The translations under genes were made by a program, and so were the position numbers. Shown piece after piece: positions 1 to 64,000 of a DNA stretch of 64,000 nt (its first letter is position 1; each line of letters starts with the position of its first letter). Under the pieces are notes generated by a model. The model searched no databases. It saw only the letters and a program-made list of their open reading frames with translations, and had not been told where the DNA came from. The stretch comes from Pristiophorus japonicus. Taxonomy: Eukaryota. Location: contig NC_091981.1 in the NCBI RefSeq assembly GCF_044704955.1, forward strand, positions 101,308,001 through 101,372,000. Reading direction: 5' to 3'.

Positions 1-726
1 GGAGAGAGCAACGAGACCTGGGTGTCATGGTTCATCAGTCATTGAAAGTTGGCATGCAGATACAGCAGGCGGTGAAGGCGGCAAATGGTATGTTGGCCTT
101 CATAGCTAGGGGATTTGAGTATCGGAGCAGGGAGGTCTTACTGCAATTGTACAGGGCCTTAGTGAGGCCTCACCTGGAATAGTGTGTTCAGTTTTGGTGT
201 CTTAATCTGAGGAAGGACGTTCTTGCTATTGAGGGAGAGCAGCAAGGTTCACCAGACTGATTTCCGGGATGGCTGGACTGACATATGAGGAGAGATTGGA
301 TCAACTGGGCCTTTATACTAGAGTTTAGAAGGATGAGAGGGGATCTCATCGAAACTTATAAGATTCTGACGGGACTGGACAGGTTAGATGCAGGAAGAAT
401 ATTCCCGATGATGGGGAAGTCCAGAACCAGGGGACACAGTCTTAGGATAAGGGGTAGGCCATTTAGGACTGAGATGAGGAGATACTTCTTCACTCAGAGT
501 TGTTAACCTGTGGAATTCCCTACCGCAGAAAATTGTTGATGCCAGTTCATCGGATATATTCAAGAGGGAGTTAGATATGGCCCTTATGGCTAAAGGGATC
601 AAGGGGCATGGAGAGAAAGCAGGAAAGGGGTACTGAGGGAATGATCAGCCATGATCTTTTGAATGGTGGTGCAGGCTCAAAGGACCGAATGACCTACTCC
701 TGCACCTATTTTCTATGTTTCTATGT
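1..726 (+). mobile_element. CR1 LINE 3' portion
   Basis: RT C-terminus (LEFRRMRGDLIETYKIL...RTRGHSLRIRG), ending in a (TTCTATGT)n tail. Confidence 0.93.
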
Positions 727-1847
727 AAGATTGGGAAGCTTTTAAAAGCCAACAAAGAATGACTAAAAAAATGATTAAGAAAGGGAAGATAGACTTGAAA
801 GAAAACTATCACAAAATATAAAAACAGATAGCAAGAGTTTCTACAGGTATTTAAAAAAAAAGAGTGGCTAAAGTAAATGTTGATCCCTTAGAGGACGAGA
901 CTGGAGAATTAGTGACGGGGAACATGGAGATGGCAAAACAAATATTTTGTATCAATTTTTATCCCAACAGTGGATAGTCAACGGGTTATAGCGGGGGAGG
1001 ACATTCTTGTTATTGAGGGAGTGCAGCGAAGATTCACCAGACTGATTCCCGGGATGGCGGGACTGACCTATCAAGAAAGACTGGATCAACTGGGCTTGTA
1101 TTCACTGGAGTTCAGAAGAATGAGAGGGGACCTCATAGAAACGTTTAAAATTCTGACGGGTTTAGACAGGTTAGATGCAGGAAGAATGTTCCCAATGTTG
1201 GGGAAGTCCAGAACCAGGGGTCACAGTCTGAGGATAAGGGGTAAGCCATTTAGGACCGAGATGAGGAGAAACTTCTTCACCCAGAGAGTGATGAACCTGT
1301 GGAATTCTCTACCACAGAAAGTAGTTGAGGCCAATTCACTAAATATATTCAAAAGGGAGTTAGATGAAGTCCTTACTACTCGGGGGATCAAGGGTTATAG
1401 CGAGAAAGCAGGAAGGGGGTACTGAAGTTTCATGTTCAGCCATGAACTCATTGAATGGCGGTGCAGGCTAGAAGGGCTGAATGGCCTGCTCCTGCACCTA
1501 TTTTCTATGTTTCTATGTTTCTATGAGGAACTTAACACAATCACAATCATGAAGGAGGTGGTCCTCAGTAAGATAATGGGACTAAAGGCAGATAAATCCC
1601 CTGGACCTGATGGCTTGCATCCTAGGGTCTTAAGAGAAGTAACAGCAGGGATAGTGGATGCATTGATTGTAATTTACCAAAATTCCCTGGATTCTGGAGG
1701 GGTCCCAGCAGATTGGAAAACTGCAAATGTAACTCCCCTATTTAAAAAAAAGAGGCAGACAAAACGCAGGAAACTATCGACCAGTTAGCGTAACATCTGT
1801 GGTTGGGAAAGTGTTTGAGTCCATTACTAAAGAAGCAGTAGCAGGAT
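727..1847 (+). mobile_element. Older CR1 ORF2 fragment hosting a younger CR1 insertion
   Basis: LKADKSPGPDGLHPRVLREV...VPADWKTANVTPLFKK; interrupted at about 996-1525. Confidence 0.85.
996..1525 (+). mobile_element. Young 5'-truncated CR1
   Basis: Open C-terminal ORF nearly identical to the 25320-25934 ORF; (TTCTATGT)n tail. Confidence 0.93.
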
Positions 1848-1848
1848 A

Positions 1849-3500
1849 TGGTGTGTGTAGGCACCTTTAGTAATGACTCCACGAGGCAGGGTATGATACT
1901 TAAACTGTGTAGACCTGTAGTCCTTCAGTTGCAGCTCCTGAGTGATGACAACAAGCTGCGAGTTCCCTTTTATACTGGGTTACCTGCCATGTGGAGGCAA
2001 CCCTTAGGTCTCCAGCAGCACCATCCTCTGGTGTACCGGGAGGGTGTGTACAGCATAAGGGTACATTCAATGTTACATAACGGGGGTGTTACAGACATCA
2101 CAGTAAACAGGCATGCATAACACAACAATACTCCCCCGAGCATTTTTCATAGCCTAGTTGTCATGACCAGGGGAGTTGATCAGTGGTGGGCTATTGGAGG
2201 TTTTGGTGAGGGTTGTGTGGTTTGCCAGGTGTGACCCCTGTGCTTGAGGCTGGCCTCGTACGTTTCCCCTCCCTCACACACAAACCAAGTGGGTGTCACT
2301 GTTGTGGGATCCCTCGGGGAGGTAGCCATGGCACATGTGTATACACTGTGATGTGGGTAGTTGTGAGGTGGTGGGCAGGGCCACAAGACTGGATGGACTC
2401 CTTGTCCACCAATTGGGATGAGGGTCAGGTCATCCCAGGGTTTGCCAGGGAAGCTGGAGGGTATTAGCCTCATGCTCCTGGTGTTGGCCCTGGTGACCAG
2501 GGGCTGTAGGGCTGGTCTGGTGCAAGTTGCCATTGGTGATGGCTGGGCTGCCCATTGACCACTGTCCCTGCAGTGGGTCTGCTCCCACTGCCTGTGTGTG
2601 TGTCCTGCAAGGGGCATCACATTCCAAAGGTCCAGGCTACATGGTCAGATAGTCTGCTGGACCTGGGGGTCTCCCACAGGGGGATTCCATTGGCATCAAT
2701 GTCCTACTGGTATACATGACACCTTGGCTCTGATCACACATAGTCGAGCCTGCATTATACATCCTAGCATTTGCATCATTTTTGGGTGTCCTGGTTTCAA
2801 CAGACATGGTTACATTAAGCATTTCACAATCTCTATCTTTACCGTTAAGCATAATAAACTTTATCTTAACCTTACTGACACCTGCATTCATATCATTAGT
2901 CACATTAGTTAAACCAGCATCACAATTCATTATTACATTGCATATATTTTCATACTTGCACCCTTTAATCGCATCTCTAGCTTTAAAGTCCGTGTACTCA
3001 AATAGTTGAAACTTCCCCTTTAAATTTCTTTAGTTACCGGTCTCCTTTAAGGGAGCCTTCAAATTCGATTGGCCGCTCGATGTCATGTGATGCTCCTCCA
3101 TGCTCACTGATGGCATGATGGTGGCCATTTTGATTACAAGTGTTTCTCCTTGTGCTGCTGGTGCTGCAGCCATTTCCTGGCTTTCCTGCAGGAGGGCTGT
3201 GGTGGCCTTTTCTTCCACAGGGCCACTTCGCCTGATGTGGACCCGGTTCATCCAATTCCTACCCAGCAGCGTGGGACCGTCGCCGGCTACAAACCACAGG
3301 GGGAGTTTGTTCAACACGCCGCCCTGGGAGACCGGGACGTCTACACTGCCAATGATTTAGATTTTACCTTTGGTATAGGTGAACAGCTTTGCCTGGACAG
3401 GAGACAGTTTTGGTCGAGTGACAGGATTCCCAGAACTCCATGTTCAAATCCATCCAATCAGGTTTCCGCCCCTGCCAGAGTACTAAAACGGCTCTTATCG
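1849..3500 (-). mobile_element. Gypsy/Ty3 LTR retrotransposon relic (3' LTR about 1849-2127, PPT, protease remnant)
   Basis: Minus strand shows polypurine gggggag just before TGTTG..., TATAAAA inside the LTR, and LPLWFVAGDGPTLLGRNWM (retropepsin C-terminal motif). Confidence 0.7.
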
Positions 3501-3554
3501 AAGTAACAAATAACATGCTATATGACTGTGACAGTGATAAACTGTCTTTGTCCT

Positions 3555-3790
3555 TTTTCAACCTTTGACATGGTTGACCACACCATCCTCCTCCAGCGCC
3601 TTTCCTCCATTATCCAGCTGTGTGGGACTGCACTCGCCTGCTTCCATTCTTAGCATTCCAGTCATAGTCAGAGAATCACCTGCAATGGCTTCTCTTCCCA
3701 CTCCCGCACCATTACCTCTGGAGTCCCCCAAGGATCTATCCTTTCCCCCCACCCCCATTTATCATCTACATGCTGCCCTTTCGCGACATC
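3555..3790 (+). mobile_element. LINE-2 RT fragment
   Basis: FDMVDHTILLQRL...SGVPQGSIL. Confidence 0.75.
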
Positions 3791-4106
3791 ATCTGAGAGC
3801 TTGAGCACAGAGCTTAGCAACAGAGCTGGATGAACGCAAGCACAGTAGAAGAGTTTGGTGAGAGCAGGAAGGCAGTTGAGAGGAGGAAGGCAGTTGAAAC
3901 GTCCAACTGAAGAGGAGTGGAGCCACAGTAACCAAGGATTCGAAGTTAATAGGCCCGACAGCGGACCTGCAGGAGAGCGAAAGAAGCAGCCGGACATAAA
4001 GGTAGGCCCGAGAGCCCAGAGCATAGAGGGAGCGAGGTTAAAAAAAAATCTAAAGTGATGCTGATCTGTGTGTTGCGAGATTGCGCTCAAGACAGGAAAA
4101 TGATGT

Positions 4107-4688
4107 ATAAGAACATAAGAAATAGGAGCATGAGTCGGCCATTTGGCCCCTCGAGCCTGGTGTGACATTTAATATCATGGCTGATCTGATCATGGACTCA
4201 GCTCCACTTCCCTGCCCGCTCCCGATAACCCCTTATTCCCTTATCTCGCCAACATCTATCTCCACCTTATATATATTCAATGCCTCAGCCTCCACAGCTC
4301 TCTGGGGCAGAGAATTCCATAGATTTACAAACCTCCGAGAGAAAAAATTCCTCTTCATCTCAGTTTTAAATGGGCAGCCCCTTATTCTGAGACTGTGTCC
4401 CCTAGTTTTAGTTTCTCCTATGAGTGAAAATATCTCCTCTGCATCCATCTTGTCGAGCCCCCTCATTATCTTATGTTTCAATAAGATCACCTCTTATTTT
4501 TCTGAACTCCAATGAGTATAGGCCTAACCTACTCAACCTATCTTCATAAGTCAACCCCCTCATCTCCGGAATCAACCTAGTGAACCTTCTCTGGACAGCC
4601 TCCAATGCAAGTATATCCTTCCTTAAATACGGAGACCAAAACTGTACACAGTAAACTAGGTGTGGCCTCACCAATACCCTGTACAGTT
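4107..4688 (-). mobile_element. CR1 3' end
   Basis: VRPHLVYCVQFWSPYLRKD...; (TTCTTATG)n tail. Confidence 0.9.
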
Positions 4689-4689
4689 C

Positions 4690-5400
4690 CTGTCAAGCCA
4701 AGAACACGCCACTGACAGAGATTCAGCAAGACAGTCCTGAGCCTCTGGAAATTGCTGGAAGTTATCGTGTTGGAATACGAGATCAATGAATTGACGAGGG
4801 TATCAGCGAGTACATTGTAGCTTTAAAAAAGCTATCCATTCACTGTCTATTTGCAAACTTGCAGGACCGAGCGTTGTGTGACCGCTTTGTTTGTGGGATG
4901 AAAAATGAAGCAATCAGAAAAAAGTTGACGACAAGCCCTAACTTGGCTTTTGAATGAGCTCGTCGACGGATATGGCCGACCAATACTCCCAAGAATTTCA
5001 CACCATTTCCAGTCATCAGACACTAAGGTGAATCGCCTGCAGGTTAGAAGTAAAAGGCAATTGGGCCCCAAGGCCTCAGCAACCGGCCAACATAACAGTG
5101 CATTGAAGTCATCCTATTGGTGTCTGGGACAAGACATTGCTCAAAGCTGTCCATATGTTAAGGCAGAGTGTTTCTACTGCAAGAAAACTGGGCATCTTGC
5201 GAAGGCATGCCAACTGAAGAATAAACCAACTTTCAATGCTATAAGTAGAAATTGCCAGACACTACACAGCATTGAAGAGAAGCAACAGGACAAAGAGGTT
5301 TTGGAGATACATGTCATCGGGAGCACGAAGGTATCTAACAACGATTCACGATGTATCGTCATCCAAATAGACATTGCAGGAATCAGGATACCCATGGATA
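4690..5400 (+). mobile_element. Gypsy gag to protease-start relic
   Basis: EGISEYIVALKKLSIHC...LCDRFVCGMKNEAIRKKL, zinc knuckle CFYCKKTGHLAKAC, then IDIAGIRIPMDT. Confidence 0.8.
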
Positions 5401-5743
5401 CGTATCAAGTTTTCACATCAATCCACAGCCTTGTCCCTCCCCATCTCTAACCTCCTCCAGCCCTATAAGCCTTTGAGATATCTGCGCTCCTCCAACATTG
5501 GCCTCATGCACCCTCTACTTTAATCATTCCACCATTGGCGACCATGCTTTCAGCTGTCTAGGCCCTAAACTCTGGAATTCTATCCTTAAACCTCTTCTCC
5601 TTTAAGATGCTCCTTAAAACCTACCTCTTTGATCATCTGTCCTAATACCTTATATGGCCCTGTGTCAAATTTTGTTTGATAAGGTTCCTGTGAAGCACCT
5701 TGGGACGTTTTACTATGTTAAAGGCGCTTTATAAATGCAAATT
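5401..5743 (+). mobile_element. LINE-2 3' end
   Basis: Tail ctgtgaagcaccttgggacgttttactatgttaaaggcgctttataaatgc; similar tails at about 35350-35400, 36800-36855 and (minus strand) 36510-36605, 56365-56430. Confidence 0.8.
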
Positions 5744-5904
5744 GAGTATTTTTAAGACCTCCATTTCAAGACCCTACTGTATGATTTGTCTGTCTCTGCA
5801 CCAGAGTAAATATCTTTCACTTTGCGCTTGTAAATACTGGACATGTTAGCTGTGGAATGGTGGACGTAGATGCACTGCAGTAAACCAAAGTGATATGACA
5901 CAAA

Positions 5905-8480
5905 GGCTAGAAATTCCTTATAGCCAAGAAATGAGCAGTGTTTATACTAAATAAGCTTAGGCTGCGCCACCTGAAGATAGTCTTAGTACCACATAAAATT
6001 CGTGCTCACTCCTCATTAACATATTAGTTTTAAAACTCATGCTCATTAGCATTACACTGAACAGCTGGACCATATCAGGGACGTGGCAGCGCTGCTGAGG
6101 TGTCCGCCCAGTTAGCGCCCAAGGAAGGAAGATTGCCACTTAAAGGGAAGGGCCCACACTGTCAACTCTGCACAAGAAAAAGGGACTTATCCGAACCACC
6201 ATGAAGCGAGGGTGCCACGCAATCAGCCCGACACTGAAGCAGAGTGCCGGGCTGATCGATCTCGGCTAGGACGCCATGAAGAAACCAGATCAGCAGTGGG
6301 AAAACAAGGCCTCAGGATCTACATCGGAGTATTGCATTCAAGGTGCGGAGGGAAATCATGGCGGAGGTGAGGCGAGTGTTTTTGTGGCGGAGGAGCGGCG
6401 AGAAATCGTGGTGGAGGTGCGCTGATTGAGGGTACGGGGCCCAGCCCGCACTGCGATATGTGCATGCACTAGGTCTGTGCAGGAGAGCAGGTTTCCAGTC
6501 GTCCTGGTTAACCCTTGCCGCTGGATAAAGGCCTAACTCGGTCAAGCCCGTGTGGTGGCTGATGTGCAATGGTCACATGTTAAAAAAATCAACGCACAGA
6601 CATCTTCCTCCCCCTCAATTGGAGTTCCAGACTGGAACGGGCCCTTCATTGAAACATCTGTGAACTCATGTGGAAGCAAGTCATCCTCATTCAAGGGACC
6701 GCCTATGATGATCAGGGGCAGTCTAAAGGATAGATTCATTGATGCTGTCGTACCTCATTGTCAGGCTTGTTGGGTCTGAGCTGCCGCAAGAGCAAAACAA
6801 CCAACATTAAGAGATCAATTGCAGGCATGGTTGACTGGAGATGGAGGGGGAGAGCCTGTAGGTTCTCAGATGAAGCTCTTGAGACATTGGTGTTTGCAGT
6901 AGAGAGGAGATGGGCGGTCCTGTGCCATCAAACTGGCAGGAGACCATTGACACAAATATTCCAGACTATGTGAAGGGAGATGCAGACCATGTCATGGGCA
7001 GCACTGTGGTCCTCGAGAAGTTTTACAGCCTCACATGGGTGGTCAGGGTGAGCAAAGGCTTCAGCAAATGCCATATACCACCATTTGAACCACAAGCTTC
7101 ACACACTGCTCAATGCACCACACCAACAGCACTCACCCACCAACAATCTCTACCTATCAACACTCTTACCTTGCTCACAATGACAGCTATTCAACTATGG
7201 CAGGCACAGTACCCAAACACATTCCACTGAACTCACTCAACACTTCTCTTTCTCTTGCAGGCCAAACTGGCACAGAATTTCTGGGAGCACGAGCAGACAG
7301 GCAAAGGCCAGGCAGACATTGAAGAGCTGAGCCAGAGTGCTGGATATAATCGGGTGCCATGTCATCAACGCCATGGGCGATGTTGATGGGGACAACAATG
7401 GTATGTTCATTCTTAATCCTTCTCTCACCTTACTTCCCCCTCAGTCCACAATCTTTTCACTTTCAAGCTACTCAGGTTATATGCATGCATTTCTCTCTCC
7501 ACACCCCATCCCTCACCATAACCCGACTCATGTCTGCTTTTAGATAATCAGCAAGCACTCAGGATGACAGCACTCCTACTCCCACCACTCTGTCATTGCC
7601 CTTATTGCTGCGTATCAGCCAGCCAGCCCAGACTGCTGTCACACATACCGAGGTGGTGCAGTCTACACAGTGCCTTCTACATCCGCAGCTGGTCAAGGTT
7701 GTCCTTCATGCCCATCTGAAGTCACCCGCATTGAAACTCAGCAGCCTTCCATGAATGCATGGCGCCATCCTGGAGGAGTGGCAGTGGGTCAGGAAATTGC
7801 TGTCCTCTCAAGAGGTCAGCATTCCTCGCAATCTGTAGGGAGCATAGATTGGTGGCCTGCTGCGACACCCTGAAAGCCCCAGTTAACTGTGGTAATCCCA
7901 GCCACGATGGCAGCAGTCAGAGTTTGGGTGGCTTCAAGCTGAGATTCTTCTGAGGGCCTCCCAATCGCGGTCCTCATCTGAGGCCTGTGCAGAACTCACG
8001 CATAAACATGCACTCTGGGAGCTAGCCCCGAGCTATCCTTTCCCCCTGACTGTGCTTCTCCCCATGTAGATCCTGCTACTACATTAGCCTCTAAAGTACA
8101 TACTCTGCCTGTATCTGAGCTAATGTCTGCAAGTGAGATGCAATGATGTGATGTCATCTTCCTCCTCTCCGTCACTCTCTGCAATACCTTTAAATATCGT
8201 AGCAGGAGCTGTCTTACTGCTGCTGCACACCAGGTCTACCTGGCATTGCTTTCACCACCCAGTAACTACAATGGCCAAAACCAAATTAGATTGGCCGTTA
8301 AGTGAGTGCTGCACACTCACTGACGTCATGATTTCAGCAATTTAAATGTCTCCGGCGATCAAGTTTACCGGCATCGATACTGGTAACTCAAATGGCACCC
8401 ACGACTGGAACCAGCTGCCGTTTTAGCACCATCTTATGCGTGCAGCATCCCACGTTAGCACCACCTTATGGTGCTCAACC
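5905..8480 (+). mobile_element. PIF/Harbinger-like DNA transposon relic with Myb/SANT-like ORF remnant
   Basis: RGRACRFSDEALETLVFAVERRWAVL at about 6845-6930 resembles the Harbinger Myb-like accessory protein. Boundaries are uncertain. Confidence 0.5.
6340..6712 (+). mobile_element. Non-autonomous retroelement with an RTE-type 3' tail
   Basis: Ends tggaagcaagtcatcctc...gcctatgatgat, a tail shared with the RTE fragment at 14150-14348. Confidence 0.65.
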
Positions 8481-8871
8481 TGAGTAATGGTGTCAAGGTA
8501 ATGCAACCTTTTCCCCTAAATTGTCACCATAGAGCAATGCCAATCAGGTATAAATAGTGGTTATCTTGCCCACACAGCTCCCTCTCTTTATCCCACCAAC
8601 TCACAGAAACAGCACAGCATTAAAAAAAAACAGCTGTAATGAAATGTATGGATCATGCAGCTCCTGTTCCAACAGTGAATTTCCCCCTCCTTCAACCAGG
8701 AGGTATACAACTGTAGATTCCACAGGTAATTGAAGCAACAAGCTTGCCCTGGCTCTCACCTTAACCCTGTTATCAAGACACTCAAAGCTATGAGCTGCAC
8801 CATTGCCATCCTTTCTCATCATACCCAATAATAGCCACCTCAACCTATCCACGCGTTTGAGCCCTAATAAA

Positions 8872-8959
8872 AAACAAAAATTGCTGGAAATACTCAACAA
8901 GTCAGGCAGCATCTGTGGAGAAACAAGAGTTAATGTTTCAGGTCAATGACCTTTCGTCA
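8872..8959 (-). repeat. Penelope-associated short repeat with a degenerate hammerhead motif
   Basis: Minus strand: TGACGA a aggtc att gacct GAAAC; inverted relative of 11287-11412. Confidence 0.7.
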
Positions 8960-9521
8960 TCCCTAATGTTGCCTCAGGCCCTGCCTATCACCTTACCAGT
9001 TGTGGAGACAGAGGTGAAATAACAGAATGTCTCGGTGACATTCCTTTCATTTATAATTTTAGTAAAAAGTATCATCTTTTTTATAAGCCCTTTTAAGAGG
9101 GCAGTAAAATGCCAACAGTAGGAGGGGTAATCGAAAGCTTGATCAAAAGGGTTTTAATGGTCTGAAAGGAGGAGATGGAAGTGGAGAGGTTTTGGCAGGA
9201 AACTCCAGATCTTAGGATCTAAGTAACAAAGCACTACTGCAAACGATGGGATGAAGCAAAGGGGGAATGCAGATTTTGGGGAATGTGGGGCTAGGAAGTT
9301 AGAGATAGGAATGGGGGTGGCCACGAAAGAGTTTGAACACAAGTTTAAGAATTTTAAATAAGGCATTGGGGAACCAGTGAAAACTGGTTGACAGATGAAC
9401 AAAACTTGATGCAGGACAAAATATGGGTAGAGTTTTCGATGAGCCTAAGTTTAGGAAAGTGGAAAGCCAACTAGAATTGGAATAATAATGGTTAGAGGTG
9501 ACAAAGGAATAGATGTAACTA

Positions 9522-10862
9522 TAAGACCAGTTTGTCCAACATCTGTGGTTGGGAAAATGTTGAGAGTCCATTATTAAAGAAGCAGTAGGACATTTGGAAA
9601 AGCAAAATTCAGTCAGGCAGAGTCAGCATGGATGTATGAAGAAGTCATGTTTGATAAATTTGCTGGAATTCTTTGAGGATGTAACAAACAGGGTGGATAA
9701 AGGGGAACCAGTGGATGTGGTGTATTTGACAAGGTGCCACACAAAAGGTTACTATACAAGATAAAAGTTCACGTGGTTGGGGGTGATATATTAGCATGGA
9801 TAGAGGATTCGCTAACTAACAGAAAACAGAGAGCCAGGATACATGGTTCATTCTCATGTTGGCAATCAGTAACTAGTGGGGTACTGAACGGATCACACTG
9901 CTGGGTCCCCAACTATTTACAATCTATATTAACTACTTTGAAGGAGGAACAGAGTGTAACATAGCCAAGTTTGCTGACGATACAAAGATGGGAGGGAAAG
10001 CAATATGTGAGGACAAAAAATCTGCAAAAGGAGACAAGCTAAGTGAGTGAGCAAAAATGTGGCTGATGGAGCATAATTTTGTAAAGTGTGAGGTCATGCA
10101 CTTTGGCAGAAAAAAATCAAGAGCAAGTTATTATTTAAATGGAGAAAGATTGCAAAGTGCTGCAGTACAGCGAGACCTGGGAGGACTTGTGCATGAAACA
10201 CAAATGCATAGTATACAGGTACAGCAAGTGATCACAAAGGCCAGTGCAATTTTGGCCTTTATTGCAAAGGGGATGGGAGTATAAAAGCAGGGAAGTCTTG
10301 CTAGTTATAAAGGGTATTGGTGAGGCCACACCTGGAATACTGCATAGTTTTGGTTTCCATATTTACGAAAAGATATACTTGCTTTGGAGGCAGTTCAGAG
10401 GTGGTTCACTAGGTTGATTCCGGAGATGAAGGGGTTCAATTTTGAGGAAAGGTTGAGTAGGTTGGGCCTCTACTCATTGGAATTCATAAGAATGAGAGGT
10501 GATCTAATCGAAACAGAAGATTATGAGGGGGCTTGACAAGGTGGATGCAGAGAGGATGTTTCCACTGATGGGGGAGACTAGAGCTAGAGGGCATAATCTT
10601 AGAATAAGGGGTCGCCCATTTAAAACTGAGATAAGGAGAAATTTCTTCTGAGGGTTGTGAATCTGTGGAATCGGCTGACTCAGAGCTGGAACATTGAATA
10701 AATTTAAGACAGAGAGTTTCTTAAACGATAATGGAATAAGGGATTACGGGGAGCGGGCAGGGAAGTGGACCCGAGTCCATGATCGGATCAGCCATGATCG
10801 TATTAAATGGCGGAGCAGGCTGGAGAGGCCGCTCGGCCTACTCCTGCTCCTATTTCTTATGA
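9522..10862 (+). mobile_element. CR1 RT region and 3' end
   Basis: KVPHKRLL..., KFADDTK, KCEVMHFG; tail cctatttcttatg. Confidence 0.9.
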
Positions 10863-11286
10863 GGGTTTTGTTGGGACGGCTTTCTTCTTTTTCGTCTCAT
10901 TACTTTAAACACCAGATTACACTCATACACAGTTGTAGTAATGCAGAATCAGGTCTTTATTAAAACCTCATCCACAACCCGTATGAGCTGCTGCCGAGAC
11001 ATCACACTTCATGACTCCAGTGAGAGCTGAACAGTTGTTCCCTCATTTCTTAATACCAAATTTCACCTTTGATCAATACATTACATGCATACCAGCAATA
11101 AATCATAGTACAAATATGCACACGCCAACAGAACATAAACTAAACAGCACTAACCGATCTATTTTGCCATGATACTCTTCCCATTCCCCTAAACAGATAA
11201 GCAAGCTGATATATTCCAGATTGTATATAGCTGAATGACTAACACATTTTACTATTTTAGTCTCCTGTAAAGATAGCCTTGCTTTT

Positions 11287-11412
11287 AGTTCTGACAAAAG
11301 GTCATTGACCTGAAACGTTAAGTTTCTCTCACCATAGATGCTGCCTGACCTGCTGAGTATTTCCAGCATTGTGTTTTTTTCTCAAATTTCCAGCATCTAC
11401 AGTAATTTGCTT
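11287..11412 (+). repeat. Penelope-associated short repeat with a hammerhead ribozyme motif
   Basis: CTGACAA a aggtc att gacct GAAAC GTTA at 11291-11320. Confidence 0.75.
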
Positions 11413-11679
11413 TTAGGCCTGGTTAAAATTACTTACAATGCATGCTCAGCAGAAAGCAGTTTTAACTTTTTAACTCATCGTATGCTGGTCTCAGATTGTG
11501 CATTAGGAACATTTGAGGTACTTGGGTAATACGGACTTCCACTCCCACAGGTTTCAGCATCAAATTAGAGGCAGACAATCAAGTTCTGGAAGCGGAAGGA
11601 GGCATCTAGGCAATGGAGAGTTCATGGATGTGGAAGCTCAGCTCGGGGTCAGATAGAATGCTGAGGTTGAGTTTGGTCT

Positions 11680-12200
11680 GGTTCAGCCCAAAACAATGGC
11701 TAAGGAGGGACATGGAATCACAGCCAGGGTAGAATTTGCAGCCAGTACCTAAAACAATGGCTCAGTCTTTCCAATGTTTAATTGGAGGAAATTGTGGCTC
11801 GTAATGTGGCTCATTTACGACTAAATGTTGGAGAGCTGTCTGACAATAGAGCCAGTGGAGGGGTAGAGCGAGGTGTTGGTCAGTAGACATGAGAAGATGA
11901 ACTCAAGGATAGATCTTTGAGGGACTCGAGGCAAGTGTGCAGGGGAGGAAAGAAAGCTATTGCTGGAGGCGCTCTGGATACAATCAAAGACAAGAGTCGA
12001 ACCAAGTGAGAGCAGTCCCACTGAGCTGGAGAAAAGGAAAGGCATTGAAGGTGGTGATGTGATTGACCGTAACAGAATAAGCGAGAAATAATGCACCATT
12101 AAGGATGGCATTTTTGACTTTGGTTAGGGCCATTTTGTTGCAGAAAACCTGATTGGATAGATTCTAGCATGGAGTTGCAGTAAAGATGGCATGGATTCTG
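11680..12200 (-). mobile_element. Degraded LINE-2 RT relic
   Basis: Minus-strand remnant VPQRSIL. Similar purine-rich relics at about 9130-9520, 48440-48930 and 50640-51620. Confidence 0.5.
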
Positions 12201-14149
12201 CTTAAATGCTGAGTTGGCCCCAAACGTGCAGGGACAAGTAGGTTCCTCAAGTAACAAGCAGATAACCCGTCCCAGTAGGCACACATCTAAAATGCCCACC
12301 CACTGAAAGTCGCTCGCCCTCAGTCTGCTTTAAAAAGTGCCTGGACCTCTTCTACTATTCAGCAAGCTACTACACCTGGTTTCACTCAGCACACCAGCCT
12401 GTTTACATCCTGGAAGCCCCTGCCCCATCTCCTATGCTGCTGGTGCTTAGCAAAGGTTCTGTCCATGATAATACCCTCCATTCTGAAAAACTTTTAATTT
12501 TGAGATCTATCAAAAATATTAAGCTTTTTTTTTTAAAACTAGTAATTCCCTGTTAAACCATAGTAAGGAGTCAGTAATTTACAATGGGTGTCAATCTAGC
12601 AAGAAATTATTTTTCGAACTGAGCCCAGTCTGTACCTATTCACAGCAATTTTGATACACAGCTTTACTTTAGCAGAATAATACAATGTCCATTGCATGTT
12701 TAAATTTTAATGTTTGGTTTAGCTGAACTCTGGATTTCAGAGTAATATTTCAAAAGCTATCTGCATGACTGACTATATTTATCTCCTTTTATGCAATGAC
12801 GTTATCTTAATTCCCCTTTTAGGCTGTGAGGATACTACCTTGTTTTCTGCTATCTACAATGTAAATATCTTACCATTATAGCCAATTAGGTTGCCCGTTT
12901 CTCATATTCGGATGTTAACTTAATTTATATTTATTTAGTAGTACATTCCCATCAAGCCATGGTTTTAACAAAGGTTTAAATTAGGTTACTTCCAACAGTT
13001 AGGAACTTTGACCTACCTGTCCACTTTTATGTCTTGACCTGATGTTTCTGACTCAAGCTCAGGGTAGTTTCATCAGTGATAGCATTCTTTCATTGTACAA
13101 CTATGCACCATCATGCTTAGAATATAAAGGGAATGCTGTGTCCGAGTCGACTAGAGGCATTCCATGCCACCTTACAAAGCTGGAAATAGGTAGCAAGATC
13201 CTCTGGAGATCAGAACATTGACCACAAATCTGCCTACCATTCTGGCTTAGCAATTCATCTGGTACTGCTCCAGTTGAGGAACCAAGTTACTAATCAGTCT
13301 GGTTATTTTATGAGCATCAGTGTAAACTCTGACATTGCCTGTAGCATGTTTGCATGTGCGCAACAGTGTTAATCTACTTAAAAACTGACACTAGATCCAG
13401 GCAAAGTAGCACTGACAAGCTGCAATAGTTTCACCCAGTTTCTTAAAAAAAAGCATAATGACTAGGTGCAACCCAAATGGAATACACAATAGTTCAGTTC
13501 ATCTTGCTTAATTTCGCAGATGGGTTTCTTTTCCTCCAACAGCATGAGGTTTTATTCATTGCCTGCATCAATAAACCCAGATAGTAGATTCTTTAATTAA
13601 CATTTCCAAATAAAGTGTGATGACAAATAAAGATACACATTTATTGATGTACTGTACTGAATCTTAAATTTTTTTAACTTAATAAAGCAAAAAACAAAGA
13701 AAGCCAAATGTTCATAGTATCAAGGGAGAAATTGGACAGACAACTTAATTATGGAAATATGTACACCAAAGGAAGTGATCAAACAGAAACTGACAAAATA
13801 ATTTGCAACAGGTGGTTTGTCATATCAATCTCTGAATACATGTGTAGAGTTAGAAGTGGCCTATATAAACCACCATTGTCCTTTGGGCACTTCAGCAAAC
13901 CGCATCCATCATATACTTAATTTTCTTACAGTTCTCACGATTTCCACATCCAACCTGAGACCTTCAGTTGTTGAGATTACACATTTGAGAAAGATTGTAG
14001 CAATAGAATCTAAAATTCAATCTACAAAAATGTTTCTTTACACCCCTCAATTAATTGACGTTCTACCTGGGTTCACATGCAGCACATCCCACTTTTGAAA
14101 AGGAACAGAAGTACCTGTATAGAGGTTTGGAAGAACTGTGATTGTATAT

Positions 14150-14348
14150 ACATAGTAAGCTGTGCATAAATCAAGCGCAGACAGCGGAGGGAGCGTGCGG
14201 CAAATCAGGCTCCTCACCCACCCTTTCTTTCAACCACTGTCTGCCCCACCTGAGACTGTAATTCCCACATTGGACTGTAGTCACTTGAGAACTCGCTTTT
14301 AAAATGGAAGCAAGTCTTCCTCGATTCCGAGGAACTGCCTATGATGAT
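14150..14348 (+). mobile_element. RTE-clade LINE 3' end
   Basis: KRRQRRERAANQ...TTVCPT*DCNSHIGL*SHLRT resembles the RTE C-terminal Cys/His motif; (GAT)n tail. Confidence 0.75.
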
Positions 14349-14437
14349 AAATTGCAGACCAATAGCATCCAATTAGTTCTTAAATGATTCCAAGGCTTTT
14401 GTCTCCACCACTCTGTCTAGAAGTCCATTCCATGTAT

Positions 14438-15103
14438 CAGTAGTTCTCAAACTTCTTTGAAGGACCCCTTTTAAGATCAGTAAGTAATCACGGACCCCTT
14501 TTAAAATTGATTAGTAATCACAGAAAATACTATATAATACTCAATATGAAAGTGCTGTATGTAGTGTTTTAATAATGCTTTTAAGGAAACAGGTATTTAT
14601 TTACATATATCAGTGAGATGGGTGTGTCTGCTTCTCACCAATTCTGGGTACTCCACAGCAACAGGTGGCCACGATTAGCCACTTAGTTCTGGACAATTTT
14701 TAAAGCAGTCAGCAGGCTAGCCAAGGTGAGTAAGGGCACGAACACCCATGCACATGTTGGGATGCTGCTGGAAGCATGACTCACCTGCCATACTGTCCCA
14801 CTGGCATGTTCTGTAACAGCTGCACTGTGGGATTGTACGTGTTTGCGTGAATACGTCTAGGCACGTGTTTGAAGGGCCCTGCTCTGATGACGTTGGGAGG
14901 ACGGCACAGGGTCACGGCACCAGGAAGAGGAATCGGCTCGACTAGCAAGGAATGTCATTGCAAAGTGAGAACTGTAGGCCTGTGAGGAGGTGGGCTCAGC
15001 TGTTGAGAATAATTCATAAGAACTGAATCGTAGTCAGCTTTAGATAAGAGTAGGAGGCTTCAAATTACCTCCGGCCACAGACCCCTCAGTTTGAGAAACA
15101 CTG
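14438..15103. mobile_element. hAT (Charlie-like) non-autonomous element
   Basis: TIRs cagtagttctcaaact / agtttgagaaacactg and 8-bp TSD ccatgtat / ccatatat; inserted in an old CR1 fragment. Confidence 0.85.
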
Positions 15104-17592
15104 CCATATATCGATGAACTTCCTGATCTTAGTTCTAAATTTGCCGTTTGAATCTGTGGTCCCTTATTGTGCTCTTGCAACAGGTAATTTTCCACAATTA
15201 CTTTCCCCATGTAATTTATTACTGTTTGCCATTTCCATCCATTCACAGGACTTCCATAGATGACCATTAGTGGTAGTAACAGGTGATAAACTCGAAGGAT
15301 AGCAGTGTAGTGAGTGAAGTGCCACATCCCTCCTGCCTTATCACTAAATTAAGTAAATTGGAGTGTCTGATCAAAACTACCTTTAAAAACCTGTCACTGA
15401 ATTGAAAGCTATCAATTTATGGAATTCAGCATCTTTGTCAGTAACAGCCACGATCCATTGAATTCCATATCAGCTCCTGGAAAGGGAGAAAAAAATTATC
15501 ACAATCCAAATGTAAGTTCCACATTTCACAGAAATGAATAGTGAAGAGAATAAGCTATTTCAAATTATCAATAGATTATAATGGACTTTTCTATGGTGCA
15601 GATTCACAAATAAAAGTCCTCCTCAAATGATCATTCTCCATATGCAAGACTTAGATAGCAGGCACTCGTGGGGTATTTGACCAGAGACCCAATCTGGCCC
15701 GATTCTCTCCGAATCCAACATCCACTAGAAGAACATTTCCAACAGCGATCATTGGTTAAAAAAGAGAGAACAAAAACCTCAGTCAACGGATGCTTAGATC
15801 AACTGGTGGATCACCACCATCACTACTCCAGCTGGGATCAGCAAAAACTAGTCTTAACCAAGATCTCTTTGGCCCATACAGCTCAGCATTCCATTACAGT
15901 GAACTTACCCAGTGAAGCTTTGGAAAAACTTTTGTAAATTCATACAATCTGGAGATGCTTTTCTAGACACTTTTTCAATTGCACTTAAACCCCCAAGCTT
16001 AATTCCAGAAATAATCCCAAAACAGCATTAACTTTGTTACAGAATTGAAATTCAACGTCTAAATATTTTCTATATTTTTTCCAAAAAAGTTAGTGTTGAT
16101 CATATTTTGGCCAATTTTCTCCCCTATTCCCCTGAAATGAGTCAGAGAAAGTTTCCACGGCTATCAAGTACCCTCAAGTACTGTATTTTAAGTTATCTCT
16201 CTTCATATTTCAATCTAACAGTGAGTGCTGGAAAGTTCTGGGGTAAAGGTGGGGATGGGGGGCGGGGAGAAGGAAGAGAAGATAGGCAGAAAAGAGCACG
16301 ATTACAACTTTGTCCGATATTATCCATACCCACAATCCATACATGTACATTATACAGCTTGACTCCAATGCCAATTCCATTATATAAATGTAAGTCACTG
16401 TTCCTGAAACCACCCACCAATGCTCAAGATGAGATTATCAAACTTTTGCTCCACATGGCTTTGTAGTATAAGGAATGGAACCTATATTAAACAGGAATAA
16501 TTCCAGTCAAGGGGTCAATACAAAGTTTCATAGCGACTTATTGTCCTCTTCAACCACAAAAATGTTGCTAGTAAGTTCTAGCTTCCTACAATTTGCCACA
16601 AGCGAGTCCATTTGCCAGCTCAGGTTGTCCCCGTATATTTTTATTTTTAAATGCATGCATGCTATATTTGGTAAGTTTTTAAACTTTCTACTAATTAAAT
16701 CAATCTACTGATTATGAATACCAGCATATAATGCCCCCCAAAATCGGGAACATAGAAGACTGGCATTTCCCAACAGGAATAGCAGGGAAGGAAGCAAAAA
16801 GAATAGGCCACCCATCCCTCAAAGACATTAGACAAATTCAGTTCTGATTACTTGACGTTTGCTTGAGGAAGTGTTTCCATGACCCGAAGTCAAGTGGAAA
16901 TGTAAAAAAAACTGTGAATCTTAATTCAAAGATATAGCACATTTGCCAGCAAAAATAATAAACTTGGCTGTATGTTTATCTGATCTGGATGTTTCTTTTG
17001 ATTGAGTTAGGGTACTGACCCTCTTTCTTCACAACTCATCTCCCTTATTTTCCGAAATGTTTGCATTTTATTAAATCACAAGCACATTCCGCATTTAATA
17101 TTAATTTTAAATAGTTGCACATTGTTAAAGGCACATACGGCAAAGAATATAACTAGCACCAGCCAGATTCTAGGAGCGAATCTATTGCTGAAAGACATCT
17201 GGATGTTAATGCTCAGCTATTTTATCAATGATGTGAAATATTTTGTCTGTTTGGGACACTGGGTTGATTTACCAGAAAATCAGGATTCTGAAAATTTATC
17301 GTTAAAAAAAATTGGCTCAAGTAAGCTTCACTATACTAAGTCAAGTTTTAAAATAAGTTACATTTTCATTATACAAAGTTCTTCCCATGTGCTAAAAGAA
17401 AATAGCATTTTAACAAGGTTAGTGATACTCCAACACTAACTTGGCTTCTAGATCAGCAAGCATTGAATAGATTCTCTTAATTCTGACATGCCAAACCCCT
17501 TCAGTGCAATTTAATTATTCAAAATAATTCACGGTTCACTCTGAATGTTGCATTCAAATCAACGCTTATTGCTCAAGGTTCTGTACACTTAC

Positions 17593-17802
17593 CTACTTCA
17601 GTAGATAACAAAACTGATCATGTGGCTTTATAGCCAAGCTCACTGCCCTCACCACTGTGATTTCAGTTTCAGTGCAGCTCAGACCAGTTGATAGAGGTCA
17701 GACGCTGGCTGAGGATGGTTCTGATCACATGTGGAATGAAGTCTGGCAGCTCTCAGTTTAAGATCCAGTGGACAATCAACACCCACCTTCAGATACTATA
17801 AC
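17593..17802 (-). other. HNRNPA2B1: Non-coding 3'UTR exon (candidate NMD-isoform exon B, 210 nt)
   Basis: Acceptor ttttctgtgctatttaag|G and strong donor GAAGTAG|gtaagt. Confidence 0.6.
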
Positions 17803-18028
17803 CTTAAATAGCACAGAAAAGGTATTAGTTAAGCAAAAGAAACCGTAAGTTTTAAATTTTGCACAAAAAGGACTTGGTGTAGATATAAATTCCTACGAAC
17901 AAAATATATGGAGCTATGGAACGAATTGAAAATATAAAACAAACATGATCTAATAGTTTGCTATGAGCTATTATCATATTGACCACCTCTTCACTTCTGT
18001 AAAATAAGACAATTAAAGAATATCTTAC

Positions 18029-18450
18029 CTACATGAAGTTTAACTGATGCTTAGCTCTATTCTGCTCTATAAGACACATCTGTTTTCGTTGGCCTCCTCT
18101 TTAAATTTACTGCAGTTAAAGCTTTTGTTGCATGAATACCGCCCACTGTTACAAGAGTGCTCGCTGAAATTAGGCTTCTTTGTCCAGACTTCTTGTGCTA
18201 GACCTGTTTTCTTGAAAGTGTAAACCACTTGCTGTTTAACGCCGGATCATGCCTTTCCTGGCCGATGAAGTAGCTGCTGTATCTACAAGATCTAAGGATC
18301 TCTCCTTCTTGCAGAAACCACTCAGTTCTAGCAGTTTTTAATTCTGAGGACTTGAAGATTCGTCTCTGCACCTTTCGTCTGATTAGCAGTCCTTGCATTT
18401 CCCTGGCTGTGTCAAAGACTGAACATTTTACCCACCCATAACAAATCTAC
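18029..18450 (-). other. HNRNPA2B1: Non-coding 3'UTR exon (candidate NMD-isoform exon A, 422 nt)
   Basis: Acceptor gttttcttag|G and donor CATGTAG|gtaaga; not repetitive. Confidence 0.65.
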
Positions 18451-18474
18451 CTAAGAAAACAATTACACACCCCC

Positions 18475-18970
18475 TTTTCTTTTTTGGGGGGATTTTATTA
18501 AAGTTACTGGGACATACAACATTTTCCAAACTCTACACACTGCAAATATTTAACATAGGCTGAATATTACAACTCCATGATCATGGTTCTTATAGCTCTC
18601 ATAAAATTCTCAGTGCATCTAGGAATATTTAAATGTCAAAAAAAATCCCCTCAAACTCATAACAATTCCACATTGTAACTTATGTAGAACACTACAAAGA
18701 TACTACAGCAAAGAAAATTTTAAAAGCTAGAAATCTGTCTCCAAGGCATCTTTTACAGTCCTTTCTCCACATCAAGAGTCCGCTCAATTAAACAATCCCA
18801 AGAATTGACAAAATGGTTTTCTCTGCCTGTGCTCTGGAGTCTTCCGTCATCTCACTGCCTTTTTATGTTCCGCTGAGATAAATTTTTTCCTTAAAATTTT
18901 GCTGAGAGAATAACCTGCAGCTGTCCTGTAAACTCTGGGCTCTCATCCTCCCCTATTTATATAGTGATGC
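18475..18970 (-). other. HNRNPA2B1: HNRNPA2B1 main 3'UTR exon
   Basis: Acceptor gtaacag|GCATCACTATATAAATAGGGGAGGATGAGAGCCCAGAG resembles the recalled start of the human last exon. AATAAA at 18494-18499; the 3' end is approximate. Confidence 0.85.
18494..18499 (-). terminator. Proximal polyadenylation signal AATAAA of HNRNPA2B1
   Basis: TTTAATAAAAT on the minus strand, followed by a GU/U-rich stretch (gtgtgtaattgttttc). Confidence 0.75.
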
Positions 18971-19409
18971 CTGTTACAATAAAATAGAGGTAAACAGTAA
19001 GCAGCAGTTAATCATAAAAATCCAATGTTACTATCCATTTAAAACTGAAATGGTACAAAGCCCTCAAGAAGTGGTATGTTGAATGAACCTTGTTTTCCAG
19101 AACTAAGTTAGTTAAAATAAATTGTGGCTACATTATTCCTCCCCACACAACTTGCTACAATTATGAATAGTTTTGCATATCTAACTGGGGCAAGGATATA
19201 AAGGAAATGCATCTTTAAAAGATGTGAAATCCATTATTACTTGAAAGCTTCTGAGGTTCTAAGGATTCAAACATTACTAGCATCCGCAATATTTTGCTTT
19301 TGTATTAGAAGTAATTTTAAATTTTTGCTACTGGTACTATAAACAACAGTAACACATTCAGTAACAGGAATGTATCACAGACTTACCCTTGGAACGGGTT
19401 GTTACTGAA

Positions 19410-19462
19410 TTAGTATCTGTTACGGCCACCAAATCCACCACCGCCTCCACCACCGTAGTTTC
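19410..19462 (-). CDS. HNRNPA2B1: hnRNP A2/B1 last coding exon (exon continues to donor at 19387)
   Basis: ctctag|GA AAC TAC...AAC AGA TAC TAA = GNYGGGGGGGFGGRNRY*, resembling the A2/B1 C-terminus GGRSRY. Donor AAGG|gtaagt lies 23 nt after the stop. The spliced CDS totals 975 nt with an open frame. Confidence 0.95.
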
Positions 19463-19509
19463 CTAGAGTCAAGATGATATAAAATTGCATTAATACAATT
19501 CCATTTTAG

Positions 19510-21639
19510 ATGACCAAAAAATTGATTAAAAGGGTAAAAAATGAGAAAACTAGCAAGAAATATAAAAATAGATTGTAAGAGCTTCTACAAGTATGAAAAA
19601 AGGAAGAGAGTAGCAAAAGTAAACGTTGGTCCCTTCGAGGCCGAGACAAGAGAAATTATTATAGAAAATAAGGAAATGGCAGAAACGGTAAAACAAATAT
19701 TTTGTATCTGTCTTCACAGTAGAAGACACAAAAAGCATACCTAAAATGGTGGGGAACCAAGAGTCGAATGAGGTTGAGGAACTTCTAGAATCCATTATTA
19801 AGGAAGTGGTATCAGGGCACTTAGAAAATCATAACTTGATTAGGCAAAGTCAACATGGCTTTATGAAAGGGAAATAGTGTTTGACAAATTTATGAGTTTT
19901 TTGAGGATGTAACTAGCAGGGTAGATGAAGGGGAACCAGTTGATGTAGTATATTTGGATTTCCAAAAGGCATTCAATAAGGTGCCACATAAAAGAGTATT
20001 ACACAAGATAAGGGCTCATGGGATCGGAGGTAATGTATGAGCATGGAGAGGACATGTTAACGGACAGAAAACAGAGAGAAGGGATAAACGGATCTTTTTC
20101 AGGTTGGCAGGCTGTAACTAGTGGGGTATCACAAGGATCAGTGCTGGGGCCCCAGTTATTTACAATCTATATTAATGACCTAGATGAAGGGACCGAGTGG
20201 AATGTATCCAAGTTTGCGGATGATACAAAGCAAAGTGGGACAGTAAGTTGTGAGGAGAACACAAAGGGATGGATTTTTGGCTTTCTCTGTTAAAATTACC
20301 GTTTTCGCTCCGTTACCGATTTAAGGCCTAACTTTTGGCATTTGGGGTTTGCGCAGCGCAAAAAGAGGCATTGCACTATTATTCGGGGCGCAAAAACGCG
20401 ATTCTCGCCAATTTTAGTACGGGGCCAGGAGGGCTGCGAGAGGGGCCTGGGGGGGGAGGGGAAATCCAGAAAACATTACCAAGACCCTTACCTAACAAAT
20501 CGCTGCAAAAAAACTTTAACTTATCTTTCTTTCAGGTTTTCCAACTTACTGCTGCTGGCAGCGCTGACTGCTAGGTTTTACCTGGTAGTTTTCGGGGCGC
20601 AGCGTACGAGTCGGGTGAGTGCCGAAACTCGGACGGTAGCGCAATCCGAGTCATTCCACCCCCTGTGCAGCTCTCCCCGGCAGTGCTTCCAAGCGCCGCT
20701 GCAAAAAAGGAACAGAGGATCATGACCGGGTTTCCGCCGGGAAGGGTCAAAACGCTGCAAAAACCCGGTCGCAAACCACCCGAAAAGAGTCTGCAAAGGG
20801 ATAGAGATAGACTAAGTGAGTGGGCAATAAGGTGGCAGATGGAATATAATGTAGGGAAATGTAAGATTATTCACTTTGGTAGAAACACAGTATTTTTTTA
20901 AATGGAGAGAAACTTTTAAATGTTGGTGCTGAGAGATTCGAGTGTCCTCGTGCAGGAAACACAAAGTTAGTAAACAGGTACAGCAAGCAATAAGGAATGC
21001 AATTGGCATGTTGGCCTTCAAAGGGGCTGGAATACAAGAGTAAGGAAGTCTTGCTACAATTGTACAGGGACTTGGTGAGACCACACCTGGAGTATTATGC
21101 AGTTTTGGTCTCATTATAGGAAGGATATACTTGCCTTTGAGGCAATGCAACAAAGGTTCACTGGATTGATTCCTGGGATGAAAGGGCTGTCTTATGATGA
21201 GAGATTGTGCAGAATGGGCCGATATTCTCTGGAGTTTAGAAAAATGAGAGAGGGGTGACCTCATTGAAACATACAAGATTCTGAAGGGCATTTACAAGGT
21301 AGATGCCAAAAGGTTGTTTCCCCTGGCTGGAGTGTCTAGAGCTAGGGGGCACAGTCTTAGGATAAGGGGTAGGCTATTTAAGACAGATGAGGAGGAATTT
21401 CTTCACTCAGAGGGTTGTGAATCTTTGGAATTCTCTGCCCCAGAGGGCTGTGGATGCTGAGTCTCTGAGTATATTCAGGGCTGAGATATATAGATTTTTG
21501 GAGTCTCGGGGAATCAAGAGATACGGAGAATGGACGGGAAAATGGAGTTGTGGTCATTGATCAGCCATGATCTTATTGAATGGCGGAGCAGGCTCGAGGG
21601 GCCGTATGGCCTACTCATGCTCCTACTATGTTCTTATGT
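19510..21639 (+). mobile_element. CR1 ORF2 fragment and 3' end in HNRNPA2B1 intron 9
   Basis: [24 protein letters not shown]...SKFADDTK; tail ctatgttcttatg. Confidence 0.92.
20266..20782. mobile_element. GC/CpG-rich MITE-like insertion within CR1
   Basis: The CR1 sequence gaggagaacacaaa|gagtctgcaaaggg is split by about 517 bp with GGG...CCC ends. Confidence 0.7.
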
Positions 21640-21774
21640 AAAAATCGCTTAATTTTGGTACCATATTCTTCACACTCTTCCTTTGGATTTATTCCGTCTC
21701 ACGTCAGAATTCAGGCCCATCATCCAATGCAGAAAATCCATTGCGATTTTGATCACTCCGGCTTTACAAAAGCC

Positions 21775-23866
21775 ATGTGATAACGTTAAGAGGAAGAAAG
21801 TACCTGGAGGACAAATTTCAGAAATTCTACCTGGAAGAAGCACTGAGGGTAGTAACAGCACAGAACGCACTCTGGGTAGGAGACTTCAATGTAGATCACC
21901 AAGAGTGCCTCGGTAGCACCTCTACTGACCAAGCTAGCCGAGTCCTAAAGGACATAGCTGCTGGACTGGGCCTACAGCATGTAGTGAGAGAACCAACACG
22001 AGGAAAAAACCTACTTGACCTCATCCTCACCAATTTACCCATCACAGATGCATCTGTCCATGACAGAATTGGTTGGAATGACCACTGCACAGTCCTTGTG
22101 GAGCCGAAGTCCCATCTTCACACGGAGGACACTATCCATCATGTTGTGTGGCACTACCACCGTGCCAAATTGGAATAGATTCCAAACAGATCAAGCAGCT
22201 GTAAAATGGGCATCCACGAGGCGCTGTGCCATCAGCAGCAGCAGAATTGTACTCCACCACAATCTGTAACCTTATTGCCTGGCATATCCATCACTCTGCC
22301 ATTACCATCAAGCCAGCAGACCAAGCCTGGTTCAATTAGGAGTGTAGAAGAACATGCCAGGAGCAACACCAGGCATACCTGAAAATGAGGTGCTAACTTG
22401 AAGCTACAACACAGGACTACATACATGTGAAACAACAGAAACAGCATGTTATAGAGAGAGAAGCAATTCCACAATCAAAGGATTAGATCAAAGCTCTGCA
22501 GTCCTGCCACATCCAGTCATGAATGGTGGTGGACAATTAAACAACTAATGGGAGCCTTCATTAACATCCCCATCCTCAATGAAGGCGGAGCCCAGCACGA
22601 GTGCAAAAGAAAAGGCTGAGGCATTCGCAACCATGTTCAGCCAGAAGTGCCAAGTGCATGATCTATTTCGGCCTCCTCCTGGAGGTACCCATCACAGAAT
22701 GCAATCTTCAGCCAATTTGATTCACTCCTTGTGATATCATAAAACATCTGACGCATTGGATACAGCAAAGGCTAATAGGCCCCGACAACATCCCAGCTGC
22801 TGTGGTGAAGACTTGTGCTCCAGAACTAGCCGTGCCTCTAGCCAAGTTGTTCCAGTACAGCAGCACTAGCATGTATCCGACAATGTGGAAAATCGTCCAG
22901 GTATGTCCTGTCCACAAAAATCAGCTGTCCAATCCAGCCAATTATCACCCCATCAGTCTACTCTCAATTATCAGCAAAGTGATGGAAGGTGTCATCAACA
23001 GTGCTATCAAGCGATACTTACTCACCCAATGCTTAGTTTAGGTTGCACCAGGACCACTTGTCTCCAGACCTCATTACAGCCTTGATCCAAACAGACAAAA
23101 GAACTGAATTCCAGAGGTGATTTGAGTGACTATATTTGACATCAAGGCAGCATTTGATCGAGTGTGGCATCAAGGAGCCCTACTAAAATTGAAGTCAATG
23201 TGAATCAAGGGAAAAATCTCCACTGGCTCATCATACCAAGCACAAAAGAAGATGGTTGTAGTTGTTGGAGGTTTATCATCTTAGCCCCAAGACAGTGCTG
23301 CAGGAGTTCAACAGGGAACTGTCCTCGGGCCAACCACCTTCAGGGGCTTCATCAATGACCTGCCCTCCATCATAAGCTCAAAAATGGGGATGTTCACTGA
23401 TGACTTCAGTGTTCAGTTCCATTTGCGACTTCTCAGAAAATGAAGCAAGACCGGGTTGACCATTTAGGCTTAGGCTGATAAGTGGCAAGTAACATTTGCA
23501 CCACATAAGTGCCGGGCAATGACCACCTCCAACAAGAGTCTAACCACCGCCCCTCGACATTCAACACCATTCCCATTGCTGAATGCTCCATCATTAACAT
23601 CCTGGGGGGGTCACCATTGTCGAGAAACTTAACTGGACCAGCCACATAAATACTGTGGCAACAAGAGCAGGTCAGAGGCTGGGTATTCTGCGGCGAGTGA
23701 CTCACCTCCTGATTCCCCGAAGCCTTTCCACCATCTACAAGGCACAAGTCAGGAGTGTGATGGAATACTCCCCACTTGCCTGCTGGAGTGCAGCTCCAAT
23801 AACACTCAAGAAGTTTGACGCCATCCATGACAAAGTAGCCCTCTTGATTGGCACCCTATCCACCAT
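21775..23866 (+). mobile_element. Second LINE family (CR1/Jockey group), endonuclease plus RT, degraded
   Basis: WVGDFNVDH...EPTRGKNLLDLILTN; KTCAPELAVPLAKLFQ; IYKAQVRSVMEYSPLA. Confidence 0.88.
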
Positions 23867-25227
23867 TCATGCGCAGATAAACACGGAAATTCTGATGTTA
23901 CGGTCAGTCATTCACTGCTCCACCACAGGCTGTACTATGGAACTCCCCCATAGCTGGCAATCAGTAAAATCACGAACTTACGAAAACTTCTCCTTTGCCA
24001 TTGTAATATTGCTGTTAATCAACATCCCATGAAAAGTTAAGCTATGTTAAAATGAAGTTTAGGACATTTCAGCTTTACCATAACCCCCATGTGTATGTCC
24101 TAATATTTATTTTGCTCTCTAAAAATTTTTTTTGAAAGTGAATGATAATCAGTGCTTTTTACTTCCTGGTTTACTGTGAGAGAATTCTTCAATGTGATTG
24201 ACTGTTTAGCTTGATGACATCACTGCTGCTAACACTGAAGATCTCCTTTTGACAGCACTACAATCAAATTAAGGTCGAGAAAGCTGAAGTTTTCGCCACA
24301 TAGATCATAAGATCTTTGTGGGCAGCTTTCTTTGCCGTTGACAGGCCTATATGACTAGTACAAGTGTAGATTACAATAAGCAAATTCAACACATCACTTA
24401 ATCCAACTACAAATTTGACTCTAGGGAGGCTGTTACCCTGGGTAGGGCATTTTCATTTACATTGCATAAGGAGGAAAAAGTACATGCATGCCTCTCAGGT
24501 AAAGTCATAAGCTGGTGTAGTACTCTATCAGAAAATCTGCACCAAATTCACTGATCGTGGTCAAGATGCGCATGGGCGAGTTTGGGTGGGGGTGGTGGGG
24601 TGGAGGGAGAGGAAAGAGAGGAGCGGTGAGCAGAGAAAAGAAAACCAACAGGGGTTTCCATGCCTGATGGCTATCCAGTGACTCCTACTGGTGAATAATG
24701 GATGAGGGCAGGATTGTCTCAGCTCTGATGTCCTTAGGAGTTCAACTGTCTGCCACTTATTGTTTACGATCAGTAAAGACACACTTGGCCAGCCCTCGTG
24801 AAACCATCAGTACTTTAAGACAGAAAAATGGACAGGAGTGAAAAAAGCCCCGCAAAAAAAATGAATCTCCCAAATTACATTTTTAAAATACAGCTCGAGA
24901 GAGCACAATAGAGATGAGCAGAGGCAATGTTTGCCTATGTAAAACGGTTAACAGTCCACAAAGGAGGTAAAGGGCAAGTTCCTCCAACCCAGTAAGTGGA
25001 GGCTGTTTCAGTAGGTCCATGTTTGAATCAAAGCAAAATTCATAAATGATTCGAGATTGGGGGTAAATGATGTTGCTGCTTTAGAATAGGAAGTTTTACC
25101 CTGTGTTTGCCTCAGAGCACTCAACCTAGATACTTAATGCCAAAAGTGGTCATAGAGGTTCTAATTTCCCAGCATGAACACCTTTTGCCCCAATCAAGCA
25201 AAAAAAATTAAAATAAAGTAAACTAAT

Positions 25228-26375
25228 CATAGAAACATAGAAAATAGGTGCAGGAGAAGGCCATTCGGCCCTTCTAGCCTGCACCGCCATTCAATGAGTT
25301 CATGGCTGAACATGCAACTTCAGTACCCCATTCCTGCTTTCTCGCCATACCCCTTGATCCCCCAAGTAGTAAGGACCAAATCTAACTCCTTTTTGAATAT
25401 ATTTAGTGAATTGGCCTCAACTACTTTCTGTGGTAGAGAATTCCACAGGTTCACCACTATCTGGGTGAAGAAGTTTCTCCTCATCTCGGTCCTAAATGGC
25501 TTACCCCTTATCCTTAGACTGTGACCCCTGGTTCTGGACTTCCCCAACATTGGGAACATTCTTCCTGCATCTAACCTGTCTGAACCCATCAGAATGTTAA
25601 ACGTTTCTATGAGGTCCCCTCTCATTCTTCTGAACTCCAGTGAATACAAGCCCAGTTGATCCAGTCTTTCTTGATAGGTCAGTCCCGCCATCCCGGGAAT
25701 CAGTCTGGTGAACCTTCGCTGCACTCCCTTAATAGCAAGAATGTCCTTCCTCAAGTTAGGAGACCAAAACTGTACACAATACTCCAGGTGTGGCCTCACC
25801 AAGGCCCTGTGCAACTGTAGCAACATCTCCCTGCCCCTGTACTCAAATCCCCTCGCTATGAAGGCCAACATGCCATTTGCTTTCTTAACCGCCTGCTGTA
25901 CCTGCATGCCAAACTTCAATGACTGATGTACCATGACACCCAGGTCTCATTGCACCTCCCCTTTTCCTAATCTGTCACCATTCAGATAATAGTCTGTCTC
26001 TCTGTTTTTACCACCAAAGTAGATAACCTCACATTTATCCACATTATACTTCATCTGCCATGCATTTGCCCACTCACCTAACCTATCCAAGTCACTCTAC
26101 AGCCTCATAGCATCCTCCTCGCAGCTCACACTGCCACCCAACTTAGTGTCATCCGCAAATTTGGAGATACTACATTTAATCCCCTCGTCTAAATCATTAA
26201 TGTATAGTGTAAACAGCTGGGGCCCCAGCACAGAACCTTGCGATACCCCACTAGTCACTGCCTGCCATTCTGAAAAGTACCCATTTACTCCGACTCTTTG
26301 CTTCCTGTCTGACAACCAGTTCTCAATCCATGTCAGCACACTACCCCCCAATCCCATGTGCTTTAACTTTGCACA
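25228..26375 (-). mobile_element. Young CR1 (RT C-terminus and 3'UTR)
   Basis: 204-aa open frame plus [16 protein letters not shown] segment; (TTCTATGT)n tail. Confidence 0.95.
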
Positions 26376-26385
26376 TTCTCTTTTA

Positions 26386-26625
<240 letters not shown>

Positions 26626-27802
26626 TCATAGGGGCCCTTTTCTGTGTGTAGGAAAGGTGATTGGAGACTGCATTGTCCTTATTCAAATATTACAAAGACA
26701 ACTCTGCTCCCGTATTTTTTTTTAAAAAGATATCATACGGAAATATTTTTATTGACATTGCAGATAAGATCAATTACATACACTAATAAGCAAATCCAGA
26801 ATGTAAGCTGCTCTTGCAGGACATTTAGTAGTCAAACTTTAAAACATATACATTTACTTGATCCTGGAGAACTCGGGACATAATTAAGCAGTGCTAGAGT
26901 GGTGGTTTCAGATACAATTGTTCTCTCCCTCCTCCAGCCCACTCCCAACATTCATGATGAGTTAAATCACTGAGAAGTACCATCCAATAGCTAGACAAAA
27001 TTGGAGCAAAAGATCTGTCCCCAAGTCACCCACCTGCTTAAATTTCCACAGAAAAGCAGTCATATTTTTGATGGATGGAAAGCAGTTGCTGGGAGGAAGG
27101 AACAAAGTGACTGCCTTGCAGGAATTCCATTTAAATAGTAAACTGAGATCTATTTTTAACCAGCCTTGTGCTTGTTTAAACAATATGAAAATGTACATTG
27201 GAAGACTATTCTAACTTGCAGCAATAATGTCCAAATTTTCACATTTCACATAAGGTTCTTACTGGAGCCGCACACTTGGTGTTGAGATGTTAGGATTCTT
27301 CAATTTTTGTTCGAGAATATAATTTTCTCTGCTTCATTTAACTTCACTCCAAGCCCTTTTCTCATTCACCTCAATTAGCTGCCAGGAGGGAAAGGGTGAT
27401 CCGAGTATAATTCTTTTGCTTCAATTCTTTCCGATTATGGGATAGTCCGACCCTATCGCCCATCCTCTATGATACTGCAGTTTCAGCAACGATTTAGGTA
27501 GCCACATCAGTGTAACTATTTGTACTGCACTTTTTTTTTGAGACATGTGTCTATCAAGCACCCCCCACCCCCCCATGCCCATACTGCACTTTTTGACAGA
27601 CAAGCGCTTGTCAAGCCCCATCCCCATGCTGCATCGGTCAAGCGCGCCCGGTCAAGCTACGCACACCCCCGCCCCCACATCATTCCCTCTATGTGGTGCC
27701 GAGAAGCAGGACATGAGGCCCAAGACTCCGCTGAGGCCCAGACTCGCTCCTCCCCAACTCTTCCTCCTTCCCCCCCCACGACCGTCTTCCCCTGCTCAGT
27801 CC

Positions 27803-28367
27803 NNNNNNNNNNNNNNNNNNNNNNNNNNNNNNNNNNNNNNNNNNNNNNNNNNNNNNNNNNNNNNNNNNNNNNNNNNNNNNNNNNNNNNNNNNNNNNNNNN
27901 NNNNNNNNNNNNNNNNNNNNNNNNNNNNNNNNNNNNNNNNNNNNNNNNNNNNNNNNNNNNNNNNNNNNNNNNNNNNNNNNNNNNNNNNNNNNNNNNNNNN
28001 NNNNNNNNNNNNNNNNNNNNNNNNNNNNNNNNNNNNNNNNNNNNNNNNNNNNNNNNNNNNNNNNNNNNNNNNNNNNNNNNNNNNNNNNNNNNNNNNNNNN
28101 NNNNNNNNNNNNNNNNNNNNNNNNNNNNNNNNNNNNNNNNNNNNNNNNNNNNNNNNNNNNNNNNNNNNNNNNNNNNNNNNNNNNNNNNNNNNNNNNNNNN
28201 NNNNNNNNNNNNNNNNNNNNNNNNNNNNNNNNNNNNNNNNNNNNNNNNNNNNNNNNNNNNNNNNNNNNNNNNNNNNNNNNNNNNNNNNNNNNNNNNNNNN
28301 NNNNNNNNNNNNNNNNNNNNNNNNNNNNNNNNNNNNNNNNNNNNNNNNNNNNNNNNNNNNNNNNNNN
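27803..28367. other. Assembly gap (565 N) flanked by C-rich and G/GA-rich low-complexity sequence
   Basis: Run of N. Confidence 0.99.
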
Positions 28368-29002
28368 GGGGGGGGGGGGGGAAGAGAGAGAGAGATATGG
28401 GGGGGGGGGGGGAAGAAGAGAGAGAGAGACGGACGGGGGGGAGAGACGGACGGACGGGGGAAGAGAGAGAGAGAGAGAGACAGAGGCAGCTGGGGGGGGG
28501 GGAAGAGACAGAGACTGACTGGGTGGGGGCGGCTGCACCTGCACTGGGATAAGGCACTTTGGCTGGGGGAGGGATGCACATGCGCTTGGGTAAGGCACCG
28601 GCTGGGGGAGGCATGCACTTGGATTGGGGTAAGGCCCTTGCTGTCTTCTGTTGCTTCAGGAAGTCAGAGTGGATCGAGTTACAATTTGCAGTCCAAGACC
28701 TTGGGATGGGCGGTTCCAGTTACACATTCCTGTGAAACTTCAGGGTTATCCTCTAAGGGGACCAAAGACAAATGTGGATCATGTACAAAGCGCATCCTTA
28801 ACTAATTGACAATTTTATTCAAACATAAATTGGAAAGAAATATTCCCCATCATTTGAATTCTGTATTAAAGGTGGTGCACCACCACCATAATGCACCTGA
28901 ATGCAGCAGTAATTGGCGTAATGCCAGCCACGTTGTTTCACATACTTCAGAGTGACCACAAAGGTTTCTCAAATTTCTCAGCAGCAGTAGCAAAGTACTC
29001 AC

Positions 29003-29083
29003 CACCATAATTTCCACCTCCATCATAGCCACCACCCTGGTTGCCAAATCCACCACCAAATCCAGGGCCTCCAAAGTTACCAC
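29003..29083 (-). CDS. HNRNPA2B1: hnRNP A2/B1 exon 8 (Gly-rich)
   Basis: ttttaag|...|gtgagt, 81 nt, GGNFGGPGFGGGFGNQGGGYDGGGNYG. Confidence 0.92.
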
Positions 29084-29809
29084 CTTAAAAATAGAACACA
29101 CATTGAATAGCTTATCCAAATCAACCAATTATCTAAAGTTGGTGTGAGATCATAAGGTAAGATACAACAGCCTGAGCTAAATCTGTTCAATAAAAACAAA
29201 TCCTGAAATTACTTAAGTATATAGATAAGTTTGTGTTTGGAAGTAAAGACAAGAAAGGCAGAAACACACAAGAATGCAGTTATTTTACACATAATTTGCT
29301 AGATCATTTAGCAGTTAAATAGGTTTGAAAACAATTAATTTGCAACTTAATTATAAGAATGTAATGGTATGTGGAGGTCACAAACATGGAACTGAACTAA
29401 TCACTGGTCTTCCAGTCTACGGATCGGGTCACACCGGGATGAATAGTAACAGAAAAATGCTATCACTATTGCTCAATTGGAAACTTTTTTCCAAATTCAG
29501 GTCATTATGGGACATATTTCAAAATTGCAAAAAGTTTGGGGTCAGAGCCTCAAGATACATATACAAAGGATATTTGGACATTTTTCAGTTAAGTGCACTA
29601 TATTGTGGTACAGTTCAATCTGAAATTTACAAGTTACTTCTGACCAACAATCAAAAAAATTAGTAACTCCACCGAGTAACGGCCTTACAGACCAAAAAGA
29701 AATCTAGCATATGCCACACTACCCGATTCGAGTTGACAGCAGTTGAACTGCTACAATTGGTGCCAGTAAGTCATTTTTGGAGGGAATGTGGGGAGATAAT
29801 GGAAAAGAA

Positions 29810-30770
29810 TAGAACTATACAAGTTCACAGCACAGGAGGCAGCCATTCGGCCCATCAAATCTTCATTAGGTTTTTGCTATAACAATCACTCATCATCTCA
29901 CTACCCTCCCCCTCTTTTCCTTTCCAATATTTATCCAATTCTCCCTTCAAAAGGTGCAAAGGCCTCTAACTGTGGCAAAACATTCCATGTTCCAACAATC
30001 TATTTTGAGTAAAGAAATTTTTCCCAGTATCTCTCCACTCTCAGTGACAGATGACTCCATTATCACCGACTCCCCAGGAGTAGATAGTCTTGCCTTGTTC
30101 AACTGTTTTCTTATCTTTCCATCCACATCATCCTGGTGAATCTCTAAGATTAATGTCTTAAACGGGGTGCTCAAAACTGCACAGTTCTTCAATTGTACCC
30201 TAAACAAAGTTTTGTATAAACTTCGTACTTTTTGACACCATTCCTCTTTTACAAAACACCAAATTCTATTGGTCATTATTGGCTTTTTTTCTACTTGTAC
30301 TTTCAGGGAATCATGTATTCCCATTATTTATCCAACTGGTCACATCTTCAAAAGAAACTCTAAATGCTCACTAATTTTATCTCAAATTATAGATCCCAAG
30401 TATTTACTCACAACTGAAACTGGTCGATAGTTACCCAGTTAATCCTTCACTCCTTTTTTGAAGATGTTAAGATTGTTTCCTTCCTTCTAGTATCATGTTC
30501 AAATCTGCACAGCTAGAGATTTGAAAAATTGTGGTCATAACCTGTCATCCCCTCTGATTTGCTTCACAGCTTAGGGTGCATACCATCAGGACCGGGTGAC
30601 GTCAAACAAGATCTGTTCATTCTTTCGTAACAAATTCCTTTCCAACAGTTATTTCTAACAATTGTTCCACATCTTTCTCGAATACACCTCCATTCTCACT
30701 TCCATAATTTACAAAAACTGAAAATATTTGATATCATCCTGAAGTCCTATTTAGTGTTTCCCTCTGTCAA
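29810..30770 (-). mobile_element. Old degraded CR1
   Basis: Reverse-complement tail gccattcggcccatc; remnant SLYKTLFRVQL. Confidence 0.55.
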
Positions 30771-31123
30771 TTATCCTTGCTTTAACCCATCATCTTTCAT
30801 GCTATTCTCAGTTTCTGCCATTTATCTCTCTCTCAAGCTGCTCTCTATTATTGCTGCTATTGTTCAGTCAAGCTCTAGCCCCCAATAGCTATCCAATGAC
30901 ATGATGAAAGTGCACCCGGTGGACATAATCAAGGACGGGAACCAGGCTCTGCTACATCAAATAGCCCGCTAACACAAATCAACTCATGAATGGCACTTGG
31001 GCGAAGTACCAGGAGGAATCCATGGAACCATATTCCAGTTCCAATTCAACATCAGAGACAGGAAAAAAAAATAAATGGAAGAGAAAAATTGGGCGAGAAA
31101 GACCAGTTTAAAAAAAAACATAC

Positions 31124-31186
31124 CGCTTCCACTATAACCATTGAAACCAGGACCATCGCCAAAACCACGACCACCCCCAAATCCAT
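31124..31186 (-). CDS. HNRNPA2B1: hnRNP A2/B1 exon 7 (Gly-rich)
   Basis: tcacag|...|gtatgt, 63 nt, NGFGGGRGFGDGPGFNGYSGS; preceded by an 85-nt intron. Confidence 0.92.
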
Positions 31187-31271
31187 CTGTGACAGAAAAA
31201 CATTGTTAAAACATCTTAAAATAACAAATTTTAAATTTAATTTAATAAGCAAATACATTTTCAAAGCTTAC

Positions 31272-31349
31272 TAGGGCCGCCTCCAAAGTTTCCTCCACGT
31301 CCCATAGAAAAATTGCCACTTCCACGGGAGTCTCCTCTAAATCCACCAC
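31272..31349 (-). CDS. HNRNPA2B1: hnRNP A2/B1 exon 6 (RGG region)
   Basis: gacag|...|gtaagc, 78 nt, phase 1-1, GGGFRGDSRGSGNFSMGRGGNFGGGP. Confidence 0.92.
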
Positions 31350-31631
31350 CTGTCATTAACAATACTTGTTACTTTCATTTTGAAGCAATAATACCAAGGA
31401 GACTTCACAAAATCAAAACAGGTTATATTTCATCAGAACATTCTAAATTATAACTCAACAGTGCACACAAGCCTTGATCACAACCACATTTAGGGTCAAA
31501 TCTCTTATGTAATTTCAATGTTTCTTTTGAATTTTAAAATAAATGTTTTAGGAAAAAGGCTTTCTGTATGTTTAATAACAATAGTAAAAAAGAGGATAAA
31601 AAATTGTCCAAACTGTCTCTTGTTCAGATTA

Positions 31632-31751
<120 letters not shown>

Positions 31752-31866
31752 TTATAACAAGAGTAATGCACTGAAGCTACTGAGAAATTATACAGCTATA
31801 AGTATGATCTACTAATAAAGTGTGTGAAAACAATGTAAATCATTTGTGACATTGCTGTAAAAGTTA

Positions 31867-32082
<216 letters not shown>

Positions 32083-33107
32083 CTAAAAATTGAAAAGAAA
32101 TCAATTTTATTCACAAAATTCAGATATCACCTATGTGCAAACTGAATCAAAGTAAACCAGACTACTGCATCAATACATATTTTACTGAAAGGCCAGGATT
32201 CTTGTTTCTTCCAATCTTTATTGGAAAATGCACGTGACCATTGGGTGAAAATAGGATTTGCCTCTGCTGTGATGGATCTGAGCCAATTCTTTTGAGAAGG
32301 GGAAAAAAAGTGTCACCAAAAAATTGCGGTCACCTTAAAAAGAAAAAGCAGTGGACACCATCGTTACAAGTTTTGCATCACTGGGCATATTTCACCACTG
32401 CTGCACATAAGGCCTTGATATGTAGACTCCATTGTCAGTTCTTGACTAAATGAAGGCATGCAAGATTTTAATTAAAAGGTATAAACGGTACAGGGTCTAA
32501 AGAGAATGAAGCTAGGGGTTTCATACATGAAATCGAGCTAATTAATGAGAAAGATCACACCTACTTAGATAATCAAACATTCCTCAATCAATAATTCAAT
32601 TCAATAATAGGAATATACAAATATGTTGCAAACTGTGCAGGTGGAATTCCTGTATGGGGTCTAAATAAGCGAATCTACATTTGAGAGCACTGTAATCACC
32701 CTGCTCTATTAGCTTAAGATAATGCTGCAACATATACCCACAGAAAGTACTTTGCAAAACTCTCACTGATACTAGGCCACAACACAAGTTGATCTCTCAT
32801 GACCAGCAACTTTCCTTAATCATCCCTGACCAGCCAACACAAAATTATTCAAAAAACAAATAGAATGAGAAGTATTTAATTCATTATATATATTCCTTTC
32901 AATTGAAGATTCATGTAACCTAAATTAATAAAACTCATACAAACTGCATTTCTTATGCTCTGGAACAAGGTGGGTCAACCCCAAGGAGGGGTTACTAATT
33001 CCAAAAGCCAAGTTAACAGGATGACTTGTGGACAAACATTCCACCTGCTTGATGCACAACACACAGGGAAATGTTGCTGCTTTTTAAAAGGAAGATTTAT
33101 TATTTTA

Positions 33108-33323
<216 letters not shown>

Positions 33324-33919
33324 TCATGCCGTAACACATTTGAATACAAGTATAACAAACTAATATCTGTATTTTTACATTAATACATTAGAAGTGTTCA
33401 TGGATAGGCTGGGTTTAGTTGATAGCCTAGTTCTTTGAAGGTCACAGTTCAAGTACTCCCTTGGTCAGCATGTAGCCTAAACAGACACACCCAGTTTCAG
33501 GCTACTTCCTGCTCGAACTTTTCCCACCATTGAGTAACTTTTTCCAAGCCATTGCCAAAGGTCAGAAAAACCAGCAGAATGTGACTGGCTATATCTTCTT
33601 GAATATTTAAAAAATATATACGGTTGTTCAGTTGTGACTTGTTGAACATTTTATATAAAGTGCAACACAAAAATAGAAACAGTCTAAAGGCATATTCTCT
33701 CTCATATCATTTCTTAGCTGTTATAGTAGGCAATCTGACCCTTCCTCCCAAAATCAGAGTGAAGACACATTTGAGCTTGGGAACCAAGTGGTATTATTCA
33801 ACAATTGCATTAACAATCTCAATTGGTCATTATTCCATTACTCTTATGAAGGACAGTGATCACCATAAGACTATAAATTATTCTTTCTATCTCAAAACCT
33901 GATCTGTGCAATCTTTTTA

Positions 33920-34057
<138 letters not shown>

Positions 34058-34619
34058 CTAGGGGAAGAGAGATTTTTAATTAGACGTGGCACTCATTTCC
34101 TTTAATAGCTAGAATACCTGCAAATCTAGTACATAAATGGAGAGAATATTGTCGCACTGGGAGGACAGTAGTTCTAGGGCAAAAGCATATTGGGGAGGGT
34201 TACAGGATGCTACGAAAAAAACAGTAACTATTTCATCAGTGAGTGGTCAGTGAAGCCAAAGGCACAGGTACTTGGCAAGGTTGACTTCTTAAATCACTAA
34301 CTTGGTGAGACCTGTAGCTGAATATTTATTTTATAAAATACATGCACATTTGCCCATTGTTGGAAAAATCCTTTCAATATATCCCCTCCTTCTGCTGTGA
34401 CTGGACCCCAATCTGGCCTCACAGTTGGGAGCCAATATCTGCATTTCTTAAAAAGATTTTCACAGTAATGTGAAATGCCTGTACTATTTAAAATAAGATA
34501 AAAAGGGAAACAGGTACAGAGGTTTTTTAAAGCATGAAGCCTGTGAAGGATTTTGCCAAGATTACACTACAAATTCTGGAGGATAGTTAGAAGCTATCTT
34601 GTTTTAAATCAGGACCCAC

Positions 34620-35400
34620 ATCTACACGAACACCTACCTCTCTCAACCACTCCACTGCCTGTTATAATGCTTGTCTGACATCCGGCCCTGGATGAGCCAC
34701 AATTTCCTCCAATTAAAAATTAAGACCAAAACCATTGTTTTAAGCCTTTGCCACAAACTAATTTCCCTCACCAAGCTGAACTTCCATCCCCATAACCACC
34801 TACTTTCACCTCCATCAACATTAGCGCCTCAAACCTTGCTTCAGCTTATCTGTTGCTCAAACTCTCATCCATGCTGTTATCTCCAGACTCGACTATTCCA
34901 ATGCTCTCTTGGCCAGCCTCCCATCTCCCACCCACCATAAACGATCTCATTCAAAACTCTGCTGCCTGTGTCCTATACCACATCAAGTCCTAGTCATCCA
35001 CCATCGCTGTGCTTACTTGACCTACATTGGAGCCCAGTCCACCAACACCTCAAATTTAAAATTCTTATTCTCACGTTTAAATTCTTCTATGGACTTGCCG
35101 CTCTCCATACTTCTAATCTCCTACAACCCTCCAAGAAATCTGCATTGCTCTAACTCCGGCCTCTTGTGCATTCCCCACTCCCTTCGCCCCACCAATGGGA
35201 ACCATGCCTTCAGCCATCCAAGCCCTAAGCTCTGGAATTCCCTCCTTAAACCATTCTTGCCTTCTTTCAGATGCTTCTTAAAACTGACCACGCTTTTGGT
35301 TATCTGTCCTAAGATCTTTGGTGGAGTGTCAGTTTTAGTCTGATTATGCTCCTATGAAGTGTCGAGACATTTTATGACGTTAAATGAGTTATATAAATCC
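34620..35400 (+). mobile_element. LINE-2 3' region
   Basis: LSDIRPWMSHNFLQL...LHWSPVHQHLKFKILILTFK followed by the LINE-2 tail. Confidence 0.8.
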
Positions 35401-36299
35401 AAACTATTGCTGATAGCATGGTATGGTCTTTATTTTATATTACGTAAATATGGGGCGTGTGGATTAAATTAGCAAATGCAGCTCACGAGGAGATGCTGCT
35501 GTGAATCATCGTTCAAGTAGATATAGGATAGCGTGGGTGAACTCGTACAAAAACCTTTATATGGAAATGACATAAAGCAAGACGACATACATGCGAGATT
35601 TGAATTTGAGACAGTAACCAAACAGATTGATTTGTATTATACATTTACTATTCTCATGGCAGGAAAATTAATAAAATCTTTGTCAAGACTTTAAAAAATG
35701 AAGTGTTAAGTTTTTAAAATCAAATGGGAGTACTGCAACATTAGCTAAGGAAAATTGCACAACATGGCATGAATTTAATAAAAGTTATACATTGGAAGAC
35801 AACCTGGAATTTGATTTTTTTTGACACATATGTTCAAAAACAAGCAGAAAAGCGTGACTCCTTTGTTAGACATATGTAAATGGTGATGCAGACAATAAAT
35901 AAATCAGATTGTCTCATTGTTCACAGTCTGTCAGATATGTAATAGAGGGGGGGGGGGGTATTATACCATGTAACAATGCTAAGGTAGACTGGCACCCCAC
36001 AAGGCACTAAAGTAATTAAAAGATCAGCTCTTTCTGCTAAAAGTGGTAGCATTTAAGTTGTAGGTCAATTTAAGACTACAAAGTGCAAATCAGAGCTGGA
36101 TTAAGCACCAAGAATGTTAAGCCCTCAATCCCACCCCCCAGGTCATATGGAATATGCACTCCACAAGCCTAATCACACACTCTCCAAGAGCCACATTTCC
36201 ACCCCAGTTCAGTAATGCAACAATGTGCTGGAACAGAGTCTGCAGCAGGGAGGAAATCTGGCACCTCCTCACTCTAGCAAATTATGTTCTCCCATACCT

Positions 36300-36730
36300 T
36301 TACATGGTCCATGTCTGACTTCCCTTACCAGAATTATGCTCACACCCCTCCTGATACAATCCTAGTCTTTACCTTCCACATTCGACAAATCTTTCCAACA
36401 TGGTCCCACCACCTCCTTCCCACTTCTGAAGGGACTGTTCCCTCCATCACATCCTGGTTCACTCATTACAACAATGATTTTACATTGCTCTAATTCTACA
36501 TTAATGTTCCTAGGTTACAACAGTAACTACTCTCCAAAAGTACTTCATTTGCTGTAAAGCGCTTTGAGATGTCCGGTGGTCGTGAAAGGCACTTTTTATA
36601 TCGACATGTTTTTCTTTCACTCTTGCATCAACCCTGCCACCCATGTTCCTTCCCATACAAATACATCTCCTATACCAGTGTAAGGAATCCAAACACATCT
36701 TTCAGCTGAGACAGCAATTTGTGCACGTTC
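36300..36730 (+). mobile_element. Penelope-like element relic interrupted by a LINE-2 tail
   Basis: Remnants LVFTFH, RDCSLHHILVH and KHIFQLRQQF resemble the Penelope region upstream of GIY-YIG. Confidence 0.45.
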
Positions 36731-37839
36731 TCCTTAAAACCTTTGGTCACCGGTCCTAATATCTCATGTGGCTTGGTGTCAAATTTTGTTTTAGAACACT
36801 CCTGTGAAGTGCCTTGGGACGTTTTACTACATTAAAGACACTATATAAATACAATGTTTCTTCAACCCAATATACCCCATTTACTGCTCACTATACAGTC
36901 TCCACGGAGCAAATGCTCATGTTTTTTGCCCTTTATGTTGTTCCAATGAAGCTGAACACAAGCTCCATGAATTACAGCGTAACTTCTATTACGCACTATA
37001 ATATTGATTTTAACAACTTCAGGAGGAAGTGGTCATGTGGGGTAGATGTGTCAACATTTCCCAGGGATCAGGGAGGGGGCAACAATGATAGGACCATGCT
37101 TGATGTTGGAACACTTCTCTCAGGCTCTTGCAGTCTGTTTGACTTTGGCAGTTTTCATGTTTCTATTTCTACCCATTTCAAGTTGCCCCTTAGTCAAATT
37201 TGAAGTCTCCCTACCTGCAATCCTCTTTCACCAAACCGTTCCCGCCGCCCCGCGCGGAGCTTTGAAAGTAGAAAAGACAGTCTCGAGGAAGCTTTAATAA
37301 ATACGTGTACATTTCTGTAAAAGTACATTGAACCAAAAGCGTTCACTCTGTACTTGCCTTCCACTGAGCCTTTGCTCAAAGAGTGGGTGTGTTGCAACTT
37401 TTGGTGAAGCCAGACCTTCTGGACCGTACAATAAACTCATCGAAAATATAGAATGTTTGGGGTTAAACTGGTGACCGTTTACTAAAATATTGGGAGCCAT
37501 CCTGAAATGTGGCGAGCGCTCGAGCTTCTCAAACCTGGGACGACTTTCTCTGGACATCGCGGGCTAAAATAACTGCAAACGCGATGGGGCCCCGAGCGGG
37601 CAAGTTGTCGAAGGTCTAAAGTTAACCAAATGTGTCTCAGCGAAGGCGTCGAGATTTTTATTTCGATCTCGACGTACTCTCACTTACTGGCTCAGTGGGA
37701 AACGGCTCAGCCTGCGAACGGACTTGGTGTTCAATTCACTTCCGTTATCAGCGCGACATACCTGTGTTTTTTCAATCACAGAGTTCAAAATTTTACATTA
37801 AAAATGCACCACCCCAACCCTCTTTTTTTAATCCCTTAC

Positions 37840-37845
37840 CTCCAT
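37840..37845 (-). CDS. HNRNPA2B1: hnRNP A2/B1 coding exon 1 (ATG GAG = ME)
   Basis: Minus strand reads gcaggATGGAG|gtaagg. The 6-nt coding first exon matches vertebrate HNRNPA2B1; it lies in the CpG-rich region and splices in frame to the next exon. Confidence 0.85.
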
Positions 37846-38007
37846 CCTGCTCGAAAAAAAATAATTTCAAAAAAAAAATCTAAACTTCAACTCAAGCGCT
37901 TCGTAAGTAACGTTATATTTTGATAAAAGTTCGTGTTTGGCTAAAGAAACACGATTAAAGAGCCGAACTCTCGGTCACAGCCTCCTCCCTGCTACCGTTC
38001 AGCTCTT

Positions 38008-38060
38008 TTTCCAGAACCTTCTCTCAACCCCACAAAATGGCCGCCTGGCCATCACGTGAC
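38008..38060. promoter_or_regulatory. Motif cluster: heat-shock element (TTCcaGAAccTTC), YY1 (CAAAATGGCCGCC, 38033-38045), E-box/USF (TCACGTGAC, 38052-38060)
   Basis: Consensus matches read directly, about 160-215 bp upstream of the hnRNP ATG. Confidence 0.65.
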
Positions 38061-38584
38061 GCTTATTTGCCAACGGCAAAATGGGAAAACAAAGCCGGCG
38101 AGCATTTGAAAAAAAAGACGGAAAATACAAGAAAATACCAGAGAATAATTTCATGTCGCCGTTCTAAAAAATAAGTATTTGACAATATGATTTTTTTCTA
38201 CATTTTCTGTATATATTCAATGAACATCGCAATAATTAAGTTGTGAAGGCTTTTGACGGAAAAAGCCGAAACGGTTTCGGCATGACGTGATTTAAAGTAA
38301 CCTTTTTAATATCTGATATAAAATTATTTTTGTAGAAAATTATATTTTTTCTATCTAAAGGCAGTTGAATACATTAATGCAATGTGCAAAAAAAAGGATC
38401 TTAAATTTCAACTAGATCACATGACTGTCGCGAACTCTGAAAAAATACATCGTTTTTGTTATGCGTCTTTTTTTTCAACTAAAAAAGGGCAGATTTTCCT
38501 CTTTGAATTGCAGTTTTGTGTTCATAAATCGTTAATGTTGAGTTAAATTGTATAAATTGTAAACGTGTCGGGAGCACAAGTATA

Positions 38585-38655
38585 CGCATGCGCGCCGTGT
38601 CAGCGCGTGTTTTTGGCGGGACTGCGAGTGAATCCGGAGACGAGCGGCTGTAAGT
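38585..38655 (+). promoter_or_regulatory. CBX3: CBX3 core promoter and probable non-coding exon 1: NRF1 (CGCATGCGC), E2F (TTTGGCGGGA), donor gtaagt at 38650
   Basis: Motif matches. An alternative donor CAG|gtaggg lies at about 38720. Confidence 0.5.
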
Positions 38656-41600
38656 AGCACGGAGCGGAGCAGAGCAAAGCAGGACTGAACCGAACCGAAA
38701 CGAAACTGAACTGGGGCAGGTAGGGCAGGCAGCTAGCCTGCAAGCCAGCTGGATTAAAGCTTCTCTGGCCACTACTCTGCTGTAACGCCCTAAAACCACG
38801 CACTAGCGGCCTAGCAGCTTGAGATTAGTCGCCTCCCCGACAAAACTTCAATTTAAATCGAGTAGGCCAATATGGTGTAGGCCCCAAACCCACGTAGATT
38901 TATGCTTGTGCAGCGGGAGCTTCGGGAAGTGGGCCGTTTCTTCATTAAAGTCAGCCGAGTCTGCGGTTTATTCTTTGGTTGTTGAGTGAAGGTCTCAGGA
39001 CTTTGTTTTAATTTTCCTCTTGTTCGGGTGGGGGAGGGGTGGTGCTGATGACGGTTTTAAACCCCGAGACTTGAAAAATTGCATCTGCTTTGATTTCCCC
39101 AGCCTGTGGAATTGACGTCAGTTTTTGTTCGCGTAAAATAGCATTGGATTTTACTTTGGCCATCTCGTTGCTGTTTATGTGCCCTTTTTTCTCGTTACAT
39201 TAATTTTATATGTAAAACTAAGAGGTTGATTGGTAGCTGGTACTTTATACAACGTTTCAGTTCCTGTGTTGTGCGGAAGTCTGCTACTTCCATTTATTTA
39301 TTAAATACTGAAGAGTAATTGTCAATCTTGTGCTACAGTTGAATCCTGATCAAGGCATATCTGGATATTTAGAGCTTAAGGTTTAGAATTCTTGTGAATT
39401 ACGCATTCTTTATTGTCTATTATAGAAAAGTCAATTTGTTACTGCCTATAACATTTTTATTTAGTGTAATTTAATTAAAATCGTACTGGAGGAAAGTAAT
39501 AGGTTGATGCCTGATCTCGGGTTATTGAGTTGTGAGGAAAACTAGAAACACCTGGAAAATGGTGATGCGGGTACCTTGAAGAGATATGCAAGGATTAAGA
39601 GCAATAAGCCATATCAGTAGGATAAGGGGTAGAGGTACACACTGATCAAAAGCAAATTCAAGAATATTTTGGTAAATACTTTAGTGGAGACAAAAAACAA
39701 AACAAAAATTGAAATTTTCAGTGGGCAGTTAAATGGTGTCAGGTTGATTGAGTTTCAATGGCAGGATACATAAAATGGGTTTAATGTGCTCTCTTGTGCA
39801 CTTACCTTTATGATCATTCGTCTGCTTTAAAACTGTTGCCTTTTTAAAATTTAGCAGTAGTTTGAGTTTTTTTAAAAACTTCAGTGGTTAGACACACCTA
39901 TGTTTGAATCTCAAATGTTATGCAATAGGAGTGAGTGACAATTGGAATTCAGTGATTTGATCTGTTCTGTGTGCTTTAGGAATGTGTTTACCTGGAGTTG
40001 GCTGATCTACATTGGGTTGTTATAACCTTTGCCATCTTTCACTTGAGTATCTCTTTTTATTCAACTAAGCTAATTTAACCAAGTTTTAAAATAGTTACTG
40101 TTTTGTTTACACCAAAATATAAATGTTTGAAATGCTGATTTTATTTGTGTGAGCAATTGCTGATTATTTTTTCCTAGGCGGATACAAAGTAGAAGATGAC
40201 AACGGTTGAAGATTCCTTTTTTTCTCCTATTAGCCTTGTTTCTACTAGTGAGTTGATCCATGTTTACAAATAAAAAGTAAATGCATCATGATGTATCCCA
40301 TTTACAGTGTGACCATATGTAGCATATTGAATAAAATTGTTTATAAACTCCCAGGCCCTAAGCAATGAAAACGTGAGCTCCTGTTGTGTTGCCAGGTCTG
40401 CCATTTTGAGTACAGAATGAGGTTGACAACTTGTCTTGGGACACCATGACTTTTCAACATGCAATTGACACTGTATTCAGAAAATGCAGCTACTGTGCCA
40501 GTATTGATGTTGGAGTTGGTAAAACACTTGCAAAATGGCAGATTTACAGATTTGTGAAGGATCTGCTAAACTTAAAAAAAATCTTCAAATTCTAATTAGA
40601 TGTTCATTCAGGATCCTGCATGGAGCTAGTAAGTGGGGAATATCATGTATGTGTTCAGTGGAGCTAGGAAACGATGCTCAATTATATTTTTTGATTTGTT
40701 ATTGGAACGTAAATATGTTTGGTGTGATGCGATGTATGTATTTAACAAAAAGATCTTATGAAACAATTCTGAAGTTGCAAAGTCTGCGTATGTACTCTCC
40801 TCACTCGTCTATCTCCATGACGGACTAAATTCTGAAATGTACTTAGTTTAAACCTGTTCTAAACAGATTATTTTTAATCCAGTTCCGATAAATTCAGATG
40901 TGAACTCTCCTTGCCCTACCTTACTTGCCGCCTTTTCCTAGACTAAATGTTATCTAGTACAGGACACCGAATGGTTTCTAAACAAAGATCCTGAAATGTA
41001 TTCTATGCAATGGAGGGCTTATTTTTTGTTTTGCAGACAGTGAAAGTCGTTTCTCCTCCCCTGCCCTCTCAATGACCAATAATAGAAACAAGTCTTTTGC
41101 ATATTTTATATTATGTAAAATGGGATTGAGTAATCATGCCCTAATTTTGGAATCAATTATGTACAGTCAACTGCTCAAAACCATCACTTTTCCATTTTCC
41201 TTACTGCCTGTCCACTAAAAAGGTGAAGAATAAATTTTAAAACTTTAATTAGGAAGGGGCCAAAGTTGTCTCAATCCTCTGAAATGTTCAAATTGCAGAA
41301 AGTGTTTCTGTCCAGCTCAGTCAACAGTCTAAGGTTTACTCTCGTTATAGGGTAGTAAGATTTTGATTTCAGAATATCCTACGTTCTGAATTTTTGTCAA
41401 TTTTCTCTCTCTCTCTCTCTCTTTCCCCCCCCCCCCCCCCCTTGCTGGATGGAGTACAGTTTCTAGCTTGTACTCCAATATCACTGTTCGTGTGGCCCTT
41501 GTCGTTTAGTGTCCGCAGACTGGGAAAAGGGCATCATAGTCAAACCTATTGATGTGCACTTTGGGATTGCTGGAAAGCTATCGGGAGCTGAAATCTTGTG

Positions 41601-42827
41601 TTCTTTTCCCCTCTAACCCAGAGGCACCAAAGCCAGTATATCTCCTGCTGTCCCAGTTAAGCTTAATAACCTGGGTGGAAACCATGATTCAAACATAGTA
41701 CTTTCTTGGTTTGTATAGCTTAGCTTTTCACTACTGAACCAGAGAGGGAAAGCTGTTTACCATTTCCAAAAAATTATGCAGTTACCTAAAGTTGTTTTCT
41801 CACCTCCACTATTGCATGTCTGTGTAGTACTTAAGCTGAGTAATGGGGTATACAAGTGTTTTGCCTGTTGACTTTGTGGAAGAAGATGGTAGAGAGAGAA
41901 GGGAAACATCAAAACTGAGTTCAGTTCAGTCCTTGGTAAATGTCTGCATGCACATACTTTCACAATTAGTATTTACCAGCCTGACCTGTTTTTCCTCCCT
42001 AGTCCATTTTTTGTTCTGGTTGTGCAACACTTAGCCAAACAAATGTGCTATTGTGGTAGGTCCCTGTGTAGTGTTTTTTTTTATACACCTGTAGGAAGAA
42101 CCTTGGTCGTGCAATGAGTTAGACAATCTCCTTTGCCTTTTGAGACTTGGGTTAAATCGTAGCTAAACTGATTGGATAAAGGGGTCCTGATGAGTAGCAA
42201 GTGTGGGTAGTCTCAGTGCAGTTCCTAGTTGGCACAGGCCTGCAACCAAAACTGCTCCAATTTGGTACTAATTGGCAATGTCACATTAAAATTGTAAACC
42301 AATGATTCTCTGCCCCCCCCCCCCGCTTTGCTATTTTTGGTGCTATATCTATTCTTGTACAATTATTTTAACACGTTTATCTAGAACCAACACAATAAAT
42401 CTGTAAAGCAACAAAAGTACTTGACATTTTAAATTATCAGCCAACTCCCAAAGAGCACATCCAACTATCTTTACCTGGACTGACTCCTAATTTCCTCTAA
42501 ACAAGAGCACACACAGTTTCCTTTTACCCTATAAATCAGTTCTCTAAAATCTGTAATGGTATTTGTTGTTCAGCTTAACTCATTTCTTCTTTCCTGAGCT
42601 GCATTTACATGCACTAAAATCATCAGGAGGACCCTTATAGTTTTATAATCCAGGCCAGCCAACAAAACATGGTCCATGTGAGGCATAAGAATCTTCCACA
42701 GTCTTCATACAAATCACCGTTAGCTGTTCTATGTGCTACAGATTGTGTTCTGCCCTTCTATAGGGTGGTTTTCAAACTTTTTCCTTCAATTCCACATCTC
42801 CAGTGCCTTGAATTCAAAATTGCTATT

Positions 42828-43426
42828 GGACTGGAATTTCCTTGAATGTTGTGCTGAAATAATGACGTGCCAGTTTTCAGCAGAGGGTTAAGGAAATGTA
42901 CTGAGTTTCCTCAACCTTTTGTGCCGATTCAGCAAAACCTTTGTTGCTCATCAACATAGCTGCACCCCATGGAAACAAATTGGAGTTTGAGTTTGCTGCA
43001 TTTATGGCAAATCTGAACTAGCTCAATTTTAAGCACAGCAGGACCATAAATCCTATTCTGCTTTATGGTGTTTCTATTTCTTTTCCCTCATTGAAACCTG
43101 CATTCTATTTTCTGGAGCTTTGAATACATTTTAATGGCCTCAATGAGTCATATTACAAATTGAAAAGCTTCTACAATTACATTTTCCTAAACCTGTGCCT
43201 AATATGCATGAATTATGGCTTGATGGCTTCAAACTTTAATTTTCATACTTGGAGGTTCTTGAAGGAGGAATATGGTGTACGGTCAGCACTTTCCTCGGAG
43301 CCCACGTTTGTTTTCTTGCATTCTAGTGTATATTAGAGGTTTTCTGACATAAGTCCCAGTCGGCATAGAAACCAGTGTAAATTTTAATGTAACTTCTGGT
43401 TATGACGTTTGAGGAAATTCTGGGCC
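42828..43426. mobile_element. Old MITE with imperfect TIRs
   Basis: ggactggaatttcctt ... gaggaaattctgggcc. Confidence 0.5.
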
Positions 43427-43934
43427 TCTTTATTTTCAATCTGAAGTGGAATAGTCAATTCAAAATTGACTAATCTTGAATTGACAGCTGAAAGTGAGTC
43501 TATTCTTTCCAGATTCTCTTAGGATCAGTGCTCTTTGCTGCTCTGATGGCATGGGAGGCAACTATTTAGAAAATGAAGTTACAACAGGTGGATGCAAAAT
43601 GTTGCTCACCCCTTTTTCTGCCTTCTGCTTCAATCTTTTAAATCATTTGTAGATGATTGTGGGAAGGGAGAAGATTTGGCAGTAGAGTAGCCTTGTGGGT
43701 AATCTACTGGATGAGTGACCCAGAAGTCATGAGTTCAAATCCCACCATGATGAGTAGTGGAATTGAATTCAATAAATCTGGTTGTTTGTGGGCTGGCATC
43801 ATTTTGTTGTAAAGTCCAACTAGTTCACTAATATCCTTCAGACATTGATTTTTTAACTTTGTACCTACATGCTGCTGCTTGTAGTACTTGATCCCTGGGA
43901 TGTAGTACTTGAGCCTGTGCATATAGAATAGACT

Positions 43935-44280
43935 CATAGATTCATAAAAATTTACAGCACGGAAGGAGCCCATTTCGGTGCCGGCTGACAAAAAGCTGTC
44001 CAGCCTAATCCCCACTTTCCAGCTTTTGGTCTGTAGCCCTGTAGGTTACGGCACTTCAAGTGCACATCCAAGTACTTAAAGTGGTAAGGGTTTCTGCCTC
44101 TACCACCCTTTCAAGCAGTGAATTCCAGACCCTCACCACCCTCTAGGTGAAGAAATTTCCCCTCAAATCGCCTCTCATCCTCCCACCAATTACTCTAAAT
44201 CTATGCCCCTTGGTTGTTGGCTGCTCTGCTCAGGGAAATTCCTATCCACTATTTAGGCCCCTCATAATTTTGTACATCTT
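43935..44280 (-). mobile_element. CR1 3' end (same subfamily as 58011-60330)
   Basis: Shares ctgtaggttacggcactt...tccagacc with 58440-58545. Confidence 0.8.
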
Positions 44281-45009
44281 CGACCTAGTAACTGTTTCAA
44301 GGGTAACAAAGTATGAGAAGTAGGTCACCTGCTCTACCCTTGAGATTGAGTTCAATACTTGGAGAGAAAGAACAGCGTTTTTGTTCAAGAAACCTGTGTG
44401 AATACAGTTTTTAACTTGTGTGTAGCAGTATATAAACCATATTCTAAAGTTTACAGTTAATTAATGTAAAATCTGTAATCTCGCAAACGTAAAGGTCAAA
44501 TATTGAGAGATGCCTTGGATAAAAATCAAATGTTATATTAGATAAATAAGCTTTTGTGCTTGTTTTTTTCCAACTGCTAAGTTATCTGGTATGGCATTGT
44601 TAATTGAAAAGAGCAGCCTGCCTACCTGCTTGGAAATGCACGCAATACTCCTGCGAGCCTGTACTTTCATCCACTTGTGTATAAGCACTTGCCCGTTTGG
44701 TACGACCCTACATCAAAGCTATGCAGTTCATGGCCAGGCCACTGAGTGGAAAACCTCAATAGCTTCTGTTGTTGGCCCACTACTTGGTGTCAGTAGCCAT
44801 CATGATAGAGACATGCTCCACTCAGTTAACAGCTGATAATGGGGGAAACCGGTATTATTTTGAAATCCAAATGCCAGCCTTAGCTCGGACTTGATTTGTA
44901 AGATACAAGGTGAGCATGGGGAACTGGGAGTAAACAAACATTACCTGTTTTGATTTACCATTTATTTCGAAACTATAATATAATTAAGTATATCTAAAAA
45001 ATAAATTGA

Positions 45010-45198
<189 letters not shown>

Positions 45199-45700
45199 TA
45201 AGGAGTTTTACTGGCAGGCAATCTATTTAGTGACTTTTCTTTATTCTTAATGTCTGTTTGAATGTTGGATGGTGAAATGGGCATGCTTTTTCTGTTGAAA
45301 TTTAGCAGTCTGGAGAATCTACTTGGGCTTGGAAATAAAATTAAATTTGGTAACCTTCTTAAAATGGCTGCCATAGTGTTGAAGGTACCTAACTCACTGG
45401 CACCAATAAATGTGGTGAAATTGCTTCTAAATCACTTGATCACTACTGTCTTGCCTATCTGAATCAATTAACATAACATTCACTGTACATTGACGTTCAC
45501 CTCTTGTTTCTTTCATGTTCAAGTGGAAGCGGTGCTGTGAAATCCACTCCTTTTTGTATCAGACAGATTCCACAGCACTGGGGGCAACAAACAAGCAACT
45601 GCTCATAACATTTGCAAAGTTGCAGGTCATGACTTTTATTCCCATCTGCTTTAAAATATACACATGCACAATGGAGACAAAATGGCATAATTGAGTCTAT

Positions 45701-46704
45701 GGGCCCAAGTTTCCACAAGAAAAAAAACGAGCGCCCCTCCGAGCTGGGCGCCCGTGTTTCGCACCTAAAACGGCGCCTTAAAAAATCCTCGGTATTCTCC
45801 ACCTACTTACAGGTCCTCTGGCCCTCGGCGCAGCCAGCATGAGCTGTGGGGGGGCGGAGCCAGGTCCATGCGCTGAAAACAGTGCCGGGACCTCTGCACA
45901 TGCGCGCTACAGTTGGCACGCAAGTGCAGTAGCTCCAGGCGCCGAACTGTGTGGGAGGGGCCCGAAGCACGCAGCCCCTAGCCCTGGCTGAATGGCCTCA
46001 CTGGGGCTGCGTGAATAAGGCTCCTCCCATGGCCAGCTCCTGCTCTCCCCGCCCCCGACACCCGCTCCCCCCCGCCGACCTGACCCGACCCGACACCCGC
46101 TCTCCCTCCCCCTCTCCCTCTCCCCCTCCCTCCCTCCCGCTCAGCGACACCAACAGCTTTCTCCCCCCCCCCCCTCCCACTCAGCAGCACGAACGGCTGC
46201 AAAATTCTCCCTGGCTGAAGCACTTTCACACAGGTAGGAAGATGGTTTATTTAATCTTTTCTTGGCTTATAAATGTTTATTCAGGTTGGATTTATTTGTA
46301 TAATATTTGTAGAAGTATAAATAAGGATTTATTGTCGAATTTAATGAGTTCCCTTCCCCACCCCCCCCTCCCCCCCCACCTCGTTCTGGACGCCTAATTT
46401 GTAACCTGCGCCTGATTTTTTTAATGTGTAGAACAGGTTTTTTCAGTTCTACAAAAATCTTCACTGGCTCCATTCTACTTTAGTTTGGAGTACATTTTCA
46501 CTGTGGAAACTTTCAAATCAGGTGTCAGTGGCCGGACACGCCCCCTTTTGAAGAAAAAATTCTGTTCTAAAGTAGAACTGTTCTACCTGACTCGAACTGC
46601 AGGAAAAAAAATGTGGAGAATTGCGATTTCTAAAATAGTCTGTTCTCCACCAGTTGCTCCTATAAAAAAAAAATCAGGTGCGAATCATGTGGAAACTTGG
46701 GCCC
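45701..46704. mobile_element. PIF/Harbinger-type MITE, young
   Basis: Perfect 17-bp TIR GGGCCCAAGTTTCCACA and 3-bp TSD TAT/TAT; CpG-rich. Confidence 0.9.
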
Positions 46705-47662
46705 TATATGTTGTGCACTCAATCCAGTTGCAACATTTATTTGGCACTGTTCCCATTGGAGGTATTGGATAAAGCCATCCCTTGAGTTGATAGCAATTTT
46801 ATGTTAATAGGACTGCTGTCAAAACATTCCTCATCAATATCTGCAAACATGGGGCCAGATTCCATATTATAACTTAATCATTCTATTCTTTAAAAAGCCT
46901 ACTCCTCCAACCTATTGCATTCAGCTCTGCAGAACTGAACAGTGGGCCCTGGTGTTCCAATGTGTATTGATTCATGCTTGTTTGGTAAACCTCTTGTACA
47001 ATATGCATTTGCAGCATAGCTTGGAGGGTATTGTAATCCACAACTACCTAGTAGCATAATACCTGCTGTGGGCTGTACCTGAGCAGAGATGGATGGTTGC
47101 AAATTTATCCCAGAAATAGTTCTGCTTGTGTGTACATGTGTATAGTGTGTACGTATATATAGTGTTACATGGACTTCCATTATAGAATCATTGAACTGTT
47201 CTTGTACTGTATAAACTGTCATTGCCTAATTTAATTTTTTTTTTAATAAACGTTTAACCAGCTCCTTTTGCAGTGTTATTCACTAGGGAGTTTTAACTCT
47301 TTTCTGTCAAGCTAACTGAGTGTAAGGGCATATACAGGTGATTAGGTGTGCAATGCATGTAATGTGAACTTGTGATATGCACTGAGACTTGGTACAATGA
47401 AATGGGATTTGGTTGTCGTCTGTTTTGTATCCATTGTTAAATTTGCTGTTTCTTGAGAAGAACTGATGTGGGGGCAACAATGGAATAAATTGCTCGTGTG
47501 TAGATTGTCTCATGCCAAGAGAACAAGGGTTGGAGCTGCATTTTGTGCTTTCTTTCACAAGCTTTCATTAAAATAATTTAATGGGATCCCTGCTAAATTA
47601 GTTAAATGGAGTATTCTGTGTAAACACTTAGTTAATTTGATTTTGATATGAACCTGTTTCAG

Positions 47663-47828
47663 TGCTGACAATACATGGGAGCCAGAAGACAATTTGGATT
47701 GCCCAGAGTTGATCCAGGAGTTTCTGGATTCGCAAAAGGCCACCAAGGAGCGTACTGATGGATTCAAAAGAAAATCTATCTCTGAAAATGAGAGTGAGGA
47801 AAACAAGCCTAAAAAGAAAAAGGATCCA
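47663..47828 (+). CDS. CBX3: HP1-gamma chromodomain end and hinge exon
   Basis: gtttcag|...|gtaagc, 166 nt, [56 protein letters not shown] (KRKS hinge motif). Confidence 0.96.
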
Positions 47829-48938
47829 GTAAGCGACTGTCTTTAGATTGATATTTCCAGAATGATTAAGCTGAAACAGCTTTTATTTATTTTACAGCAA
47901 GGCTGTGCAAAATAATAGTTTGATAACAGAAACCAAGATCATTTCTGTTGTTTACTGCATTATTTCTCATCCAAAAGTGCAAACAAGTACTGTGCTCCCT
48001 GGCTGCGACTAATTCTCTTTGGTGTCTTGTTGCTGGATGTAAAAGAGAAGCTTGCATTGATGCACTTGGAGCCCGAGGCATTTGGTTATTCCCATTCCAC
48101 CCCAGCACTGAGAATCTGAGTCAATTGGGAAGAATGTAGCAGATGGTACAAATTCAGGTTATGAGTCTGCTGCCAATTTATATAAGGTTGCCACCTGCAT
48201 ACTACCTTAACCCAAAGATAAATTTGATTTATTCCATTCGCAATTTGAAACTTGGAAATCAATTTGTAGTGGTAAGTGGATTTTTTTTTTGAGGGGCTGG
48301 TGACATTTTGGCGTGAGATTCTGAATGTACGGTGAAATGCTTTTGAGTTGTGTTTTTAAAATTATATTCCTTTGTTCAGTTTCTCGCATTATACCAAGGT
48401 GAATTTAACACAAGTTATAACATGTTAAAAGGTGTATTTATAGAGGCACTTTTAACATGTTGGTTTATCCCAAAGCACTCTACAGAGTTGTGTTGATAAT
48501 ATGAATAAAAGAATGGATGCAGAGAGTTAGAAGTGGTGGTCTAAACGTGGCTGAGATGGATTTTGAGAAGGTATTAAAAGGTGTAAGAGTTTCGGGTAGA
48601 AAGGAATGCTATGCCAATGGGAGTTGGGGGGTGGGTGGGAGAAGCTGGGGGAAGTGGAGAGAGAAAGAGAATTGGGGTGAGTTGAGGTGTTGAGTTTTTT
48701 TAGATCAGGGCAACAATTTTTAATTCAATGGGAGGGGGTGGGGGGGGGGGAGAAAGCAGGGTGCCAATGAGGATAGGAATGATCAAGTGATGGAGGTAAT
48801 GGGTAGATGAGTTATGAAAATTGATGAGAAGCTGGCAAGGAGGACGTTGGAAAAGTGTTGGTATGGGTAATGGTTTTAGTGACGATAAGGGTCATTGTTG
48901 CAGAGGTGGAAGTAAGCATTCTTGGTGACTGGTACATT

Positions 48939-50179
48939 GGTCCCAAGTTTTGGGTGGAGTTGCTCCAACTAGTTTAGTTTGGAGTATCTTAGCAATCGCA
49001 ATTCTCGGCATTTAGTTTGCTCCAGTTCTAGTGAGTTTAGTTTCGTTTTAGTTCAGTTTTTTTTTTCAAATGGTGTGTCCAGCCACTTAGGCCTGTTTTG
49101 TAAGTTTAGGCAGCGAAAACTTACTCCAAACTAACTTAGAATGGAGTAAGTGTCCACTTTTGTAAGTTCTGAAAAACCTTACCTAGAGTTAAGTTCAGTG
49201 CAGGCACAGCCAGAGACATGGGATGGCAAGCATTAAACACAAAGGAACTAAATCATTAAACACATCACTTAAAATGGCCGAAAACCTCTTGCAATGATAT
49301 TTTGCCTTGTATCCACTGACTGAGGGCAGTTGTTTCTCTTTTTTTATAAATAAGCAAGTGTAGGCTTCTGGCTGAGGCACACATCATCATCAGCTGGGGC
49401 GGGGAAGGTTAGTTAAGAGGATTTTCCAAAGCAATAAACACCTTTACAGCAACATTAAAGAAGCATAAGTACATTTAAAGCACATTTAAAGCACCCAAGT
49501 ACTAAATGAAGCACAAAAAGTAATAAGCAATTAATTAACATAAAAAATTAGAAGGAACGCTGCACCTAAAGCACCAAGATCAAAGTAATAAGTAACCAAT
49601 CAATAACAAATTAAAAAAAAAATAGAAGTCCTACCTTTTTATGTGATGGGAAGGTGTTTCTGTCAGTCTCTGTCCATGTCTCTGTGTGTCTCTCACTCTC
49701 TGACAGTGGAGGGTGGAGGGGGGGGAGTGGTCGAGTAACTGAAAAACGTTACAGCCACTGGGCTCCCGCACTTCTACTGCCCCCCCCCCCCCCTCCCCCA
49801 GCCACAAATCCTCTGCCAATAGTGGCTGGAGACTTACTGGTGTCAATTGCATCAGACTGCTTTTCAGACGGCGAGAAGCAGCTCCTGTTTTTTTTCAGTG
49901 GCATGGATTGCGATACCTAACAAGTTAAATGCTCACTCATCAGGCCCCTCCCACACAGCCTGCAGAGCATCAGGCTGCGAGGAGGTTGTGTGCATGTACA
50001 GCGGTCCCGGCACTGTGTTCAGTGCCGGGACCTGGCTCCGCCCCCTCACCCCTTGTGTTGCGCTGCGCCGAGGTGCCGAAGATGTCCTGAGGAGTTTGGA
50101 GAATTAGAAACTTTTTCGCCGCCCTTTTTATTCCAGAAAGTTGGTGCGCTGTTTTTACAGGGGGCAGAAACTTGGGCCC
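48939..50179. mobile_element. PIF/Harbinger-type MITE related to 45701-46704, in inverted orientation
   Basis: TIRs ggtcccaagttt / aaacttgggccc; subterminal homology with the first MITE on the opposite strand. Confidence 0.85.
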
Positions 50180-50534
50180 AATATGTGGTTTGTAGCTGTG
50201 GGTCAAAGCAGACACCATGGTTTTTGCATGGTCTGGTTCTGTCTGAGCAAGTACCTGAGATGTGGTTGTAATCAGGGGAAGAGTTTGTTGTTTATGGTGA
50301 ATTGTAAAATGGTTACAGCACGAAAGAAGACCATTTGGCCTGTCGAGCCTGTGCTAGTTCTCCAAGTGCACCACAGCTGGTCTCATACCCCTGCCTTTTC
50401 CCCATAGCCCTGCAATATTTTTTATTTCAGGTACTTGTCTATCTCCCTTTTGACAGCCATGATTGAGTCTGCCTCCACCACCCCCTCATATAGTGCATAC
50501 CAGATCCTAACCATTCGCTGTAAAAGACAAGCTA

Positions 50535-50632
50535 ATCCTGTTACGCTGGTGTGGGTTGAGAAATAACTGCCACGGCACCAGGAATAATCCCCTGCGCTAA
50601 TTTAAAGGTACCGTGGGATCTTTTACATCCGC
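50535..50632 (-). repeat. Deu-domain SINE fragment (AmnSINE/SacSINE-like)
   Basis: gtaccgtgggatcttttacatccgcc matches the recalled Deu-domain core. Confidence 0.5.
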
Positions 50633-52594
50633 CGTGTTGGTGACGACATGGACCAGGAAGGCCTGCTGAGTTGGGCGGGATTAAGGGAGACGATGGGTCT
50701 GGTAGAAGTGACCATGGTGATGGGAACAAAACTGCAGTAACGGGATTAGAAGTAAGTGGGTGCAGAGACTTGAAAAATGGAAATTGTTGCAGGATTGGTC
50801 TTCAGCGATGATGAAATTAATGAGCTCTTTGTACTTGCAGGTGAGGGTGGAGGATACAATAAAAGGTGTTTGAGGAGGTGAATAGTCAATTAAGAAAATG
50901 TTCTTGCCCCTTATCGATCCTGAATACAAGGAGGATTTTACTCCGGACAACAGTGACACCAGTGATTAACATGGAGGTCAATCTGGTGATCAACTAGATT
51001 AGTTGTGTGCTCGAGTCTGAAGCTCTTGGACTTAAGGAGCAAAGATGGAATACTGGAGAGCAATGGTTTGGAGATGAGCAATTTAGTGAGATGATACTCA
51101 AAGGCAGAGATAAAACAACAAATTTATAGCAGCTGAAGTGTCGGGATGGAACAGCGGAGGTGGAGTTAGAAATTTGAGTGAATTGGAGGGGGAGCTGAGA
51201 AAGTTGTTTTTCTTCTTTCTTGCCCCCCCCCCCAATTCCCAAGACAAATGGTGACAATGGGGAGACCAAGAAATGGTCAGAGTTAGCTTTGATCTGACCG
51301 AGATCTTGGAAGTGCAAAAGCCATGAGATGGCATGGTCGGGCTGGGAGAGTTTGTGATTGCTTAGATTAAGTGAGGATAGAAGGACTGAGAAATCTGAGG
51401 AATGAGTGTAAACTGAAATCCATGAGTTGGCACTTGATGCAAAGGCTAGTGGAGATTTCAGTGAGGAAGTTGGCATGGACCTTGGATGGTACATTGTAAG
51501 AATGTTGAGTGAGAGGGGAGAGATGGAAAATGGTGAGCTTGAATGGAAGGTACCAGAGGCCTGCAGGTGGTGGATTTAAGCAGGACAAGTGATAATGTGT
51601 AGCTGGGTGGGTTCATTGATGGGGAAGGAGTCACTTGTAAAGCCAAATTTCTGTTTAGTGCCAGGATGTCTGTAGAGGCGTCATTGATTTCAAATTTGTC
51701 ATTGAAAGGATTTTTCATGTTGGTTTTTGGAGCACAGGATGCTTTGCCACAGAGTGTGGTGACAGTGGAGACTTCAAGGAAAATTTGACAAATATTTGAA
51801 GCTGAGGAAGATGCAGGACTATTGAGGGAGAAGGGCAGTGGGATTAATTTTGGATTGCATTCAGAAAAAGCTGGCACAGACACAATTCACTGAATGGCAG
51901 CTAACTCTTCTGTAAACTGCCGATGGTTTTGTCCTCCAGTATGTCCAGATGGAGGATAGTGTAAAGGGACGGCAAGGATGTTGAAGTTAATTATAGAGCA
52001 AACCTGTTACCAGGAGTGTAGGGCGAGATGGAATGGGGATGCAATTACCAAAGACTGATGCTATGAAGAGCATGGCAACAAATAACAAAGTGGAGTCTCG
52101 CTGGGCACGATACACGAGTACTGGCGCAAGTGATGGGAGGGTGAGAAGGTGGAAGGGTGCATGGTTGGATGAGATGAATGCAGGGCCTGGAAATGACTGA
52201 AAAGGAAAAATCAGTATATGATTAGTGCCTCCAGTAATTTAAACTTCTATTATGTAAGCACTTTGACAATTTTTTTCCCCCTTTTCAAAATCGGGGATGT
52301 CAATAAGGTGGAATTAAACACATCTACTTTAGCCAGCTATTGTTGATGGCTAATGCCCGTAGATCAGCTGTAACATGGACTCGTTCACATCCAGTCTCCC
52401 GAGCATCCCCTGCTTGTGTGAAGCTGTCGAAGCCCATGGCAACTGTCCAAATGGCTTCGCAAAGTGGCAAAATGCACTTGGTTTCAGACCCATTTATATA
52501 CAGTGTTTTTGTACAGTATTTATATACATCAGCAAACTATAGAAACATTCATGCTTTCTATAACTTCAATTGACCTTAGGATGCAAATGTGTAA

Positions 52595-52717
<123 letters not shown>

Positions 52718-53127
52718 TAAGGATTTCTATTCTAAAGTATATTAGAGTTAGACTGTGGGTTAATAGTTTTTTTTTATTGACATATTTTTTAAAAAAAACA
52801 TGACCCTTTTTTTAATCTTTCATTTTCATAAAGCTTTATTATATCTGATAGTGGTATGCTGCATTTAGTATTTCTAAAGTATCTCTGGTGATTAATCTAC
52901 CTGGCCAGAATACCAAACCTAGAAAAGAAGCTCGGTGCAGGAGAGTTGAGGAAAGAAAGAGTTGCATTTATATAGCACCTTTCATGACCCAAAGTGCCTC
53001 AAGGCTAATTAAGTACTTTTTAGGTGTAGTCATTGTTGAAATTGGGTACACTGCATATTACATGCTTATTAAGCAAGGGAAAGGCTACGTGCACCTGAAA
53101 CTGTCAAACTAGTAGTTTTAATCTGAT

Positions 53128-53777
53128 GGTCTGGAAACTGCGATCGGAGGCTTGCTCCCGAACCGGAAAACAAATACGAACTTGGCTGGTGTCTCCAGAG
53201 CTTCAGACTCTTCTAATCCTTGGCCTGCAGGCGTATGCATGCAGTTTGCAAGTGTCCCTGGGATCATATGGCCAAGGCCAATCAATCAAAAAGGGGATTC
53301 CTATGAATCTTATGGGGATTCCATTTACGTACAGAATCCCATAAGCACAATAAAATTCCCACATAAATAAAATTTCACACCACTTAAAGAATGAATGAAC
53401 ATGTGTTCAAAAATAATTAAAAGACCCTTTGGCTTTTAAAGAAACATTTTGATTTTTTTTGTTAAATAAATGTAAATGTTTTAAAACAGGCTAAAATTTA
53501 CCTAACTAATTTTAAATGTTTGTGTATGTTTAAATCATTTATTTCTGCCCTTGCACTGGTAAAAGAGGGCCTTGTGCCTGCTTTTGCCAGGTGTAAGGGT
53601 TTCATGGGCACTCGTTGGGTACATACTCCAACACTGTACAAGTGATTTTTAGCTAATGCAGTGGATCTTTCCAAGTGAAACTGGACCGATCGCAAATTCC
53701 AGGTTTTTGCGCATGTGGAACTTGCGGGCCATTCTGAAATCTGCACACGCAGTCGGAAGCACTGTAATTTCAGAGCC
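53128..53777. mobile_element. MITE with imperfect TIRs
   Basis: ggtctggaaactgc ... tgtaatttcagagcc; internal hairpin cttatggggattc / gaatcccataag. Confidence 0.5.
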
Positions 53778-54019
53778 ATTGTATAGTATTTTGTAACATG
53801 TTTTTGCTAAATTTGTTTAATTCAATTTGGAGGTTTTTTGTAGTCTCAAGCCTACTATTTAGTCAGGGACATAAATTTAAACTCTACAATGCACAATTTC
53901 GTTTGCATAATTAGGGGCTGGTACTCTATTCATATTGCACATAAAGCTGGCAGCCCAATGAGTTTTTTTAAAGTTTAAAATCTAGTAAATGCAAGATGCA
54001 GTTCCAAGGTGCCAGTTTT

Positions 54020-54283
54020 CAGAATTTGAATTTGCATCTGTAAAAGGGACCGTGAAGCTGTCACATTATTGTAAAACCCAATTGGTTCAGAATGTTCTCT
54101 AGGGAAGGAAACTTGCCATTCTTGCCCTATATTTCACTCCAATCATACCAACATGGTTGACTCTTAACTGTCCTCCTGAAGTGCCTAGCTACCAGCAGGT
54201 CAAGAAGTTGGCATACCACCACCATGTCAGGATAACTAGTGATGGACCATGAATGCTGGCATTGCCAGTGATGCCCACATCCT
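54020..54283 (+). repeat. SINE sharing its 3' tail with the second LINE family
   Basis: Tail aatgctggcattgccagtgatgcccacatcc matches about 61419-61449. A related copy at about 43700-43840 has the B-box-like gagttcaaatccc. Confidence 0.6.
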
Positions 54284-54452
54284 GTCATTTATGTAAATTA
54301 ATTAGTGGTCTTGGAACTGAGCTCTCGGGCACCTTACTCAGTACCTTTATTTCTACCCTTAATGTTTGAAAGTTTTAACAATCTATATCATGGAAGAAAC
54401 TAATAATTAGAGTTTAAGGGCACTAGGCCATGATACATTAGATCTAAAATTT

Positions 54453-56311
54453 ATAAGAACATAAGAATTAGGAACAAGAGTAGGCCATCTAGCCCCTCGA
54501 GCCTGCTCCGCCATTCAACAAGATCATGGCTGATCTGGCCGTGGACTCAGCTCCACTTACTGGCCTGCTCCCTGTAACCCTTAATTCCCTTATTGGATAC
54601 ATTCAATGAGCTAGCCTCAACTGCTTCCTTGGGCAGAGAATTCCACAGATTCACAACCCTCTGAGAAGAAATTCCTTCTCGACTCGGTTTTAAATTGGCT
54701 CCCCCGTATTTTGAGGCTGTGCCCCCTAGTTCTAGTCTCCCCGACCAGTGGAAACAACCTCTCAGCCTCTATCTTGTCTATCCCTTTCATTATTTTAAAT
54801 GTTTCTATAAGATCACCCCCTCATCCTTCTGAACTCCGAGTAAAGACCCAGTCTACTCAATCTATCATCATAAGGTAACCCCCTCATCTCCGGAATCAGC
54901 CTAGTGAATCATCTCTGTACCCCTTCCAGAGCTAGTATATCCTTCCTTAAGTAAGGTGACCAAAACTGCACGCAGTACTGCAGGTGCGGCCTCACCAATA
55001 CCCGATACAGTTGCAGAAGGATCTCTCTGCTTTTGTACTCCATCCCTCTCGCAATGAAGGCCAACATTCCATTCGCCTTCCTGATTACCTGCAAACTAAC
55101 TTTTTGGGATTCATGCACAAGGACCCCCAGGTCCCTCTGCACCGCAGCATGTTGTAATTTCTCCCCATTCAAATAATATTCCCTTTTACTTTTTTTTCCC
55201 CCCAAGGTGGATGACCTCACACTTTCCGACATTGTATTCCATCTGCCATACCTTAGCCCATTCGCTTAACCTATCCAAATCTCTTTGCAGCCTCTGTGTC
55301 CTCTACACAACCCGCTTTCCCATTAATCTGCAAATTTTGTTACACTACACTCTGTCCCCTCTTCCAGGTCATCTTTGTATATTGTAAACTGTTGTGGTCC
55401 CAGCACCGATCCCTGTGGCACACCACTAACCATCAATTTCCAACCCGAAAAGGACCCATTTATCCCGACTCTCTCTGCTTTCTGTTAGCCAGCCAATTCT
55501 CTATCCATGCTAATACATTTCCTCTGACTCTGCATACCTTTATCTTCTGCAGTAACCTTTTGTGTGGCACATTTATCAAATGCCTTTTGAAAATCTAAAT
55601 ACACCACATCCATCGGTACACCTCTATCCACCATGCTCGTTATATCCTCAAAGAATTCCAGTAAATTAGTTCAACATGATTTCCCCTTCATGAATCCATG
55701 TTGCGTCTGCTTGATTGCACTATTCCTATCGAGATGTCCCGCTATTTCTTCCTTAATGATAGCTTCAAGCATTTTCCCCACTACAGATGTTAAACTAATC
55801 GGCCTATAGTTACCTGCCTTTTGTCTGCTCCCTTTTTTTAAACTGAGGCGTTACATTAGCTGCTTTCCAATCCGCTGGTACCTCCCCAGAGTCCAGAGAA
55901 TTTTGGTAGATTATAACGGATGCAGCTGCTATAACTTCCGCCATCTCTTTTAATACCCTGGGATGCATTTCATCAGGACCAGGGGACTTGTCTACCTTGA
56001 GTCCCATTAGCCTGTCCAGCACTACCCCCCTAGTGATAGTGATTGTCTCAAGGTCCTCCCTTCCCACATTCCTGTGACCAGCAATTTTTGGCATGGTTTT
56101 TGTGTCTTCCACTGTGAAGACCGAAGCAAAATAATTGTTTAAGGTCTCAGCCATTTCCACATTTCCCATTATTAAATCCCCCCTTCTCATCTTCTAAGGG
56201 ACCAACATTTACTTTAGTCACTCTTTTCTGTTTTATATATCTGTAAAAGCTTTTACTATCCGTTTTTATGTTTTGCGCAAGTTTACCTTCGTAATCTATC
56301 TTTCCTTTCTT
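54453..56311 (-). mobile_element. CR1 ORF2 3' half
   Basis: LKVDKSPGPDEMHPRVLKE; KANGMLAFIARG; (TTCTTATG)n tail. Confidence 0.93.
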
Positions 56312-56779
56312 TGATTGAACACGATTGTCAGGAGCCTTCACATGGTGGGTGGGAGGAGGTTTACAACAACTTGCATTTATAAAGCAGCTTTAACATTGGA
56401 AAATGTCCCAAGGTGCTTCACAGAAATGTAATCGGACACAATGTGGGCTGGGGGGGCGGTGGAGGAATGACATTTGGCTTGGTGGGCAAGGAAAAGGAGG
56501 GATGTGGCAGAGGCAGCTGACCGAATGGTCGTCTTCGTGACACAGGTCCATAAGCTCTTCGCATTTGTTTGAGAGTAGAAGGGACAAGGCAGCAGTGTTT
56601 GAATCGCTTTGTCGTGGAGAAAAGAAGCTGGGGGCTGTCTTACAGGGTAATCCTGGACTAGTGAGGGGTTTTGGCAAAGGAGACCAAGGCTTGATGTGGT
56701 TCAGCAAGACAAACTGGGTGTGTGTCGGGTACGCTTAAATCTGTCTCACTTGGACTAGTCAAACTCAGAAGCTTACCTT

Positions 56780-59700
56780 TCAGCCAATGTCCCAGATTCC
56801 TCCATCACCATCCCTGGGTATGTCCTGTCCCACCACAGTGGTATACTGTCAGGAGGGAGTGGTCCTGGGAGTCCTCCACATTGACTCTGGACCCCATGAA
56901 GTCTTACGTCTTCAGGTCAAGTATGGGCAAGGAAACCTGCCGATTATCACCTATCGCCCTCCATCAGCTAATTAATCAGTACTCCTCCATGTTGAACACC
57001 ACTTGGAAGAAGCACTGAGGTAGCAATTGCACAGAATGTACTCTGGGTAGGGGACTTCAATGTCCACCACCAAGATTGACTCAGTAGCACTATCACTGAC
57101 ACAGCTGGCTCACCAATCCACCTGTCGCAGATGCATCTGTCCAGGACCACCATGCAGTCATTCTGGAGACTAAGTCCTGACTTCCCACTGAAGACGCCCT
57201 CCTTCATTTTGTGTGGCACTACCATCATGCTAAATGACATAGATTAAGAACAGATCTAACAGCTCAAAACTGGGCATCCATGAGGTGCAGTGGGCCATCA
57301 GCAGCAGCAGAATTGTATTCCACCACAGTCTGTAGCCTCAACTCTACCATTACCATCAAGCCAGGGGACCAATCCTGGTTCAATAAGGAGTGTAGAAGAT
57401 CATGCCAGGAGCAGCACCAGTCATATCTCAAAAAATTAGGTGCCAACCTGGGGAAGGTGCATCACAGGATTATATGCATGCAAAACAGCGGAAGCAGCAT
57501 GCTATAAACTGAACTAAGTGGTCCCACATACAATGGATTAGATCAAAGCTCTGCAGTCCTGCCACATCCAGTTGTGAATGGTGGTGGACCATTAAACAAC
57601 TAATGGGGGGGGAGGAGGAGGCTCCATGAATATCCCCATTCACAATGATGGCAGAGCCTAGCACACAAATCCAAAAGACAAGGCTGAAGCATTTGCAACC
57701 ATCTTCAGCCAGAAGTGTTGGAGTGGATGATCCATATCGACCTCCTGGGGTCCCCACTATCACCGAAGCCAACCAATTCGATTCCCTCCACGTGATAGCA
57801 AAAACCAGCTGAGCGCACTGGATACAGCAATGGCTGTGGGACCAGACAACATGTTGTGCTGAAGACTGGTGCTCTAGAACTAGACGCACCTCTAGCCAAG
57901 CTGTTCCAGTAGAACTACAACACTGGCATCTATCCGACAACGTTGTAAACTGCCCGGGTATGCCCGGTCTACAAAAAGCAAGATAAATCCAATCTAACCC
58001 AATCAGTCTAGAAACATAGAAATCTACAGCGTGAAAGGAGGCCATTTCAGCCCAACGTGTCCATGCTGGCCAACAAAGCCGCACGGCCCTCGATCAGCAG
58101 CCCTGAAGAGTACATATAAACGTATGATCAATAGCGGAAAGGGAAAGAGCACCCAGCCCAACCAGTCCTCCCCACACAACTGCGCCACCCAGTACACTGA
58201 AATATTCTACACTCCACCCTAACCGGAGCCATGTGAGCTCCTGGGAGAGGCAAAAACCCAGGTCAATTTGCGGGGGGGGGGGGGGGGGGGGATTGGGAAA
58301 ATTCCTCTCCGACCCATCCAGGTGATCGAAACTAGTCCAGGAGATCACTGGCCATATTCAATTTCCTGCAGTACTTACCATCATATCTGCGCCAGCCAAC
58401 ACGAGGTTATCCAGTCTAATCCCAATTACCAGCTCTAGGTCTGTAACCCTGCAGGTTACGGCACTTGAGTGCCCATCCAACCACCTTTTTAAATGTGAGG
58501 GTTTCTGCATCCACCACCCTTCCAGACAATGAGTTCCAGACCCCCACAACCCTTTGCGTGAAGAAGCCCCCCCTCAAATCCCCTCTGAACCTTCCACCAA
58601 CCACCTTAAAACTATGTCCCCTTTTAATAGACCACATCACCAATGGAAATCGGCCCTTGCTATCCACTATATCCAGGCCCCTCAATTTTGTACACCTCAA
58701 TGAGGTCTCTTAACCTCCTCTGTTCCAATGAGAACAGACCCAGCCTATCCAATCTGTCCTCGTAACTAAGATTCTCCATTCCAGGCAGCATCCTAGTAAA
58801 TCTCCTCTACATCCTCCCTAGTGCAATCACATCCTTCCTATAATACGGCAACCAGAACTGCACACAGTACTCCAGCTGTGGCCTAACCAGAGTATTATAC
58901 AATTTAAGCATAACCTCTCTGCTCTTGCTTTTATTGGCCGAGGCATAGAATACAAGTATTCCGTATGCCGTCTTAACCACCTTATCCACCTGGCCTATAA
59001 CTTTCAGGCATCTGTGGGCAAACACTCCAAGGTCCCTTGGTTCATCTACACTATTAAGTGGCCTGCCGCTTAATGTGTATACCCTTTCCTTATTAGCGCT
59101 CCCAAAGTGCATTACCTCACACTTCTCCGAATTAAATTCCATTTGCCACTGCTCTGCCCACCTGACCAGTAGATTGATATCCTCCTGCAGTCGATGACGT
59201 TCATCTTCATTATCAACCACGCAGCCAATTTTAGTGTCATCTGCAAACTTCTTAATCATACTCCCTATATTAAAATCTAAATCATTGATTATATACCACA
59301 AAAAGCTAGGGACCCAGTACTGAGCCCTGCGGAACCCCACTGGAAACATCCTTCCAGTTATAAACATCCATTAACAAATTTGTGCTGACTGTCTCTAATT
59401 AATTCTTGCCTTTCCAAATGTAGATTTATCCTGTCTTTCAGGATTTTTTTTACAATTTTCCCATCACTGAGATTAGGCTGCCAGGCCTGTAGTTACATGG
59501 CCTATCCCTTTCTTCCTTCTTAAACAAGGGTACCACATTCGCAGTCCTCCAGCACCATGCCCAAATCCAAAGAGGAATGGAAAATGATGATCTGGGCCTG
59601 AGGACTTATCTACTTTCAAAAACACTTCCTCTCTGGTTATTTCATCCAGAATATCTCCCTCCTCCTCAATCGCAGTATCTGCAATGCCCCTTTGTGAAAA

Positions 59701-61470
59701 CAGATGCAAAGTATTAATTAAGAATCATACCAACATCTTCCACCCCCACACAAAGATTACCCTCATGGTCTCTAATAGACCCTACCCCCTCTTGCTCTTC
59801 ATATATTTATAAAACTTCTTTGGGTTTTCCTTAATTTTACTAGATGTGAATTTTTCGTGCTCTCTCTTAGCATTCCTAATATCCTTTTTAATTTTGCCTC
59901 TACTTTCTATATCCCTCCAAAGATTCTATAGTATTTAGCTGTCAGTATATGACCAGCTTCCCTTTTTATCTTTATCTTCCCCTGATAGTCCCTAGACATC
60001 CAGGGAGCTCTAGAATTATTATTTGTACCCTTTTTCTTTTAAGGGCACATGGTTGTCCTGAGCCTTTCGGATCTCTTCCTTGAATGCCTCCCACTGTTCC
60101 GACACTGATTTACCCACAAGTAGCTGTTTCCAGTCCACTGTAGCCAAATCACTCTTCAACTTAGCAAAGTTAGCTTTTCCCCAATTTGGGACTTTTATTC
60201 CAGTCCTGTCCTTGTCCTTATCCATAACTAACTTGAATCTGACTGAATTATGGTCATTGGCACCCAAATGCTCTCGCACTAATACCGCCTCAACCTGCCC
60301 AGCTTCATTCCCCAAAACTAAATCCAAAACCTCTCAATCATCAGCAAAGTGATGGACGGTGTCATCGACAGTGCTATCAACCAGCACTTGCTCGCCAATA
60401 ACCCGCTCATTGATGCCCAGTTTGGGTTCTGCCAAGACCACTCTGCTCCAGATCTCATTATAACCATTGTCCAAACATGGACAGAAGAGCTGAATTGGTG
60501 AGGTGAGAGTGACCGCCCTTGACATCAAAGCAGCATTTGACCAAGTGTGACATCCAAGAACCCAAATAAAACTGAAGTCAATGGGAATCGGGGAAAACTC
60601 TCCACTGGCTGGAGTCATACCTAGCAAAGGAAGATGGTTGCGGTTGTTGGAGGTCAATCATCACAGCCCCAGGACATGGCTGCAGGAGTTATTCAGGGCC
60701 GTGTTCTCGGACCAAGCATCTTCAGTTGCTTTATCCGTGACCTTACCTCCATCATAGAGTCAGAAGTGAGGATGTTCACTGATGACTGCACAGCCTTCAG
60801 TGCATTTGCAACTCCTCAGATAATGAAGCAGTTCGTGCCACACTAGTTTCTAGGCAATGACTATCTCCAACAAGTGAGAATTTAACCACCGCTGCTTGAC
60901 CTACAAGGCATTACCATTGCCAAATCCCCCACCATCAATTCTGGGGATCACCATTGACCAGAAAATTAACTGGACCAGCCACATAAATACTATGGCAACA
61001 AGAGCAGGTCGAAGGCTGGGTATTCTGCGGTAAGCCGTCTCCACTTGCTTGGATGATTACAGCTCCAACAACACTCAAGCTCGACACAATCCAGATCAAA
61101 ACAGTTCGCTTGATTGACACCCCATTCATCACCTTAAACATTCACTCCCTCCATCACCGATGTACCGTGGCTGCAGTGTGTACCATCTGCAAAATGCACT
61201 GCAGCAACTCTTCAAGACTTCGGCCTCTACCACCTTGAAGGGAAAAGGTAGCAGGTGCGTGGGAACACTATCGCCTGAATTAAAGTATATTGCTGTTCCT
61301 TCATCATCGGGTCAAAATCCTGGAATTCCCTCCGTAACAGCATTGTGGGAATAGCTTCACCACATGGACTGCGGCGGTTCACCATCACCACCTCTAGGGC
61401 AATTGGGGATGGACAATAAATGCTGGCCTTACCAGCGATGCCCACATCCCATAAGCAAATTGGAAAAAAA
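56780..61470 (+). mobile_element. Second-family LINE (as 21775-23866) split by a CR1 insertion
   Basis: The host breaks at atcagtcta|ctctcaat (58010/60331), which is contiguous in the copy near 22950; A-rich 3' end at about 61470. Confidence 0.88.
58011..60330 (-). mobile_element. CR1 with an extended 3'UTR, nested in the LINE above
   Basis: DLVLGNEAGQV; KKFADDTKIG; LVRPQLEYCVQFW; tail atttctatgtttc. Confidence 0.92.
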
Positions 61471-63053
61471 AATACATGAAGCGAAGCTGAGAGCCATACC
61501 TGGGGGCCGATCAGGATGGGAGCGAGTTCGAGTTTTATCAGGACAAGGATATCAAAGATAGGGGGAGATTGAGCAGAAGGAATTGGGTTTGGAAGTGTAT
61601 AGGATACGTAGGTGATGAGAGATAGTGGTTGGAGATGGCCTCTTCTGTGAGAAGCAGAGAGGTATGTGAAATGGCTAGTCGAGGGGGTCTCTAAATTTGG
61701 TCAAGGAGAGTTTTATGGAGGAAGAAGCTACAGGAGGACTGAAATTAGAGAAGACAACAATGTGATTTGAGCTGGAGTACAGCTACCTCGTACTACTGAT
61801 GCATCCTGGTGAAATTGGTACACTGTTCAGTTTGAGCATATGCAATCTAAATTTGGCTCACTGCATTACAGCTCTGGGCAAAAATAAAGTCCAAGCCTAG
61901 ACTTTTGTGAGAAGCTAAGGAAGGCCTTCAACTGAATTTTTCAAGTCTGTTGAATGGATAAATGTAATCATTTAAATACTCTTACTTTGTTTAAACACTT
62001 ATTTTGCATATTAGAAATTTCAGTTACTCTGGCTCGGTGGGGTGGGGGGAATGAGATACGCTTCAGTGGGAAGGAAATTACATTGAGAAAGCTATAAATG
62101 GCAAGTGCAGTCTTTTTCTATTGAATGAATGGAAAAACTAGAGCTTAAGTAGCCATATTCATGGTAAACTTGAAGCAATTATAGGTAGCAATTTTTAAAT
62201 TTGGTTCTTTAAATTAGCAGTCTCGTCAAATTTGAATTGTTGAGACTTGGGGCAAGAACTCGTTTCTAATTGATGTGCACCTAGTTTTATAATGCAGATT
62301 TATTTTCTTGTACCTGAGGTGTTGGATTTTAGTTATGTAGCATAAAATATTTTCTCATTTGAAGTATCCAGTGTCTGCATCAAGCATTCCGAGAACCAGC
62401 AGCAACCTGCGCTGTGCCTTAATTTGGACCTCAGAAATGTAACCGTTACTGATTGACATTCCCACGCTAGTCGTCCACATGTGTTTGAGTTTATTACTAA
62501 ACAGCCAATTTTGCATTGCAGGTCCTATACTCACCTGGATCTGCATTGAGACTCCCCAAATTCCAAATATCCTTGGAGGGGGGGGGAAAAGACCATTGTC
62601 CCATCTATATAATCCACTGTAATACCAGATTGCCCTTTAATAGTTAGCTTCTTAATAGGAGCATGATTTTGAGGCTAAACTACTAAAAATTGTGAAGTCG
62701 AAGGGTTGGTTATTGTGTTTCTCCCCTCTCCTTCCTGTTTGTGAAACTCCTTAACAATATATATAGCATGTTTGAATGCTTTGTGAATGGAACTAGCCAT
62801 AAATACAATATTGATACAACTTTGGTAAATTGTGCCAGTGCTACTACTGATTTATGCCTAGAACTCTGGGGCAAAAGATCTGTCAGAGTCTGAGTGAGGA
62901 GGAAGGGCTTCTGGAAGAGGTGTCAGATATTCAATAGTTTTTGAGATTTATTTTTGCTGCATGAGTGGTTTGAAATCAGATTTGACAATGAATGTTGACT
63001 TTAGAATACTGTTTTGATGCAGTCAAACATCTTGGAAATAGTTTTCTTTTTGA

Positions 63054-63197
<144 letters not shown>

Positions 63198-64000
63198 CTG
63201 CAGCATGCAGTAAAAGTAAACGATATGGAGAAATTGAGTGTATTCATGTTCAGAAGTACTGTTATTGTCGAGTTTAAAAAATCTGCGCTTGAAATATAAA
63301 GTTCACCATCTGTTTAATGCCCATTGACTGCAAGGTGAATTTCAACTGAATGATTTGTGCATTGAGACGAACATTTATGTTACTTTACTTAGGATACATT
63401 GATTAAATGCATAAATATCAAATGTACTTTTGGTCCTTTTTATTGACATTAATACAATCGCCCTGGCTGTTTGCCAGAAAAAATTGTTTGTGCATGTCAA
63501 CCGATAGCTTGTTGTACTAGGTCTGCCATGAGGATCTGTGAGGTTAGTCTGCAGTTGCCCTGATTTTAAATGGCTTTTTTGTGTGAATCTGTTTGCTTTC
63601 ATTGTCAATTTCTTAAAACTAAACTGCAAGTGGAAAAATAATGCTTGAAGTCTAATCAAGGTCCAATTTGCAGTATGTTTGGCTCAGCAGCTTATTCTGG
63701 CTATTTTAATTATTTTAACCATATCCAGTTTTTAAAGTCACCTGTTGTAAAGTTTCATTGGTAGTTTGTAAATGTGTGGTTTCAAAATATAATCTGCCAC
63801 GTACTATTTCTGAGTTGTAGTTCACTCGATTTTTGGAATGGTTGAAACAACCAAGAAACTGATCAGGCACTTCAAGTTCAAGAAGTCTGCTGTGTAATGC
63901 AGCTACTAAATTGAAACTTGGGTACTTGATTAGGTTGCTAGATGCCATTTGACAATACTTGTATATTACAGGCTGTAACTCGTCTAAGTTGGCCCTCAGT
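63198..64000 (+). other. CBX3: CBX3 3'UTR (may run past the window end)
   Basis: AT-rich, repeat-free sequence after the stop codon. I found ATTAAA near 63402 but no clear AATAAA. Confidence 0.6.

What the first reader, a model, noticed from the sequence alone, without database searches (positions are those of the whole stretch)
15300..19410. Multi-exon 3'UTR: an apparently ancient splice/poly(A) NMD switch on HNRNPA2B1
Seen: after the stop (19410) the first junction is only 23 nt away, which would not trigger NMD. The UTR exon has an internal donor CAG|gttatt at 18915, 79 nt past the stop. An acceptor at 18450 sits only about 45 nt beyond the AATAAA, overlapping the expected downstream poly(A) element. 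Further exons follow at 18029-18450 and 17593-17802, with a strong acceptor at 15476. This block is nearly free of transposons in a transposon-saturated locus. Known: human hnRNP A2/B1 autoregulates through NMD-sensitive 3'UTR splicing, and junctions more than 50-55 nt past a stop trigger NMD. Inference: the whole feedback architecture predates the chondrichthyan/osteichthyan split, with poly(A) use competing against 3' splice-site use.
Basis: partly seen in the sequence, partly recalled or inferred. Interest (0 to 1): 0.75.

Follow-up and report, generated by a model that had tools for sequence, protein, structure and literature searches.

The report
Shark HNRNPA2B1 spliced 3'UTR decay switch
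In this cartilaginous fish, RNA that runs past the first poly(A) signal of HNRNPA2B1 has an intron spliced out far behind the stop codon, a layout matching the known human one, so it likely marks surplus mRNA for decay and likely dates from the ancestor of jawed vertebrates.

Summary
Real, but simpler than first read, and already known in human. The gene is an elasmobranch HNRNPA2B1. RNA contigs show two UTR introns: 19387>18970, 23 nt after the stop, and 17593>15476, 1401 nt after it, the latter in 7 of 7 runs laid (6 organism labels, 6 studies). The proposed junctions 18915>18450 and 18029>17802 were not seen: contigs cross 18450 and 18029 unbroken in 7 of 7, so 18970-17593 is one read-through exon (1378 nt; human 1346 nt). 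A skip from 19387 to 17802, which would cut out the poly(A) signal, is inferred in 2 of 7 runs; human has such a skip. Donor 18029 probably pairs with 18257 (229 nt, the length of the human cassette exon). The exon differs 2-5% between runs, against 10-16% for the distal intron and last exon. A rattlesnake gene model matches 18325-18160 (0 of 150 shuffles). Decay and autoregulation are inferred from human data (PMC3091714), not tested. The block is not uniquely repeat-free.

The parts
26445..37845 (-). Coding exons 1-9 of HNRNPA2B1 (two RRMs and glycine-rich region); 324 aa with the last coding exon
   Evidence: Open frame from GT-AG exons; best PDB hit hnRNP A2/B1; exon 4 is 96-100% identical to shark and ray A2/B1-like proteins, 91% to chimaera, about 84% to tetrapods; exon lengths 147, 211 and 102 equal human
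19387..19462 (-). Last coding exon; stop codon 19412-19410, then 23 nt of UTR to the donor
   Evidence: laid contigs
18971..19386 (-). UTR intron a (416 nt; human 156 nt); too close to the stop to trigger decay under the 50-55 nt rule
   Evidence: joint in X1, X2, X11, X22, X23; loose end in X7; human coordinates; a skate protein model reads across the same junction
17593..18970 (-). Read-through UTR exon, 1378 nt (human 1346 nt), strongly conserved over its whole length
   Evidence: single contigs in X1, X11, X14; 1.9-4.7% divergence against 9.5-15.7% for the distal intron and last exon
18494..18499 (-). Proximal poly(A) signal AATAAA, likely end of the normal mRNA
   Evidence: sequence; contig break at 18487/18516 in X22 with depth 2303 against 31.7 is only a hint, as contigs cannot show RNA ends
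18909..18918 (-). Donor-like CAG|GTTATT at 18915; weak, no use seen
   Evidence: rank 27 of 287; crossed by single contigs in 6 of 7 runs
18447..18458 (-). Acceptor-like AG at 18450; no use seen
   Evidence: rank 17 of 336; crossed by single contigs in 7 of 7 runs
18029..18257 (-). Candidate cassette exon, 229 nt, predicted counterpart of the human 229-nt UTR cassette; inclusion not seen
   Evidence: equal length and offsets +714/+942 against human +689/+917; strong donor (rank 4 of 287); snake match spans the acceptor; no junction in 7 runs
18160..18325 (-). Stretch homologous to an amniote sequence (UTR translated as the tail of rattlesnake gene model P0107)
   Evidence: best hit in 19386-14400; 0 of 150 and 0 of 100 shuffles reach it
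17593..17802 (-). Distal 210-nt exon, entered at acceptor 17802, probably from donor 19387 (inferred skip that would remove the poly(A) signal)
   Evidence: contigs break at 17803/17774 in X2 and X7, with an unlisted 30-nt third piece; the break position fits donor 19387 and not 18915, 18029 or 26445; human skip into a 136-nt exon; most conserved piece, 1.9-2.4%
15477..17592 (-). Distal UTR intron, 2116 nt (human final intron 532 nt); splicing leaves a junction 1401 nt (or 233 nt with the skip) after the stop
   Evidence: GT-AG joint in 7 of 7 runs; distances
14574..15476 (-). Last UTR exon; 3' end uncertain (AATAAA at 15220-15215 and 14601-14596)
   Evidence: strongest acceptor of 336; X23 contig's implied end 14574, X22's 14319; 10-16% diverged

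Best explanation
This is the elasmobranch HNRNPA2B1 3' UTR, in which read-through RNA splices out a distal intron (17593>15476) far behind the stop codon, likely making it a target of nonsense-mediated decay and likely serving as the gene's self-limiting feedback, as shown for human. Shown: intron a, 23 nt after the stop, and the distal intron are spliced; 18970-17593 is one conserved exon in the RNA. Inferred steps: (1) normal mRNA ends near AATAAA 18499 and carries only the near junction, so it is stable; (2) if that site is passed, or cut out by splicing 19387>17802, donor 17593 joins 15476 and leaves an exon junction complex 1401 or 233 nt after the stop; (3) UPF1-dependent decay removes that RNA; (4) excess hnRNP A2/B1, and perhaps A1, shifts the balance towards step 2. 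A rare 229-nt cassette (18257-18029) is predicted as a third route. The layout is inferred to be inherited from the last common ancestor of jawed vertebrates.
For: Distal GT-AG joint in 7 of 7 runs from 6 studies. Human rows with the same order of parts: 1346-nt UTR exon, 229-nt cassette, skip into a distal exon, final intron. Offsets from acceptor a differ by +25, +25, -42 and +32 nt. The tail of the published human frameshift peptide, which reads across junction a, has its best match of 126,756 window positions at the start of the UTR exon (6 of 10 in genomic frame; 7 of 10 across the junction). A human junction-a primer matches best at 18833 (6 of 200 shuffles). Snake match at 18325-18160, beyond the poly(A) signal. 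Conservation: Fisher p 3e-6 to 8e-14 against alignable intron in the 4 runs tested; at most 4.3-7.2% even if every difference lay beyond the poly(A) signal. Human evidence: junction b rises 3.5-fold on UPF1 knock-down and 20% on A2 over-expression (PMC3091714).
Against: No decay-blocked or over-expression data for any cartilaginous fish were reachable. Sequence homology of donor 17593 and of the last exon to amniotes was not shown. The two human junction-b primers have no significant match (151 and 34 of 200 shuffles reach their scores). The camel model tail that holds both primer sites has no significant place (10 of 100 over the region; 8 to 171 of 200 over 7 segments). A whale tail matches 17691-17677 only weakly (20 of 500). 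UAG-type motifs are not enriched (TAGG 3 against 4.2 expected beyond the signal; 1 of 8 motifs reached p 0.04). In five runs of other organisms the distal spliced contigs are about as deep as the proximal ones, which would be odd for a decay target. However, those runs were found by holding this stretch, and contig depth is a poor measure. The skip is inferred, not listed as a joint.
Confidence: 0.7

Rival explanations
1. The spliced long form is a stable or nucleus-held alternative 3' UTR isoform. The exon is conserved for protein or microRNA binding, localisation or CCR4-NOT-type decay, not for decay triggered by junctions.
For: Distal spliced contigs reach depths comparable to proximal ones in X1, X2, X7, X11 and X14 (weak: selection and contig depth). 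Conservation covers the whole 1.4 kb, not just splice sites. An intron-less reporter study found A1/A2 cross-regulation through the 3' UTRs (PMC8068773 passages).
Against: In the two runs nearly identical to the window the distal joint contig is 23 against 2721 and 55 against 770. The human counterpart responds to UPF1 loss. The most conserved piece is the distal 210 nt next to the donor.
Confidence: 0.17
2. One reading: 18915>18450, 18029>17802, 17593>15476, with acceptor 18450 competing with the downstream poly(A) element.
For: All sites exist. 18029 and 17802 are strong sites. Human has a minor cassette-to-distal-exon junction like 18029>17802. Decay could hide such forms.
Against: No such joint is listed, and contigs are unbroken over 18450 and 18029 in 7 of 7 runs. 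The break at 17803 does not fit donors 18915 or 18029. 18450-18029 would be 422 nt against the human 229. The human annotated internal donor is at +38, not +56.
Confidence: 0.07
3. Leaky read-through with chance splicing at strong sites; the likeness to human is coincidence.
For: The last exon and distal intron diverge at 10-16%. No amniote match was found for the distal donor or last exon.
Against: Same junction in 6 organism labels; 3- to 4-fold lower divergence beyond the poly(A) signal; snake homology; matching exon sizes.
Confidence: 0.06

Closest known systems
Human HNRNPA2B1 3' UTR splicing coupled to nonsense-mediated decay, autoregulatory (McGlincy et al. 2010, PMC3091714; coordinates from PMC10623736 supplements)
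   Same: Orthologous gene; harmless junction close to the stop (21 nt inferred for human, 23 here); long UTR exon 1346 against 1378 nt; final intron far from the stop; skip from the stop exon into a distal exon; a 229-nt internal segment ending at a donor; high conservation.
   Different: Introns longer here (416 against 156; 2116 against 532). Distal exon 210 against 136 nt. The human +38 donor lacks GT here. Cassette use not seen. Decay and feedback untested. The paper reports conservation to chicken only.
TARDBP (TDP-43) 3' UTR autoregulation
   Same: An RNA-binding protein whose 3' UTR holds unproductive splicing events (PMC6547761 passage). That one such intron removes a poly(A) signal is recalled, not from a call; it resembles the inferred 19387>17802 skip.
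   Different: Different gene and binding motif; no binding region shown here.
SFPQ distal 3' UTR switch and SRSF2 3' UTR introns
   Same: Switch to a distal, spliced 3' UTR that is a decay target (PMC6547761, PMC7764535 passages).
   Different: Here the coding sequence is unchanged; the choice lies wholly after the stop.
Deeply conserved poison exons such as Smndc1 (PMC11357089, abstract)
   Same: Very old autoregulatory decay elements in splicing regulators.
   Different: Those carry a premature stop in a cassette exon and reach further back (plants to mammals), so an age of the jawed-vertebrate ancestor is not exceptional.

Membership tests
HNRNPA2B1 3' UTR AS-NMD circuit | Gene is an HNRNPA2B1 orthologue | tested here: met
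   equal exon lengths; HP1/CBX-type gene head to head (motifs and the human arrangement are recalled)
HNRNPA2B1 3' UTR AS-NMD circuit | UTR junction under 50-55 nt after the stop, at the human position | tested here: met
   23 nt; joint in 5 of 7 runs plus one loose end; human peptide and primer match
HNRNPA2B1 3' UTR AS-NMD circuit | A spliced junction more than 55 nt after the stop | tested here: met
   17593>15476 in 7 of 7 runs; 1401 nt
HNRNPA2B1 3' UTR AS-NMD circuit | That junction is the same site as the human final intron | tested here: inconclusive
   position fits (+1378 against +1346); no significant sequence match at the donor or last exon
HNRNPA2B1 3' UTR AS-NMD circuit | Three additional UTR exons with cassette and skip forms | tested here: inconclusive
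   skip inferred in 2 of 7 runs; cassette predicted by length and snake homology, seen in 0 of 7
HNRNPA2B1 3' UTR AS-NMD circuit | High conservation of the UTR beyond the first poly(A) signal | tested here: met
HNRNPA2B1 3' UTR AS-NMD circuit | Distal isoform rises when UPF1 or translation is blocked | not testable with these tools
   only assembled contigs without library records
HNRNPA2B1 3' UTR AS-NMD circuit | hnRNP A2/B1 level drives the distal splicing | not testable with these tools
   motif counts gave no enrichment; binding not measurable
Poison cassette exon | Alternative exon whose inclusion is seen and triggers decay | tested here: inconclusive
   no inclusion junction for 18450-18029 or 18257-18029 in 7 runs; contigs drop rare forms
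Known structured RNA family (Rfam) | Match at gathering score | tested here: not met
   one chance hit, 21.8 bits against 60, in 14000-20000

The most novel reading that the evidence does not exclude
All three human routes to decay (distal intron after read-through, a skip that cuts out the poly(A) signal, and a 229-nt cassette) were fixed in the ancestor of jawed vertebrates. Poly(A) choice is the main switch, and in some sharks and rays the spliced long form is a major, regulated isoform that escapes decay, rather than a trace product.
Probability: 0.2. Interest if true: 0.6.

Novelty: new member of a known kind. Interest (0 to 1): 0.38.

Why it matters
It moves the known HNRNPA2B1 feedback layout from amniotes (reported to chicken in PMC3091714) back to cartilaginous fishes, roughly 420-450 million years (date recalled). 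It also points to which pieces selection has kept: the read-through exon, the distal 210 nt and a 229-nt segment, but not the distal intron or last exon. That narrows the search for the cis elements through which a disease gene (myopathy, ALS) limits its own level. It is not surprising for a splicing regulator, since older cases are in print (PMC11357089).

Tried and rejected
No whole genome is held for this window, so paralogues could not be compared. No listed run is on record as RNA; their spliced GT-AG joints are what mark them as RNA. An 18-nt UTR pattern in metagenomes gave 34 loci; none extends beyond the pattern, so all 34 are chance. UAG/UAGG binding-motif enrichment: not found (8 motifs in 6 regions; two reached p 0.03-0.04 uncorrected). 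Folding 4 stretches: the C/G hairpin over the cleavage region z -1.4, a hairpin upstream of 18257 z -2.0, others 0.45 and -0.27; none is convincing. Rfam: nothing. tblastn of 120 proteins against the UTR: only noise. Of 12 protein tails back-translated, one matched with 0 of 100 shuffles (P0107) and one with 1 of 100 in the repeat-like part near 14763 (P0006, not followed); 10 did not match. Six tails tested against the read-through exon gave 2, 6, 8, 36, 65 and 88 of 100; none accepted. Camel and bird tails rank acceptor 18257 first of 323 AG sites, but the camel tail does not align over the 229 nt (57 of 200), so this is treated as chance. The snake tail found no other protein. An HMMER search with a UTR frame found one unrelated-looking hit. 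A paper search with recalled human coordinates returned 57 papers, and the 20 listed are unrelated. Three look-ups of earlier scan findings gave nothing.
Full report
Identity. Ten GT-AG exons from 37845 to 19410 on the minus strand give an open 324-aa frame with two RRMs and a glycine-rich tail. Exons 3 and 4 hit hnRNP A2/B1 ahead of A1 in the PDB. Exon 4 is 96-100% identical to shark and ray A2/B1-like proteins, 91% to chimaera and about 84% to tetrapods (best 120 of 1224 hits seen), so the window is from an elasmobranch. Exon lengths 147, 211 and 102 equal human. An HP1/CBX-type gene lies head to head on the plus strand (motifs and the human arrangement recalled).

Observation. Donors 17593, 19387 and 18029 and acceptors 15476, 18970 and 17802 score high; 18915 and 18450 do not (simple matrix; some true coding acceptors score as low). 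The block 14349-19509 has no self-BLAST repeat hit, but the coding cluster 28430-34693 is a longer such gap. Only 23% of the window is covered (lower bound), so the claim is true but not special.

RNA evidence. One search listed 24 runs; I laid 7 (X1, X2, X7, X11, X14, X22, X23; 6 organism labels, 6 studies), all as assembled contigs. X22 and X23 are 99-100% identical to the window. Joint 17593>15476 is present in 7 of 7; in X1 and X2 it is reported 7 nt shifted, with the matching letters between. Joint 19387>18970 is present in 5 of 7, as a loose end in X7, and is not listed in X14. No joint at 18915, 18450 or 18029 is listed (one search shows all 14 joints, hides 7). Single contigs cross 18450 and 18029 in 7 of 7 and 18915 in 6 of 7. 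So in these samples 18970-17593 is one exon. Rare forms can be lost in contigs.

An unlisted path into 17802. In X2 and X7 the contigs break at 17803/17774, a 30-nt overlap. The bin depths need a third 30-nt piece (about 59 in X7 in both calls, about 8 in X2). The contig upstream runs unbroken to 18971, so the path comes from further up. Only donor 19387 predicts a break at 17803; 18915, 18029 and 26445 predict 17804, and the same rule gives the observed 18971 for junction a. This skip is an inference. It would excise the proximal AATAAA and leave the distal junction 233 nt after the stop.

Conservation. Counts copied from the laid pieces: read-through exon 1.9-4.7% different, distal intron 9.5-15.7% (alignable pieces only, so an underestimate), last exon 10.1-15.7%, intron a 3.9-8.7%. 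Fisher p is 3e-6 to 8e-14 in the 4 runs with distal intron pieces. Even if all differences lay beyond the poly(A) signal, that part would differ by at most 4.3-7.2%.

Comparison with human. McGlincy et al. (PMC3091714; abstract, passages, parts 3-4 of the main section and primer rows seen; Additional file 3 unreadable) describe three extra UTR exons, a harmless junction a, and a final intron that rises 3.5-fold on UPF1 knock-down and 20% on A2 over-expression. They report similar structures in mammals and chicken. Supplement rows of PMC10623736 (rows only) give hg38 coordinates: intron a 156 nt, UTR exon 1346 nt, cassette 229 nt, skip from the stop exon into a 136-nt exon, a donor at +38, final intron 532 nt. 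Offsets from acceptor a, human against window: 689/714 (18257), 917/942 (18029), 1211/1169 (17802), 1346/1378 (17593). 18257-18029 is exactly 229 nt, whereas 18450-18029 is 422. There are 33 AG sites 150-460 nt upstream of 18029, so an exact length match alone has roughly a 1 in 10 chance. The human +38 position has no GT in the window.

Sequence homology with bony vertebrates. (a) The human frameshift peptide that reads across junction a (PMC9050844 passage) matches the start of the UTR exon, best of 126,756 positions, with the same stop. A junction-a primer matches best at 18833 (6 of 200 shuffles). (b) The tail of rattlesnake model P0107, apparently translated UTR, aligns at 18325-18160, best in 5 kb, with 0 of 150 and 0 of 100 shuffles reaching it. 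It spans acceptor 18257, where the snake residue is compatible with a kept AG. It was 1 of 12 tails tried. (c) Against: the junction-b primers and the camel tail that holds them (a near-identical tail stands in narwhal and bat models) have no significant place, and a whale tail matches the distal exon only weakly. So the read-through exon is shown to be shared with amniotes at two places. That donor 17593 is the human final donor rests on position.

Mechanism. Shown: both introns are spliced, and the exon between them is under strong selection beyond the poly(A) signal. Inferred from the 50-55 nt rule and the human experiments: cleavage near 18499 gives stable mRNA; read-through or the skip, followed by 17593>15476, gives a decay target; surplus A2/B1 favours the latter. 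In X22 and X23 the distal joint contig is 23 against 2721 and 55 against 770 for junction a. In the other five runs distal and proximal contigs are of similar depth. Contig depth is a poor measure and those runs were selected for holding this stretch, but it keeps open a stable long isoform (rival 1). No enrichment of UAG-type motifs and no convincing structure was found, so the cis elements are not located.

Novelty. Searches (listings seen) returned no report of this UTR layout in cartilaginous fishes; subscription journals and most supplements are not covered. Further passages seen: PMC7780684 (four human UTR isoforms by long reads), PMC8068773, PMC5688624, PMC10470013, PMC7764535, PMC6547761; PMC11357089 abstract and outline; PMC13158149 supplements, no hit. 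Verdict: a new, older member of a known circuit, with a corrected exon map; interest 0.38.

Noticed in passing
window 45115-63200 (+): HP1/CBX-family gene head to head with HNRNPA2B1 (chromodomain and chromoshadow peptides). CBX3 by recalled synteny; not tested against CBX1.
   Followed up: partly
window 1-14400: Two recalled bZIP motifs of the NFE2L3 type were not found in the window, although that gene is recalled as the downstream neighbour in human. An X14 contig runs 5076 nt beyond 15119 and may be a long UTR or a join with a neighbour.
   Followed up: no
window 15116-15168: A 53-nt island in the otherwise diverged last exon is kept in X7 and X11 (4-5 differences), just past AATAAA 15220-15215.
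   Followed up: no
window 18942-19275: Intron a is more conserved (3.9-8.7%) than the distal intron and may hold regulatory elements.
   Followed up: partly
window 18468-18491: A C-run/G-run hairpin could cover the expected cleavage region just after AATAAA; z -1.4, not significant.
   Followed up: partly
window 18264-18330: Predicted hairpin just upstream of acceptor 18257, inside the snake-homologous stretch; z -2.0, 10 of 200 shuffles.
   Followed up: partly
window 28999-29003: Two GT sites 4 nt apart at the end of exon 8; only 29003 was used for the open frame.
   Followed up: no
window 37840-34057: A 6-nt first coding exon is followed directly by the RRM1 exon; no equivalent of the human 36-nt B1 exon was looked for.
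   Followed up: no
window 27803-28367: Assembly gap of 565 N in the intron between exons 8 and 9.
   Followed up: no
P0030, P0035, P0090, P0107, P0112, P0121, P0122: Several public amniote A2/B1 protein models end in what looks like translated 3' UTR, probably annotation errors.
   Followed up: partly
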